DNA from: Deltaproteobacteria bacterium
GTDB lineage: Bacteria; Desulfobacterota; GWC2-55-46
NCBI GenBank assembly: GCA_019912665.1
Contig: JAIOIE010000018.1
Location: 286,590 to 350,589 of the forward strand
Length of the DNA: 64,000 bases
Direction of reading: 5' to 3'
Shown: positions 1-64,000 of the stretch, in pieces
Position numbering within the stretch: position 1 is the first letter of the stretch
Layout: each line of letters begins with the position of its first letter
Made by a program: the position numbers and the translations under genes
Notes under the pieces: model-generated
Told to the model about the DNA's origin: nothing
The model's input: only the letters and a program-made list of their open reading frames with translations
The model's database searches: none

Positions 1-491
1 AAAGACATGAGCTCGCCGGACCTTTTCGTGGCCGCGTACGGGGATATCGGGCAGGTTATCGGGTCCTCTTCTGAAAAGGGGGTCTTGCTGTTTATGCCGT
101 ATACGGACGAGGAGGAGGCGAAAACGAAATTGCCTATCCCGTTGTTCCTCGAAAGCTCGAGGAGGGTCAGCGTGCCGAGGCAGTTCACTTCCTCGTAGAG
201 AAGAGGGTCTTCTATCGAGGGCCTCACCCCGGCCCTGGCGGCCAGATGGCAGACCGCGTGAGGCTTGAACGCGGCAAAAACCTCTTCGACGGCCTTACGG
301 TCCCTTATGTCGGCTTCGAAAAGGCTGAAAGACGGGTTTTTCAGGAGCGCTTCCGCGTTCTCTCTCTTGAGCCGCGGGTCGTAGAAGTCGTTAAAGTCGT
401 CTATTGCGGCAACTTTTTCCCCGCGCTCGAGGAGCGCGGCCGCGAGGTGCGAGCCAATGAAGCCGGCACCGCCGGTCACGATGATGTTCAT
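1..491 (-). CDS. NAD-dependent epimerase/dehydratase (SDR family), 3' end truncated by window edge
   Basis: Minus-strand translation from ATG (complement 489-491): MNIIVTGGAGFIGSHLAAALLERGEKVAAIDDFNDFYDPRLKREN... Rossmann TGGAGFIG motif. Runs off window start so it is absent from the ORF track. The long + strand ORF 246-1388 is its shadow. Confidence 0.75.
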   Translation of the reverse strand, partial: MNIIVTGGAGFIGSHLAAALLERGEKVAAIDDFNDFYDPRLKRENAEALLKNPSFSLFEADIRDRKAVEEVFAAFKPHAVCHLAARAGVRPSIEDPLLYEEVNCLGTLTLLELSRNNGIGNFVFASSSSVYGINSKTPFSEEDPITCPISPYAATKRSGELMS

Positions 492-589
492 GCGGATAAA
501 GCTACCATAGTTCTTCTCAAGGGGTCAAGGGAAAGGGCCGGAAACGGAGGCCTGGCGCGCAATCGACTCGCCCGGCCTCCGCGCCATTC

Positions 590-1021
590 TCAGCCTATTC
601 CTTCGAGGCCGGCTGCAAAGGCTGTCTGCATCCCTTCAACCGTCGGGGCGCCTTCCGGGTGCCATGCTACCTCGATCCTTTCCCATCTCCCCAGTTCCTC
701 TTCGGGGACGACGGCGCTGAAGACCCCGTTTCCATCGGAGTCGGTCCTGAAGCCGTGCTCCATCGGGCTTACCATCTCCGCCTCGCGCCTCTCTTCGCTC
801 ACGAGCCAGACGGTGTACATTGAGTCCGGCATGAGGTCTTCGGCGCGTATCGTTATCTCCTTTGCGCCTTCGGCCGTATCCGTAATCTCGACCTCGGCCC
901 TTGAGTCCTCCCAGAGGAAGCTCTCCATCTCCATCCTGTCCGTATGGGCGAAAGCCTGCGGGAGCACGAATGCCACGACCGCAGCCAGTGCCAATCCCAA
1001 AACCATTCCAAGCGCGTTCAT
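590..1021 (-). CDS. secreted hypothetical protein, paralog 1 of a tandem triplet
   Basis: 143 aa with N-terminal signal-peptide-like hydrophobic segment. Shares motifs PxSxY(T/S)xWL, F(R/E)TDxxGNG, W(E/D)xIE and (W/Y/H)HP with the two adjacent ORFs. Confidence 0.6.
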   Translation of the reverse strand: MNALGMVLGLALAAVVAFVLPQAFAHTDRMEMESFLWEDSRAEVEITDTAEGAKEITIRAEDLMPDSMYTVWLVSEERREAEMVSPMEHGFRTDSDGNGVFSAVVPEEELGRWERIEVAWHPEGAPTVEGMQTAFAAGLEGIG

Positions 1022-1031
1022 TTGCGCCTCC

Positions 1032-1454
1032 TTAACCCCAGAAGCTCCCCAGGAGCGCGAGCTCGGCGCCTTCCAGGTCCTCGGTGTCGTTATTCGGATG
1101 ATGCAGTATCTCTATCTTGTCCCAGTCTTTAAACTGCCGGGACGGTATCCTGACGGTGTAGGAGCCGTTCCCTTCGGCATCGGTCTCGAACGTCAGGTCG
1201 CCGGAGCCTATCCCGAGGTCTCCGAGCATCGGCGTTTCGTCTATGAGCCATATGGAATAGAGGGAGTTGGGTTGAAGGCCGCTGGCTTCCACCCTTATCT
1301 CCTTCTCCTCGTTCTCGACATCGGTTATCACGGCTTCGCCCGTAGCGCTGTCCCATGCCTCGCCCGTCAGCTCGACCTTGGAGGATGAGCCCCATACTGC
1401 GGCGGAGGTAAAGAAGACGGCCGCGAGCGCGATTGTCAAAATACGGTATTTCAT
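1032..1454 (-). CDS. secreted hypothetical protein, paralog 2 of a tandem triplet
   Basis: 140 aa with signal peptide. Motifs PNSLYSIWL, FETDAEGNG, WDKIEILHHP. Lies 10 nt downstream of paralog 3's terminator and 10 nt upstream of paralog 1. Confidence 0.6.
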   Translation of the reverse strand: MKYRILTIALAAVFFTSAAVWGSSSKVELTGEAWDSATGEAVITDVENEEKEIRVEASGLQPNSLYSIWLIDETPMLGDLGIGSGDLTFETDAEGNGSYTVRIPSRQFKDWDKIEILHHPNNDTEDLEGAELALLGSFWG

Positions 1455-1485
1455 GATTTACCTCTCTTGTTGCGCCTGTAACCTC

Positions 1486-1523
1486 TAAAATCAAAAGGGC
1501 CTGCGGCTTAAGCCGAGGCCCTT
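1486..1523 (-). terminator. rho-independent terminator after paralog 3
   Basis: Hairpin AAGGGCC-tg-CGGCTTAAGCCG-ag-GGCCCTT (about 14 bp stem with one bulge) at 1495-1523. On the minus strand it is followed by TTTTGATTTT (1486-1495). Confidence 0.45.
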
Positions 1524-1545
1524 GATGACCGTAACCATGCGCCTT

Positions 1546-1977
1546 TTAGCCATACAGGCCCAAATCGCCCCTCAGGGCTATCTCCGCGTTTTCAAGGTCA
1601 GCCGGGTCGCCGGTGGGGTGATAGGCTATTTCCAGCATGTCCCACCTGTTAAGCTCGCCTTCGGGCACCGTGGCTATGAACCTGCCGTTGCCGGCCGCGT
1701 CGGTCCGGAAAGAGTAATCCTCCACGCCGAGGCCCTGCATCCTCTCGGGCCCGTCAGCCAGCCATGCCGTGTATACGGAATTGGGCCTCAACCCCCTTAC
1801 CTCGACCGTAACCTCCTGCTGGTTGATGCCCGAGTCATAATCTTCCACGCTTATGAAGCCTTCGGCATCCGGGAACTGAAAGACGCCTTCGAGCGGGATC
1901 CTGTACTGGGCGTCCGCAGTTGATATGAAAGCGGCCGAGATCAAGCCCATTACGGCCGCCAATAAACCCTTTCTCAT
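1546..1977 (-). CDS. secreted hypothetical protein, paralog 3 of a tandem triplet
   Basis: 143 aa with signal peptide (AFISTADA-Q). Motifs PNSVYTAWL, FRTDAAGNG, WDMLEIAYHP. Confidence 0.6.
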   Translation of the reverse strand: MRKGLLAAVMGLISAAFISTADAQYRIPLEGVFQFPDAEGFISVEDYDSGINQQEVTVEVRGLRPNSVYTAWLADGPERMQGLGVEDYSFRTDAAGNGRFIATVPEGELNRWDMLEIAYHPTGDPADLENAEIALRGDLGLYG

Positions 1978-2223
1978 ACTCGCACCTCCATTATATGCAA
2001 AACCCTTCGGAAATCATGCCGCTTAAATCGTCCGCTTGCGGCGCATAAACCGTTCATATTTTAATTCTAGACCCGAGGACGGGCTTGTCAAGAAGCCCGA
2101 AATCCCCGCCAAGACGGGAAAAACAAGCCTTGCTTTTTTCTGGTAAAGTAATGATTATACCGAGGACCTCCGCGACCGCCGTGAAGTCCCGCGCCGGGGA
2201 ATAATACCTTAGAGGCAAGGGCT

Positions 2224-3681
2224 ATGGCCGTTCCTTCATCGATAAAAAGGATATCCGAAACCATCTGGGAGCTCCCGAAGAGCTACAAGCAGGGGATGCT
2301 CGTCCCGGCGCGCATATACGCGACCGAGAAACTCATAGGGGAGATGGACGAAGGAGTCTTCAACCAGGTGACGAACGTCGCATGCCTGCCCGGCATAGTC
2401 AAATACGCCTGCTGCATGCCGGACGGGCACTGGGGCTACGGCTTCCCCATAGGCGGGGTGGCCGCCATGGACGCAAGTCGAGGGGTAATATCGCCCGGGG
2501 GCATAGGCTTCGACATAAACTGCGGGATGAGGCTTGCCGTTACGGACCTCACACTCGAAGAGGTGAAACCCAGGCTGAAGGAATTGGTGGACGCGCTCTT
2601 CTACAGGATACCCTCGGGCGTGGGCTCCACCGGCTTTCTGAGGCTCGACAGGAAGGAGTTCAGGGAAGCGCTTGAAGAGGGCTCGCGCTGGTGCCTGAGA
2701 AAGGGCTATGCCTGGCCCGAGGACATCGAGCTTACAGAGGAGCGGGGCTGCTTCGAGGGGGCGGACGCCTCGAAGGTGAGCGAAAAGGCCATAGACCGGG
2801 GGTTCGATCAGGTGGGCACGCTTGGGAGCGGGAACCATTACTGCGAGATACAGGTCGCGAAGCCCGAGAACGTCATCGACGAGGAGACGGCCAGGGCCTT
2901 CGGTTTCACGCTCCCGGACCAGATAGCCATAATGTTTCACTGCGGTAGCCGCGGCTTCGGCCACCAGGTGGCGACCGACTACCTCCAGGCCTTCCTTCGC
3001 GTAATGGAGCCGAAATACGGGATAAAGGTGCTCGACAGGGAACTCGCCTCCGCGCCCTTCAACTCGCGGGAGGGTCAGGACTACTGGAAGGCCATGAAGT
3101 GCGCCGCCAACATGGCCTTCGTGAACAGGCAGGTGATACTCCACAGGATACGCGAGGTCTTCTCGACAATATTCAGGAGGCCGCCCGAGGACCTCGGGAT
3201 AAGGATGGTATACGACGTAACCCACAATACGGCCAAGGTCGAGAGGCATATGGTTGACGGCAAGGAGATGGAACTCCTCGTCCACAGGAAGGGAGCGACA
3301 AGGGCCTTACCGCCCGGAATGAAGGGACTCCCCGAGAGGTACATGCAGACCGGCCAGCCCGTCATAATCGGCGGGAGCATGGAGACGGGCTCATATCTCC
3401 TCGCGGGTCTCGCGACCGGCAAGGACGCGTTCTACACGACCGCGCACGGGAGCGGCAGGACCATGAGCAGGCACCACGCGAAACGCATGTACAGGGGCTC
3501 GAAGCTCCAGCACGAGATGGAGGAGCGGGGCATCTATGTAAGGAGCGTGACATGGGGCGGGCTTGCCGAGGAGGCAGGCGCGGCCTATAAAAAGATTGAC
3601 GAAGTGGTCGGGGCTACCGAATCGGCCGGGCTCAGTAAGCGCGTAGTCCGGCTCATACCCATCGGGAACATAAAGGGTTAG
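2224..3681 (+). CDS. rtcB: RNA-splicing ligase RtcB
   Basis: 485 aa. Hallmark motifs GHWGYGFPIGG and GGIGFDINCGMR, plus C-terminal HNTA/HGSGR regions. Confidence 0.9.
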   Translation: MAVPSSIKRISETIWELPKSYKQGMLVPARIYATEKLIGEMDEGVFNQVTNVACLPGIVKYACCMPDGHWGYGFPIGGVAAMDASRGVISPGGIGFDINCGMRLAVTDLTLEEVKPRLKELVDALFYRIPSGVGSTGFLRLDRKEFREALEEGSRWCLRKGYAWPEDIELTEERGCFEGADASKVSEKAIDRGFDQVGTLGSGNHYCEIQVAKPENVIDEETARAFGFTLPDQIAIMFHCGSRGFGHQVATDYLQAFLRVMEPKYGIKVLDRELASAPFNSREGQDYWKAMKCAANMAFVNRQVILHRIREVFSTIFRRPPEDLGIRMVYDVTHNTAKVERHMVDGKEMELLVHRKGATRALPPGMKGLPERYMQTGQPVIIGGSMETGSYLLAGLATGKDAFYTTAHGSGRTMSRHHAKRMYRGSKLQHEMEERGIYVRSVTWGGLAEEAGAAYKKIDEVVGATESAGLSKRVVRLIPIGNIKG

Positions 3682-3706
3682 CCGTAAAGGCAAAGGAAAA
3701 CCGGGA

Positions 3707-4138
3707 ATGCCGTATCGCTATCTTGACGAAATAGCCACTGCCGACGTAGCGTTCGAGGCAACCGGCGGAAGCCTTGAAGAGGTCTTCACCTCCGCCGCGG
3801 AAGCGACGGTGAACGTAATGGTAGACGAGCCGGAGAGGATAGAGAGAAAGAAACGCGTGAGCGTAAGGCTCGAAAACCCTGACAGGGACATGCTCCTCTA
3901 CGATTTCCTGAACGAGCTTGTGTACCTGAAGGACGCGAAGAAGCTCCTTGTGCGAGTGGAAAAGATTGAGATAAAGGAAGGCGCGGACGGCTTAAGCCTC
4001 GTTGCCGAGCTCTCGGGAGAAGAGCTTGACCCGGCCAAACACCCGCTCGGCGCTGACGTGAAGGCAGTGACCCTGCACATGTTCAGCCTGGAGAGGGCCG
4101 ATAGCGGGTGGAAGGCGGTTGCCGTGCTGGATATATAG
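3707..4138 (+). CDS. archease (RtcB activator)
   Basis: 143 aa, starting 25 nt after rtcB. Typical archease size and N-terminal (M)PYRYLDEIATADVAFEA-like start. Confidence 0.75.
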   Translation: MPYRYLDEIATADVAFEATGGSLEEVFTSAAEATVNVMVDEPERIERKKRVSVRLENPDRDMLLYDFLNELVYLKDAKKLLVRVEKIEIKEGADGLSLVAELSGEELDPAKHPLGADVKAVTLHMFSLERADSGWKAVAVLDI

Positions 4139-4292
4139 CAGGGTACTGAATCACTCAAGGCACGTTCAGACTGCTCAAAAAGCTCAAGATGCGAGGAGTC
4201 GAAAATGAGGAATGAGGCGTACTTTCATTGTACGCCGGAATGTCCAATTTTGAAGACGACAACGCAGATTGGGCTTTTTCAGCAGCCTGCGC

Positions 4293-4466
4293 TCAGAAGT
4301 CCTCCTCCAAAAAGAACTCTTCCGTATTCTTCTCTTTCCGGAGCGCGAGCGGGGTCTGGCAGTAGGGGCAATAGACGCTCTCCCCGATCTTTTCATCCCC
4401 GGCCATCGGTACTTCCACATCGCACATCGGGCAGGTGAGATAATTACAGGAACCTTTCTGCGGCAT
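4293..4466 (-). CDS. small zinc-ribbon protein (LysW-like fold, acidic C-terminal tail)
   Basis: 57 aa, below the ORF-track cutoff: MPQKGSCNYLTCPMCDVEVPMAGDEKIGESVYCPYCQTPLALRKEKNTEEFFLEEDF. Two CPxC knuckles. GGGAGGG Shine-Dalgarno 6 nt upstream. GC-rich third positions. Confidence 0.4.
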   Translation of the reverse strand: MPQKGSCNYLTCPMCDVEVPMAGDEKIGESVYCPYCQTPLALRKEKNTEEFFLEEDF

Positions 4467-4790
4467 AGGTCGCCCTCCCTAGAAGGATGTTGAAAAAGTC
4501 CTTCCTGGACTTTTTCAAACACGGCTTGGCGGAATGAATCCGCCCAAGCCTCACAAATTGCTCGACTTTCAAGTCTTCGCAATTGGCAATCCATCCATGG
4601 ATTGCCTAGCATGGTGTTTTTCAACACCCTGCTATGAATTCCGGCCATATCATCTCATACCCGGGCCTCGGTTTCAAGGGGGCTGGAACCTCGCCATAGC
4701 CGGAGAAAAAAACGCCCATAGCGCGTTTCACCCAGTCCCTGCGCGGGTTTTCCCACTTGACGGAGCTCACTAAAAGACGGAAAATTAGGT

Positions 4791-5018
4791 ATGCGCGAGG
4801 AGAGAAGGAAACTGTACCTCTCGGTTGGGGAAGTAGTCGTCCACCTGAGGCACCCGGAGTGGGGCCATGGACGGGTGGTCGAGGAGATGAACTCCACCAT
4901 TCCCGGCGGCATATCCTTCATCAGGATAGAATTCAGGTACGCCGGCAGGAGGACCTTTGATAACAATATCGAAAGCCTGCAGTGCTGCTACCATGCGGGC
5001 GTAAGGAGGGTTGGCTGA
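4791..5018 (+). CDS. DUF3553-like small protein
   Basis: 75 aa. VGEVVVHLRHPEWGHGRVVEE...ISFIRIEFRYAGRRTF matches my recollection of the DUF3553 pattern (V.H.RHPEWG.G.V....V.F..AG). GC-rich third positions. Confidence 0.45.
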   Translation: MREERRKLYLSVGEVVVHLRHPEWGHGRVVEEMNSTIPGGISFIRIEFRYAGRRTFDNNIESLQCCYHAGVRRVG

Positions 5019-5228
5019 CTTATAAAAGGGCTGCGCATGTCGCGCTTCATGATGCAGTGGGGCAAAATACTCCTTCCCTATCTCAAGGCAACCTCTAAAA
5101 ATTTGGGATTTTTCCCGCAGTAAGGAAGGCCGGGAAGAAAAAAGCGGAGCATATACGATAGTGTGTGAGCATTTTTATTCACGTAACTACGCAGAGTCCG
5201 GGGAAAAGATCATTTTGTAGAGGTTGCC

Positions 5229-6761
5229 TCAAAAAAGAGGCTTGCCGGTCATCTCAGAGGGCTGGGGTAGTCCCATGAGCTTAAGGACAGTCGGCGCGAC
5301 GTCGTCAAGCCCGCCGTCCTTGAGCCTCGTCCCTTTCATATCCGGGTCTACCATTATGAACGGAGCAAGGTTCGTTGTGTGGGCCGTATGGGCCTCGCCG
5401 CTCGAAGGGTCTTTCATCTGCTCGGCGTTACCGTGGTCGGCGGTTATCAAAACCGACCAGCCGTTTTCAAGGGCCGCCCCGGTCACGATGCCCAGGGCCC
5501 GGTCCACCGCCTCGCAGGCCTTGATCGCGGCATCCAGGATCCCGGTATGGCCGACCATGTCACAGTTCGCGAAATTCATCAGCATGAAGGAATAGCGCCC
5601 CTCCCTTATCTTGAGTGAAGCGGCCTCGGCTATCTCAAGGGCCCTCATCTCGGGCTTTTTGTCGTATGTCGGCACATCCTGCGCCGACGGGATAAGGAGC
5701 CTCTCCTCGCCTTCGAACGGCTCTTCCCTGCCGCCGTTAAAGAAAAAGGTCACATGGGCGTACTTCTCGGTCTCGGACACCCTGAACTGCTTAAGCCCCC
5801 TGGTAGAGAGGACGTCCGCCAGTATGTTCCGGAGCGCCTGAGGAGCAAAAAGGACCGGAAGCCCGAGCCTTTGGTCGTATTCGGTCATGCAGACGAATCT
5901 CGAAAGGGCGCGTCTCGCCTTCCTCTCGAAGCCGGTAAAGCCCTCGTCCACGAAGGCCCTTGTTATCTCCCTTGCCCTGTCCGACCTGAAATTGAAAAAG
6001 AGGACGGCGTCTCCGTCCGAGACCGGGGCTACGGGCCTTCCTTCCCGGACCAGCACCGTAGGCTGGACGAACTCGTCAGTTTCATTCCTGGAGTAAGCCG
6101 CCTTCACGGCCTCGAGAGGGTCTTCGGCGATTGCTCCGGCTCCCTCCGCAATCGCTTCATACGCCTTCTTTACGCGCTCCCACCTGTTGTCCCGGTCCAT
6201 AGCGTAATACCTGCCGCACACGGTGGCCACCCTGGCAGGCGATTTGTTCTTCGCAAGGTATGAAAGGAGCGACTCCATGTAGAGAGCGCCGCTCGATGGA
6301 GGAGTGTCCCTGCCGTCGAGTATAGCATGTATGTAGATCCTCTCCACACCCTTTCTCTTGAAGATGTCGAGCAGGCCGAAGAGGTGCTCTATATGGCTGT
6401 GCACCCCGCCGTCCGAGAGAAGGCCCATAAGATGGAGCGCGCTGCCCCTCCGTTTGAGCTCGCTTGCGAGTTCTCCGATCATGGGGCGGGATTCAAGCTC
6501 GCCTTCCTTTATGGCCCTGGATATCCTTACGAGCTCCTGGTATACGATCCTTCCCGCGCCCATTGTGAGATGGCCGACCTCGGAATTCCCCATCTGCCCC
6601 TCAGGGAGGCCCACTGAAAATCCGGAGGTGTCTATTGACGACACGGGATATTCCCGGACCAGCCGGTCATAATTGGGGGTCGAGGCCAGGAGCACGGCAT
6701 TCGAGTCGTTCTCGGGGTTGATGCCCCATCCGTCGAGCACGATCAGGCAGACCTTTTTCAA
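5229..6761 (-). CDS. gpmI: 2,3-bisphosphoglycerate-independent phosphoglycerate mutase
   Basis: LDGWG...NAV..A.TP motif plus GGVHSH, DGRD and ADHGN motifs. True start is likely TTG at complement 6759-6761 (MKKVCLIVLDGWG) with an AGGAG SD. The ORF-track start at 6833 adds a non-conserved extension. Confidence 0.9.
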   Translation of the reverse strand: MKKVCLIVLDGWGINPENDSNAVLLASTPNYDRLVREYPVSSIDTSGFSVGLPEGQMGNSEVGHLTMGAGRIVYQELVRISRAIKEGELESRPMIGELASELKRRGSALHLMGLLSDGGVHSHIEHLFGLLDIFKRKGVERIYIHAILDGRDTPPSSGALYMESLLSYLAKNKSPARVATVCGRYYAMDRDNRWERVKKAYEAIAEGAGAIAEDPLEAVKAAYSRNETDEFVQPTVLVREGRPVAPVSDGDAVLFFNFRSDRAREITRAFVDEGFTGFERKARRALSRFVCMTEYDQRLGLPVLFAPQALRNILADVLSTRGLKQFRVSETEKYAHVTFFFNGGREEPFEGEERLLIPSAQDVPTYDKKPEMRALEIAEAASLKIREGRYSFMLMNFANCDMVGHTGILDAAIKACEAVDRALGIVTGAALENGWSVLITADHGNAEQMKDPSSGEAHTAHTTNLAPFIMVDPDMKGTRLKDGGLDDVAPTVLKLMGLPQPSEMTGKPLF

Positions 6762-6888
6762 ATCCAGTTCTCCTGCTTTTTTTGAGGGGGGATAAACAGA
6801 GCACGGGGTCAGGCAGTATGACTTTCCGGGCAACTCGTCCGGAAGGGACGCTAGCCGGTTGCGCGGCCCGGCCTTCAGGCGGCTGGGC

Positions 6889-8232
6889 TCAGAAGAGCTT
6901 TCTCAGGGCCGGGGCCCTGTGCTGGGACTCCACCCCCCTCATTACAAGTGTATCCCACTCTCCGCATGAAGTGCACCGTGCCTTCCAGGAGACCACATCG
7001 GAGCCGCATCCCGAGCACCTGAAATGAGGGCTGTACTCCCTGTCGAGCCCGAGCGCCCTGTGGAAGAGGTGCGCGGCCCTGCCGCCCTGCTTACGCCTGA
7101 GATACGCCTCGCCGAGGAGCACGGAATGGTAGAACCCGTCCTCGCCCTCGTTCTGAAGTCTTTCGAGCTCTTCTATGGCGTTATCGACCATCTCGAGCCT
7201 CAGGTACAGGCGTGCAAGGAGGAGCCTCATATTTAGCCCGTTCGAATGCGTAAGTATCTCCTTATTGTACCTTTCGAGTATCCTTTCCGGGGCCGATTCC
7301 CTGATACACAGGTCCTCGAGCTTGAGGATAATCGGCTCGGGGGTGCTGAACCTGGCAAGCGCCTTCTCCCACACCTTTGCGGCGCTCGAAGAGCTCCCCT
7401 GCCTGTCGAGCACCTCTCCGAGGAGGATATGCCCGGGGAGGAACTTGTCGCCGTTCTTCAATGCCTCTTTTACCCTGACGAGCGCCTCGGTTAGCCTCCC
7501 CTCGTTCATCGACACGCATGCAGACTCATATAGGAGCCCCGTAAGGAGCTTTTTCTCCTTTTTCCTGAGGTCTTCGTTCCTTTCGGAATCAATGATCTTT
7601 TTTTGCAGCTCCGCCGCATCGGACCAGAGGTCCTCCTTTATCCTCAGGTCCCTCAATTTCCTCAAGGCATAGAGATTGCCCGGGTCGAGCTTCACGACCT
7701 CTTCGAGGGCCTTTGCCGCCCTCTGTGCGTCCCCGGATTCGGTCGCGCAACGGGCAAGCGAGCTCAAGACGCCTATGGAGGAAGGGTTATTGAGGAATCC
7801 CTTCTCAAGGACCTTCACCGCCTCCCTGGGCCTGTCCTCCCTCATGTAGGTCTCGGCGAGGCTTATTATCATTCCGGTTTCGTTCGGCTTTGCGGCGTGG
7901 GCCTTCTCAAGAAGCTCCCTCGCGGATGCGGTATCGCCCTTCACAAGGAGCTCGGCCCCTTTCCTGTAGTTCTCGTCGGCCTGGGCAAGGAGCTTCTTCT
8001 CCCTCCGCTCCTTCATCTCCCTGAGCGCCCTCCTCGCGTCAGCAACGAGCGAATTCAGGACCGCAAGCACGACGCCCGCGAGAAAGCCGAAAAAGACGAG
8101 AAGAGTAGCCGGAAGCGCGTAAGTGTATTCGCTCGTTACGACGAAAGTGACAATGCCGGGGTTCTTGGTATGGAGGTAGAAGAAAGCCCCCAGGACGAGT
8201 ATGATTACTACTAGGAGTACCTTGGTGTACAT
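6889..8232 (-). CDS. lapB: lipopolysaccharide assembly protein LapB (YciM): N-terminal TM helix, TPR repeats, C-terminal rubredoxin-like zinc finger
   Basis: N-terminal TM helix, multiple TPR-like repeats, and C-terminal CSGCG...CTSCGEWDT metal-binding motif characteristic of LapB. Confidence 0.8.
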   Translation of the reverse strand: MYTKVLLVVIILVLGAFFYLHTKNPGIVTFVVTSEYTYALPATLLVFFGFLAGVVLAVLNSLVADARRALREMKERREKKLLAQADENYRKGAELLVKGDTASARELLEKAHAAKPNETGMIISLAETYMREDRPREAVKVLEKGFLNNPSSIGVLSSLARCATESGDAQRAAKALEEVVKLDPGNLYALRKLRDLRIKEDLWSDAAELQKKIIDSERNEDLRKKEKKLLTGLLYESACVSMNEGRLTEALVRVKEALKNGDKFLPGHILLGEVLDRQGSSSSAAKVWEKALARFSTPEPIILKLEDLCIRESAPERILERYNKEILTHSNGLNMRLLLARLYLRLEMVDNAIEELERLQNEGEDGFYHSVLLGEAYLRRKQGGRAAHLFHRALGLDREYSPHFRCSGCGSDVVSWKARCTSCGEWDTLVMRGVESQHRAPALRKLF

Positions 8233-8255
8233 CTGCCGCCGCTCTTCCTTTTTTT

Positions 8256-8726
8256 TCAGTGCGAATAGGGTTCGTTCCGCATTATTGTAAAGCCCCTGTA
8301 GACCTGCTCATACAGGACGAGCTTCGCGAGGTCGTGGGGGAAGGTCATCGGCGAAAGCGAAAGCACCATGTTAGACCTGTCGTATACGTCCCTGTCGAGG
8401 CCCCACGAGCCTCCAACTATGAAGACAAGCCTTTTCCTGCCCGAGGCCATTATGCCGGAGAGGAGCTCCGACAGGCCCGCGGAAGTCATTCCGGTCCCGG
8501 TGTCGGCAAGCGAGACGACATAATCGCCGGGCATGAGCTTCGCGATTATCCTCTGCCCCTCGCCCCTTGCGACGTCCGCCCTGGGCGCCTTGGCCGTGGC
8601 CTTCTCGTCCTTTACCTCCACGACCTCGACAGGCGCGTATCTCCGTATCCTTTTAAGATACTCCGAGGCGGCTTCCCTCAGGCCCTCACTTTTCATACGG
8701 CCCACGGAGATAAAAACTATCTTCAA
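8256..8726 (-). CDS. rlmH: 23S rRNA (pseudouridine1915-N3)-methyltransferase RlmH
   Basis: 156 aa SPOUT methyltransferase similar to YbeA. Sits in the conserved nadD-rsfS-rlmH arrangement. Confidence 0.85.
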   Translation of the reverse strand: MKIVFISVGRMKSEGLREAASEYLKRIRRYAPVEVVEVKDEKATAKAPRADVARGEGQRIIAKLMPGDYVVSLADTGTGMTSAGLSELLSGIMASGRKRLVFIVGGSWGLDRDVYDRSNMVLSLSPMTFPHDLAKLVLYEQVYRGFTIMRNEPYSH

Positions 8727-8738
8727 GGCGCCACCGGC

Positions 8739-9155
8739 CTACCCGCCCTTTTTTCCCGTCCCTTTTTTGCCGCCCTTTGTGCCGGGTTTAGCGGTGGCGG
8801 AGCGCTTCAATTTATCCGCGACCTCCGTGGCCGGCGCCTCGGCCCAGAGCCCTTCTAGGTCGTAGAAAGACCTTATATGCTCGAGGAAGACATGGACCAC
8901 GACGTCGTTATAATCCATGAGCGCCCACTTCCCTTCGGCGGCGCCTTCGGTGCCGAGAGGCCGCTCACCGGCTTTTCTCAACCCGTCTTCCACGGCATTG
9001 ACTATGGCCTGCACCTGCCTCTCGGATTCCGCGCTGCAAATGACGAGGTAGTCCGAGACTGTGGAAAGTTTCTTTATGTTCAGAATGACAACCTTCTCGG
9101 CCTTCTTGTCGAGGGCGAGCCTTGCGATCTCGAGCGCCTTCTTCTTTGGTTCCAG
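8739..9155 (-). CDS. rsfS: ribosomal silencing factor RsfS (iojap), probable non-canonical CTG start
   Basis: C-terminal DYNDVVVHVFLEHIRSFYDLEGLW is the RsfS signature. The conserved N-terminal part (LEIARLALDKKAEKVVILNIKKLSTVSDYLVICSAESERQVQAIVNAV) is in frame upstream of the first canonical start (GTG at 9012-9014), but no ATG/GTG/TTG precedes it before the in-frame TAA. CTG at complement 9153-9155 sits 8 nt after an AAGGAG SD. Lys-rich C-terminal tail. Confidence 0.65.
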   Translation of the reverse strand: MEPKKKALEIARLALDKKAEKVVILNIKKLSTVSDYLVICSAESERQVQAIVNAVEDGLRKAGERPLGTEGAAEGKWALMDYNDVVVHVFLEHIRSFYDLEGLWAEAPATEVADKLKRSATAKPGTKGGKKGTGKKGG

Positions 9156-9229
9156 TTTAAGAGCTCCTTGATGGATTTTTGGAGGCCTCCCCCCCGTTTA
9201 CGGACGGACTGCCTTGGCAGCGGCCTGGC

Positions 9230-9871
9230 TCATTTATAAAGCTCCTGCTCTTCTATGAGTTTACGGACACTCTCGGGCACGAGGTACCTTATCGAGAGGC
9301 CGCTACGCACTTTTTCCCTTATGGCCGAAGAAGAGATGTCCATAAGAGTCGTATTCAGGTAAGTTATAGAGATACCGGCGGAATTGACGTAGGCGCCGGT
9401 TTCCGAATCATACCAGAACTTACGGGCCACTTCAACCGGCAACACCTCACCGGGCTTTTTTACCGGGTGGCCGGGCCTCGGCACGACTATGAGGCTTGAG
9501 AGGTTCAGAAGCTCCTCGTACTCGTACCATGAGGTTATATCGTTGAAAGAGTCGTTCCCTATTATGAGGCTTACAGAGGATTCCGGCCGCTCCCTCTTAA
9601 GCTCCCTCACGGTCTCGACCGTAAACGACCTGCCCCCGCGCCGTATCTCGATATCCGAGGCCTCGAAGCCGGGGTTCGCCTCTATGGCGCGCTGTACGAG
9701 CTCATAGCGCGCCTCGGGAGGCGTAAGCGACTCCCTCAACTTATGCGGGGTTATATGCGTCGGCACAAAGACCACGCGCTCGAACGAAAGCGCCTCCCTC
9801 GCCTCCTCGGCTATCCTAAGGTGGCCCAAATGTATGGGATTGAAGGTGCCCCCGAAGATCGCTATCCGCAT
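9230..9871 (-). CDS. nadD: nicotinate-nucleotide adenylyltransferase
   Basis: GGTFNPIHLGH (H/T)xGH motif at the N-terminus and a C-terminal ISSSAIR-type motif. Confidence 0.9.
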   Translation of the reverse strand: MRIAIFGGTFNPIHLGHLRIAEEAREALSFERVVFVPTHITPHKLRESLTPPEARYELVQRAIEANPGFEASDIEIRRGGRSFTVETVRELKRERPESSVSLIIGNDSFNDITSWYEYEELLNLSSLIVVPRPGHPVKKPGEVLPVEVARKFWYDSETGAYVNSAGISITYLNTTLMDISSSAIREKVRSGLSIRYLVPESVRKLIEEQELYK

Positions 9872-10024
9872 TAAAAAAGTTCTCTCAAAGAATTTTAGCC
9901 CTGATTTCCGGTGGATATGCTATCCCATAGGGTCTCTGCTGTCAACGGTTAAGGGGTGCCCCGGCCCTTCCTTCCATTTCCCTTCCGCATATAGTAAAAT
10001 TTCGGTTGTAGGAGATATTCTTAT

Positions 10025-11350
10025 ATGGAACTTGAGCTTTTCAATGATAGCCGAAGCGGGCTGAACCCTGCACCGCTTGCCGAGAGGATGCGGCCAAAAG
10101 ACCTTTCGGGTTTTGTAGGGCAGGAGCACCTTCTTGGAGAGGGGAAGCTCCTGGACAGGGCAATAAAGAAAGGCGAACTTCCTTCCCTTATCCTCTGGGG
10201 GCCGCCCGGCACCGGCAAGACAACAATCGCCAGGATAGTTGCGGAGGCTTCGAAATCGGAGTTCATCGAGTTCTCGGCGGTCCTCTCGGGCGTAAAGGAG
10301 ATAAGGGAAGTAATAAAGGTCGCAAAAGACAACCTCCGGCGCGGCAAAAAGACCGTCCTTTTCGTGGACGAGATACACAGGTTCAACAAGGCTCAGCAGG
10401 ACGCGTTCCTCCATAGCGTGGAGGACGGCACCATAACCCTCATAGGGGCGACGACCGAGAACCCGTCTTTCGAGGTAAACGCGCCGCTCCTATCGAGGTG
10501 CAAGGTGCTGGTGCTCGAATCCCTCTCTTCAGAGGCGCTCAATGAAATACTTGGGCGCGCCATGAAGGACAAGGAGCGCGGGCTCGGCGGCTATAGGGCC
10601 GAGCTTGAGGAGGGTGTCCTTGATTTCCTCTCCGAGATATCGGCGGGAGACGCGAGAACGGCGCTAAACGCCCTTGAGGCCGCCTACATGCTTACCGAGC
10701 CGGACCCCGAAGGGGTAAGGCATATAAGCCTCAAGGCCGCCGAGGAGGCTGTGCAGAGGAAGGCCATTCTCTACGACAAGGGCGGCGAGGAGCATTATAA
10801 CGTCATCTCGGCTTTCATAAAATCCATGAGGGGGAGCGACCCGCACGCGGCGATCTATTGGCTCGCGAGAATGGTCGAGGCAGGCGAAGACCCTCTCTTT
10901 ATCGCAAGGCGCATGGTCATATTCGCCTCGGAGGACATCGGGAACGCCGACCCTGCGGCCCTCAGGCTGGCGGTCGACGTAAAGGACGCGGTCGATTTCG
11001 TTGGAATGCCGGAGGGCTGGATACCGCTGGCGCACGGGGTCGCCTATCTCGCGACCGCCCCGAAATCCAACGCCTCGTATCTCGCCTATCTCGAAGCCGC
11101 GGGAGACGTAAAGAAGCACGGCGCCCTCCCCGTGCCGCTCCATATAAGGAACGCGCCCACAAGCCTCATGAAAGGGCTCGGCTACGGCAAGGGTTACAAG
11201 TACCCGCACAGCTTCAAGGACGCGGAGGTCGAGCAGGAATACCTGCCGGAGTCCCTAAAGGGCAGGACCTACTACCGGCCGAACGAGAGGGGCCATGAAG
11301 GGAAAATCGCCGAAAGGATGAAGGGAAAAGGAAAAAACGAACAAAAATAA
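10025..11350 (+). CDS. rarA: replication-associated recombination protein A (AAA+ ATPase)
   Basis: 441 aa. Walker A GPPGTGKTT, Walker B VLFVDEIHRFNK, and MgsA/RarA C-terminal domains. Confidence 0.9.
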   Translation: MELELFNDSRSGLNPAPLAERMRPKDLSGFVGQEHLLGEGKLLDRAIKKGELPSLILWGPPGTGKTTIARIVAEASKSEFIEFSAVLSGVKEIREVIKVAKDNLRRGKKTVLFVDEIHRFNKAQQDAFLHSVEDGTITLIGATTENPSFEVNAPLLSRCKVLVLESLSSEALNEILGRAMKDKERGLGGYRAELEEGVLDFLSEISAGDARTALNALEAAYMLTEPDPEGVRHISLKAAEEAVQRKAILYDKGGEEHYNVISAFIKSMRGSDPHAAIYWLARMVEAGEDPLFIARRMVIFASEDIGNADPAALRLAVDVKDAVDFVGMPEGWIPLAHGVAYLATAPKSNASYLAYLEAAGDVKKHGALPVPLHIRNAPTSLMKGLGYGKGYKYPHSFKDAEVEQEYLPESLKGRTYYRPNERGHEGKIAERMKGKGKNEQK

Positions 11351-11386
11351 AGAGGTTAAAAAGAAGCCGTACAGGAACTAATCCGA

Positions 11387-11402
11387 TGTGACCTGAGTCA
11401 CA
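11387..11402. promoter_or_regulatory. CRP/FNR-family consensus binding site TGTGA-N6-TCACA
   Basis: TGTGACCTGAGTCACA is an exact TGTGA-N6-TCACA match. It lies in the rarA / ACT-gene intergenic region, about 150 nt upstream of the ACT-domain gene start. Confidence 0.35.
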
Positions 11403-11550
11403 GAAGGACCGGCCGAAAACCTCTAAAAGAAAGGAGGGGTTTAAAAAAAATAAAAAATCGGATCTGCCGTAAACCGATTCTTTTCCAAACCTCCCACATC
11501 CACCCCGACCCGCACCAGGACACATCTTTTAAAAAAGAAAGGAAGGCGCT

Positions 11551-12060
11551 GTGAAAAGATACGCGCTCTTGGCTGCGGGTCCCAAGGACAGGAAGCTCAC
11601 AGAACTCTTCTGCTCGCTTAAGGAGAGCGGGTGCCTGGTCGGGGATTCCATAATATCGTCCTTTGGCGGCCACTTCGCAGCCGCAATGGAAGTCCTCGGA
11701 AAGGACCGGAAGACCTTTGTTAAGGCGGTAAACAGGGTAACCGGCTTATTGACCCTGAAGTCAAAGGAGCTTGCAATTGCAAAAAGCCGGACCTTCGGAA
11801 ACGTGCATATAATGCTCCACGGCCCGAACAGGCCCGACGCTCTCTACACGGTCTCGAAACTCCTTGACAGCTCCAAAGCGGCAGTGACATGCATTGAGTC
11901 CAAGACCGATTCAGGGGGGATGCTCTTCGCGGTAACAATAGAGGCCTATTGCCCTTCCAGGTCCGCCCGGAAGAAGCTTGAGGGCCGCATCCATTCCCTT
12001 GCCCGGCGGCTCGGCATTAAATCCTCTGTAAGCCTCCTGGACTCAGGCGATATCCCCTGA
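11551..12060 (+). CDS. tandem ACT-domain protein (GcvR / UPF0237-like)
   Basis: 169 aa with two ACT-like halves (YALLAAGPKDRKLTELFCSLKESGCLV... and ...MLFAVTIEAY...). GTG start. Confidence 0.55.
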   Translation: MKRYALLAAGPKDRKLTELFCSLKESGCLVGDSIISSFGGHFAAAMEVLGKDRKTFVKAVNRVTGLLTLKSKELAIAKSRTFGNVHIMLHGPNRPDALYTVSKLLDSSKAAVTCIESKTDSGGMLFAVTIEAYCPSRSARKKLEGRIHSLARRLGIKSSVSLLDSGDIP

Positions 12061-12121
12061 TCTTGTATACACACTCCGTCCCGCCCCACGTTAAGCGGGT
12101 TGACGAAGGCCGTCCCGCCCG

Positions 12122-12166
12122 AAAAGCATTGTCAACCTACTATACGTTTAGGTTGACAATGCTTTT
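12122..12166. promoter_or_regulatory. bioO-like (BirA operator-like) palindrome overlapping putative bio promoter
   Basis: Perfect 17-bp inverted repeat AAAAGCATTGTCAACCT-N11-AGGTTGACAATGCTTTT. The TTGTCAACC half-sites resemble E. coli bioO TTGTAAACC. It embeds TTGACA, and the TACTATACG loop carries a -10-like hexamer. It sits 50 nt upstream of bioB. Confidence 0.6.
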
Positions 12167-12216
12167 GCCCTATGCTATTCAATCTTAGGAACACACTTCA
12201 AATCCCCGGAAAAATA

Positions 12217-13200
12217 ATGGAAACCATACTGAAGACTGCCCTTGAAAAAGGCCTCTCCGGAGTCGGCCTATCCGAAGGCGAAGCCCTTGACTTTGCAAGC
12301 CTCCCGGATTCGTCCATTTACGAAATACTCGCAATTACCGAGAAGGTCAGGCGTCATCACAAAGGGGTCGAGGTAAACCTCTGCGCCATCGTAAACGCCA
12401 AGAGCGGCCTCTGCAAGGAGGACTGCTCTTTCTGCTCCCAGTCCGTGAAGTATCCCACTGGCGCAGCCGAATACCCCATGTCCGGGCCCTCTGACATTCT
12501 CAGCGCGGCGCGGGAGGCGGCAAGGACCGGGGCGCGCGAGTTCTCGATAGTCACAAGCGGCACAAGAATAGAAAAGGAAAAGGACATCTCCGCCCTTTCC
12601 GAAGCCATAAGAGGAATGCGGGGCATGGAGCTTGAAAGCTGCGCCTCGCTCGGGATGCTTACGAGAGAGACTCTTAATAGGCTTAAAGAGAGCGGACTTG
12701 AAAGCTACCACCATAACCTCGAAACCGGACGGAGTTTCTTCCAGAAGGTCTGCACGACCCACGACTACGAAGAGGACGTGGCGGTCGTAAGGGCAGCAAA
12801 GGAACTCGGGTTTCACGTCTGCTCGGGCGGGATATTCGGGCTCGGAGAAGGCTGGGAGGTAAGGATAGAGCTCCTTTCCACCTTAAGGGAGCTTGAGGTC
12901 GATTCCATCCCGATTAATTTCCTCAACCCCAGGCCCGGAACGCCCCTTGAAGGCGCCAATCATCTTACCCCCATAGAGTGCCTCAGAATAATCGCGCTTG
13001 CCCGTCTCATGCTGCCGGCGAGGGACATCATCATCTGCGGCGGGAGACAAGTGAACCTCCGCGACCTCCAGCCCCTCATATTCGCGGCAGGCGCGAACGG
13101 CATGATGATAGGCAACTACCTCACCACACCCGGGAGGGCCCCGGAAGACGACCTCCGGATGCTCTCGGACCTGGGCCTCAAGCCCCGGGGCTACAATTAA
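12217..13200 (+). CDS. bioB: biotin synthase (radical SAM)
   Basis: CKEDCSFCSQS is a CxxxCxxC radical-SAM motif. The downstream YHHNLET and C-terminal regions are typical. Start taken at METILK (12217) rather than the ORF-track start at 12172. Confidence 0.9.
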   Translation: METILKTALEKGLSGVGLSEGEALDFASLPDSSIYEILAITEKVRRHHKGVEVNLCAIVNAKSGLCKEDCSFCSQSVKYPTGAAEYPMSGPSDILSAAREAARTGAREFSIVTSGTRIEKEKDISALSEAIRGMRGMELESCASLGMLTRETLNRLKESGLESYHHNLETGRSFFQKVCTTHDYEEDVAVVRAAKELGFHVCSGGIFGLGEGWEVRIELLSTLRELEVDSIPINFLNPRPGTPLEGANHLTPIECLRIIALARLMLPARDIIICGGRQVNLRDLQPLIFAAGANGMMIGNYLTTPGRAPEDDLRMLSDLGLKPRGYN

Positions 13201-13210
13201 TCTTTCCAAG

Positions 13211-14374
13211 ATGAACCCCATGCTCGAATATATCGACGAGGAGCTCTTGAGGCTCGATTCCCTCGGCTTACTGCGCAATCTTAAGACCATTCACGGGCCG
13301 CAGGGGCCAAAGGCCGTCGTAAACGGCAGGGAAGCGCTTATCATGTGCTCGAACGACTACCTGGGCCTTGCCGGCCACCCGCTCGTAAAAGAAGCCGCGA
13401 TCGAGGCCGTTCAGAAGTGGGGGGCCGGGGCCGGGGCATCAAGGCTCGTCTCAGGCACAATGGAGCCCCACGTCATGCTGGAAGAACGGATAAAAAGCTT
13501 CAAAAGGGCCGATGCCGCTCTCCTCTTCAATTCCGGCTATAATGCTAACCTCGGCGTGATCTCCGCCCTTCTGGACAGGTCCTCCGAGGTATTCTCGGAT
13601 AAACTGAACCATGCCTCCATCGTTGATGCCTGCGTCCTCAGCAGGGCCAAAGTCAGGAGATATCCATCAAGGGACGTAAACGTCCTTGAAAGGCTCCTCA
13701 AGGCCTCGCAGGCTAAAAAGAAGCTGGTAGTGACCGACAGCGTCTTCAGCATGGACGGGACCATAGCGCCGCTACGGGATATCACAGGCCTTCTGGACAG
13801 ATACGGCGCCATGCTCCTTGTGGACGACGCGCACGCGACAGGCGTCCTTGGCCCCGGAGGCCGCGGGAGCCTCGAGCATTTCAATATCAGCCACCCGGCC
13901 GTCATTACAATGGGCACTCTCGGGAAGGCGCTCGGCTCATTCGGAGCGTTCATAACAGGGAGCAGCGCCTTAATAGACCTTATGGTCTCAAAGGCACGGC
14001 CGTTCATCTACACGACGGCCCTTCCGCCCTCGGTCTGCGGCGCGGCTATCAAGGCGTTCGATATCGTGGAGAACGAGCCTGGGCTCAGGCAAAGGCTCTG
14101 GGAGAATACGGCACGGCTTAAGGAAGGCCTTTCAAGGCTGGGGCTCGATATTTTGGGGAGCGAAACGCCCATCGTCCCCATAAAGGTCGGCACCGCAAAA
14201 AAAGCGGTCGATATATCGGACAGGCTCCTTGAAAATGGTGTCTTCATACAGGCCATCAGGCCTCCGACCGTGCCCGAGGGGACCTCGCGCCTCCGGATGA
14301 CCTTATCCGCATCGCACACGGCGGAGGACATCGATTCCGCGCTTTCCGCGCTGAGGGAGGCCCTCGATGGCTGA
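13211..14374 (+). CDS. bioF: 8-amino-7-oxononanoate synthase
   Basis: PLP-dependent class-II aminotransferase. Motifs SNDYLGL, DDAHATG and the TLGKALG PLP-lysine region. Confidence 0.9.
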   Translation: MNPMLEYIDEELLRLDSLGLLRNLKTIHGPQGPKAVVNGREALIMCSNDYLGLAGHPLVKEAAIEAVQKWGAGAGASRLVSGTMEPHVMLEERIKSFKRADAALLFNSGYNANLGVISALLDRSSEVFSDKLNHASIVDACVLSRAKVRRYPSRDVNVLERLLKASQAKKKLVVTDSVFSMDGTIAPLRDITGLLDRYGAMLLVDDAHATGVLGPGGRGSLEHFNISHPAVITMGTLGKALGSFGAFITGSSALIDLMVSKARPFIYTTALPPSVCGAAIKAFDIVENEPGLRQRLWENTARLKEGLSRLGLDILGSETPIVPIKVGTAKKAVDISDRLLENGVFIQAIRPPTVPEGTSRLRMTLSASHTAEDIDSALSALREALDG

Positions 14375-15149
14375 AGCATTCGTATTCGTCCACGGATGGG
14401 CGACCGACAGCCGCGTCTGGGACGTGGCGGCAAAAAGGCGCGGGGGCGGACATATAATGGTGGACCTGCCCGGCCACGGCGGGGAAAGGGCTTGGGACGA
14501 GCCTACCCTTACCCCGGCGATACGGGAGCTATCTGTGCGCACACAAGGCATCAAGGGCGCAGTCGGCATAGGATGGTCCCTCGGCTCCGAGGTACTTATT
14601 GCGGCATACCCGGCCCTTAAGGAGAGATTCCGCGCCCTCATACTCGTCGGCTCGACCCCGTGTTTCGTTTCGAAGGAAGATTTCCCCTGGGGCCAGTCAA
14701 GGGCGCTCGTGAAACGCATGATAATGGACATGAAAAAAGACCCGGCCTCCACGGTCGAGAGGTTCTATAAGCTCAATTTCACGGACGAGGAGCTGGCTTC
14801 TCCGGGGGCGTCGGCCTTTCTCGAGCGATACAGGTATCCGGGACCGATATCCTGCGAAGGCCCGGTGCCGGGCTGCTTCCCCTCTTTCAGGTACGGCGAG
14901 ATGACGAAGGCCCTTGAGGCCCTTTACGCTGCCGACCTGCGGGACAGGCTAAAGGAGATAGAAGTACCCGTCCTCCTCGTCCACGGGGAGATGGACACCG
15001 TTTGCCCGCCAGGGGCCGCAATGTACATGGCCGAAAATATAAAAGACGCCAGGCTCGAAATAGTGAAGGGGACCGGGCACGCGCCGTTCATTACAAATAC
15101 TGATTCATTCATGTCCGTCGTAAACGAGTTTATTTCTTTGTTAGAGTAG
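14367..15149 (+). CDS. bioH: pimeloyl-ACP methyl ester esterase (alpha/beta hydrolase)
   Basis: VFVHGWA..., GWSLGS nucleophile elbow, C-terminal GHAPF. Position between bioF and bioC. Overlaps bioF by 8 nt. Confidence 0.75.
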   Translation: MAEAFVFVHGWATDSRVWDVAAKRRGGGHIMVDLPGHGGERAWDEPTLTPAIRELSVRTQGIKGAVGIGWSLGSEVLIAAYPALKERFRALILVGSTPCFVSKEDFPWGQSRALVKRMIMDMKKDPASTVERFYKLNFTDEELASPGASAFLERYRYPGPISCEGPVPGCFPSFRYGEMTKALEALYAADLRDRLKEIEVPVLLVHGEMDTVCPPGAAMYMAENIKDARLEIVKGTGHAPFITNTDSFMSVVNEFISLLE

Positions 15150-15156
15150 GAATTGC

Positions 15157-15963
15157 ATGCTCAAGGCCTGTTTCGATAAATCAGCGGTAAAGAGATCCTT
15201 TTCACGGGCGGCCTCTTCCTATGACAGGTTCGCGGATTTCCAGCACGAAGCCGCGAAGGAGGTCTCGGCAGCGCTCAGGGATCTCCTTCCGGAAGGCGGG
15301 GACGGCAAAGGCATATCCGTACTCGACATAGGCTGCGGCACAGGTTCGCTCGCGGAGCTTATACTGTCATCTCTTCCAGAGGCACGGGTCTACGGATGCG
15401 ACCTCGCCCTCCCCATGCTCTGCAGGGCCGTGGAAAAGCTGGGGCAAAGGCTTTCCGGGCTCGCCGGGGCGGACTGCGAAGCCCTTCCGTTCAGGGATTC
15501 CTCTTTCGATTGCGCGGCATCGAGCCTTACATACCAGTGGGCCGGGGACCTCTCCTCGGCCATGGCCGAGGCTTATCGCGTATTGAAGCCAGGCGGCCTC
15601 TTCGCTCTCTCGACGCTCGGGCCGGAAACCCTGTCCGAATTGAGGGAATGCTACCCCGGATATCGGGGGCTTGAGTTCAAAGATTCGGATGAAATCCTGA
15701 TGGAGACGAAGAGGGCCGGTCTTGAAGCAATAAGTTTGGATAAAAGGCTTGTAAAAAAGGTCTACAAGGATTTCTTTGAGCTGCTCCGGACCCTTAAGCA
15801 CATCGGCGCCTCCCCTCCGCTTGAGCGCGGCAAGGGGCTTTCTCCCGGAAGGGAGCTCAAGGAGGCAGGCGAAGCATATGCACGCAAGTTCCCGGCCAAA
15901 GGCCAGGGCGTTATTGCAAGCTACGAGCTTATATTGATCACGGCAAGGAAAAAAAATCAATGA
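15157..15963 (+). CDS. bioC: malonyl-ACP O-methyltransferase
   Basis: SAM-MTase motif VLDIGCGTG, and FDxxxSxxxxQW, typical of BioC. Lies in the bio operon. Confidence 0.8.
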
Positions 15964-17330
15964 ACAGGAAGACAGCACGGCTCATACAACTCGACAGGAA
16001 ATACGTCTGGCACCCGTTCACGCAGATGCGCGAATGGGAGGCTTCCGACCCCCTCGTAATCGAACGGGGGCGGGGCAGCTATCTCATCGATACGGAAGGC
16101 AGGCGCTACCTTGACGGCGTATCTTCCCTTTGGGTCAATGTCCACGGCCACAGGAAAAGGGAGATCGACCGGGCCATAAAGGCCCAGCTCGGGCGCATTG
16201 CGCATTCAACGCTCCTCGGGCTCGCGAATGTCCCCTCCATAGAGCTTGCAGAAAGGCTCGTAAAGATTGCGCCAAAGGGGCTTACGAAGGTCTTCTATTC
16301 GGATAACGGCTCGACCTCCGTGGAGATAGCCCTGAAGATGGCCTTCCAGTATTGGGAAGAAACCGGAAAGCCCAGAAAGAAAAGGTTCATAGCTTTCACA
16401 GGGGCCTACCACGGCGATACCTTCGGCTCCATGAGCGTCGGGGAGATAGATATATTCGTAAAGAAGTACCGGCCGCTCCTCTTCAGGCCCTTCCGCGCTC
16501 CATACCCGTACTGCTACAGGTGCCCGGTCAAGGCGAAAAAGGCCTTCCCGGACTGCAAGACCGCCTGCCTTCGCTCGTTCGAGGAGATACTTAAGAAGCA
16601 CCACAAGGATATAGCCGCGTGCGTCATAGAACCCCTCCTTCAGGGCGCGGCAGGCATGGTCGTATCGCCCCCAGGGTTCCTCAAGGAGGTGAGGAGGCTT
16701 ACAAAGAAATACGACGTCCTCCTAATAGCCGACGAGGTGGCTACAGGCTTCGGGAGGACTGGACGCATGTTCGCCTGCGACGCCGAAAGGGTCTCCCCGG
16801 ACTTCCTCTGCCTTGCGAAAGGACTCACGGGCGGCTACCTGCCCCTTGCCGCGACCCTCACGACAGAGAAGGTCTACAGGGCCTTCCTGGGAAAATACGA
16901 AGAGTACAAGAGCTTCTTCCACGGACACACCTATACCGGCAACCAGCTCGGGTGCGCTGCCGCCATCGCAAGCCTCGATATATTTGAAAAGGAGAAGGTG
17001 CCGCAAAAACTCGCCGCGAAAGTCCATACTTTCAACGGGTTACTGGAGAAGCTTAAAGGACTGCCGCATGTCGGCGACGTGAGGCGGATAGGGCTTGTCG
17101 CAGGGATAGAGATCGTGAAGGACAAAAGGACGAAAGAGGCCTACCCTGCCCGTGAGCGTGTGGGCTACCGGGCGTGCCTCCACGCCAGGGACTACGGGGT
17201 AATACTCCGGCCCCTCGGGGACGTGGTTGTTATAATGCCGCCCCTGAGCGCCACCGAAAAGGAAATAGAGAAAATAATCGATGCGGCCTATGGGGGAATA
17301 AGGGACGTAACGGAGGGCGCGAAAGCGTGA
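15960..17330 (+). CDS. bioA: adenosylmethionine-8-amino-7-oxononanoate aminotransferase
   Basis: Class-III aminotransferase. Motifs [33 protein letters not shown] overlap with the bioC stop. Confidence 0.9.
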
Positions 17331-18016
17331 AACGCTCCTTCTTCATAACAGGGACCGACACAGGCGTAGGCAAAACCGAGGTCGCCTGCATGCTCGCAAG
17401 GGCCTTCCGGGCTGCGGGCCTTAAGCCCGGGGTCATGAAGCCTGTGGAGACCGGCTGCCCTGAAAGAGACGGCAGACTTCTCCCGATGGACGCATTGAAG
17501 CTCAAAGAGGCATCCGGCACTGACGCGGACCTCGACCTCATAAACCCATACAGGTTCGCGCCTCCGCTTGCGCCTATTACCGCCTCTGAACTTTCAGGCA
17601 TAAGTATCGATTTTCAAAAAATAAAATCATGCGCTAAAGAGCTTTCAAATACACATGACGTCATGCTCGTCGAGGGTGCGGGCGGACTCCTCACGCCTAT
17701 TGTTCAAGGAAAATACATGGCCGATCTTGCCCTCGACCTCGGCCTTCCTATCATCATCGTTTCAGCCAACCGGCTCGGCACAATCAACCACACCTTGCTT
17801 ACGGCCAGGTGCGCCGCCGCCCTGAGGCTAAAGGTTGCCGGCATCATACTCAACAACCCCGCACCCCGCAGAGACGACTTGAGCCTTACCCATAACAGGG
17901 CCGAACTGGAACGGCTCTCGCCCGCGCCCGTCCTCTTCGAAGCGCCATTCTCATCAAAAAACAAGGCCCCCTTCCTTCCGGAAGAGGGCCTTGTCGCAGG
18001 CCTTTTACGGGCCTGA
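17327..18016 (+). CDS. bioD: dethiobiotin synthetase
   Basis: GTG start overlapping the bioA stop (gcGTGA): [18 protein letters not shown]-loop, then EGAGGLLTP. 229 aa. The ORF-track start at 17174 adds an Arg-rich non-coding-looking extension. Confidence 0.85.
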   Translation: MKRSFFITGTDTGVGKTEVACMLARAFRAAGLKPGVMKPVETGCPERDGRLLPMDALKLKEASGTDADLDLINPYRFAPPLAPITASELSGISIDFQKIKSCAKELSNTHDVMLVEGAGGLLTPIVQGKYMADLALDLGLPIIIVSANRLGTINHTLLTARCAAALRLKVAGIILNNPAPRRDDLSLTHNRAELERLSPAPVLFEAPFSSKNKAPFLPEEGLVAGLLRA

Positions 18017-18025
18017 CTCCTTTTT
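17997..18025 (+). terminator. putative rho-independent terminator of the bio operon
   Basis: CAGGCC-ttttacg-GGCCTG hairpin overlapping the bioD stop, followed by actccTTTTT. Confidence 0.35.
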
Positions 18026-18034
18026 AAAACCCGC

Positions 18035-19969
18035 TTAAGCCTTGGCAGCGGTCGTGTAGTTGAGCGTGCCGCCGGCGAGTATCGTCTCTATCTGCCTCGG
18101 CGAGTAGCCATGCTTGAGCTTGCAGTCCCTGCCCTTGGTGACGTTCCTGAGCGTTACCGTCTCGCCTGAGGTCAGCGCCTGCCGTAGGCCCGGAAGCTCG
18201 AGCTCGTCGCCGTCGGCAATGGAATCATAGTCCGCCGGGTTCTCGAAGGTAAGGGGGAGTATCCCGAAGTTCACGAGGTTGTCCTTGTGGATGCGGGCGA
18301 AGCTCTTGGCGATAATGGCCTTTATCCCGAGGTACATGGGGCAAAGGGCCGCGTGCTCGCGGGACGAACCCTGGCCGTAGTTCTCGCCGCCCAGCACGAA
18401 CCCGCCGCCGGCGGCCTTGGCCTTCTCATGGAACTTGGCGTCTATCTGTGAAAAGACGCTCTCCGAGTACTTGGGCACGTTCGAGCGGTACTTGAGCCAC
18501 GTGCCCGCAGGGGTTATGTGGTCGGTAGTAATGTTGTCGCCGAGCTTTATAAGCACCTTGCCCTTAAGGGATTCCGGGAGCGCGGCCTGCTTGGGGAGCT
18601 CCTTTATGTTCGGTCCCCTCGAGACGGTTACCTTTTCGGGGTCCTTTGCCGGGGGTATTACCATCGAGTCGTCTATGAGGAACTTCGCAGGCATCTTGAC
18701 CTTCGGAAACTTACCGAGCTTTCTCGGGTCGGTTATGACGCCGTATACCGCGGCGGCTACCGCGACCTCGGGGCTGCAGAGATAGACCTTGCCGTCCTTG
18801 GTGCCGGACCTGCCCTCGAAGTTCCTGTTGAAGGTGCGGAGCGATACGCCTCCCGACGGGGGCGACTGGCCGTTCCCGATGCACGGGCCGCAGGTGGCCT
18901 CGAGTATCCTGGCGCCGGACTCGATGAGGTGCGAAAGCCCCTTATTGAGGGCCATCATGTCGAGCACCTGCTTGGAGCCGGGGGATATGGTCATGCTGAC
19001 CTCGGGGTGCACCTTATGCCCGCCCTTGTGAAGGACCTCGGATACGAGCATCAGGTCCCTGTAGGAGGAGTTCGTGCAGCTCCCCACGCAGACCTGGTCC
19101 ACCTTAAGCCCCTCGACCTCGGAGACCTTGCAGACCTGGTCGGGCATGTGGGGCCTTGCTATCATGGGCTCGAGTTTCGAAAGGTTTATCTCTATCACCT
19201 CGTCGTACTTCGCGTCCTCGTCCGCCTTGAGCTCTATCCAGTCCGCTTCCCTGCCCTGCGCGGCGAGGAACTCCCTGGTGACCTCGTCCGAGGGGAAGAC
19301 GGAGCTCGTTGCGCCGAGCTCGGCGCCCATGTTGGTTATTGTGGCCCTCTCGGGGACCGAGAGCGACTTTACGCCCTCTCCGCCGTACTCGATTACTTTG
19401 CCTACCCCGCCCTTCACGGTCATCCTCCGGAGGAGTTCGAGGATTACGTCCTTGGCCGAGACCCAGGGCTTGAGCTTGCCCTTGAGGTCCACCAGGACTA
19501 TCTTGGGATAGGTGAGGCTGAACGGGCCGCCGCCCATAGCGACCGCGACGTCGAGGCCGCCCGCGCCGATGGCAAGCATGCCTATGCCGCCGCCCGTGGG
19601 GGTGTGGCTGTCGGAGCCGAGCATGGTCTTCCCGGGCTTGCCGAACCTTTCGAGATGGACCTGGTGGCAGATGCCGTTACCAGGCTTGGAGAAGTAGATG
19701 CCGAACTTGGAGGCAAGGGTCTGGAGGAACCTGTGGTCGTCGGCGTTCTCGAATCCGCCGTACTGGAGCGTGTTGTGGTCTACGTAGCTCACCGAGAGCT
19801 CAGTTGCGACCCTCGGCACGCCCATGGCCTCGAACTGCAGGTACGCCATGGTGCCGGTAGCGTCCTGGGTAATGGTCTGGTCTATCCTGATGTTTACCTC
19901 TTTGCCCTTGACGGGCTCACCTGTAACCAGGTGGCTGTCAATCAGCTTTTCCGCAACGCTCTTGCCCAC
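18035..19969 (-). CDS. aconitase-family hydratase with fused catalytic and swivel domains
   Basis: 644 aa. Fe-S cluster-binding motifs GSCTNSS, ATCGPCIGNG and GSDSHT, and a C-terminal swivel domain. Perfect AAGGAGGAG SD. Confidence 0.85.
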   Translation of the reverse strand: MGKSVAEKLIDSHLVTGEPVKGKEVNIRIDQTITQDATGTMAYLQFEAMGVPRVATELSVSYVDHNTLQYGGFENADDHRFLQTLASKFGIYFSKPGNGICHQVHLERFGKPGKTMLGSDSHTPTGGGIGMLAIGAGGLDVAVAMGGGPFSLTYPKIVLVDLKGKLKPWVSAKDVILELLRRMTVKGGVGKVIEYGGEGVKSLSVPERATITNMGAELGATSSVFPSDEVTREFLAAQGREADWIELKADEDAKYDEVIEINLSKLEPMIARPHMPDQVCKVSEVEGLKVDQVCVGSCTNSSYRDLMLVSEVLHKGGHKVHPEVSMTISPGSKQVLDMMALNKGLSHLIESGARILEATCGPCIGNGQSPPSGGVSLRTFNRNFEGRSGTKDGKVYLCSPEVAVAAAVYGVITDPRKLGKFPKVKMPAKFLIDDSMVIPPAKDPEKVTVSRGPNIKELPKQAALPESLKGKVLIKLGDNITTDHITPAGTWLKYRSNVPKYSESVFSQIDAKFHEKAKAAGGGFVLGGENYGQGSSREHAALCPMYLGIKAIIAKSFARIHKDNLVNFGILPLTFENPADYDSIADGDELELPGLRQALTSGETVTLRNVTKGRDCKLKHGYSPRQIETILAGGTLNYTTAAKA

Positions 19970-20169
19970 GATTGCTCCTCCTTTTAGGGTATGGAAGACG
20001 ACTTTTTATTATATCTCAAGCGGGTCCTTTATTCCACAAAAACAGGCACTTACGTTTTAGGGAATTTGGAGCAAATGAGGATACACAAATAAGCCCGAAA
20101 AGTCAATCAAAACCAAAGGGAATCAAGGGGAAATAAAGGGCCCGCAAAAGACGCGGCGCGCGCAATTTA

Positions 20170-20199
20170 AAAGGCCTCCCTTTTGAGGGGGAGGCCTTT
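20170..20199 (-). terminator. rho-independent terminator downstream of the MCP gene
   Basis: 11-bp perfect stem AAAGGCCTCCC / GGGAGGCCTTT with an 8-nt loop. On the minus strand it is followed by TTTAAATT. Confidence 0.45.
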
Positions 20200-20226
20200 G
20201 ATAAACCCGGATTTCCGGCTTTGTCC

Positions 20227-22107
20227 TTATTTCACTAGGGCGAGTTTCCTTTTCCGCTCGACCGGCCTCTCCTGGACCGGTGGCGCATCGGGCTTTTCGC
20301 CGTGAGCGGTCTTGAAGAGCGATATCATTTCCTTGAGCCTTGCCGAAAGCTTCGCGAGGTCCACGGCGGCATCGGCCACATGGCCCACGTCGTCCGCCCT
20401 GCTCTTTGCGACCTCGGCCACGGCCTCGATGTCGCGGCTTATCTGGCCGGCGGCGGTGGACTGCTGCTCCGAGGCGGCCGCGATCTGCTGGACCATCACC
20501 GAGACCTGCTCGACCTGTAGGAGTATCTCGTCAAGGGCGACCCCGGCCTCCTTCGCGTAGCCGGACGCTTCCTCAACGGCCCTGACTTCCTTGTCGGTGC
20601 TCTCTATGGCCTTCTTCGTGTCTTCCTGAATAGCCTTTATCATGAAGCTTATTTCCTTGGTGGCAAGGGTAGTCCTTTCCGCGAGCTTCTTGACCTCGTC
20701 CGCGACCACGGCAAAGCCCCTGCCCTGCTCGCCCGCCCTCGCGGCCTCGATGGCGGCATTGAGCGCAAGGAGGTTGGTCTGGTCGGCGATGTCGTTGATG
20801 ACCCCGACTATCTTCCCGATCTCGGCGGAGCGGCTTCCGAGCTTGGATATGGTCTCCGATGATTCGTTCACTATCGGCACAATGGAGCTCATGCCGTTTA
20901 TGGAATGGGCCACTATGTCCGCGCCCATCCTCGCCGCGCTGCTGGCCTTCTTCGCGGCCTCGGCCGCGCCGTGCGTGTTGCCGGCGACCTCGTTTATGGT
21001 GGCCGAGAGCTCTTCGGATGCGGTAGCGACCTGCGCGGTTTTTGCCTTCTGGGCATCCGTGCCGTTAACTATCTGTGTCGACGAGGCAGAGAGCTCCTCG
21101 GAAGTGACGGCCATCTTGACGGTCGCGTCCTGTATCTCGCCGATCATCCCGTTGAACCTGTCGACGAACGAGTTGAAGCCGCGGGCGAGCTTGCCCATCT
21201 CGTCCTCGCTCTCGACCTTGAGCTTGGTGGAGAAGTCGCCGCCGGATATCCTGTTGAAACCGGCAAGGAGCGACCTCACGTTCCTTATGACGAAAACGGA
21301 CATGAAGAACGAGAGGATGCCGAGTATTATGGCGAGCCTGACGGCTCCGACCCCGGCGGTCTTCAAGTTGTTCGCGACTATGTCCTTCTGTATGTCGGCT
21401 ATCGAGAACTCCATGCTTATCGCGCCGAGGACGTCGCCCTCCTTGGCCATCTTGTGGCAGCCGCTCGTGGTCGAGCAGGTTTTCTGAGCTATGTAGGGGA
21501 TAAGGACCCTCCCTTTGTCGCCGGCAAAATGGTATATGGGCTGGCCTGTCGCGAGCACTTCCCTGTCGAGGTCGTCTTTGGGGACCTCCCTCGGGTCGGT
21601 CTCGCGCACGATCCTGGCCTTTGTTATCTTATCCTCGGAGTCGGCGATGTAGCCCTTTATGTCCTCTATCTCCTCTTTTATCTCGGCCCTTTCATCGGGA
21701 TCCCTCGTGGCCTTCAGGTCGCCCTCAAGTCGCGCGATGTCGTCCTTGTAGGCATTGATGGCCTCCATCTCCCTGGGGATGAGCTCCTGCTCGTTTATAA
21801 GCCTAAAGCCCTCGTCGACCTTGGGGCCCCTTATTATCCTCACGTGCTCGACGCCGCTTATCTCCTTGGACATGGCGTCCAGCATGGAGAAGCGGATGTC
21901 CATCTTGTCCTCGCGCATGAGAGTGTTGAGGGTCGTCCTCACGTTCTCGGCGAATACGAAGGTCCACTTCTTGATGTCCTTGTACATTATGTCCTTTTCC
22001 TTTTTCGTGCTGAACCACACGTCAAAGGCCGTAAGGACCACAAGGGCGGCGCCTATGGTTATCATTACCTTCGCGCCAAGGCTCAAATTCCGGAATTTTT
22101 TCTTCAT
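20227..22107 (-). CDS. methyl-accepting chemotaxis protein (TM1, ~220-aa periplasmic domain, TM2, HAMP, MCP signalling domain)
   Basis: Highly conserved signalling motif [34 protein letters not shown], plus HAMP. Periplasmic domain contains CSTTSGCH (CX5CH). Confidence 0.85.
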
Positions 22108-22121
22108 CGATCTCCCCGGAC

Positions 22122-22712
22122 TCAGTGGTTACCCTCGAGCGGGTAATATGTATGGAAGGCCCGGTTGTTCTTCAGAGCCTCCTGCACGTTGAAATTATCG
22201 TTCCTGAATGGGTTGTCCTTGTGTTTGTGGCACGAGTTGCAGACCTCGGGGTCGAGCGAGCCGTAGAGCTGTCCTGCCGCCATCGACTCCGCCCTGGTGA
22301 ATTTCGTGGTCTTCTCCTTGTGAAGCGCCCTGTATTCGCTTCCGGGGCCGTGGCACATCTCGCAGCCGACTCCGGACATCTTCGGGGTTGAGGCCGTATT
22401 CGCGAAGCCGCCGTCCTTTTCGTAGCCTGTGGTATGGCATTTCAGGCATTTGGCTTCGTTCCCGTAATCCTTGTCCGGCTCCAGCCCCGCGCCCTTCTTC
22501 TTCGAGGCCTTCTTCCCCGACTGCAGGAGGTCTACCGCTTTCGAGTGGACGCTCCGCTCCCAGTCGGCGATTTCGGACTTATGGCACTTGCACCCGTCGA
22601 CGCCCACGTACTTCGGCGCGGCCTCCGCGCCCGATGCCGAAAGAGTCAATACAAACGCCGCTGATACCACCATGCCCCAGAACTTCATCTGAATCGTGCT
22701 CCTTTCAGTCAT
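22122..22712 (-). CDS. periplasmic multiheme c-type cytochrome (3 CXXCH plus 1 atypical CKCH)
   Basis: 196 aa. N-terminal signal/anchor segment. CLKCH, CEMCH, CNSCH plus CKCH. Starts 14 nt upstream of the MCP gene. Confidence 0.75.
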
Positions 22713-22760
22713 TATTCTTGCTTGCTTTCCTTAAAGAACTTGCATCGTATTGCCTGGTCG

Positions 22761-23747
22761 TCAGTTGCCGAAACGATATGTAAGGAACACGGTTGCCTGG
22801 TGCGCCTCGTAGTCCTGGATCGGTCCGCTAAGGGTGATGACGTTGGGTATGGTAGCCGAACCCGGCTCGACGACGTCGGTCTGCCAGTCGTCCGACCTGT
22901 AGTTCTCGTATCTGTACCCTGCGCCGAGGCTCAGGTTCCTGTCGATATTGTACGTGCCTGTAAGGGCCGCGGAGTGGAGCCTTGTGACCAGGTCGGGCAT
23001 GGACGGGCGGCCAGGCAGGAATGTCAGCCTTGCCGTGCTTTCCGAGAAGGAATAATCCGTCTTGAATACGAGCCTGTTCTCCAGAAATCCGATATTTACC
23101 CCCATGCCTGCCGTGTCAATGTCCTCGTCATGGTTTACGGCCCAATCCACGCTGGCGTTCGTCCTGCCGACCTGGCCCGTGTCTATGCGCTCCCTTGTAT
23201 AGAAGGCGTAAAAAGCCGCCTCCCTGACAGGTGCCCAGTTCGCGTCAACAGTATAGGAGTTGCCCTTCCTCGTCTGGAGGCCCAGGGCCGAGTTGTCAAA
23301 ATCATCCTGGTAGTACGTAGCCGCCACTGAAAAGGCGAGGGCCTCGGAAGGCAAATAGGAAGCGCTTGCGTTCACCTTCGTCCTGTCGCGGTCCGCAAGG
23401 TCGATTTGAAGGACGGTGTCCCCCTCCTCGGCCCTTCTTTCGGAATAGGCCGCGTTCAGGCCGAGCGAGAGGTTTCCGAAATACCCGCTCTGCACCCCTG
23501 CCCTCACGGTCCTCTCTCTCGTCTTCTCCGCATCCCTGTGTGACCTCTTTATGACCTCCTTGTCGTATCCGGCTTTGAGTGTGGTCGCGCCGGAGAGGAA
23601 GTATGAGCCATCGATGCTATAGGTGTTGGAAGTGTAATCGAAAGGCTCGCTGGTTAAGGTGGTCGTGGTCACGGTATTGTCGTTACGGAGATATGTAAAG
23701 CTTTCCTCGGGCGTCCTGTTGTCAGTCGAGTAGTACCTGTATCTCAT
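22761..23747 (-). CDS. MtrB/PioB-like outer-membrane beta-barrel, C-terminal portion (downstream of apparent frameshift)
   Basis: 328 aa rich in alternating Y/S/T/G/N beta-strand patterns. In frame only from 23747 because of a TAG just upstream. Confidence 0.5.
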   Translation of the reverse strand: MRYRYYSTDNRTPEESFTYLRNDNTVTTTTLTSEPFDYTSNTYSIDGSYFLSGATTLKAGYDKEVIKRSHRDAEKTRERTVRAGVQSGYFGNLSLGLNAAYSERRAEEGDTVLQIDLADRDRTKVNASASYLPSEALAFSVAATYYQDDFDNSALGLQTRKGNSYTVDANWAPVREAAFYAFYTRERIDTGQVGRTNASVDWAVNHDEDIDTAGMGVNIGFLENRLVFKTDYSFSESTARLTFLPGRPSMPDLVTRLHSAALTGTYNIDRNLSLGAGYRYENYRSDDWQTDVVEPGSATIPNVITLSGPIQDYEAHQATVFLTYRFGN

Positions 23748-24783
23748 GCCCTAGTCTGGGCGTAGGCCTTGTCGCCGCGTTAAAGACCAGCGTCTTGGTC
23801 CTTATCTCGGCCTCGGCGCTCTCCCTGGGCGGAATATTGGCCGGGTCGTTCTCGGGTAGGTTGACCGAGAATGGCAATAGCTTCTCATCCTGCTCCATCA
23901 TCCCGTACTCGGCGAGGAAGTTGACCCTCGTCGAATAGAACGGAAGGGCCGTGCCGCCCGACAAGCTGAACCTCTGATGCCTGTTGTCCGGTGGCAGGGA
24001 TATCCTGGCCGTGTCTACAGTGGTGAACGGACTTTCCCACGTAAGTGATTCGATGCTGTTGTCGAAATCTGAAAGAAGGTAGTCGAACCTGACATATGAT
24101 GTCTCCTTCTGCCAGTCCAGACCTGCCTTCAGCTCGTCCATCCTGTAATCGACAGGCTCCGGCAGGACTACTCCTCTTGCGCTGGTGGGGCTGCCGGACG
24201 TTCCGACCGTTCCGCCGATTGATTTCAGGCCCTCCTTGTCCTCTCTGGAAACCGCAAGCGAGTAGCCGAACCCGCTCCTTAGCCTCTCGGAGAAGCCCAA
24301 TGCCGCCTTCTTCCTCTTGAGCTCCAGCCTTACGTCCTTGAGGTTATCTCCGATATTGGTCAAGGCGGTCGTGTTCGCGCCCCTTACAAAGCCCGCGGGC
24401 AGCGTCAGATTCGAGCTGCCAACGCCTTCGAAGATCGTCCTGCTGTTGTTGGATATGAGCTTGGGGGTCTGGCTGAAGGATATGAACGAATCGAACCTGT
24501 TGAACTGCCCGCCCCTCAAGAGCAATTCCCTGCTGTCGAGCCCGACGTCCCTGGCCGCGAACTGGAGGTAATAGGGCCCGCTGTAGCGCCTGATATTCGC
24601 GCTACCCAGGAGATACGCGCCGTCCTTTGCAAGCCCGGTGTACTCGCCGAACTTGTAGGACTCGTTGTCGATATCCAGGATACCGACCCCGATTGAAGCC
24701 GAACCGGCAAGCTCGGCCCCGCCGGAATCGGCAGGCGACGCGAGCAGGGCGGCTACTGCGGCAATATAAAGTAATCTTCTCAT
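23722..24783 (-). CDS. MtrB/PioB-like outer-membrane beta-barrel, N-terminal portion with signal peptide
   Basis: 353 aa. Signal peptide MRRLLYIAAVAALLASPADS, then beta-rich sequence. Overlaps the downstream segment by 26 nt in a different frame. Confidence 0.5.
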   Translation of the reverse strand: MRRLLYIAAVAALLASPADSGGAELAGSASIGVGILDIDNESYKFGEYTGLAKDGAYLLGSANIRRYSGPYYLQFAARDVGLDSRELLLRGGQFNRFDSFISFSQTPKLISNNSRTIFEGVGSSNLTLPAGFVRGANTTALTNIGDNLKDVRLELKRKKAALGFSERLRSGFGYSLAVSREDKEGLKSIGGTVGTSGSPTSARGVVLPEPVDYRMDELKAGLDWQKETSYVRFDYLLSDFDNSIESLTWESPFTTVDTARISLPPDNRHQRFSLSGGTALPFYSTRVNFLAEYGMMEQDEKLLPFSVNLPENDPANIPPRESAEAEIRTKTLVFNAATRPTPRLGHEIQVLLD

Positions 24784-24809
24784 CTCAGGCCTTTTTCCTC
24801 CAGCTTCGG

Positions 24810-25685
24810 TTACCTCTGGAACCTTGCTCCAGAAGGATGATTAGAGCCGTGCACCTGGCTGTGGCAGTTAAGGCACCCTTTTCCGGCAAGCTGTTGCGCT
24901 GTCAGATTGCCGCCATCATACCTGTTCCGCGGATGACTGCCTAAAGTGGTGTGGCACGTCTGGCAAAGATATGGGTTCTTTATCTTGAGTAGCGATTCGA
25001 AGTTCGAGCCGTGCGGGTCGTGGCAGTTCGCGCAGTTCTCCCTTACCGGCGGGTGCTCCCAGACAAGGGGGCCCCTCTTTTCCTGGTGGCAGGCATAACA
25101 GTTCTCGTTGACTGACGCCTGCCTCAAGGCGCTCGGCCCGGGTCCGCCGTGCGGGTTATGGCAGTTGCTGCATACCATCTTCCCTTCCCGGAGCGGCATG
25201 TGCGAGGACCTCTGGAGCTGTGCCCTCCTCTCCTGGTGGCAAGCGAAGCATACGTCCATTGCGGGCCTCGCCTCCTCTGCGTGTATCTTGTGGCAGCCCG
25301 CGCAATTCATGCCCGAGAGCTCGTGGCGGCTCCCTTTCCAGAAGCCCCTTTCAGCGTTGTCGTGGCAGGCGAGACACCTTGCGTTCGCATCACCCGGAAG
25401 CCCTTTTCCGGGCCTGAAGTTCTGAATCCGCAGGTCAAGGTCTTCCCTGTCCACGGCGTCTATATGCTCCGCGCCGGGGCCGTGGCAGGCCTCGCAGCCC
25501 CTGGCCTGGAGCTCGCCATTGGGGGCCGAGGTAAATACCCTCCCATGCCTGTCCTTCGCGTATTCCGCCTTTATCTCCTTGTGGCAGGCAAAGCATTCCC
25601 TTTCGCCGACATATCCGCTGCTGTCCGCGGCGTATGCCGGAGATATGACGAGAAATAAGAGAACGACATAAAAGGACCTGAGCAT
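24810..25685 (-). CDS. periplasmic decaheme c-type cytochrome (MtrA/DmsE/PioA/MtoA family)
   Basis: 291 aa from MLRSFYVVLLFLVISPAYA signal peptide. Ten CXXCH motifs: CFACH, CEACH, CLACH, CAGCH, CFACH, CSNCH, CYACH, CANCH, CQTCH, CLNCH. GGGGGAG SD. The ORF-track start at 25994 is a spurious upstream extension. Confidence 0.8.
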   Translation of the reverse strand: MLRSFYVVLLFLVISPAYAADSSGYVGERECFACHKEIKAEYAKDRHGRVFTSAPNGELQARGCEACHGPGAEHIDAVDREDLDLRIQNFRPGKGLPGDANARCLACHDNAERGFWKGSRHELSGMNCAGCHKIHAEEARPAMDVCFACHQERRAQLQRSSHMPLREGKMVCSNCHNPHGGPGPSALRQASVNENCYACHQEKRGPLVWEHPPVRENCANCHDPHGSNFESLLKIKNPYLCQTCHTTLGSHPRNRYDGGNLTAQQLAGKGCLNCHSQVHGSNHPSGARFQR

Positions 25686-25857
25686 GACACTCCCCCTGAA
25701 GCTGTTTCTTTCCTTGTTTATCGTCCGGCGGCCTGGAAACTTTATTTTTTTTCGCCGGAAGACGCATTTTCCCCTGATTTGACAATTAGATAACATATGT
25801 TTAAATCGAATTAGAAAGGTATTTATCCTTAAATCCCCAGGCAAGAGAGAGGGGCAT

Positions 25858-26238
25858 ATGGAGTACTCAAGGTTCATAAACGAGATAAAAAAATTCGATT
25901 TCATCGGAAACGAAGGGCGGGCCGACGCCCTCATAAAGGCGGTCCTCGGCATACTCGCAAGCTCGATGGACGACGATACGGCGCGGAAATTCACCGAAAG
26001 GCTCCCGGAGCCGCTTACGTTCGAAAAGCTCCGGGGCCATCAGGCGAGGCCCGTGGAAATCACCATAGAGGAGTTCTTCTCCGAGATAGGCGCGCAGTTC
26101 AGGATAAACCCTGAGCAGGCGAAAACAGCCGTGGACGCTGTCTTCCACCTTGTAAAAGAAGCGGTGGGAGCCCATACGCTCTCGGAAGCGGAATACTCCA
26201 TGCCTCCGGACGTGGCCGAGGAAATAGAGGCGGCCTGA
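25858..26238 (+). CDS. DUF2267 domain protein
   Basis: 126 aa. I call it from my recollection of the DUF2267 small-protein family (MEYSRFINEI...ADALIKAVLGILASSM...EEFFSEI). Consensus-like promoter TTGACA-17-TAAATC upstream. Confidence 0.55.
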   Translation: MEYSRFINEIKKFDFIGNEGRADALIKAVLGILASSMDDDTARKFTERLPEPLTFEKLRGHQARPVEITIEEFFSEIGAQFRINPEQAKTAVDAVFHLVKEAVGAHTLSEAEYSMPPDVAEEIEAA

Positions 26239-26284
26239 GCGCCCTCCTCCCGCCCCCTGAGCGCCTTTTGACCGGCGAATCCCC

Positions 26285-27292
26285 ATGAAGATTATCTTCT
26301 TTGAGACAGGGCCGTGGGAGGAGAAGGCGCTTAAAAGGCTTTCCGGGCATGAGGTCGTGTTCAGCGCCGAGCCGCTTACCTCCGAAAACGCCGGACTCGC
26401 TTCGGGCTCCGAGGTCGTCTCCGCGTCCATCTATTCGGATCTCAGGGCCGGGGTGCTGGAAAAACTCGGCCGCCTAGGTCTGGTTGCCGTCCGCTCGGCC
26501 GGGTATGACAACGTCGACGTTGACTATTGCCTCAGGCGGGGCATCGTAGTCTCCCGCATACCCGAGTACGGCGGTAACACGGTCGCGGAGTTCACGCTCG
26601 CGCTCATGCTGGCTGCGAGCCGGAAGGTGGTCCGGGCTGCTGCCAGGGCCAGAGAGGGGGATTTTTCGCTCGAAGGCCTGAACGGGTTCGACCTTGCCGG
26701 GCGCGTGCTGGGCGTCATAGGGACCGGGAGGATTGGCAGGCAGGTAATAAAATACGCCGGGTGTATCGGCATGGAGGCGGTCGCATTCAGCAGGACGCGG
26801 TATGCGGACCTGGAAAAGGAGCTCGGCTTCAGGTATACAGGTTTTCGCGAGCTTTTGTCCCTCTCGGACATAATCTCGCTTCATGTGCCGGCGACTTCCC
26901 AGACCCGGGGTATGCTCTCGGATGACCAGTTCGCGGCAATGAAGAAAGGCGTGGTGCTCGTAAACACATCGAGGGGTGAAATAGTGGATACGAAAGCGCT
27001 TCTTCGCGCCCTCGAATCAGGGAAGGTCTCGGCAGCGGCTCTCGACGTGCTCCCCCGCGAAAAGACCCTCCGGAGCGAGACCGAGCTCTTACGCGCCGCA
27101 TGCGAGGGGTGCGAAGACCCCGAGGGGCTCCTGGCGGCACAGGCGCTCCTTCGCCACAGGAACGTGATCGCCACCCCGCATATCGCTTTCTTCACGGACG
27201 AGGCAATTAGGCGCGCCCTGGAGGTCACTATCGAGAACATAACCTCCTTTATAAAAGGGAAGCCCATCAACTCGGTAACCCGGGCCGCTTGA
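26285..27292 (+). CDS. D-isomer-specific 2-hydroxyacid dehydrogenase family protein
   Basis: NAD-binding GVIGTGRIGRQV. Catalytic R/E/H arrangement typical of D-2-HADH. Confidence 0.85.
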   Translation: MKIIFFETGPWEEKALKRLSGHEVVFSAEPLTSENAGLASGSEVVSASIYSDLRAGVLEKLGRLGLVAVRSAGYDNVDVDYCLRRGIVVSRIPEYGGNTVAEFTLALMLAASRKVVRAAARAREGDFSLEGLNGFDLAGRVLGVIGTGRIGRQVIKYAGCIGMEAVAFSRTRYADLEKELGFRYTGFRELLSLSDIISLHVPATSQTRGMLSDDQFAAMKKGVVLVNTSRGEIVDTKALLRALESGKVSAAALDVLPREKTLRSETELLRAACEGCEDPEGLLAAQALLRHRNVIATPHIAFFTDEAIRRALEVTIENITSFIKGKPINSVTRAA

Positions 27293-27295
27293 CCC

Positions 27296-29119
27296 ATGTA
27301 CAAGAAGATATCGGAATACGGCGTAATCGGGAATTTCCACTCCCTCGCGCTCATAGGGCTCGACGGCTCTATAGACTGGCTCTGCCTCCCCCACCTCTAT
27401 TCCCCAAGCATCTTCGGCGCGCTCCTGGATTCCGAAAAGGGCGGCTATTTCTCGATCACCCCGGCTGGCGAGTACGACTCGACAGCTGAATACCTGGAAA
27501 ACACGAACATACTCGCAACCTGCTTCAGGACCCGGCAGGGAGAGGCTACCCTTACCGACTTCATGACAATACCCTTCGGGCCGGAGGAGGAAAGAAAGAA
27601 GGAGCGCCATGAGCTCTACCGGCGTATCGAGGTCACGAAAGGAGAGATGGAGTTCCGGGTGTGCTTCGAGCCCAGGCTTGATTACGGGAGGGCCAGGACC
27701 GAAGTCAGCGGCATTGACGGGAAGATAAAGGCCGAGGCCGGGAGGGACAGCATCTACGTCGAGGCGACCAGGCCGCTTGAAGGCCTTGGAGACAGGGCTG
27801 CGGGGACATGGCTTATCAGGGAGGGCGAGACGGCCTGGCTCCACATGAGGTACGGCATTGATATAGAGCGCGGCTTCGACGTCGCGAAGGCCGAACGGGC
27901 GCTCGACCAGTCTGCCAGGTACTGGAGGATTTGGGCCAAGAAGAGCGAGACCGGGGTAAGGGTGGACCTCGGCCCCTACAAGGAGATGATAATACGATCG
28001 GCGCTGATACTTAAGCTCCTCTATTTCTACCCCAAGGGCACGATGGCGGCCGCGGCCACCACCTCGCTCCCTGAAGTGGTCAGGGGAGTAAGGAACTGGG
28101 ACTACAGGCACGCCTGGCTCCGGGACACCTTCTTCACCCTCGAAGCGCTCTTCAACATAGGCCATGACGAGGAGGCGCACGGTTATTTCGGCTGGATAGA
28201 GGAGCTTGTCATGAAGTACGGCCCGGCTATCCAGAGCGTATACGGCCTGAACGGCGAAAAGGACCTGCCCGAATGCGAGCTCGATCATCTCGACGGCTAC
28301 AAGGGCTCAAGGCCCGTAAGGATAGGCAACAACGCGGCGGCGCAGCGCCAGCACGATATATACGGGGAGATACTGAATGCCGTGCACAAGCACGCGGAGC
28401 TCACCGGGGAGCTCAACCCGAGGCTGTGGCCGTCGCTCCGGAGCATCTGCGATTTCGCAGCCGGGAGCTGGCGCAATAAGGACTACGGCATATGGGAGAT
28501 GAAGAGCGGCCCTCACCATTTCACATATTCGAAGGTCATGTGCTGGGCCGCGCTCGAAAGGGGCATAAGGCTAGCCGAGAGCTTCGGCCTGGACGGCGAC
28601 ACCAAAGGATGGAAGGGCGAGGCGGAGGAGATCAGGCGCGACATAATGGAGAAGGGCTGGGACGAGGGCAGGCTGGCATTCGTCCAGCACTACGAGACCG
28701 ACCGCATGGACGCAAGCAATCTCCTGATACCGATGGTGGGCTTCCTGCCGTTCGACGACCCAAGGGTCATATCGACGGTCGAAGCGACGAGGCGCGAGCT
28801 ATCGTTTAACGATTGTTTTTTTTACAGGTACAGGACCGATGACGGGCTGCCGGGAGACGAGGGCGCGTTCCTTATCTGCTCGTTCTGGTACATCGATTAC
28901 CTTATCGCCCGGTGGAGGCTCGAGGAGGCGGAGACATATCTCCGGAGGACGGAGACGGTCTCGAACCATCTCGGCCTTTTCTCGGAAGAGTACGATTTCA
29001 AATGGATGGAGCCGCTGGGGAATTTCCCCCAGGCATACACGCACCTCGGCTATATAAACTCGGTTCTCGCGCTCAGAAAGGCCAGGGCGGCCCTCAAAAG
29101 GGCCGGGCCGGTGATTTGA
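27296..29119 (+). CDS. glycoside hydrolase family 15 protein (glucoamylase / trehalase-like)
   Basis: 607 aa. N-terminal YGVIGNFHSLALIGLDGSIDWLCLPHLYSP signature of the bacterial GH15 family. Confidence 0.85.
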   Translation: MYKKISEYGVIGNFHSLALIGLDGSIDWLCLPHLYSPSIFGALLDSEKGGYFSITPAGEYDSTAEYLENTNILATCFRTRQGEATLTDFMTIPFGPEEERKKERHELYRRIEVTKGEMEFRVCFEPRLDYGRARTEVSGIDGKIKAEAGRDSIYVEATRPLEGLGDRAAGTWLIREGETAWLHMRYGIDIERGFDVAKAERALDQSARYWRIWAKKSETGVRVDLGPYKEMIIRSALILKLLYFYPKGTMAAAATTSLPEVVRGVRNWDYRHAWLRDTFFTLEALFNIGHDEEAHGYFGWIEELVMKYGPAIQSVYGLNGEKDLPECELDHLDGYKGSRPVRIGNNAAAQRQHDIYGEILNAVHKHAELTGELNPRLWPSLRSICDFAAGSWRNKDYGIWEMKSGPHHFTYSKVMCWAALERGIRLAESFGLDGDTKGWKGEAEEIRRDIMEKGWDEGRLAFVQHYETDRMDASNLLIPMVGFLPFDDPRVISTVEATRRELSFNDCFFYRYRTDDGLPGDEGAFLICSFWYIDYLIARWRLEEAETYLRRTETVSNHLGLFSEEYDFKWMEPLGNFPQAYTHLGYINSVLALRKARAALKRAGPVI

Positions 29120-29153
29120 CAGCCGATTCAACGGTGCTTTACTTGAATCATAA

Positions 29154-29588
29154 GTGGTGAATACAGGCGCGGGGATTATCATGGAAAAATGGGACGCATG
29201 GACTCCGGAGCGCTTTTTTTATCTTTTCATTGGGCTCGCCTATCTCATGGTCTGGGTACAGGTGCTCCTTATGCACTGGAGGGGCGCCTTCCGTTTCAGG
29301 ATCATGTGGGCCCCCGTGCTCGAGGCTCCGGTGCTTTCGCTCACGGGCATCGTCTTCGCCTTCGTGCACGGCGGCTGGCTCAACCCTCTCTTCGTAATCA
29401 TCTTCACTTTGGGCGCGCTTGGCGGCCTGGCCGGAACTTATTTCCATCTGAAAGGGATACGGCACTACATAGGCGGGTGGACCCTCAGAAACTTCATGGC
29501 AGGGCCGCCGCCCATGCTGCCGCTTACGTTCTCGGCGCTCTCGGCAGGGGCGCTCATCGTCTACTTCGTCTGGCACACGGGAGGATAG
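29154..29588 (+). CDS. hypothetical membrane protein (about 4 TM helices)
   Basis: 144 aa, hydrophobic. First of a three-gene cluster with GMC oxidoreductase. Start could be the internal Met at 29181. Confidence 0.5.
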   Translation: MVNTGAGIIMEKWDAWTPERFFYLFIGLAYLMVWVQVLLMHWRGAFRFRIMWAPVLEAPVLSLTGIVFAFVHGGWLNPLFVIIFTLGALGGLAGTYFHLKGIRHYIGGWTLRNFMAGPPPMLPLTFSALSAGALIVYFVWHTGG

Positions 29589-29589
29589 G

Positions 29590-30186
29590 ATGGCGCTCAC
29601 CGGGAAAGACTTCGAGGGCTTCATTGAGAACTGGGACGAGAAGGCCCGGCGCATCATTACGGAGCGCATGGATGGCCGTTTCACCCGGGAGCGCCTCGAG
29701 AGATTCACGCCCGGGGAGGGAGAGCTACTGCGGGCTATTTTAAAGCGCCTCATCCCGGAGGACGAAGGCATAGACCTCGTCGGCTTTCTCGACTGGGCGC
29801 TCGATAAGCCGCTCGGGCGCGGGGACAGGCCTGAAGGGATGCCTGAAGACCAGGTCCTTTTTAAAGAAGGGCTAAGGGGTATCGAGGAGAGCGTAAAGGC
29901 AGGGTATAATAAAAGCTCCTTCATTGAGCTTGCTCCTGATGAACAGGACCGGTTTCTAACGGCGCTCCAGGAAGGAAGGCTCGAAGGCGGGTTATGGGAA
30001 AGAATACCCCCTTCCTATTTCTTCATAAAGCTCCTTACAAAGGCGCTCACCGGTTACTGCTCGCACCCGCTCGTGTGGATGCGGATGGGATTTCCCGGCC
30101 CTAGCTATCCCGAGGGCTACGTATGGATAACACGCGAAGAGGTCTCGGCCAGACGGCGGCACACGCCAGGCTGGAAGACCCTTTAA
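29590..30186 (+). CDS. gluconate 2-dehydrogenase subunit 3 family protein
   Basis: 198 aa, typical size for this small-subunit family. Immediately upstream of the GMC oxidoreductase. Confidence 0.6.
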   Translation: MALTGKDFEGFIENWDEKARRIITERMDGRFTRERLERFTPGEGELLRAILKRLIPEDEGIDLVGFLDWALDKPLGRGDRPEGMPEDQVLFKEGLRGIEESVKAGYNKSSFIELAPDEQDRFLTALQEGRLEGGLWERIPPSYFFIKLLTKALTGYCSHPLVWMRMGFPGPSYPEGYVWITREEVSARRRHTPGWKTL

Positions 30187-30198
30187 AGAGGATACGTC

Positions 30199-31773
30199 AT
30201 GAAGCCCATGCGCGAGCTCATGAGAAGGTATGAGGGCCCGGTGGACGTCTGCATCGTTGGGGCAGGCGCGGCAGGGGCCGTGCTCGCAAAGGAGCTGTCC
30301 GAGAGCGGGTCGAGTGTCGTTGTAATAGAGGCCGGGCCCTGGCTCGACACCAGGGAGGATTTTGTAAACGACGAGCTCACCATGCTCGACGGCCGCATGG
30401 ACTGGGACGACTTGAGGATTACCGGCGGCAAGGACCCTATCCCCCTTGGGAGGAACAACACGGGAAGGGCGGTCGGCGGGAGCACGGTCCATTATACGGC
30501 AGCCACGCTACGGCTCCACGAGGACGACTTTGAATTAAAGACGCGCGAGGGCATAGCCGACGACTGGCCCATAAAGTACCATGAGCTCGCCCCGTATTAC
30601 GACAGGGTGGAAAGGTATCTCGGCGTATCCGGGCCCAGGCGCTTCCCATGGCCGCCGCACCACGGGCCGTTCCCTTATCCTGAGCTACCCTGGAGCGCTA
30701 GGGACCAGTACCTGGGCCGGGGAATGATACGGCTCGGGCTCACTCCCGCCAAGGCGCCGCACGCCATAATAACCGGCTCAAAGGACGGCAGGTCCCCGTG
30801 CATGATGTACGGCTTCTGCACGAACGGCTGCAAATCCGACGCAAAGTCGAGCACCCTCGTTACCTACATACCTGATGCGGTCAGGGCCGGGGCCGAGATA
30901 CGGGAGAACTCTTTCGCTATCAGGGTTAACACGAGGCAGGACGGCCTGGCAAAATCAGTCACATACGTGCGCGATGGCAAGGAGCACGAGCAGGAGGCCG
31001 GGATAATAATCCTTTCATGCTACGCGGTAGAGACGCCTAGGCTCCTTTTAAACTCCGCCCCCGGAGGGCTTGCGAATTCGAGCGGCCTGGTCGGGAGGAA
31101 CTTCATGGTCCACCTCGGGGACAACGTCATCGGGAGCTTCGATGAGCCGTTGGACAACTGGGTCACCCCGCCCGTGGGCATCATGAACCAGGACCGCTAC
31201 GGCACGATAAAGGGCAAGGATTTTGTCCGGGGCTATACGCTCGAAGCCTACAACATGTTCCCCATAGAGTTCTACACGAGCTTCGTCGAGGGGAATCCCC
31301 ATCTCTGGGGAAAACGCCTTATGGACTTCATAGACTCCTACCAGAACCGGACCATGATAGGGAATGTGGGCGAGGTACTGCCGAGCGAGGACAATTATGT
31401 GGGACTGGCCGCCGAGACGGACCAAAACGGAGTGCCCGTAGCGAAGGTGGTCTTTTCGAGGGACGAGAACACGAGGAAGCTTTCGAAGGACTCGATGGAC
31501 CTCTGCGAGGAAATACTGAAGGCGGCAGGGGCCAAAGACATAATGCGCCAGGAATCGACCATACACGTATTGGGGACCTGCAGGATGGGGAATGACCCGG
31601 CAAATTCGGTGGTGGACAGGTGGTGCCGCTCGCACGATATCCCGAACCTCTTCATATGCGACGGGAGCGTCTTCGTAACCGGAGGCGGGGTGAACCCGAG
31701 CCTTACGATAGAAGCGCTCTCAACGAGGACGGCGGAGCACATACTGAAATACGGCAGCACAAAGGCCGCCTGA
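30199..31773 (+). CDS. GMC-family FAD-dependent oxidoreductase
   Basis: N-terminal FAD fold VCIVGAGAAGAVLAKEL. GMC C-terminal region. Confidence 0.85.
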   Translation: MKPMRELMRRYEGPVDVCIVGAGAAGAVLAKELSESGSSVVVIEAGPWLDTREDFVNDELTMLDGRMDWDDLRITGGKDPIPLGRNNTGRAVGGSTVHYTAATLRLHEDDFELKTREGIADDWPIKYHELAPYYDRVERYLGVSGPRRFPWPPHHGPFPYPELPWSARDQYLGRGMIRLGLTPAKAPHAIITGSKDGRSPCMMYGFCTNGCKSDAKSSTLVTYIPDAVRAGAEIRENSFAIRVNTRQDGLAKSVTYVRDGKEHEQEAGIIILSCYAVETPRLLLNSAPGGLANSSGLVGRNFMVHLGDNVIGSFDEPLDNWVTPPVGIMNQDRYGTIKGKDFVRGYTLEAYNMFPIEFYTSFVEGNPHLWGKRLMDFIDSYQNRTMIGNVGEVLPSEDNYVGLAAETDQNGVPVAKVVFSRDENTRKLSKDSMDLCEEILKAAGAKDIMRQESTIHVLGTCRMGNDPANSVVDRWCRSHDIPNLFICDGSVFVTGGGVNPSLTIEALSTRTAEHILKYGSTKAA

Positions 31774-31782
31774 AAAAGAGAC

Positions 31783-32982
31783 TCACCTCTCCATCCGGGT
31801 TATCCTTGAGCCGTCCTCAAGCGATTCGTCCGGATTCACCACAATCTCTTCGCCTTCCGAGAGGCCTGAGAGCACCTCGGCCGTAAAGCCGTTCCTGTGG
31901 CCTATTTCTACTCTCCTCTCCCTCGCCCTGCCGTTATCTACCACGAAGACCGCGTCTCGGTCCCCGGACCTGAAAAGGGCGCTTACCGGGACCTTGAGGG
32001 CGCTCTCCTCCTCCCAGACCACGAATCTCGTCTCCACCCTGTAGCCGTCCCCGAGCCTCTCCCAGGTCTCGGCAGGGGAGAGGATATCCACGGTAACGAA
32101 GACCCTCTGCTCCTCGACCCCGAGGCTCGATACCTTCGTAAACGCCGAAGGCTCGACAATCCGGACGCTCCCGTCGAGCGGCACGCCCCCTCCCCACCTC
32201 TCTATGATGACAGGAGTGCCGGGGCGAAGAAGCACCGCATCCGACGAGAGCACCTCCGCGCGTATCTCGAGGGCTCCGGTGTTGCCGATGTCTATTAGCG
32301 GCTCCCCTGCCCTTACGGCCCCTTCGCTCTCGCGGTGGAGCCTCAAGACCCGCCCGGCGATCGGGCTTTTGACCTCGACAATCCTTTGGCCGTCTGCTTC
32401 CGGGCCTTCGCCCGCGGGCATGAGCGCGGCCCGCGCCCTCTGGAACTCGGACCGCGCCGCGTTCACGTTCGCCTCGGCTGAGTTAAGCACTGCTTCGGCC
32501 TGCCTGGCGGCGGCCTCGACCCGGTCCATCTCGCTTCTCGGGACGTGTCCGCCCCTAAAGAGCTCCCTGGTCCTCGAAAGCGTCTCCCTGGCGTACTCGG
32601 CCTCGGCGCGCCTCGCTTGAGCCACCTCCCTTGCCGCGCGTAACGACGCCTCGGCTGCGGAGACCGCCGCCTCGGAAGCCGCCCTTGTCCTCGGGTCGAG
32701 AGGCTCTGACCGGAGTGGCTCGATGACTGCGAGCGTTCCGCCTTCAGACACGGTTGTCCCGGCCCTCAGGTCTATTCGCCTGAGATGCCCCGATACAGGG
32801 GCCGATACGACGAACCTGTCGGTGACGACCGCCCTGCCTTCCTCGGTCACGGTAACCGACATGGGACCGCGCTCGACTGACGCCGTCTCGATCCTTACGG
32901 GCTTGGGCATGAGCCCGTAGATAACGGCCAGGACGATGATGATTATTCCGGCCGCAATCAATATCTTCTTTCTCGAATCCAT
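31783..32982 (-). CDS. efflux periplasmic adaptor (HlyD/MacA-like membrane fusion protein)
   Basis: N-terminal TM anchor, long Ala/Arg-rich coiled-coil, beta-barrel and lipoyl-like segments. Confidence 0.8.
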   Translation of the reverse strand: MDSRKKILIAAGIIIIVLAVIYGLMPKPVRIETASVERGPMSVTVTEEGRAVVTDRFVVSAPVSGHLRRIDLRAGTTVSEGGTLAVIEPLRSEPLDPRTRAASEAAVSAAEASLRAAREVAQARRAEAEYARETLSRTRELFRGGHVPRSEMDRVEAAARQAEAVLNSAEANVNAARSEFQRARAALMPAGEGPEADGQRIVEVKSPIAGRVLRLHRESEGAVRAGEPLIDIGNTGALEIRAEVLSSDAVLLRPGTPVIIERWGGGVPLDGSVRIVEPSAFTKVSSLGVEEQRVFVTVDILSPAETWERLGDGYRVETRFVVWEEESALKVPVSALFRSGDRDAVFVVDNGRARERRVEIGHRNGFTAEVLSGLSEGEEIVVNPDESLEDGSRITRMER

Positions 32983-32985
32983 ATG

Positions 32986-35349
32986 CTATTCCCTCGCCTT
33001 CAGGACTTCTACCAGGTCCAGCCTGTCGAGCCTTCTCCTGACTATGAGGCCCGAGACCGCGGCAGAGCCCAGGACCACGGCCGCGGACATTGAATATGTC
33101 GACAGGTCTATCACGAGAGGGAGGCGGAAGAGGTCTGAACCCAGCTCCGTAACCAGATAAGCCGCTATCCCGCTCCCGAAAAGAAACCCCAGCGGCACCG
33201 AAGCGAGCGTAAGGACCGCAAGCTCCCCGAGGAGTATATAGGATATCTCCCCCCTGGTATACCCCAAAACCCGAAGGCTCGCAAGCTCCCTGCTCCTCTC
33301 CGAGAGCGCGATGCGGGCGGTATTGTAGATTACGCCGAAGGCGATCGTCGCGGCAAGCAGCGTGGCAATGAATGTAAAAAACAGGAGGAACTCCGCCTGG
33401 GTCTCGTAGAAGTTCCTTATCTCGTCGGTCCTCACTGACGTGCCAGCCACCTTCGGCATGCTCGAGAGTTCGCCGTATATCTCCGGCAAGCGGCCCCGGT
33501 CTATCACGAGGTTTGCCCCGGTCACCGCATTCCCCTCGCCCGCGAGCCTGTTAAGCTCGTCTATATCCATGTAAGCAGAGACCCCGATGTATTGCTTGAC
33601 GAGCATCGCTACAGGCACCTCCACGACCGGCTTTGCGCCCTCAAGCACTTCGACGGTCACGACGTCCCCGGGCCCGGCTCCGAGAACGCTGCCCAGGTAG
33701 TCGGTCAATACGAGCCCCTGAGGCGGGACCTCTATCGGATTGAGCTCTATATCAAGGAGGTCCTGGAGGCGGCTTTCAGGCGACACTCCCTGCACCGCGG
33801 TCCTGTAGCTCCTGTGCTTGAACCTGAGCCTCGCGGGTACGGACCTCGCAGGCTCGGCCCTGTAGACACCCTCGACGCCTTCGAGGTCGTAAAGGGCCTT
33901 CCATGAGACCGGGCCCGTGAAGGTGACCCTCATGTCCTCCCTCTGCGCGAGCCTGAACTGCACGTCTATAAGGTAATCCACGGCGTCCCCGAAGAAGATG
34001 CCCGCTATGAGTATCGCTCCGGCGAGCGATATGCCGATTATCGAAAGAAGGGACTTTATCGGCCTCCTCTCTATATTCCTGATTATCATCCTCGACGGCT
34101 GGGACAGCACGCGGCCGAACCCGAGCCTGTCGAGGAGCGTCTGCCTGTACCTTGCCGGAGGCTCCGGCCGCAAGGCTTCTGCTGGCGGAAGGGCAGCGGC
34201 CCGGTAGACGGCGAAAATCGTCCCGGCAAGGGCCGCGGCGCCGGTTATGGCGGAAGCCATGATGACGACACCGGGCCTCAGGTCGTAAAGGAGGTACGGG
34301 AACCTGTAAAACTCCATGTAGAGGCCGGAAAGCCTTGTCCCGAGCCACGCGCCAAGGGCGAGCCCGCCCGCTGTACCCGCGAGAACGATTAGCAATATGA
34401 GCTGCACGTAATGGAGGCCGATCGCGAAGTTGCCGTACCCGAAAGCCTTAAGCGCGGCTATCTGCTCGCGCTGCGTGCTCACGGTCCGGCTTATGACGAC
34501 GTTGAGGAGGAACGCGGCCACTCCTATGAATATGGCCGGGAATATGGTCGCGCTCCTTTCGAGCTGGTTGAACTCCTCGGTAAGATACCTGTGCGAGACC
34601 TGGTCCTCGCGCGTGGTCGCGCCGAGCCCGCCGTACCGGGCGAGCATCTCATCGAGCCTCGTTATCACCTGCGAGGGGTCCGCCCCGGAAGAGAGCGAGG
34701 CGACTACGTCGTTGAACGCGCCATCCATGTCATAGGCCGCCTCGACAGCGTCCCTGGTCATCCAGACTATCGCGTACCGCTTGTAGTCCGGGCTCAAGGC
34801 CCCGGGCCTTACCTGCAGGATGAACTCCGGCGAGAGCGCGATGCCGGTAATCTTGAGGCCCTTCATCCGGCCTTCGATTATCGCGTTTACGGTATCCCCG
34901 ATTTTCAGCCCGTGCGCCTCGGCAAATGCTTCGCTCAAGACCGACTCGTCGTCCTTAACCGGGTCCGGGAGCCTGCCCTGCCTCAGGTGGAGCCTGTTGA
35001 GGCGCGCGGGCGCATCCGACGGGAGTGAGATGAGCATGGCCGTAACCGGCTCTCCGAACCCACTTACCTCAAGTCTTACGTCGGCAACCACCCTGGTTTC
35101 GACCAGCTCGATCCCGGGAATCTCCTCTATCCTCTCCCTTAGGCCCTCGGGCGCTCGCTTAAGCCTCGCAAAAACATCGGCAAAGCCGTATTCCCTGTAG
35201 AACGTATCCCTCATGAGCTTCAAGGAGTCCATCGTGCTCACGAGGAGTATGAAAGTCGCTACCCCGCTCGCAATGACCAGGGCTATGGCGAGCGACTGCC
35301 CCCTCATCCTCCAGAGGTCCCTTATGAGCTTTTTATCAAGCGCCTTCAT
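32986..35349 (-). CDS. ABC transporter permease with duplicated FtsX/MacB-type domains
   Basis: 787 aa. Two halves, each with a large periplasmic domain followed by FtsX-like 4-TM bundles. Confidence 0.85.
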   Translation of the reverse strand: MKALDKKLIRDLWRMRGQSLAIALVIASGVATFILLVSTMDSLKLMRDTFYREYGFADVFARLKRAPEGLRERIEEIPGIELVETRVVADVRLEVSGFGEPVTAMLISLPSDAPARLNRLHLRQGRLPDPVKDDESVLSEAFAEAHGLKIGDTVNAIIEGRMKGLKITGIALSPEFILQVRPGALSPDYKRYAIVWMTRDAVEAAYDMDGAFNDVVASLSSGADPSQVITRLDEMLARYGGLGATTREDQVSHRYLTEEFNQLERSATIFPAIFIGVAAFLLNVVISRTVSTQREQIAALKAFGYGNFAIGLHYVQLILLIVLAGTAGGLALGAWLGTRLSGLYMEFYRFPYLLYDLRPGVVIMASAITGAAALAGTIFAVYRAAALPPAEALRPEPPARYRQTLLDRLGFGRVLSQPSRMIIRNIERRPIKSLLSIIGISLAGAILIAGIFFGDAVDYLIDVQFRLAQREDMRVTFTGPVSWKALYDLEGVEGVYRAEPARSVPARLRFKHRSYRTAVQGVSPESRLQDLLDIELNPIEVPPQGLVLTDYLGSVLGAGPGDVVTVEVLEGAKPVVEVPVAMLVKQYIGVSAYMDIDELNRLAGEGNAVTGANLVIDRGRLPEIYGELSSMPKVAGTSVRTDEIRNFYETQAEFLLFFTFIATLLAATIAFGVIYNTARIALSERSRELASLRVLGYTRGEISYILLGELAVLTLASVPLGFLFGSGIAAYLVTELGSDLFRLPLVIDLSTYSMSAAVVLGSAAVSGLIVRRRLDRLDLVEVLKARE

Positions 35350-35350
35350 G

Positions 35351-36061
35351 TTACCAATGGAGCTCCCTCGGGGGTTTCTTTACGGGATTGGAGAGGACCT
35401 CCGAGATGTGACCGTTACTCAGGTGGATGACGCGGTCGGCCATGCCCGCGATGTCGGAGTTGTGGGTTATGACCGCGGTCGTAGTGCCGAGCTCCCTGTT
35501 TATCCTGTCGAGAGCCTCAAGAACGACTATGCCTGTCTCTGAATCGAGCGCGCCCGTGGGCTCGTCGCAGAGAAGCACGTCGGGGTTCTTCGAGATGGCC
35601 CGGGCTATCGCGACCCTCTGCTGCTCGCCCCCGGAGAGCTGGGCCGGGAAGTGATCGAGCCTTTCGCCGAGGCCTACAATTGAGAGCGCATCTTCAGGCC
35701 GCATCGGCTTCGCCGCTATCTCCGTGACCACGGCGACGTTCTCCCTCGCGGTGAGGCTCGGTATGAGGTTATAGAACTGGAAGACGAAGCCAACGTGGAA
35801 GCGGCGGTACTCGGTAAGCTCCGCCTCATTTGCCCTGGTAAGCTCCCTTTCCCTGTACATGACTTTGCCGCTTGTGGCCACGTCCAGACCGCCCATAATG
35901 TTCAAGAGGGTGGATTTGCCGCTCCCGGAAGGGCCGAGGAACACTACAAGCTCCCCGGACCAGAGCTCGAGGTCCACTCCCCTCAAGGCGTGCACCTCCA
36001 CCTCGCCCATCCGGTAGACCTTCGTAAGGCCTTGTATGCTGAAGACCAGGTCCCTTTGCAT
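35351..36061 (-). CDS. ABC transporter ATP-binding protein (MacB/LolD-type)
   Basis: Walker [16 protein letters not shown] signature [14 protein letters not shown], Walker [12 protein letters not shown]. Confidence 0.9.
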
Positions 36062-36166
36062 CTCTCCTCCAAGGAACGGTTCTCAGAGGCAATTATAAGC
36101 GGATACAGAATGGAAGGCTACCGGAAATGGAGCCGGATTATGGAGAGGCGGGCCTGAAACGAAGAT

Positions 36167-36541
36167 TTACGGAATATGCGCGTAAAAGACCTCTATCGCG
36201 CTCTTGACCGCAATAGCAAAGACCTGGTTCTCACGCCGGAAAATGGTCAGCATCTTGCCGATACACACCAACTCTTCAGGGCTTGCCTCGGCGCATACGG
36301 AATGGCGGTCCGGAGCCGCTCGATATGGGTCCACCCGGGGCCCTCCGTTGCCCTTAACAAGCCAGTCAAGGGAGACCTCGAATTTTTCGGAAAACTTGAG
36401 AACCAGTGACGACGGGATAGCTCCCCTTTTGCGGTAATTGGAAATCGCCTGCGGGCTGACCCCGAGCGCCTCAGCCAGACTCGAGCCGGTCTTCAGACCC
36501 GAAGCCTGCATCATGCGGCTAAGCACATCGTTTCCGGACAT
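36167..36541 (-). CDS. phage CI-repressor-type HTH transcriptional regulator
   Basis: LAEALGVSPQAISNYRKRGAIPSSLVLKFSEKFEVSLDWLVKGNG matches the Phage_CI_repr HTH domain. Immediately upstream of the efflux operon on the same strand. Confidence 0.65.
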   Translation of the reverse strand: MSGNDVLSRMMQASGLKTGSSLAEALGVSPQAISNYRKRGAIPSSLVLKFSEKFEVSLDWLVKGNGGPRVDPYRAAPDRHSVCAEASPEELVCIGKMLTIFRRENQVFAIAVKSAIEVFYAHIP

Positions 36542-36575
36542 TTACAATCCCTTTCCAAACCCTTGCTGAACGCCG

Positions 36576-36650
36576 TTGACCTGTATACGAAAAAGTGATA
36601 TAAACTTTATGATTTTTACGCAATTTACCATTTTGCGTAAATCATGTCAA
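36576..36650. promoter_or_regulatory. divergent overlapping sigma70-like promoters with shared palindromic operator
   Basis: Plus-strand promoter: TTGACC (36576-36581), 17-nt spacer, TATAAA (36599-36604). Minus-strand promoter: TTGACA (complement 36645-36650), 17-nt spacer, TAAATT (complement 36622-36627). Operator inverted repeat TTTACGCAA-N9-TTGCGTAAA (36615-36641) overlaps the minus -10/spacer and lies just downstream of the plus TSS. A second palindrome ATAAAcTTTAT (36600-36610) overlaps the plus -10. Confidence 0.45.
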
Positions 36651-36663
36651 CAGGATTTTTAAT

Positions 36664-37344
36664 TTGGACGGACAAAAAACAACTCTTGGTGAAAGAATCA
36701 GGCAGGTACGGGAAGGCTTATTGAACCTCAACCAGGCCGAATTTGCAGGGAAATTGGGTTTTTCCAGGCTTGCCACAATAAGTGATTACGAGACCGACAA
36801 ACGTGCCCCTGACATTGCGACATTGCGTAAAATAGCCTACATGGGGAGCGTGAGTCTCGACTGGCTCCTTACCGGCCAGGGTCGCCTCTCTCTACTTGAC
36901 CCTGGGTGGGTCGGCTCGGTAAAGGACGGCTCGGTTGTTTACGGGGGAGGGGATTTCATAAAGGTAAACATATACGACCCGGCCACGGCAGGCCCTCCGA
37001 GGGAGTTCCCGGCCACCGACCCCATCGGCTCGATCATGGTTCCGTCAGCGGACTGCGCTCCGGGGACAGCGGCTGTGAAGGTGCTTGGGGACGGCATGAG
37101 GCCATCCATACTGGACGGCACGGTCGCAGGCGTTCATACCGGTGATAAACGGGTGACAAGCGGAAATATATATGCCGTGTGGCTTGACTTCGAAGGCATT
37201 ACGCTTAAAAGGCTCTTCGCCTACCCGGACAGGATAGTGCTTAAGCCGGACAATCCTGCTTTCCCCGAGACAGCGGTATACAACGGAAACTCGAAAAAAG
37301 AATTCATAATAGGCAGGGTCGCCTGGGTGTACCAGAGGTACTGA
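36664..37344 (+). CDS. LexA/CI-like repressor: N-terminal XRE HTH plus C-terminal S24-peptidase-like domain with GDGM (Ser-to-Gly) in place of catalytic GDSM
   Basis: N-terminal LGERIRQVREGLLNLNQAEFAGKLG HTH. C-terminal VLGDGMRPSILDGTV...ITLKRL...IGRVAWVYQRY aligns to the LexA C-terminal domain with the Lys retained but the nucleophile Ser replaced by Gly. Confidence 0.7.
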   Translation: MDGQKTTLGERIRQVREGLLNLNQAEFAGKLGFSRLATISDYETDKRAPDIATLRKIAYMGSVSLDWLLTGQGRLSLLDPGWVGSVKDGSVVYGGGDFIKVNIYDPATAGPPREFPATDPIGSIMVPSADCAPGTAAVKVLGDGMRPSILDGTVAGVHTGDKRVTSGNIYAVWLDFEGITLKRLFAYPDRIVLKPDNPAFPETAVYNGNSKKEFIIGRVAWVYQRY

Positions 37345-37382
37345 TTGCCGCGCCATTTCAACCTTGGCATGCGGGAGCCCGG

Positions 37383-38417
37383 CTACGGCAATAACCCCTT
37401 GAGCGAGCCGTAGAACGCCCTCATGGGCGCGGTCAGTTTTCTGCTGAATGCCTGGAATATCGAATGGCGTTTTCTCGTAAACCCGGCGAATGTCTCAAGG
37501 GCCCTCAAGACCCTGAAGTCGTCCTGGGGGTCAGTGACAAGGAGTTGATGGAGGAATCCGATGGCATACCTTTCGTGGCATTTGATAACGAACTCGGGTA
37601 CGCCGGCTGTCCTTTGCATGCTCAAGTCACGGGCTGAAAACCGGAGATGGGCATAAGGATAGGTCTTCAGGGCCGTGCCAAGGACCGCGTCGGAGCGGCC
37701 CTGCCAGTAAAAACGCTGGCAGAACCACCTCTTGCTGAGCCTCGATTTGGAAATCTTGTGGTGCACTACGGCCCCTGGCACAAGGACTATCCGCCTCCCC
37801 TTCCGCCTGATCGTCCTGCAAAGGAGTATCTCCTCGTTCGACAAAAGAAGCTTCCCCTTTCTCCCCAGGTCCTCGGGGAACCCGCCGAACTCATCGAAGG
37901 CATCTCTCCTGAAAGCCATATTCGCGCCCCAGGGGTTGTCGTTCTCGTCCTTGAACTCGTTACCGCTCCTTCGGGCCTCCCTGAACTCGCTTACGGCAAT
38001 GAAGCCCAGGAACTCATCGGTTAGCCATTCGGGCCTTTTCCCCGGCCAGACCGGCCTTAAAGGTCCTCCGGCAGCATATACCTCCGGGTCCTTGAAAGCG
38101 ATGTCATATTCCTTGAGCCAGCTCGGGTCAGCCTCTATGTCGTCGTCCGTGAAGACTATAATCTCCCCTTCCGTGTGCCTTACGCCGGTATTCCTGGCGT
38201 TCGACAGTCCCTGCCTTCTCTCAAAAACGTACTTTATCCTAACCGGAGAGGATGCGGCAAAGCCCTCGACGACCTCTTTTGTCGAGTCGTTCGAATTGTT
38301 GTCCACCACGACAATTTCGTAGCGGTCCTTCGGGAAGTCCTGGCCCATTATGGAGCGCATGGAATCCTTCAGCAGGGCCGAACGGTTATATGTGCAGATA
38401 ATTACGGATATCCTCAT
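37383..38417 (-). CDS. glycosyltransferase family 2
   Basis: ISVIICTYNRSALL, VVDNNSNDST and DDD motifs typical of GT2. Confidence 0.8.
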   Translation of the reverse strand: MRISVIICTYNRSALLKDSMRSIMGQDFPKDRYEIVVVDNNSNDSTKEVVEGFAASSPVRIKYVFERRQGLSNARNTGVRHTEGEIIVFTDDDIEADPSWLKEYDIAFKDPEVYAAGGPLRPVWPGKRPEWLTDEFLGFIAVSEFREARRSGNEFKDENDNPWGANMAFRRDAFDEFGGFPEDLGRKGKLLLSNEEILLCRTIRRKGRRIVLVPGAVVHHKISKSRLSKRWFCQRFYWQGRSDAVLGTALKTYPYAHLRFSARDLSMQRTAGVPEFVIKCHERYAIGFLHQLLVTDPQDDFRVLRALETFAGFTRKRHSIFQAFSRKLTAPMRAFYGSLKGLLP

Positions 38418-38451
38418 CCTTGCTCCTTAGGCCGGGCAAGCCAGGACGCTT

Positions 38452-39324
38452 TCATCTTACATACCTCTTCGTGAAATGATTCCCCTTGAATATGAATACC
38501 GGCCTTATGAGCGGGAAAAGAAATTCGGCGGGCCGCCGCATCTCAAGCCGCATGAGGCCGCGGAGATAGCCGAGCATCATGCCGAAGTTGAAAAAATCCA
38601 GGACCATATCGCCGAAAGAATATGCCTGGCCGACATTCCTCCAGCCAAGGCCCTCGTTTTCGCACCTTTTGGCAAGTTCAACGATGCCGTACTGGTGCGA
38701 ATGGAATACAGCGGCCTTCTCCTGCATTATTATCCTCTCTCCCTTTTCCCGGAGTTTTTTCTGGAAGACCTTGTCCTCGCTCATCTCTACCTGGCCGAGC
38801 CTGTTCGCATCCCAGACGCTCCTCCGGACGGCGCAGCAGACGAAGGACAGCCCGATGCCCCCGTGCTTTCTTATCCAGCCCTTGCATTCCCTTGTGTAAT
38901 AAAAGAGGCCGGCCTTGAGCCAGTAAAATGCGTCCGCGACAGGCAGGCGCTCCCGGGCCTGCACGGCCGCTACGGACGGGTCGTCGAAAGGAGCGACAAT
39001 GTCCTTGAGCCAGCTTTTCCCGACCGGCACCGCGTCCTGCGAGAGCGTAACGACTATCTCGCCCTTAGCAAGGGAAAAGCCGTAGTCGCGCGTGAGCCCG
39101 AAATTGAACTCGTCGGGCTTAATAGAATGCACCATTACAGGGCGCGCCCTCATCGCTTCGAGCGTCCCGTCGGTGGAGCCGGAATCAACGGCTATAACCT
39201 CGAACTCAAAAGGCGCTTCCTGCGAAAGGACGGATTCAAGGGATTCCCGGAATACAGCGCCCCCGTTCCTGGTCAGGTATATTATAGAGGCTTTAACGCC
39301 CACGACTGCTGCCTTATCATACAA
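38452..39324 (-). CDS. glycosyltransferase family 2
   Basis: ASIIYLTRNGGAVF...VIAVDSGSTDGT with DXD-type motifs, typical of GT2. Confidence 0.75.
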   Translation of the reverse strand: MYDKAAVVGVKASIIYLTRNGGAVFRESLESVLSQEAPFEFEVIAVDSGSTDGTLEAMRARPVMVHSIKPDEFNFGLTRDYGFSLAKGEIVVTLSQDAVPVGKSWLKDIVAPFDDPSVAAVQARERLPVADAFYWLKAGLFYYTRECKGWIRKHGGIGLSFVCCAVRRSVWDANRLGQVEMSEDKVFQKKLREKGERIIMQEKAAVFHSHQYGIVELAKRCENEGLGWRNVGQAYSFGDMVLDFFNFGMMLGYLRGLMRLEMRRPAEFLFPLIRPVFIFKGNHFTKRYVR

Positions 39325-39334
39325 AGGCCTGGAT

Positions 39335-40600
39335 TCATCCCTGTCTTACGGCCCTCTCCTCTATTTTAAGGAATATCTCACTTAATATCCCGCCCACTAT
39401 CTCAGGCGAATAATTATTTCTCATGTAATTGAAGCTGTTCTCCGTCACTGCCCTGTAAAGCGCTTCATCCTCGCTGAGCCTCAATATACAATCCGAGAAG
39501 GCCTCGGGCGTGTCGCCCACCATTATATCTTCCCCTATCCGCGCATCCATACCCTGCACCCCTATGGAGGTCGTAACGACCGGCAGCCCTATGGACATTG
39601 CCTCGCCTATCTTGCCCTTGAGGCCCGCGCCGTAACGGAGCGGAGCTATTGATATGTAGCTCGTCCGGAGATAAGGCATGGTGTCCGGAACGCGTCCGGT
39701 TACCTCTATTGAATCCGACCGGAGGGCGGTGATCGAGGGCGGAGGGCTGTCGCCGACGATCCTGAGCCTAACTCCCGGCAATCGCTTCCTTACGAGCGGC
39801 AGCACCTCGCCGCAGAAATAAAGCACCGCGTCCTCGTTCGGCCTGTGCCTGAACCCGCCGACGAATACGAGGACACCCCTTTCCCTTTCGGAAGCGTCAG
39901 ACGGGCCGGCGCTCATCTCATGCACGTTGGGGACAATGGCGACATTCAGCCCCGGCTTCTCGGAAAGGAGTATGTCCCTGTCGAGCCCGGTGACCGTCCA
40001 CACCATATCGGATTTTTTGTATACAGCGAGTTCTTTCCTTTTCGTCTCAAGGGCGCCACGGCGCATTTCGTCATCAGCATAGACCTCGGCCATCTTCATC
40101 TCGCGGTAGAAAAAAACGTCGACCGAGTCGGTGATTATGAACGTACCCGGGCTCCGGGCCCTTATCTCCTCGATGTATTTATCCGCCGTCGAGTAGACCT
40201 CAAGCAGGGCGAACCGGAAATTCCCCTTTAGTATGCTCTTGAGGTTGAATCGCGCGACATGGACTATAACGCCAAGCTCCTCAAGGGCATCAACGTACTT
40301 GTCACCCCTCCCTCTCCTGTACCCTTCGTGACGCTCCCTGGAGAGATAGGTTATGTTGTAGCATCTGGACAGTAGCCTTATGATCGAAAAAAACCTGAGC
40401 TCGCCCGAGCCGCGGTCGAACTCCGGGACGAACCTGGAGATTATGAGAAGGTTCGTCTTCCCGTTATCTTCCGGAGAGTGCGGAGGAGTGGGCCGGGGAA
40501 GCAGCGACTCGCACGCGGCCCGGAAAGGCCCCATTATTTTTTTAAAGCCCTTCACCTTCATTGGTCTATATATTCCGGCTTCCGCCTCAAGCCCGCTCAA
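39335..40600 (-). CDS. glycosyltransferase family 4 (GT-B, RfaG-like)
   Basis: C-terminal GT-B domain with FVGGF..., E-x7-E region and GLPVVTT. Confidence 0.75.
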   Translation of the reverse strand: MSGLEAEAGIYRPMKVKGFKKIMGPFRAACESLLPRPTPPHSPEDNGKTNLLIISRFVPEFDRGSGELRFFSIIRLLSRCYNITYLSRERHEGYRRGRGDKYVDALEELGVIVHVARFNLKSILKGNFRFALLEVYSTADKYIEEIRARSPGTFIITDSVDVFFYREMKMAEVYADDEMRRGALETKRKELAVYKKSDMVWTVTGLDRDILLSEKPGLNVAIVPNVHEMSAGPSDASERERGVLVFVGGFRHRPNEDAVLYFCGEVLPLVRKRLPGVRLRIVGDSPPPSITALRSDSIEVTGRVPDTMPYLRTSYISIAPLRYGAGLKGKIGEAMSIGLPVVTTSIGVQGMDARIGEDIMVGDTPEAFSDCILRLSEDEALYRAVTENSFNYMRNNYSPEIVGGILSEIFLKIEERAVRQG

Positions 40601-41432
40601 AGATGGAGGTCAGATCGAATTGCGGGTTTTTGGCCCCGATAATAATGCCCTGCCGGGGAACGCCCAGTTGAGCCAACCCCTTTTCCAGATAAAACGCGGT
40701 GAACCCGATGTCGCTCATTAGGTCAAGGAGGTCCCGTCCGTAATCGCGGTATACGAGCGTCCGGCCCCCGTGGTAAACAGGCGGCAGCAGATGGCAGTCT
40801 TCATCACCCCTCGTTTCTACGCGGGTTACAGTCTTCACCATCGAATTCTCATATGGTACCTGAAGGAGAAAGACACCCTCTGCGTCGAGCACCCTGTAAA
40901 CCTCCTTCAAAGCATCCTCGTACAGCCGCACATGCTCAAGGACATCCGAAGCGATAACGACATCAAAGGAGCGGTCAGGATAGTGCAGGGACTGAAGGTC
41001 GGCATATTTTCCGCGGTCGAAGGTCCTCTTCTTTAGCACCTCGGGGTCGTACTGCGCGTTTATGTAGTCGAAAGCCCTGCTAAGATATCTGCAATACCTT
41101 GCGACCCCGCTCGCCTCGAATATCCTGACGCTCCTGTTTCTTTTAAGCCGCGCCAGAGGCTCTTCTTTGAATCCAAGCACCATCCCGAGCGTATAGGCCA
41201 GAAACCTGTTCCTGCTCGTCGAATTGCACAAGGGGCAGCGGAAGCTTTCCCTCGGGCTTGCTGGCTCGACGTCCTCGAAGGCGACCTCGCTGCCGCATAT
41301 ATTGCAATTGCCCCTGGGCGACCCCGGGCGCTCCGCCCGGAACCGGTAGGTCATTCTCCTCGAAAGGTTCTCAAGTTCGCCGTAAATATCTCTTATTAAT
41401 TGCGCTCTCAAAATGCGCCGCAGCCCTGCCAA
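40587..41432 (-). CDS. class I SAM-dependent methyltransferase with N-terminal zinc ribbon
   Basis: CNICG...CPLC zinc ribbon followed by Methyltransf_11-like core (VVIASDVLEHV...VLDAEGVFLLQVP). Confidence 0.75.
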   Translation of the reverse strand: MAGLRRILRAQLIRDIYGELENLSRRMTYRFRAERPGSPRGNCNICGSEVAFEDVEPASPRESFRCPLCNSTSRNRFLAYTLGMVLGFKEEPLARLKRNRSVRIFEASGVARYCRYLSRAFDYINAQYDPEVLKKRTFDRGKYADLQSLHYPDRSFDVVIASDVLEHVRLYEDALKEVYRVLDAEGVFLLQVPYENSMVKTVTRVETRGDEDCHLLPPVYHGGRTLVYRDYGRDLLDLMSDIGFTAFYLEKGLAQLGVPRQGIIIGAKNPQFDLTSIFERA

Positions 41433-41467
41433 AATAGGACCCCTGAATAAGGCTCTCTCATATGTGA

Positions 41468-42490
41468 TTATTCCCTTCCGAATATGCCCAGGAACTCGGT
41501 CGGGCGGAGCGCTTTTGACTCGACGCTCCTGTCGTCCTCTCCGATAAGGTAATCAAGGATACCTCTGGCCTCCGCCGTATCCTCGGAGAGGTTCCTTCCC
41601 AGAACGGGATGGGTCGCGATGAACCTGATGAACGCGTTGTGGGGATAGACGAATTTGGCTTTCATGTGCTCAAGTAGGATGCCGTACAGTTCCTCCTGCC
41701 TGACACCCTCCATGCCTTCGCCCTTGCTAGGAGAGATCTTCTTTACGAGGCGGCCTCTCTCGTCCCTCCTGAACCTCTCCGGTATTTCCCGGACGAGCCC
41801 GTTAAGGTACTTGAGGTTCTCGTCCCAGAGGATCACGCGGTTTTTGCCGATAATATCGGCTATATAAAACTCCCCATCGTCCGTGAGGGCCCTGTTTATC
41901 TGCTCGAAGAGGTGCTCGAGGTTCATTATATGATGAAGGGATGCCTGCGAAAAGACGAAATCAAATCCGCCCTCGGGCAGGGATATGTAGTTCAGGTCGG
42001 CGCACTCGAATTTTATATTCAGCTTCTCGCGAGCCGCCGTCTCGCGCGCCGTCTTCAATATGTTCTCGTTCAGGTCGAGCGCGGTTATATGGTAGCCGGT
42101 CCTAAGCCTTCTCGCCAGGCCCAGCTCGTGCCCCCCGTGGCCGCATCCCAGGCTCAGTATCCTGGGCCTCTCCATCGCGTTCGCGTTTTTTTCCATGAGG
42201 GGCCATATGTTGGAACAGCCCAGGAGCTTCTCGACCCTCCTGTTCACGTGCTTCCAATAATAATGCCACGCGCCGAAGTCATGTATCCCGCCGAGCTTCA
42301 GGTCCTTCGTAATCTCGACGCTGCTGTACTCGGCTATCTCTTCCTGCACGAGCTTCTTATACTCCGGGTTGTCGCACCTGTCGCCCCTGACCTTACCGAC
42401 CTGCCAGGGGTGCTTTATGGACGGGGCCGCATCGGGCGCGCCCCTTTCGGCGAACTTACCGGTAAGAATAGAGAAGAGCTTGTTCAGCAC
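41468..42490 (-). CDS. class I SAM-dependent methyltransferase
   Basis: ILSLGCGHGGHELGLARRL and FDFVFSQASLHHI motifs. Confidence 0.75.
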   Translation of the reverse strand: MLNKLFSILTGKFAERGAPDAAPSIKHPWQVGKVRGDRCDNPEYKKLVQEEIAEYSSVEITKDLKLGGIHDFGAWHYYWKHVNRRVEKLLGCSNIWPLMEKNANAMERPRILSLGCGHGGHELGLARRLRTGYHITALDLNENILKTARETAAREKLNIKFECADLNYISLPEGGFDFVFSQASLHHIMNLEHLFEQINRALTDDGEFYIADIIGKNRVILWDENLKYLNGLVREIPERFRRDERGRLVKKISPSKGEGMEGVRQEELYGILLEHMKAKFVYPHNAFIRFIATHPVLGRNLSEDTAEARGILDYLIGEDDRSVESKALRPTEFLGIFGRE

Positions 42491-42509
42491 GGCTGCTCCA
42501 TCGGCATGG

Positions 42510-42728
42510 TCAGGACTTTTTCATCATCCCGAGTATGCGCCGTAACGGCGCGGTCAACTTCCAGCTCCATGAATTCAGAACGCACTGGAGCTGGCGGTCC
42601 TTCTCGGCAAGCTCGCCTGTGAGCCTCCGGTTACGCTCGACGAGATTACGGAGCCTCTCTCCCATTTCTCCGGGAGTGAACTCCCATTCGGCTTTATTTC
42701 CTGTGTTCTTCATTTCTATATTCTTCAA
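42510..42728 (-). CDS. small coiled-coil protein carrying the C-terminal NSWSWKLTAPLRR module
   Basis: 67-72 aa (ATG at complement 42711-42713, or TTG at 42726-42728). Nearly identical over about 30 aa to the C-terminus of the upstream GT4 (ELAEKDRQLQCVLNSWSWKLTAPLRRIL). Separated from the GT4 stop by 1 nt. Confidence 0.45.
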   Translation of the reverse strand: MKNIEMKNTGNKAEWEFTPGEMGERLRNLVERNRRLTGELAEKDRQLQCVLNSWSWKLTAPLRRILGMMKKS

Positions 42729-42729
42729 G

Positions 42730-44142
42730 TCAGGGCTTCCTTACGCCCTCAAGAACACGGCGGAGCGGCCCTGTTACTTTCCAGCTCCAGGAATTGAGGA
42801 GCGCCTGTATCTGGCGGTCCTTCTCGGCTATCTGGCGGTCCTTCTCAGCAAGCTCGCGCTCCATTTTAGCCAGCTTGTTTATTTGCATGAAAATCCCATA
42901 CAGCTCGTCCATTCCGGTTATAGCGGCGATATCATGGACCAGCCTTTCGTTAGTCGAAGGCCGGGGAGCTTCCTTTGCGTAACGCCCGTAAACTTCCCTG
43001 AATACGTGTTCGATCCCTGAAATATAATTCTCTTTTGTGAAGACCTTCAGGACGCGCTCCCTGCCGGCGGCTCCCATCTTTTCCGCAAGCGCCGGCTCCC
43101 CGAGTATCTTCGTTATGGCCGCAGCCATCCTGTCCGGGGCGCGCACGGGGACAAGGAGACCTGTCACACCGTCCACCACTATCTCGGGCGACGCGCCGGT
43201 ATTCGTCGCGACCACGGGTTTTCCAGCGGCCATCGCCTCGATGGTCGTTCTCCCGAAAGGCTCGCCAAGCGAGGCGACGACTATTATGTCGAGTTCGCTG
43301 AAGACCTCGGGCATGTCGTTTCGGAAATCAACGAATATGACGGAATCTCCGAGGCCTTGCTCTTCTATAAGTCCGAGCAGGACGGGCTTGTACTCGCGGT
43401 CGGGCTGCCCGATTATCAGGAGCTTCGCCTTGCTCTTTTCCTTTTTAAGATAAGCGAACGCGTTTACGAGGTCTTCATGGTTCTTGTGCCTGTGTATTGT
43501 GCCGATTATCCCGACAAGGGGGCAGTCCGGGCTGATGCCCAGCTCCTTGTGGAGTTTCCCGGATGGCTTTGCGCTCACGAACGCGCCGGTATCGACCGCA
43601 TTGTAAACGACCGAGATCTTGCCCTCCGGGGCTGACGGGAACTGCGCCGCCACGCTCTTCGAGTTGGTTATGAGACGGTCGGAAAGGTATTCGACAATGC
43701 TGAACGTCGCGTCGATGCTGAAAGGGCCCCTTAGAGGGTGGTCTTTCAACACCTCCCTTATGTGCCAGACATGCGGCTTTCCCGCGAGCCTTGCCGCTAT
43801 CGCGCCCGATATCCTGGTGATGGTGTTAGTGTAGACTATGTCTATCGACTCGTCCCGTATGAGATTTACGAGAGGCTCGACAATCTTAAGCTCGCTAACG
43901 AACCCGGCCGTTACCTCCAAAAGAGAAGCCGAGCGTATCCAGGGAGCCGGCGACTCAAGCACGACTCTTTTCAGGCCAAGGCCGTCGACCTTCTCGACAA
44001 GCGCGCCTTTTCCGGCCGGGAACACGACTATGGGCTCAAAAACGCTCCTGTCCATGTGCCGGAGGAGAAAGAACATGCTCTGCTCGGCGCCGTAGAACGC
44101 GGAGGAATGGGACATGAAGAGGATTTTTGTTTTTTTATTCAT
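42730..44142 (-). CDS. glycosyltransferase family 4 with C-terminal coiled-coil and NSWSWKVTGPLRR module
   Basis: GT-B core with EGFG-like motifs and GKPVVATN, then a coiled-coil with tandem EKDRQI repeat, ending LNSWSWKVTGPLRRVLEGVRKP. Confidence 0.8.
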   Translation of the reverse strand: MNKKTKILFMSHSSAFYGAEQSMFFLLRHMDRSVFEPIVVFPAGKGALVEKVDGLGLKRVVLESPAPWIRSASLLEVTAGFVSELKIVEPLVNLIRDESIDIVYTNTITRISGAIAARLAGKPHVWHIREVLKDHPLRGPFSIDATFSIVEYLSDRLITNSKSVAAQFPSAPEGKISVVYNAVDTGAFVSAKPSGKLHKELGISPDCPLVGIIGTIHRHKNHEDLVNAFAYLKKEKSKAKLLIIGQPDREYKPVLLGLIEEQGLGDSVIFVDFRNDMPEVFSELDIIVVASLGEPFGRTTIEAMAAGKPVVATNTGASPEIVVDGVTGLLVPVRAPDRMAAAITKILGEPALAEKMGAAGRERVLKVFTKENYISGIEHVFREVYGRYAKEAPRPSTNERLVHDIAAITGMDELYGIFMQINKLAKMERELAEKDRQIAEKDRQIQALLNSWSWKVTGPLRRVLEGVRKP

Positions 44143-44159
44143 GGCAATTTACGTAAAAC

Positions 44160-45218
44160 CTAAAAGGTGCCGAACGCCTTTTTTGATATCTCCGCCGACC
44201 TCTCCCAGCTGTAAGCCAGCGCCTTTTGACGAGCCGCCTCGGCAGCCTTCGCGTAATCGACCGACCTGACCATCTGCATGGCATTGAACAGGTTTTCGTT
44301 CGCCTCGTCCGGCGAATACTTTACACCGCAGCTATCGTCCACGACTTCGGAGATTATTCCCATATCAGGGGCTACCACGGGCTTACTGAAAGTCAACGCC
44401 AGGAAGAGGTTGCCGGACGTGAACACCTGTTTATAGGGGAGCAGCACGGCATCCGAGGCGTTGAAGAAATACTGCACTTCGTTTCTTTCTATGAACCTGA
44501 GGAAAGGGAATATCCTGGTGTTTGACATTGCCTCGGCTGAGAGGAACTCGCCCAGGTGCTTGTCTTTCGGGTTCCCGGCGACGATGAGGACCGCGCCCTT
44601 GTCATCCATCTTTTTGAAGGCCTGTATCGCGTTCTCTATCCCCTTGTACGGCCTTACCGGCCCGAAGAGGAGGTAAACGAATGCGCCCGGCGGGATACCG
44701 AGCCTCTCCCGAGCTTCCTCCCTGCCGCATTTATTCTCAAAAACAGCGCTGAAATTGCCGTGGGGTATTATGTAAACATCATTCTTTCTGAGAAAATAGC
44801 GGGACAGCATCTCCTTCGCCTCAACGAAATGCACGAATACGACATCCGAAAAACACGACATGGCAAGCCTTCCGGCGTATTCGAGCGCCATATTGTTCCG
44901 CTCGTGGGGGAAGAGGTTGTGCACCGTCCACGCTATCTTATATCCCATTGATTTGGCGCGGCGGAGGTTCAGGATGAAAAGCAGAAGTTTTTTCAAAAAA
45001 ACAAGAGGGTTCCTGTCCGAGTACAAATAAGCCGGCCAGTGGAAATGCACTATCCGCACCCTGCCCCTGTTCTCCCTGAGCCAGGCAGGGCCGAAGGTTT
45101 TACCCCTCGTGTCCACTATCTTATAGCCATGCTTCTGAAGGGCGTCATAGTAAAGCCTGAAATAATAGGTGTCCTCGTCAGGCATGGGGAAGGAGGCTAT
45201 TTTTATAAATTCTGCCAT
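44160..45218 (-). CDS. glycosyltransferase (GT-B fold, GT1/GT4-like)
   Basis: 352 aa. GT-B C-terminal domain with LLPYKQVFTSGNLFLALTFSKPVVAP. Confidence 0.7.
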   Translation of the reverse strand: MAEFIKIASFPMPDEDTYYFRLYYDALQKHGYKIVDTRGKTFGPAWLRENRGRVRIVHFHWPAYLYSDRNPLVFLKKLLLFILNLRRAKSMGYKIAWTVHNLFPHERNNMALEYAGRLAMSCFSDVVFVHFVEAKEMLSRYFLRKNDVYIIPHGNFSAVFENKCGREEARERLGIPPGAFVYLLFGPVRPYKGIENAIQAFKKMDDKGAVLIVAGNPKDKHLGEFLSAEAMSNTRIFPFLRFIERNEVQYFFNASDAVLLPYKQVFTSGNLFLALTFSKPVVAPDMGIISEVVDDSCGVKYSPDEANENLFNAMQMVRSVDYAKAAEAARQKALAYSWERSAEISKKAFGTF

Positions 45219-45225
45219 TTCGCCT

Positions 45226-45990
45226 TCAGGATTTTGGACTTATTTGGGAACAATGCCCCTTTAAGGACCCAATCAGCTTGGAAAACCAGCTTGCGCAGGA
45301 AAAAGCGGCCGTATTTTTAGTGACATAATAAATATCTTCGTTAATGAGCCCGTATCTATCCACATCTTCCGAGCTTAAGGTATTCACAAAAGAATCGACA
45401 TGCACATTGAAGCCCGCCTCTTCAAGCCTTGCCTTGTATACTCCATCAAAACCATAGCGCCTTACATGGTCACCCTGTCCGAATGCCCGCTCCCTGTCTT
45501 CAGGGGTGACTATATTGGGATCCTCCAGAGTCCTATCGCCTGAAATAGGGACCTGAAGTATCGCCCAGCCTGAAGGTTTTAGCACCCTATGCAGCTCGCG
45601 CATGGCTTTTCTGTCATCGGGTATATGCTCAAGGACATGGCTGGCATAGATGACGTCAAAGGCGTTGTCGGGGTATTTTATGTCGGTTATATCCATTTGC
45701 ACCATTGCCTTGCCCGGCATCAGGTCGCCGCTGATGTATTCAAGATTCGGCAAGGCTTTCAGCATCTTGTATATCTGTCCCTCAGGTGCAATATGGAGAA
45801 TTTTCATTTTGTCCGTGAAAATGTTCGTTTTTTCCTTGAAGTAAAGCCAGATGAGCCTGTGCCTCTCAAGGGATCTGCATACAGGACATTGCGCGTTTGG
45901 CCGTTGCTTTATTCCAAAAGGCAGAAAGGACTCGGATTGTTTTCCGCAGACCGGACATTCGAAATATTTTTTAAATTCTGCTGTTTTCAT
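45226..45990 (-). CDS. class I SAM-dependent methyltransferase with N-terminal zinc ribbon (low-GC paralog of 40587-41432)
   Basis: CPVCG...CPVC ribbon, then DVIYASHVLEHIP...VLKPSGWAILQVP. About 40-45% GC versus about 62% genome background. Confidence 0.75.
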   Translation of the reverse strand: MKTAEFKKYFECPVCGKQSESFLPFGIKQRPNAQCPVCRSLERHRLIWLYFKEKTNIFTDKMKILHIAPEGQIYKMLKALPNLEYISGDLMPGKAMVQMDITDIKYPDNAFDVIYASHVLEHIPDDRKAMRELHRVLKPSGWAILQVPISGDRTLEDPNIVTPEDRERAFGQGDHVRRYGFDGVYKARLEEAGFNVHVDSFVNTLSSEDVDRYGLINEDIYYVTKNTAAFSCASWFSKLIGSLKGHCSQISPKS

Positions 45991-46071
45991 GCAAAATATC
46001 TCGGAATAATTCTTGCCTAATTAGAATCTTATAATTGCAACTTTGAATAAGAGGCTATTTGGCATTTCCAC

Positions 46072-47025
46072 TCATTTAACCCATAAACGTCGGAAGTCAA
46101 GGTTATCTCTTTTTCCGAACCTTCCACGCAAAAAGTCTAATTCCCCTGCGAGCAAGGCAAAAAGCCTTTCAATACGCTGTTCGGGGCTTCCCCATTCAAG
46201 CCACCTGAGATTTCTTTTCAGGCACTTAAGATAGGCTTTGAGGCGGGCTATGCCGCTAAGATGGCGTTTTATCAGGAGCAGGTTGTTCCTGGCGTAATAA
46301 TAAATCCAGGACGGCGCGCGGGCCGCCCGTTTGGCGCGGGATTTGCCGAAGGAAAAGGAGGTGGAGCATTTATGATATACCCTTGCGCCGGGAACGTAGA
46401 ATATTCGATATCCCGCCCTCCTTGCCCTGAGGCACCAGTCGGTCTCTTCAAAGAGCAGAAAATAATCGGGGGACATGAGGCCGACCTCGCTTATGACGCC
46501 TGCCTTTATAAGAAATGCGCAGCCCGTTATGTAATCCGTCTCGACGGCCTCGTCGAATTTACCATCATCCGGCCTGCCGCCGCCCCTGTGAGAGGAGCCC
46601 TTGTCGAAATCGACGATACCGCCCGCGAACCATATCCTACCGGGCTCAGAATAAAAAAGGATCTTCGGCCCGACTATGCCGACTTTTTCGTCCTTTTCCG
46701 CGAAATCGACCAGATGGCCCAATGCGTCAGGCTCTATGGTCGTGTCGTTATTCAGTAAAAAGACATATTCCGCGCCGTTCTTAAGCGCGTATCTTATTCC
46801 GACGTTATTGCCTTCCGCGAAGCCGAGGTTCTCCCCGGTCTCTATCAGGCGCAACCCCGGAAACTTCTCCTTTATCGCCTCCACGGAGCCGTCGCTTGAG
46901 CCGTTGTCCACGACTATGGTCTCGAAATTGGGATACGAGAGCTTGCCGACGGACTCAAGGCACTCGATCGTGTCCTTTTTTCCGTTCCAGTTAAGGATGA
47001 TAAGGTGGACCTTCGGGCGGTTCAT
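46072..47025 (-). CDS. glycosyltransferase family 2
   Basis: Start at MNRPKVHLIILNWNGKKDT (ATG complement 47023-47025, ATGA-overlapping the upstream MTase stop), with VVDNGSSDGS and DxD motifs. The ORF-track start at 47331 is an upstream extension. Confidence 0.8.
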   Translation of the reverse strand: MNRPKVHLIILNWNGKKDTIECLESVGKLSYPNFETIVVDNGSSDGSVEAIKEKFPGLRLIETGENLGFAEGNNVGIRYALKNGAEYVFLLNNDTTIEPDALGHLVDFAEKDEKVGIVGPKILFYSEPGRIWFAGGIVDFDKGSSHRGGGRPDDGKFDEAVETDYITGCAFLIKAGVISEVGLMSPDYFLLFEETDWCLRARRAGYRIFYVPGARVYHKCSTSFSFGKSRAKRAARAPSWIYYYARNNLLLIKRHLSGIARLKAYLKCLKRNLRWLEWGSPEQRIERLFALLAGELDFLRGRFGKRDNLDFRRLWVK

Positions 47026-56157: not shown

Positions 56158-56600
56158 AGATATACAGGCTACCGCAACTCGCCGAAGCCCACGAGGACGG
56201 CACATACCTTCTCGGCCTCGAGGACTTGAAGTCCAATGCGGTCTATATGGCATATGCCAGGCTCAGGCCGGGAGAAGCGCCACGGAAACTCGCCCCGCCC
56301 GAGGGCCGGGAAGAAATAGTGTTCGTGATAAAGGGCAGCCTGCTCGTAAGAAGCGGCAAGACCTCCGTGCCGGTCGGACCGGGCGAGGCCTTCCATGTCA
56401 AAGGTTCCGACAACACCAGCCTTGAGAACAGCGGCAGCGAGGACGCGGTCTTTATCGCGGCAGGCGGGAGCGCCGTTAAGGCCGAGGAGGCCGTAAAGGA
56501 AAAGGCCATTGAGGAGCCCCCTGTAAATCAGGCGTTTGAGGCCGCACCCGAAGAAGGTGAGCCTGAATTCATAATAACCAGAGAGGGATCGAGCGAGTAA
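56154..56600 (+). CDS. cupin-domain protein with acidic C-terminal tail
   Basis: EIVFVIKGSLLV...VPVGPGEAFHV cupin beta-barrel motifs. ATGA overlap with the upstream AbrB-like gene. Confidence 0.55.
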   Translation: MKIYRLPQLAEAHEDGTYLLGLEDLKSNAVYMAYARLRPGEAPRKLAPPEGREEIVFVIKGSLLVRSGKTSVPVGPGEAFHVKGSDNTSLENSGSEDAVFIAAGGSAVKAEEAVKEKAIEEPPVNQAFEAAPEEGEPEFIITREGSSE

Positions 56601-56919
56601 GGACAGATCGAACGACGAGAGCAGCCAGCTTTAAACCATCCGCCGTTTCCGCTTCCGTTAGCGAATCATTTAAAATTCAAGTCACCTCAGCACCGCGCAA
56701 AAGGTCTTTTGCGCCCTTGATTAGATACCACGCCGCAAAGAACGGGGTATCTTTGTCGTGGAATATGGACCCGGCTCGATAATCTCCACAGTCCCTCTTT
56801 AGATAAAAGGGGGAATACTTGCGAGTTTTCGAAAAGTGCGGAAAGGCTTTTTAGGATTGCTGGACAAAAACAGGCGAGCGACTGAAAAGCGGACGAAAAG
56901 ACTCCGGCGCGCCGGGGAC

Positions 56920-57798
56920 TCAAGCCCCTTCTATTATCTCCACCACGCTCTCTTCCTGCCCGATGGCCATTATATGAGCGCCGTGGCAGAAGCCTTTAAG
57001 CTCACGCACCTGCCTTGAGGCTATCTCGATGCCTTTTTTCAACTGGTCGGGCGCGGCCTCGAGCTCGTCTATGAGCCCCTGCGGCACGTTAACGCCGGGA
57101 ACGTTGTTATTCAGGTACTGCGCCATCTTCGCGGATTTTAAAAGCAGTATTCCGCCGAGCACTCTTACCCCGCTTTTCTCAGCGCCCTCGAAGAACCTCT
57201 TGAACTTCTCCATATCGAAGATGGCCTGGGTCTGGAAAAACCTGGCCCCGGATGCGACCTTCTTCTCGAATTTTATCTCCTCCGGCCCCCAGGGGTTGGC
57301 CTCCGGCGCGACGACCGCGCCGATATAAAAATCAGTCTTCCCCCGTAGCTCGGTAGCCTTCATGTTCTTCCCGTGGTTCAGGGTGTCTATAAGGCCCACG
57401 AGCTGGACAGAGTCCACGTCGAAGACGGCCTTTGCCTCCCTGTGGTCGCCGAAGGCGACATGGTCGCCGGTAAGGGCCAGGATGTTCCTCACCCCCAGGA
57501 CCCACGCGCCCAGGATGTCTGACTGGAGCGCAAGCCTGTTCCTGTCCCTGCATGTCATCTGGAAGACCGGGTCTATGCCCTCGTTAAGGAGGAGGACCGA
57601 GCAGGCGAGCGACGAAAGGCGCATGACCGCCCTCTGGTTGTCCGTTACGTTCGCCGCGGCGATCCTGCCCCGTAGAAGCCTGGCCTTCCGGAGGAATGTC
57701 TCGGTGTCCGTGCCCCTGGGCGGACATATCTCGGCTGTTATTACGAACCTGCCCGAATCCAGCTCGTCTTTAAGGCGTGTCTTCGGTTCCATGTTCAC
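56920..57798 (-). CDS. metF: methylenetetrahydrofolate reductase
   Basis: 292 aa TIM-barrel MTHFR (FVITAEICPP..., LALTGD). Confidence 0.85.
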   Translation of the reverse strand: MNMEPKTRLKDELDSGRFVITAEICPPRGTDTETFLRKARLLRGRIAAANVTDNQRAVMRLSSLACSVLLLNEGIDPVFQMTCRDRNRLALQSDILGAWVLGVRNILALTGDHVAFGDHREAKAVFDVDSVQLVGLIDTLNHGKNMKATELRGKTDFYIGAVVAPEANPWGPEEIKFEKKVASGARFFQTQAIFDMEKFKRFFEGAEKSGVRVLGGILLLKSAKMAQYLNNNVPGVNVPQGLIDELEAAPDQLKKGIEIASRQVRELKGFCHGAHIMAIGQEESVVEIIEGA

Positions 57799-57813
57799 CT
57801 GTTCTGATTATGA

Positions 57814-58506
57814 TTACGACCTGACTCGGCCGAGGATGGATTCGAAAACGCCCCTGCCGTCAAGCGAGCCAAGCTCGCCTTCAAGCGCCCTCTCGGGGTG
57901 CGGCATCATTCCGAGCACGTTCCCCTTCTCGTTCAAGATGCCGGCTATATTGGAAATGGAGCCGTTGGGGTTCGCGGAGTCGCTTACGATCCCGTCCGGG
58001 GTCGAATACCTGAAAGCCACCCTGCCCTCGCCCTCGAGCCTCGCGATAGTCTCGGGGTCGGCGTAGTAGTTACCGTCCGCGTGGGCTATTGGTATGTCCA
58101 CGACCTGGCCGCCGGAGTAGCGGCTCGTGAAGCGCGATCCATTGTTCTCCACCCTTAAATGGGTGTGCTCGCAGATGAACTTCAGGCCCTTGTTCCGCAT
58201 GAGCACGCCCGGAAGGAGGCCCGCTTCCGTCAATATCTGGAAGCCGTTGCAGATACCCATGACAAGGCCGCCCTTCCTGGCGAACGAGACGACCTCGTTC
58301 ATGACCGGCGAAAAGCTCGCTATCGCGCCTGTACGGAGGTAGTCGCCGTATGAAAAGCCGCCCGGCAGTATGACGCAGTCGAAGCCCTCAAGGCTCGTGG
58401 ACTTGTGCCAGACGTATTCGGCTTCCTGGCCGAATACGTGCTTTACGGCGTGGTAGCAGTCGTGGTCGCAGTTTGACCCGGGGAACACTATTATTCCAAA
58501 CTTCAT
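57814..58506 (-). CDS. purQ: phosphoribosylformylglycinamidine synthase subunit PurQ (glutaminase)
   Basis: [14 protein letters not shown]..., catalytic GICNGFQIL, and C-terminal HPE. Confidence 0.9.
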
Positions 58507-58553
58507 GATTTCCCTTCATCGCAAACCTGCTTACGGGGCCGGCATGCGTTTTT

Positions 58554-58793
58554 CTATTCCAGCTCTATCCTGTAGTTCTCTATTACCGTGTTTGCGAGGA
58601 GCTTCTCGCACATCTCCCGGAGCCTCTTCTCAGCGGCTTCCGGCGAGGTCCGATCAAGCTCCACCTCCATGAACTTCCCGACCCTTACGTCCTTGACTTC
58701 ATTAAAGCCCATTGAGCCCAGCGCGCCCATAACCGCCTTGCCCTGCGGGTCGAGAACGCCCTTCTTAAGCGTCACGTATACCTTCGCCCTCAT
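58554..58793 (-). CDS. purS: phosphoribosylformylglycinamidine synthase subunit PurS
   Basis: 79 aa: VYVTLKKGVLDPQGKAV... Confidence 0.85.
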   Translation of the reverse strand: MRAKVYVTLKKGVLDPQGKAVMGALGSMGFNEVKDVRVGKFMEVELDRTSPEAAEKRLREMCEKLLANTVIENYRIELE

Positions 58794-59497
58794 TCCATCA
58801 CCTTCCTCAGGACCTCCTGGTAGGCCTCGCCGACCTTGCCCAGGTCCCTCCTGAACCTGTCCTTGTCGAGCTTCTCGCGCGTCTTCTTGTCCCAGAGTCT
58901 GCAGCCGTCCGGGGTTATCTCGTCCCCGAGGAGCACTTTCCCCTTGTGCTCGCCGAACTCGAGCTTGAAATCCACCAGTATTATACCCCTCTCGTCGAAA
59001 AACCGGGAGAGTATTTCGTTCACCTTAAGCGCGGTCGCGGACATCTCCTTCAATTCCGCGTCGGTCGCCCACCCGAAGACCCTGGCGTGGTACTCGTTTA
59101 TCATGGGGTCGCCGAGCGGGTCGCTCTTGTAGAAGAACTCGACGATGGGCTCGCTTAAAGAGGTCCCCTCCTCTATGCCGAGCCTCTTCGAGAGGCTTCC
59201 GGCGATGAGGTTCCTTACGACCACCTCGACCGGGATTATGCGAAGCTTTTTAACCAGCATCTCCCGGTCATTGAGCTCCTTGACGAAATGGGTCTTTACG
59301 CCGTTTGATTCGAGCATCCTGAAGATGGCCGAGGATATCTTGTTGTTGAGCGTGCCCTTTTCCTCGATTACGCCCTTTTTCTTCCCGTCAAAGGCGGTCG
59401 CCTCGTCCTTGAAATACTGTATCAGGAGGTCAGGGTCGTCGGTCGTAAAGAGGACCTTCGCCTTGCCCTCATAGATTTTTTCGCGCTTTTCCATCAA
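58790..59497 (-). CDS. purC: phosphoribosylaminoimidazole-succinocarboxamide synthase
   Basis: 235 aa SAICAR synthetase (LYEGKAK..., DTKFEFG-like region). Confidence 0.9.
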   Translation of the reverse strand: MMEKREKIYEGKAKVLFTTDDPDLLIQYFKDEATAFDGKKKGVIEEKGTLNNKISSAIFRMLESNGVKTHFVKELNDREMLVKKLRIIPVEVVVRNLIAGSLSKRLGIEEGTSLSEPIVEFFYKSDPLGDPMINEYHARVFGWATDAELKEMSATALKVNEILSRFFDERGIILVDFKLEFGEHKGKVLLGDEITPDGCRLWDKKTREKLDKDRFRRDLGKVGEAYQEVLRKVME

Positions 59498-59509
59498 AGC
59501 CTCCCCCTC

Positions 59510-60820
59510 CTAAGACTCAGATCCCTTCTTCCCGAAGGTCCTCTTGAAAATATAGTCAACTTGCTTCAGATACGGCTTTATGTCGAAAGAGGCGCCTATC
59601 TCCTTCTCCGTAAGATAGCCCCTCACTTCATTGTCGTCCATGAGGATGGATTTGAAGTCCCCGAGCCCCTCCCAGACCTTCATGGCGTTCCTCTGGACTA
59701 TCGCGTAGGCCTCTTCCCTTGTGGCGCCCTTGTCCACGAGCTTAAGGAGGACCTTCTGCGAGAATACCACACCCTTGAGCTTGTCCATGTTCTCCAGCAT
59801 GTTCGCCGGATACACGACCAGGTCCCTTACGAGGCCAGTGGCCCTCGAAAGCATGAAATCGACGAGTATGGTCGCATCCGGAGCGATTACCCTCTCGACC
59901 GACGAATGGCTTATGTCCCTCTCGTGCCAGAGCGGGATGTTCTCTATCGCGCTGACTGCGTATCCGCGAATGAGCCTTGCAAGCCCGGTAAGGTTCTCTG
60001 AGAGTATGGGGTTTCTCTTGTGCGGCATGGCGGACGAGCCCTTCTGCCCCTTGGTGAAAGGCTCCTCTGCTTCCAGCACCTCCGTCCTCTGGAGGTGCCT
60101 TATTTCGACCGCGAACTTCTCGATGGACGAGGCGATGATGGCGAGAGTCGAGAAGAACTCCGCGTGCCTGTCCCTGTGGACGACCTGGGTGGCTACGGGC
60201 TCGGGTTTCAAGCCGAGTTTCCTGAGCGCGAATTTTTCGACCCTCGGGTCTATCTGCGAGAAGGTCCCGACCGCGCCGGAGAGCTTGCCGTAGGAGATTA
60301 CTTCCTTGGTCCGCTCCATCCTCTCGAGGTTCCTCCCCATCTCGTCATACCAGAGGGCCATCTTGAGTCCGAAGGTCGTTGGCTCGGCGTGTATGCCGTG
60401 TGAGCGGCCCATCATGGGGGTCATCTTGTGCTCGAACGCCTTTTTCTCGAGCACGGACATGAGCCCCTTTATGTCGGAGATTATGAGGTCGGCCGATTCC
60501 CTTAGAAGCAATGCGAGCGAGGTATCGAGGACGTCCGATGAAGTAAGCCCCATGTGTATGAAGCGTGAGTCAGGCCCGACGAACTCGGCGACAGACGTAA
60601 GGAAGGCGATTACGTCGTGCTTGACCGTCCTCTCTATTTCGTCGATACGCGCTACATCGAAATCCGCTTTCTTTTTGATTACTTCGAGGGATTTCTTCGG
60701 GATCTTCCCGAGCCTTTCCCAGGCCTCGCAGGCCGCTATCTCCACTTCGAGCCACTTCCGAAACCGGTTTTCCGGCTCCCATATGCGGCCCATCTCCTTC
60801 CTCGTGTACCTCTCTATCAC
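59510..60820 (-). CDS. purB: adenylosuccinate lyase
   Basis: GTG start at complement 60818-60820 (VIERYTRKEMGRIW). SSAMPHKRNP fumarate-lyase signature. 436 aa. Confidence 0.9.
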   Translation of the reverse strand: MIERYTRKEMGRIWEPENRFRKWLEVEIAACEAWERLGKIPKKSLEVIKKKADFDVARIDEIERTVKHDVIAFLTSVAEFVGPDSRFIHMGLTSSDVLDTSLALLLRESADLIISDIKGLMSVLEKKAFEHKMTPMMGRSHGIHAEPTTFGLKMALWYDEMGRNLERMERTKEVISYGKLSGAVGTFSQIDPRVEKFALRKLGLKPEPVATQVVHRDRHAEFFSTLAIIASSIEKFAVEIRHLQRTEVLEAEEPFTKGQKGSSAMPHKRNPILSENLTGLARLIRGYAVSAIENIPLWHERDISHSSVERVIAPDATILVDFMLSRATGLVRDLVVYPANMLENMDKLKGVVFSQKVLLKLVDKGATREEAYAIVQRNAMKVWEGLGDFKSILMDDNEVRGYLTEKEIGASFDIKPYLKQVDYIFKRTFGKKGSES

Positions 60821-60965
60821 CTTGAAACCCCTGCGGATGGAATGAAAAAATTTAATATACCAGAAGGGGGCGGCCCAATACAAGAGGATATGAAAGGGGT
60901 TTTCCGATTTTCTGAAGGGGTTTGGAAGGGCTCCTGGCGGGATAGGTTTAAGCCCAAAAACCGGC

Positions 60966-61607
60966 TTAAGCCCCTTCCTCCGCCTGCCTTCTTGCCTTAT
61001 TTCTTTTGAGCCTGAATATCTCCTCCCTCTCCCTTTCCTCGAGGACGCGTTCTATGTACTTTATCCTGTCCTTTATGGAGGGGAGTATTACCTCGTTTAT
61101 TGCGTTTATCTTTCTTGAATCCGAGCGTATGACCTCGCCTATGCGGGATAGCCTCACCTCGCGCGAGGCTATCTTTACGATCAGCTCTGTTGCGGCCTCG
61201 AACTCCCGGGCGGCGTCGAGCACCTCGGCCCTTTCGCCGAGCGGGGATATGTCCCTGGCCTCAATAGACCTCGTAAGTCTGACCTCATCTATCTCCGGGA
61301 TGAAGATGCCCCATACGTTCCTGGCCTTTATGCTCAAGGGCACGCTCCTCCTGGAGGCATGGGCGAACGACTCTATTGACCCTGCGTCTATGGCCCTTGC
61401 GCGCTCTATCCGCCTCTGGGCGTCGGCAAGGAGGCTATTCAGTTCCTCGCGCATCCTTATCGATTCGTCCACGATGCCGAAGAACTCCTTCATGAGGGCC
61501 TCCCGCTTGCTCTTAAGAAGCTCAAGGCCCTTGCCTATGACCTCGTACCTCCGCCGGAGGGCCATGAACTGCTCCCTCGTGGGCGCGCTCTTTTCGAGTA
61601 CCGCCAT
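60966..61607 (-). CDS. atpD: V-type ATP synthase subunit D
   Basis: 213 aa coiled-coil central-stalk protein preceding the B and A subunits. Confidence 0.8.
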   Translation of the reverse strand: MAVLEKSAPTREQFMALRRRYEVIGKGLELLKSKREALMKEFFGIVDESIRMREELNSLLADAQRRIERARAIDAGSIESFAHASRRSVPLSIKARNVWGIFIPEIDEVRLTRSIEARDISPLGERAEVLDAAREFEAATELIVKIASREVRLSRIGEVIRSDSRKINAINEVILPSIKDRIKYIERVLEEREREEIFRLKRNKARRQAEEGA

Positions 61608-62960
61608 CTATCTTCTCCTTGCCACGGCCTCCCTCTCGGGCACTGTCTTAAGGAGCTCAAGCCCCAGGTCCAGGGTCTCGTCTATGGAGCGGTCTTCCCG
61701 GCCCTGGCCCACGAACCTCCTTTCGAACTCGTCGGAGAAGGCCAGGTATCTCCGGTCAAGGTCCGAAAGCCCCTCCTCGCCGACTATAGTCACGAGCCTT
61801 CTTACGTCGATGCCCCTCGCGTACGCGGAGTAGAGCTGGTCGGCTATGGTCCTGTGCCCGTCCCTCGTCTTACCCTTTCCTATACCGAGGTTCATTAGCC
61901 GCGAAAGGCACGGGAGGACGTCTATGGGCGGGTATATCCCTTTTCTGTGCAAGGCCCTGCTCAAGACTATCTGCCCCTCGGTGATGTAGCCGGTAAGGTC
62001 GGGTATGGGGTGCGTTATGTCATCGTCGGGCATGGTGAGTATGGGCATGAGCGTCACGGAGCCCTTGCCGCCCTTGAGCCTACCCGCCCTTTCGTAGAGG
62101 GTCGCAAGGTCGGTGTACATATAGCCGGGATAGCTCCTTCTGCCGGGGATCTCCTCGCGTGCGCTCCCTATCTCACGGAGCGATTCGCAGTATGAGGTCA
62201 TGTCCGTAAGGACCACCATCACATGATAGCCGCGCTCGAAGGCGAGGTACTCGGCGACGGTAAGCGCTATCCTCGGGGTGAAGAGCCTCTCGATGGTCGG
62301 GTCGTTCACCTGGTTTATGAATGCTATGGTCCGCTCAAGCGCGCCAGCCTCCTCAAGCGACCTCCTGAAAAAGAAGCTCTCCCTCGATGTTATGCCCATT
62401 GCACCGAGTATGACCGCGAACTCTTCCGCCTCAGCGACCTTCGCCTGCCTCACTATCTGAAGAGCCAGCTCCTTTGCAGGGAGCCCCGCGCCCGAGAATA
62501 TCGGGAGCTTCTGCCCCCGGACGAGGGTATTGAGCCCGTCTATTGCCGAGATGCCGGTCTGGACGAAGAAGTCCGGCTTTTCGCGGGCGGCCGGGTTCAT
62601 GGGCAACCCGTTTATCTCCTTGTACTCGTCAGGCACTATGGGCGGCAGGCCGTCTATGGGCTCGCCGAAGCCGTTAAGAACCCTGCCGAAGAGGTCCATG
62701 GAGACACCTACACGGGCCGTCTCCCCGGTCGGCAGCACGCTCGACTCGTCGGAGTCTATTCCCGAGGTCCCTTCAAGCACCTGTATGACGGCCCTCTCCC
62801 CCATGAGCTGGAGTATCTGCCCGGTCCTCTGCTCGCCTTCGGGGAGGTCGACGACGCACATCTCGCCGAGGCTCCCCCTTGTCATCCTGTCCACGAATAT
62901 GAGCGGGCCGGATATGGTCGCAAGCGTCCTGTACTGTCTTTTTATGAGGTCCAACGCCAT
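61608..62960 (-). CDS. atpB: V-type ATP synthase subunit B
   Basis: 450 aa, non-catalytic nucleotide-binding subunit ([13 protein letters not shown]...). Confidence 0.9.
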
Positions 62961-62961
62961 T

Positions 62962-64000
62962 TCATTTTTCCTCGAGTATGGTGAACTCGCTCTCGATCTC
63001 TCCTATGAGGGCCCGGCCCTTTGCCGAGAAGCCCTCGTTCGGCTCGTCTTTCATGCGGGCGAGCTTCCATTTTACCGGGCTATCCAGTATGGTCTCGATG
63101 AAGACCCCTCTCTCCAAAGCCTCCTCGGCGCTCTCAAGGTAGGCGAATATGGTCTTCAGCATCCAGTATTGCTTCTCATAGGTATTGAATGCGTCTATTT
63201 CGCTGAATGCGCTCTGCTTTAGGAACGCGTCTGTCGCGAGGTTCGCGGCTTCGAGTGTCAGCCTGTCGGATTCCTGCAGCGCCTCGACGCCTATTATCTG
63301 TATTATTTCCTTCAATTCGGTCTGCCTCTGAAGGAGCGAGTAGAGCCTGTCTCTCAGCCTCACCATGTCCTCGGCGACCTCCCTTCCGAACCAGTCGTCG
63401 AGCTCGGCCTGAAAGAGGCTGAAGCTCGCGAGCCAGTTGACGGCCGGGAAATGCCTCCTGTACGCGAGGTCCGGGTCGAGCGCCCAAAGCGTGCCCGCGA
63501 ACCGGAGCGAGGCCTGCGTAACGGGCTCCGAAAAGTCGCCGCCCGGGGGAGATACTGCGCTTATTACCGTTACCGACCCCGTCCTGTCCTCCGAGCCCAG
63601 GCACATGACCTTCCCGGAGCGCTCGTAGAACATGCCGAGCTGGGTTGCGAGATACGGCGGGAACCCCTCCTCTCCGGGCATCTCCTCGAGCCTCGACGAG
63701 ATCTCCCGCAGGGCCTCGGCCCACCTTGAGATGGAATCCGCGAGCATGGCGACGCTGTAGCCCATGTCCCTGAAATACTCGGCAATCGTAATGCCCGTGA
63801 ATATCGAGGCCTCGCGGGCGGCGACGGGCATGTTGGAGGTGTTTACGACTATTACCGTCCGGAGGCTCAGCGGCAGCCCGGAGGTCGGGTCCTTGAGCTT
63901 GGGGAAGTCCGAGAGTATCTCCGACATCTCGTTACCCCGCTCGCCGCAGCCAACGTATACGACAATGTCGCTACGAGAGAACTTGGCAATGGTCTGCTCG
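62962..64000 (-). CDS. atpA: V-type ATP synthase catalytic subunit A, 5' end beyond window
   Basis: C-terminal portion of the A subunit. The frame stays open to the window end, with the N-terminus outside. Confidence 0.85.

Follow-up and report, generated by a model that had tools for sequence, protein, structure and literature searches.

A four-gene locus is described here which can be regarded, with about even confidence, as a sensory cassette for extracellular redox taxis. It lies in the window, i.e., the 64-kb stretch of DNA that was analysed, and consists of a decaheme cytochrome, an outer-membrane porin, a small cytochrome and a methyl-accepting chemotaxis protein (MCP), with the following features:

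25858-26238, plus strand: DUF2267 gene, upstream neighbour of the cassette
25686-25857, no strand: divergent intergenic region of 172 nt shared with the DUF2267 gene, probable promoter region
24810-25685, minus strand: MtrA/DmsE-family periplasmic decaheme c-type cytochrome (291 aa, 10 CXXCH, TIGR03508)
22761-24783, minus strand: MtrB/PioB-family outer-membrane porin gene, disrupted (two overlapping ORFs, PF11854)
22122-22712, minus strand: c554-like periplasmic tetraheme cytochrome (PF13435)
20227-22107, minus strand: MCP (626 aa; TM1, periplasmic sensor, TM2, HAMP, MCPsignal)
20170-20199, minus strand: intrinsic-terminator-like hairpin 3' of the MCP stop codon (11-bp G+C-rich stem)

In the proposed mechanism, the decaheme MtrA, held by MtrB so as to span the outer membrane, would pass electrons to, or take them from, a partner outside the cell (e.g., Fe(II), Fe(III) or Mn oxides, humics or another cell). 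In the periplasm, the c554-like cytochrome would carry these electrons to or from a single covalent heme in the Cache-type domain of the receptor; a change in the redox state of this heme, or an accompanying ligand change, could reach the Che kinase via TM2 and HAMP, and behaviour would follow the redox state of the material touched by the cell. We infer the relay, the direction of electron flow and the behavioural output from protein families and gene neighbourhoods. The conduit may be mainly sensory. The make-up of the cassette suggests that bacteria could "taste" the redox state of external material and direct their movement accordingly.

The genes are packed in an operon-like manner on the minus strand, with gaps of 26, 48 and 14 nt. 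Four packed genes had been described in an earlier note on this DNA; gaps and protein families agreed with it, except that the porin gene is split into two ORFs. The terminator of that description was also recovered: the hairpin stem is followed by UUUAAAUU, and a 67-nt fold had -30.6 kcal/mol (z = -3.93). DUF2267 lies upstream of the cassette also in the related loci L001, L004, L007, L009 and L044. The decaheme cytochrome, in which exactly 10 CXXCH were counted as previously claimed, scored 247 bits against TIGR03508 (DmsE family; cut-off 192) and matched MtrA (PDB 6R2Q chain A) over residues 24-291 with E = 1e-61; its signal peptide (MLRSFYVVLLFLVISPAYA/A) points to a periplasmic and not a cytoplasmic location. 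No other ORF containing CXXCH was present in the 64-kb window, so that no MtrC, CymA or HiPIP-like partner is encoded nearby; for MtrC and HiPIP this had been noted.

The second gene had been taken for a beta-barrel of about 680 aa. By HMM it belongs to the MtrB/PioB family, and not to an unrelated outer-membrane protein family; a single ORF it is not:

23722-24783, minus strand: porin N half (353 aa, signal peptide present)
22761-23747, minus strand: porin C half (328 aa, without signal peptide)
23748-23749, minus strand: 5-nt deletion (frameshift), from DNA alignment with L001, L004, L007 and L009

The two ORFs overlap by 26 nt in different frames and match PF11854 (MtrB_PioB) at profile positions 3-294 (E = 3.7e-56) and 299-635 (E = 2.8e-69), respectively. 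In the alignment with the four close relatives, none of which has the deletion, it was the sole indel in 2 kb (CTCGGG-CTGAA-CCTCAGG in the relatives, CTAGGG-----CATGAG in the window). The repaired porin has 673 aa, contains no cysteines, is 89, 81, 71 and 66% identical to intact proteins of 665-722 aa, and matches MtrB (6R2Q chain B) with E = 4e-55; thus the claim of Mtr/Pio/Mto-type homologues is borne out for both conduit proteins. Either the conduit of the window was recently inactivated, leaving a periplasmic redox sensor of c554-like protein and MCP as in one relative, or the deletion is a sequence error. As a reading of the locus as a whole, it is unlikely that it is here a decaying relic with a truncated MtrB and a non-functional conduit, in which only the c554-like protein and the MCP may work, or alternatively a sound locus whose frameshift is an assembly error. 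Decay would fit the C-terminal half without a signal peptide and locus L044, where MtrAB is absent at the syntenic chromosomal site while c554 and MCP are intact, i.e., the lineage tolerates the loss; the absence of the deletion from four relatives would fit decay or error. An error is favoured by dN/dS values of both halves of about 0.09-0.12, similar to the neighbouring genes and without a second lesion, and by the related MAG H5_GWC (L018), which has frame breaks in porin and MCP, as expected of error-prone assemblies. However, 13 genes around the porin have lengths equal to their L001 counterparts, which argues against a generally error-ridden assembly, and the loss of 5 nt is atypical for a homopolymer error. 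Since MtrB is broken in the window and MtrAB is absent in L044, the conduit is dispensable in this lineage, which counts against the redox-taxis reading.

The naming of the fourth gene as an MCP was correct, since HAMP (residues 273-317) and the MCP signalling domain (383-566) were found by Pfam; but it had been taken as generic, whereas its sensor is a Cache domain with a putative c-heme motif:

21373-22008, minus strand: periplasmic sensor domain, about residues 34-245 (single-Cache fold with helical-hairpin insertion)
21454-21477, minus strand: expanded putative heme-c attachment motif C-STTSG-CH (CX5CH), residues 211-218, from motif alignment

In the AlphaFold model two long TM-continuous helices stand on either side of the sensor. 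The Cache fold is enlarged at residues 95-165 by an additional helical hairpin (about 70 aa). Best structural matches were the WalK sCache and Tll0287; in its Cache fold the domain is akin to the heme-c sensors Tll0287/GSU0582 (sCache_heme). The window sensor had no Pfam hit of its own, neither to PF21563 nor to PF11845, whereas its relatives match these families. With sCache_heme/Tll0287-like domains (DUF3365, PF11845) and the Mcp40H-20 sensor (PF21563; Geobacter GSU0582/GSU0935) it shares a single-Cache fold that lies in the periplasm and is bounded by two TM helices, the Cys...Cys-His motif in the loop preceding the last strand, and fusion to MCP, HK or GGDEF/EAL outputs. It differs from sCache_heme in the inserted hairpin, in the constant pairing of its subfamily with a c554-like gene, and in the motif: CXXCH is 99% conserved in sCache_heme, whereas full-length representatives of 50%-identity clusters had CX5CH (n = 20) or CX8CH (n = 2), with CXXCH in distant relatives. 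The subfamily is rare: at 50% identity, 1.84 billion representatives contained about 25 clusters of it. Its Cys/His motif is invariant, CX5CH occurred in every complete locus sensor examined, and that of the window aligns with the canonical CXXCH of L014, L016 and P0100. A heme would be attached at CX5CH, a motif for which, to our knowledge, no role in heme attachment has been established; this counts against the redox-taxis reading. A precedent is provided by the c-heme sensors in the periplasmic part of the Geobacter MCPs GSU0582 and GSU0935; their midpoint potentials are -156 and -251 mV, respectively, and they were proposed to sense redox potential (PMC8396549).

The small multiheme cytochrome was confirmed as such, with matches to PF13435 (c554; E = 2.4e-22) and to Nitrosomonas europaea c554 (CycA, PDB 1BVB; E = 9e-21), whose tetraheme fold family it shares, and with four heme motifs, three CXXCH and one contracted CKCH. 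Its true start is probably an internal Met at 22688, judging from relatives, which likewise have 188 aa.

22581-22592, minus strand: first heme motif of the c554-like protein, contracted to C-K-C-H (CXCH), conserved in cassettes

This motif is kept as CKCH, CGCH, CQCH or CNCH in deltaproteobacterial and Nitrospinota cassettes and is a canonical CXXCH in L016 and L053/L055/L056. A contracted CXCH was reportedly described for the anammox tetraheme KsTH by Ferousi and colleagues in 2019 (cited in PMC11492766); in the window protein it is the first motif. An orthologue of CycA was rejected (NF043010, 106 bits; cut-off 400). The genomic partner of the window protein is the sensor and/or MtrAB and not a hydroxylamine or hydrazine oxidoreductase.

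The association of MtrAB, c554 and MCP is kept in about 15 lineages (labelled Thermodesulfobacteriota, Nitrospirota, Nitrospinota and proteobacterium-like) with differing flanks and three gene orders, and the expected link between decaheme, porin and MCP is therefore conserved. MtrA-MtrB-c554-MCP was found with unrelated flanks, for example, in L010/11 (groundwater), L012/13/L046, L022, L032, L031/L045 (labelled Nitrospirae), L025 (Nitrospinia), L053, L055 and L056-58 (rho/thioredoxin-type flanks); besides the order of the window, c554-c554-MCP-MtrAB (L023) and MCP-EB_dh-MtrAB (L014, L016) occur. Judged by these neighbourhoods, the cassette is both conserved and mobile. Its tighter core is the c554-like cytochrome with the CX5CH sensor: a sensor-seeded scan yielded 27 loci, about 25 of them with a c554-like gene directly upstream, as expected of a cognate redox partner. 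In more than 15 loci the pair is present without MtrAB. Sensing in itself thus does not require MtrAB, which counts against the redox-taxis reading of the whole cassette. The small cytochrome, previously listed only as a gene of the operon, is linked more tightly to the sensor than to MtrAB. Sensors with MCP output adjoin MtrAB, with L044 as the only exception; those with c-di-GMP outputs (HAMP-GAF-GGDEF or PAS-GGDEF-EAL) were never beside it.

The locus resembles MtoAB (Sideroxydans), PioAB (Rhodopseudomonas) and MtrAB of Shewanella MtrCAB (6R2Q) in having a DmsE/MtrA-family decaheme beside an MtrB/PioB porin without cysteines. Like Mto and Pio, it has no gene for an MtrC-type surface cytochrome in its vicinity. 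In contrast to these systems, the partners are a c554-like tetraheme cytochrome and a chemoreceptor, instead of CymA/NapC, MtoD or PioC; the porin is only 26-32% identical to proteobacterial members and is frameshifted in the window. It is rather unlikely that MtrAB and c554 form a respiratory or lithotrophic conduit, as an MtoAB/PioAB-like pathway which oxidises Fe(II) or reduces soluble Fe(III) or humics and in which c554 would be the electron shuttle between MtrAB and inner-membrane complexes with genes at other sites, and that the MCP is mechanistically independent, merely co-regulated, and senses pmf or a small ligand. The earlier note had essentially read the locus in this way. The strong MtrA and MtrB homology would agree with it, as would the lack of MtrC and of Cys or CXXC in the porin, like MtoB/PioB-type porins (a CXXC is a feature of Shewanella MtrB). 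In N. europaea, c554 serves to shuttle electrons in the periplasm, and L016 has, besides the MtrAB linked to the MCP, another MtrAB, an MtrC-like cytochrome of 930 aa, c554 and NapC. On the other hand, c554 tracks the sensor and not MtrAB; no CymA/NapC quinol dehydrogenase or MtrC was found in any MCP-linked cassette of the window type, whereas NapC adjoins MtrA in 8 of 17 proteobacterial MtoAB-like loci; c554 and MCP are intact and under purifying selection where MtrAB is deleted (L044) or frameshifted (window); and the receptor has its own heme motif. The frameshifted porin, the heme motif of the sensor and the tie between c554 and sensor speak for a relay of electrons into the receptor rather than for a respiratory conduit which by chance ends in an MCP.

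N. europaea c554 also binds and reduces NO. A module of c554-like protein and heme-Cache domain which responds to NO (or CO, O2, hydroxylamine), with the MtrAB neighbourhood being incidental or serving iron acquisition or redox homeostasis, is improbable. It could draw on sCache_heme domains fused to signalling modules, which bind NO in a sensor-like manner and were reported to act as NO sensors, not as redox sensors (PMC12889525), and on the GGDEF/EAL outputs, typical of NO-biofilm circuits, driven by the same sensor subfamily. However, for a diffusible gas no outer-membrane conduit and no partner cytochrome would be required, the correlation of MCP and MtrAB spans several phylum-level labels and three gene orders, and the subfamily has replaced the CXXCH which characterised sCache_heme domains conserve.

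For the proposed redox taxis, the congregation (electrokinesis) of Shewanella around insoluble electron acceptors, which needs MtrBC/OmcA, CymA and an MCP (PMC5789149), would be a functional analogue. In Shewanella these genes lie apart, the Cache domain of the MCP (SO_2240) has no cofactor, and indirect sensing via pmf or energy taxis is assumed, whereas in the window conduit, relay cytochrome and putative heme receptor are in one cassette. No description of such a redox-taxis cassette was found in the literature searched, and the surveys of Mtr/Mto clusters examined made no mention of chemotaxis or MCPs, in accordance with the statement that no conduit co-transcribed with an MCP was known. 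The 64-kb window showed no Che or flagellar genes, and Che-like pathways can govern outputs besides swimming; both points count against the redox-taxis reading. In L025, CheB is directly downstream of the cassette, and CheW and three further MCPs surround it in L055.

The minus strand carries five ORFs between positions 20227 and 25685 of the window, and a hairpin follows the last stop codon:

24810-25685, minus strand: decaheme cytochrome of the MtrA/DmsE family, 291 aa, with exactly ten CXXCH motifs and a signal peptide
23722-24783, minus strand: N-terminal half of an MtrB/PioB porin, covering positions 3-294 of the Pfam profile MtrB_PioB (PF11854)
22761-23747, minus strand: C-terminal half of the porin, covering PF11854 profile positions 299-635
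22122-22712, minus strand: c554-like cytochrome, PF13435; match to Nitrosomonas europaea c554 (PDB 1BVB) with E = 9e-21
20227-22107, minus strand: methyl-accepting chemotaxis protein (MCP), 626 aa, with HAMP and MCP signalling domains
20170-20199, minus strand: hairpin with an 11-bp G+C-rich stem

The porin gene begins 26 nt downstream of the decaheme gene, the following gaps within the cassette are 48 and 14 nt, and 172 nt separate the decaheme gene from a divergent DUF2267 gene upstream. The tight packing and the terminator described in the earlier note were both recovered, as were its MtrA-like periplasmic decaheme and its chemoreceptor. The surroundings comprise genes for biotin synthesis, aconitase, sugar metabolism, MacAB and purine synthesis, and further a low-GC glycosyltransferase cluster and a V/A-ATPase; che or flagellar genes (CheA/CheW/CheY, motility) were not found within the 64-kb window.

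The decaheme protein scored 247.4 bits with TIGR03508 (DmsE-family decaheme; curated cut-off 192.2) and aligned over the whole length with MtrA (chain A) in the solved structure of MtrCAB from Shewanella baltica (6R2Q; E = 1e-61). Its N-terminus, MLRSFYVVLLFLVISPAYA followed by ADS, was judged by direct reading of the sequence to be a Sec signal peptide, which points to a periplasmic location. The porin halves scored 191 and 235 bits with PF11854 (cut-off 23), each alone staying under the cut-off of TIGR03509 (159 and 178 versus 240), and MtrB of 6R2Q (chain B) was matched over residues 24-670 with E = 4e-55. The halves are in different frames and share 26 nt. Removal of one base fuses them into a protein of 673 aa, with identities of 89, 81, 71 and 66% to intact MtrB/PioB proteins of 665-722 aa from MAGs of uncultured Thermodesulfobacteriota/"Deltaproteobacteria". 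Decaheme and porin are true members of the MtrA and MtrB/PioB families, the porin not being intact in the window.

In a DNA alignment with four relatives, a 5-nt deletion at 23748/23749 was the sole indel in 2 kb. The beta-barrel that had been proposed therefore stands as regards its family, but the single ORF of about 680 aa does not, since it is split by this deletion. A homopolymer error (one extra G) was ruled out by the same alignment, and so was a programmed frameshift, since the four relatives have one continuous ORF where the window has lost five nucleotides. No intact single ORF for a complete exported barrel is present in the window; the C-terminal fragment is devoid of a signal peptide, so that the barrel cannot be made as written. 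A main rival explanation, which concerns this genome only, is a decaying locus, in which just the c554-like protein and the MCP would still be working. As to the age of the damage, both halves showed dN/dS values of 0.09-0.12, similar to those of neighbouring genes, when compared with a close relative (L001; complete genome CP129479.1), and 13 adjacent genes are equal in length to those of that genome; the five bases must therefore have been lost very recently, or the sequence is locally in error. In a related MAG (H5_GWC; L018, JABTVA010000003.1), frame breaks are present in the N-terminal half of the porin and in the MCP (6218-7200 and 8848-9596; P0089/P0098), at positions differing from that in the window. 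They suggest assembly indel errors in this MAG, and assemblies of the lineage are thus seen to contain such artefacts. The same MAG also holds a second MtrAB paralogue without an MCP (L021).

In metal-reducing Gammaproteobacteria, MtrB is characterised by an N-terminal CXXC. Cysteine is absent altogether from the repaired porin and from its close relatives, and so is CXXC. Only two ORFs in the whole 64-kb window carry CXXCH motifs, those of the decaheme and the c554-like protein; an MtrC/OmcA-family surface decaheme was not found in the window, and among the cassette loci an MtrC-like match was obtained only in L016. Neither a HiPIP nor a monoheme ORF was detected in the window, in agreement with the absence of MtrC-like and PioC-like proteins that had been stated before, and no cassette of the window's type gave a NapC/CymA hit. 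In contrast to the Shewanella-type MtrCAB, the locus is without MtrC and its porin without CXXC, and in contrast to a typical Mto/Pio cluster it is without CymA, MtoD and PioC; it therefore belongs to neither type. In 17 proteobacterial MtoAB-like loci (porin ≤ 32% identical), an MCP gene was found in none, and a NapC/CymA gene stands beside MtrA in eight. Another main rival explanation is that the window encodes a real conduit for respiration or Fe(II) oxidation and the receptor is only co-expressed. Membership of the MtrA and MtrB/PioB families would be in keeping with it.

The MCP matched PF00672 (HAMP) and PF00015 (MCP signalling domain), both behind a periplasmic sensor (residues ~34-245) with two transmembrane segments; in the AF2 model, helices 10-65 and 237-274 are located on either side of the sensor. 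A Pfam scan of the sensor itself gave noise only, even at E ≤ 10, with no match to PF11845 or PF21563, and its homology therefore rests on relatives and on the fold. It is homologous to the MCP sensors of two loci, L014 and L016, which showed sub-threshold PF11845/PF21563 hits, and to other proteins matching PF21563 and PF11845, these domains being carried by the homologues P0102-P0109. Structures of PF21563 (the c-heme sensor of Geobacter GSU0582/GSU0935) and PF11845 (Tll0287-like) were used in a 2026 preprint to define the "sCache_heme" family (PMC12889525), in whose canonical members CXXCH is 99% conserved. As in this family, the sensor in the window has the Cache fold and, ahead of its last strand, an element that bears a heme motif; this motif is C-STTSG-CH (CX5CH; residues 211-218, window 21454-21477) instead of CXXCH.

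When 1.84 billion cluster representatives were searched exhaustively, only about 25 full-length relatives of the sensor were recovered, all with a helical-hairpin insertion of about 70 aa. Among those checked, CX5CH was present in 20 and CX8CH in two (P0144, P0145); weaker hits in two segments had CXXCH in every case. In a sensor-seeded scan of metagenome contigs, CX5CH was found in 21 of 21 complete sensors. Expanded motifs occur in the window, in P0127-P0148 and in L044-L068, and in P0096 only the -CH of the motif is left. The receptor is probably a heme sensor, with putative attachment of heme c at CX5CH, and belongs to a discrete and rare subfamily in which the putative heme motif is expanded. 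Those signalling proteins with sCache_heme that have been characterised resemble NO sensors, and a sensor of NO or another gas is consequently a further main rival explanation for the receptor.

The metagenome scan had yielded 27 loci, about 25 of which have a c554-like gene immediately upstream of the sensor gene. The output of the sensor differs between members (MCP, HAMP-GAF-GGDEF, HAMP-PAS-GGDEF-EAL, HisKA, or none). MtrAB adjoins sensors with MCP output, L044 being the sole exception, and is missing from all members with c-di-GMP output. In L044 (Ga0209212_1000022, a contig of 345 kb; 6717-12086), no MtrA or MtrB lies between DUF2267 and c554; the flanks are those of the window, with DUF2267 on one side and aconitase-bioD-bioA on the other, and the sensor is 74% identical. 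The small c554-like cytochrome goes with the sensor, and MtrAB is an optional insert or a deletion at this chromosomal site.

The c554-like protein scored 80 bits with PF13435 (cut-off 20.8); with the equivalog NF043010 for Nitrosomonas CycA it reached 106 bits versus a cut-off of 400 and is thus not a CycA orthologue. It contains three CXXCH motifs and, at the position of heme 1, a conserved contracted CXCH (window 22581-22592), a putative heme site. Variants are CKCH, CGCH, CQCH and CNCH; the contracted motif occurs in deltaproteobacterial and Nitrospinota cassettes (L001, L004, L007, L009, L010, L012, L022, L023, L025, L026, L032) and is kept down to about 37-45% identity among the homologues. 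CXXCH stands at the first motif in the homologues of L016, L053, L055 and L056 and of GGDEF-linked loci. Ferousi et al. (2019; cited in PMC11492766) reportedly described an anammox tetraheme cytochrome whose contracted CXCH motif is functional.

Cassette and flanks are common to the close relatives L001-L009, L017 and L018. The four genes are also found amid unrelated flanks. A contig from groundwater has them with a porin of 48% identity (L010/11); their neighbours are ATP synthase genes in L012/13 and L045 and of the rho/thioredoxin type in the contigs L053, L055 and L056-58; and they occur with different flanks in MAGs labelled Thermodesulfobacteriota (L022), Deltaproteobacteria GWA2_55_10 (L032), Nitrospirae RBG_16_43_11 (L031) and Nitrospinia (L025). 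Other gene orders are c554-c554-MCP-MtrA-MtrB (L023) and MCP-EB_dh-MtrA-MtrB (L014, L016). The association of MCP and conduit, when checked for conservation, was thus found to recur amid unrelated flanks and in other orders, and is conserved by more than common ancestry of the neighbourhood alone. A CheB gene directly follows the MCP gene in L025, and the cassette of L055 is surrounded by CheW and three further MCP genes.

Directly upstream of the cluster in L023 (2257-5119), a histidine kinase with a weak match to Mcp40H-20-type heme sensors and a sigma-54 response regulator are encoded, through which a second heme sensor may control transcription of the cassette. In several MtrAB loci, some of them proteobacterial, the gene that separates MtrA from the MCP or NapC gene codes for an EB_dh protein of the ethylbenzene-dehydrogenase gamma-like, heme-b/DOMON type (L014, 5982-7001; L016, 4583-5584; also upstream of MtrA in L028, L041 and L042); we know of no discussion of it as an accessory component of MtrAB loci. 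L016 (JBFONE010000098.1, 2355-16357) is a large composite cluster of a heme-sensor MCP, EB_dh, MtrA, MtrB, a second MtrA, a second MtrB, a 930-aa MtrC-like cytochrome, c554 and NapC/CymA, in which a conduit linked to a sensor adjoins a complete Mtr set of the respiratory type.

The simplest model covering all observations is an electron relay, every biochemical step of which we infer. MtrA, held in MtrB, would exchange electrons with something outside the cell; the c554-like protein would ferry them across the periplasm to the receptor's own heme as the terminus, and the redox or ligation state of the receptor would then govern Che signalling. The relay is favoured because the pairing of c554 and sensor is constant, because MCP output is tied to MtrAB, because neither a quinol dehydrogenase nor MtrC is encoded in the cassette, and because the cassette moves as a unit between distant genomic backgrounds. 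MtrAB could perhaps, and we propose this only tentatively, be a non-respiratory sensory antenna, an electron wire through the outer membrane with the sole function of signalling to the chemoreceptor how oxidised or reduced extracellular solids or Fe(II) are; the signal would pass via a c554-like relay dedicated to it and a heme-c Cache domain that has an undescribed CX5CH attachment motif.

Motile bacteria are able to find insoluble electron acceptors or donors, as in the congregation and electrokinesis of Shewanella and the Fe(II) chemotaxis of Geobacter; mechanisms proposed so far are indirect, i.e., energy taxis based on the proton motive force or sensing of soluble Fe(II). There are two precedents for the relay: MCPs of Geobacter have redox-titratable c-heme sensors (PMC8396549), and congregation of Shewanella around minerals genetically needs MtrBC/OmcA, CymA and an MCP (PMC5789149). 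In the literature searched, nothing on an MtrAB-MCP or c554-MCP cassette was found beyond the behavioural work on Shewanella; the searchable Mtr/Mto surveys and sensor papers contained neither a conduit combined with a c554 relay and a heme chemoreceptor, nor the CX5CH sensor subfamily, nor its obligatory c554 partner. All four proteins are members of known families. The cassette joins outer-membrane conduit, relay cytochrome and heme-bearing chemoreceptor in one transferable unit, and thus offers a direct hypothesis with four defined proteins which could be tested in the laboratory. If true, it would provide a molecular mechanism for bacterial "electroreception" and for taxis to insoluble electron donors and acceptors, and a second role, signal input, for porin-cytochrome conduits; caution would then be advisable in counting each metagenomic MtrAB/MtoAB hit as iron respiration or oxidation. 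The non-canonical heme motifs (CX5CH/CX8CH in the Cache sensor, CXCH in the c554-like protein) should be of interest for cytochrome maturation.

Elsewhere in the window, the G+C content of 44000-52000 is 0.49-0.52, compared with about 0.57-0.60 in the remainder, and many glycosyltransferase genes are present there; a Wzt-type ABC exporter (51918-53207) is part of the same surface-polysaccharide cluster, which was possibly acquired horizontally. Genes for A/B subunits of the V/A-type ATPase are located at the end of the window (61608-63927). For one of these ORFs (62962-63927), the match to the nucleotide-binding domain profile is limited to the C-terminal two-thirds, so that the gene may start further upstream or may be broken as well. 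RtcB is encoded at 2224-3681 and a LexA-like repressor at 36664-37344.
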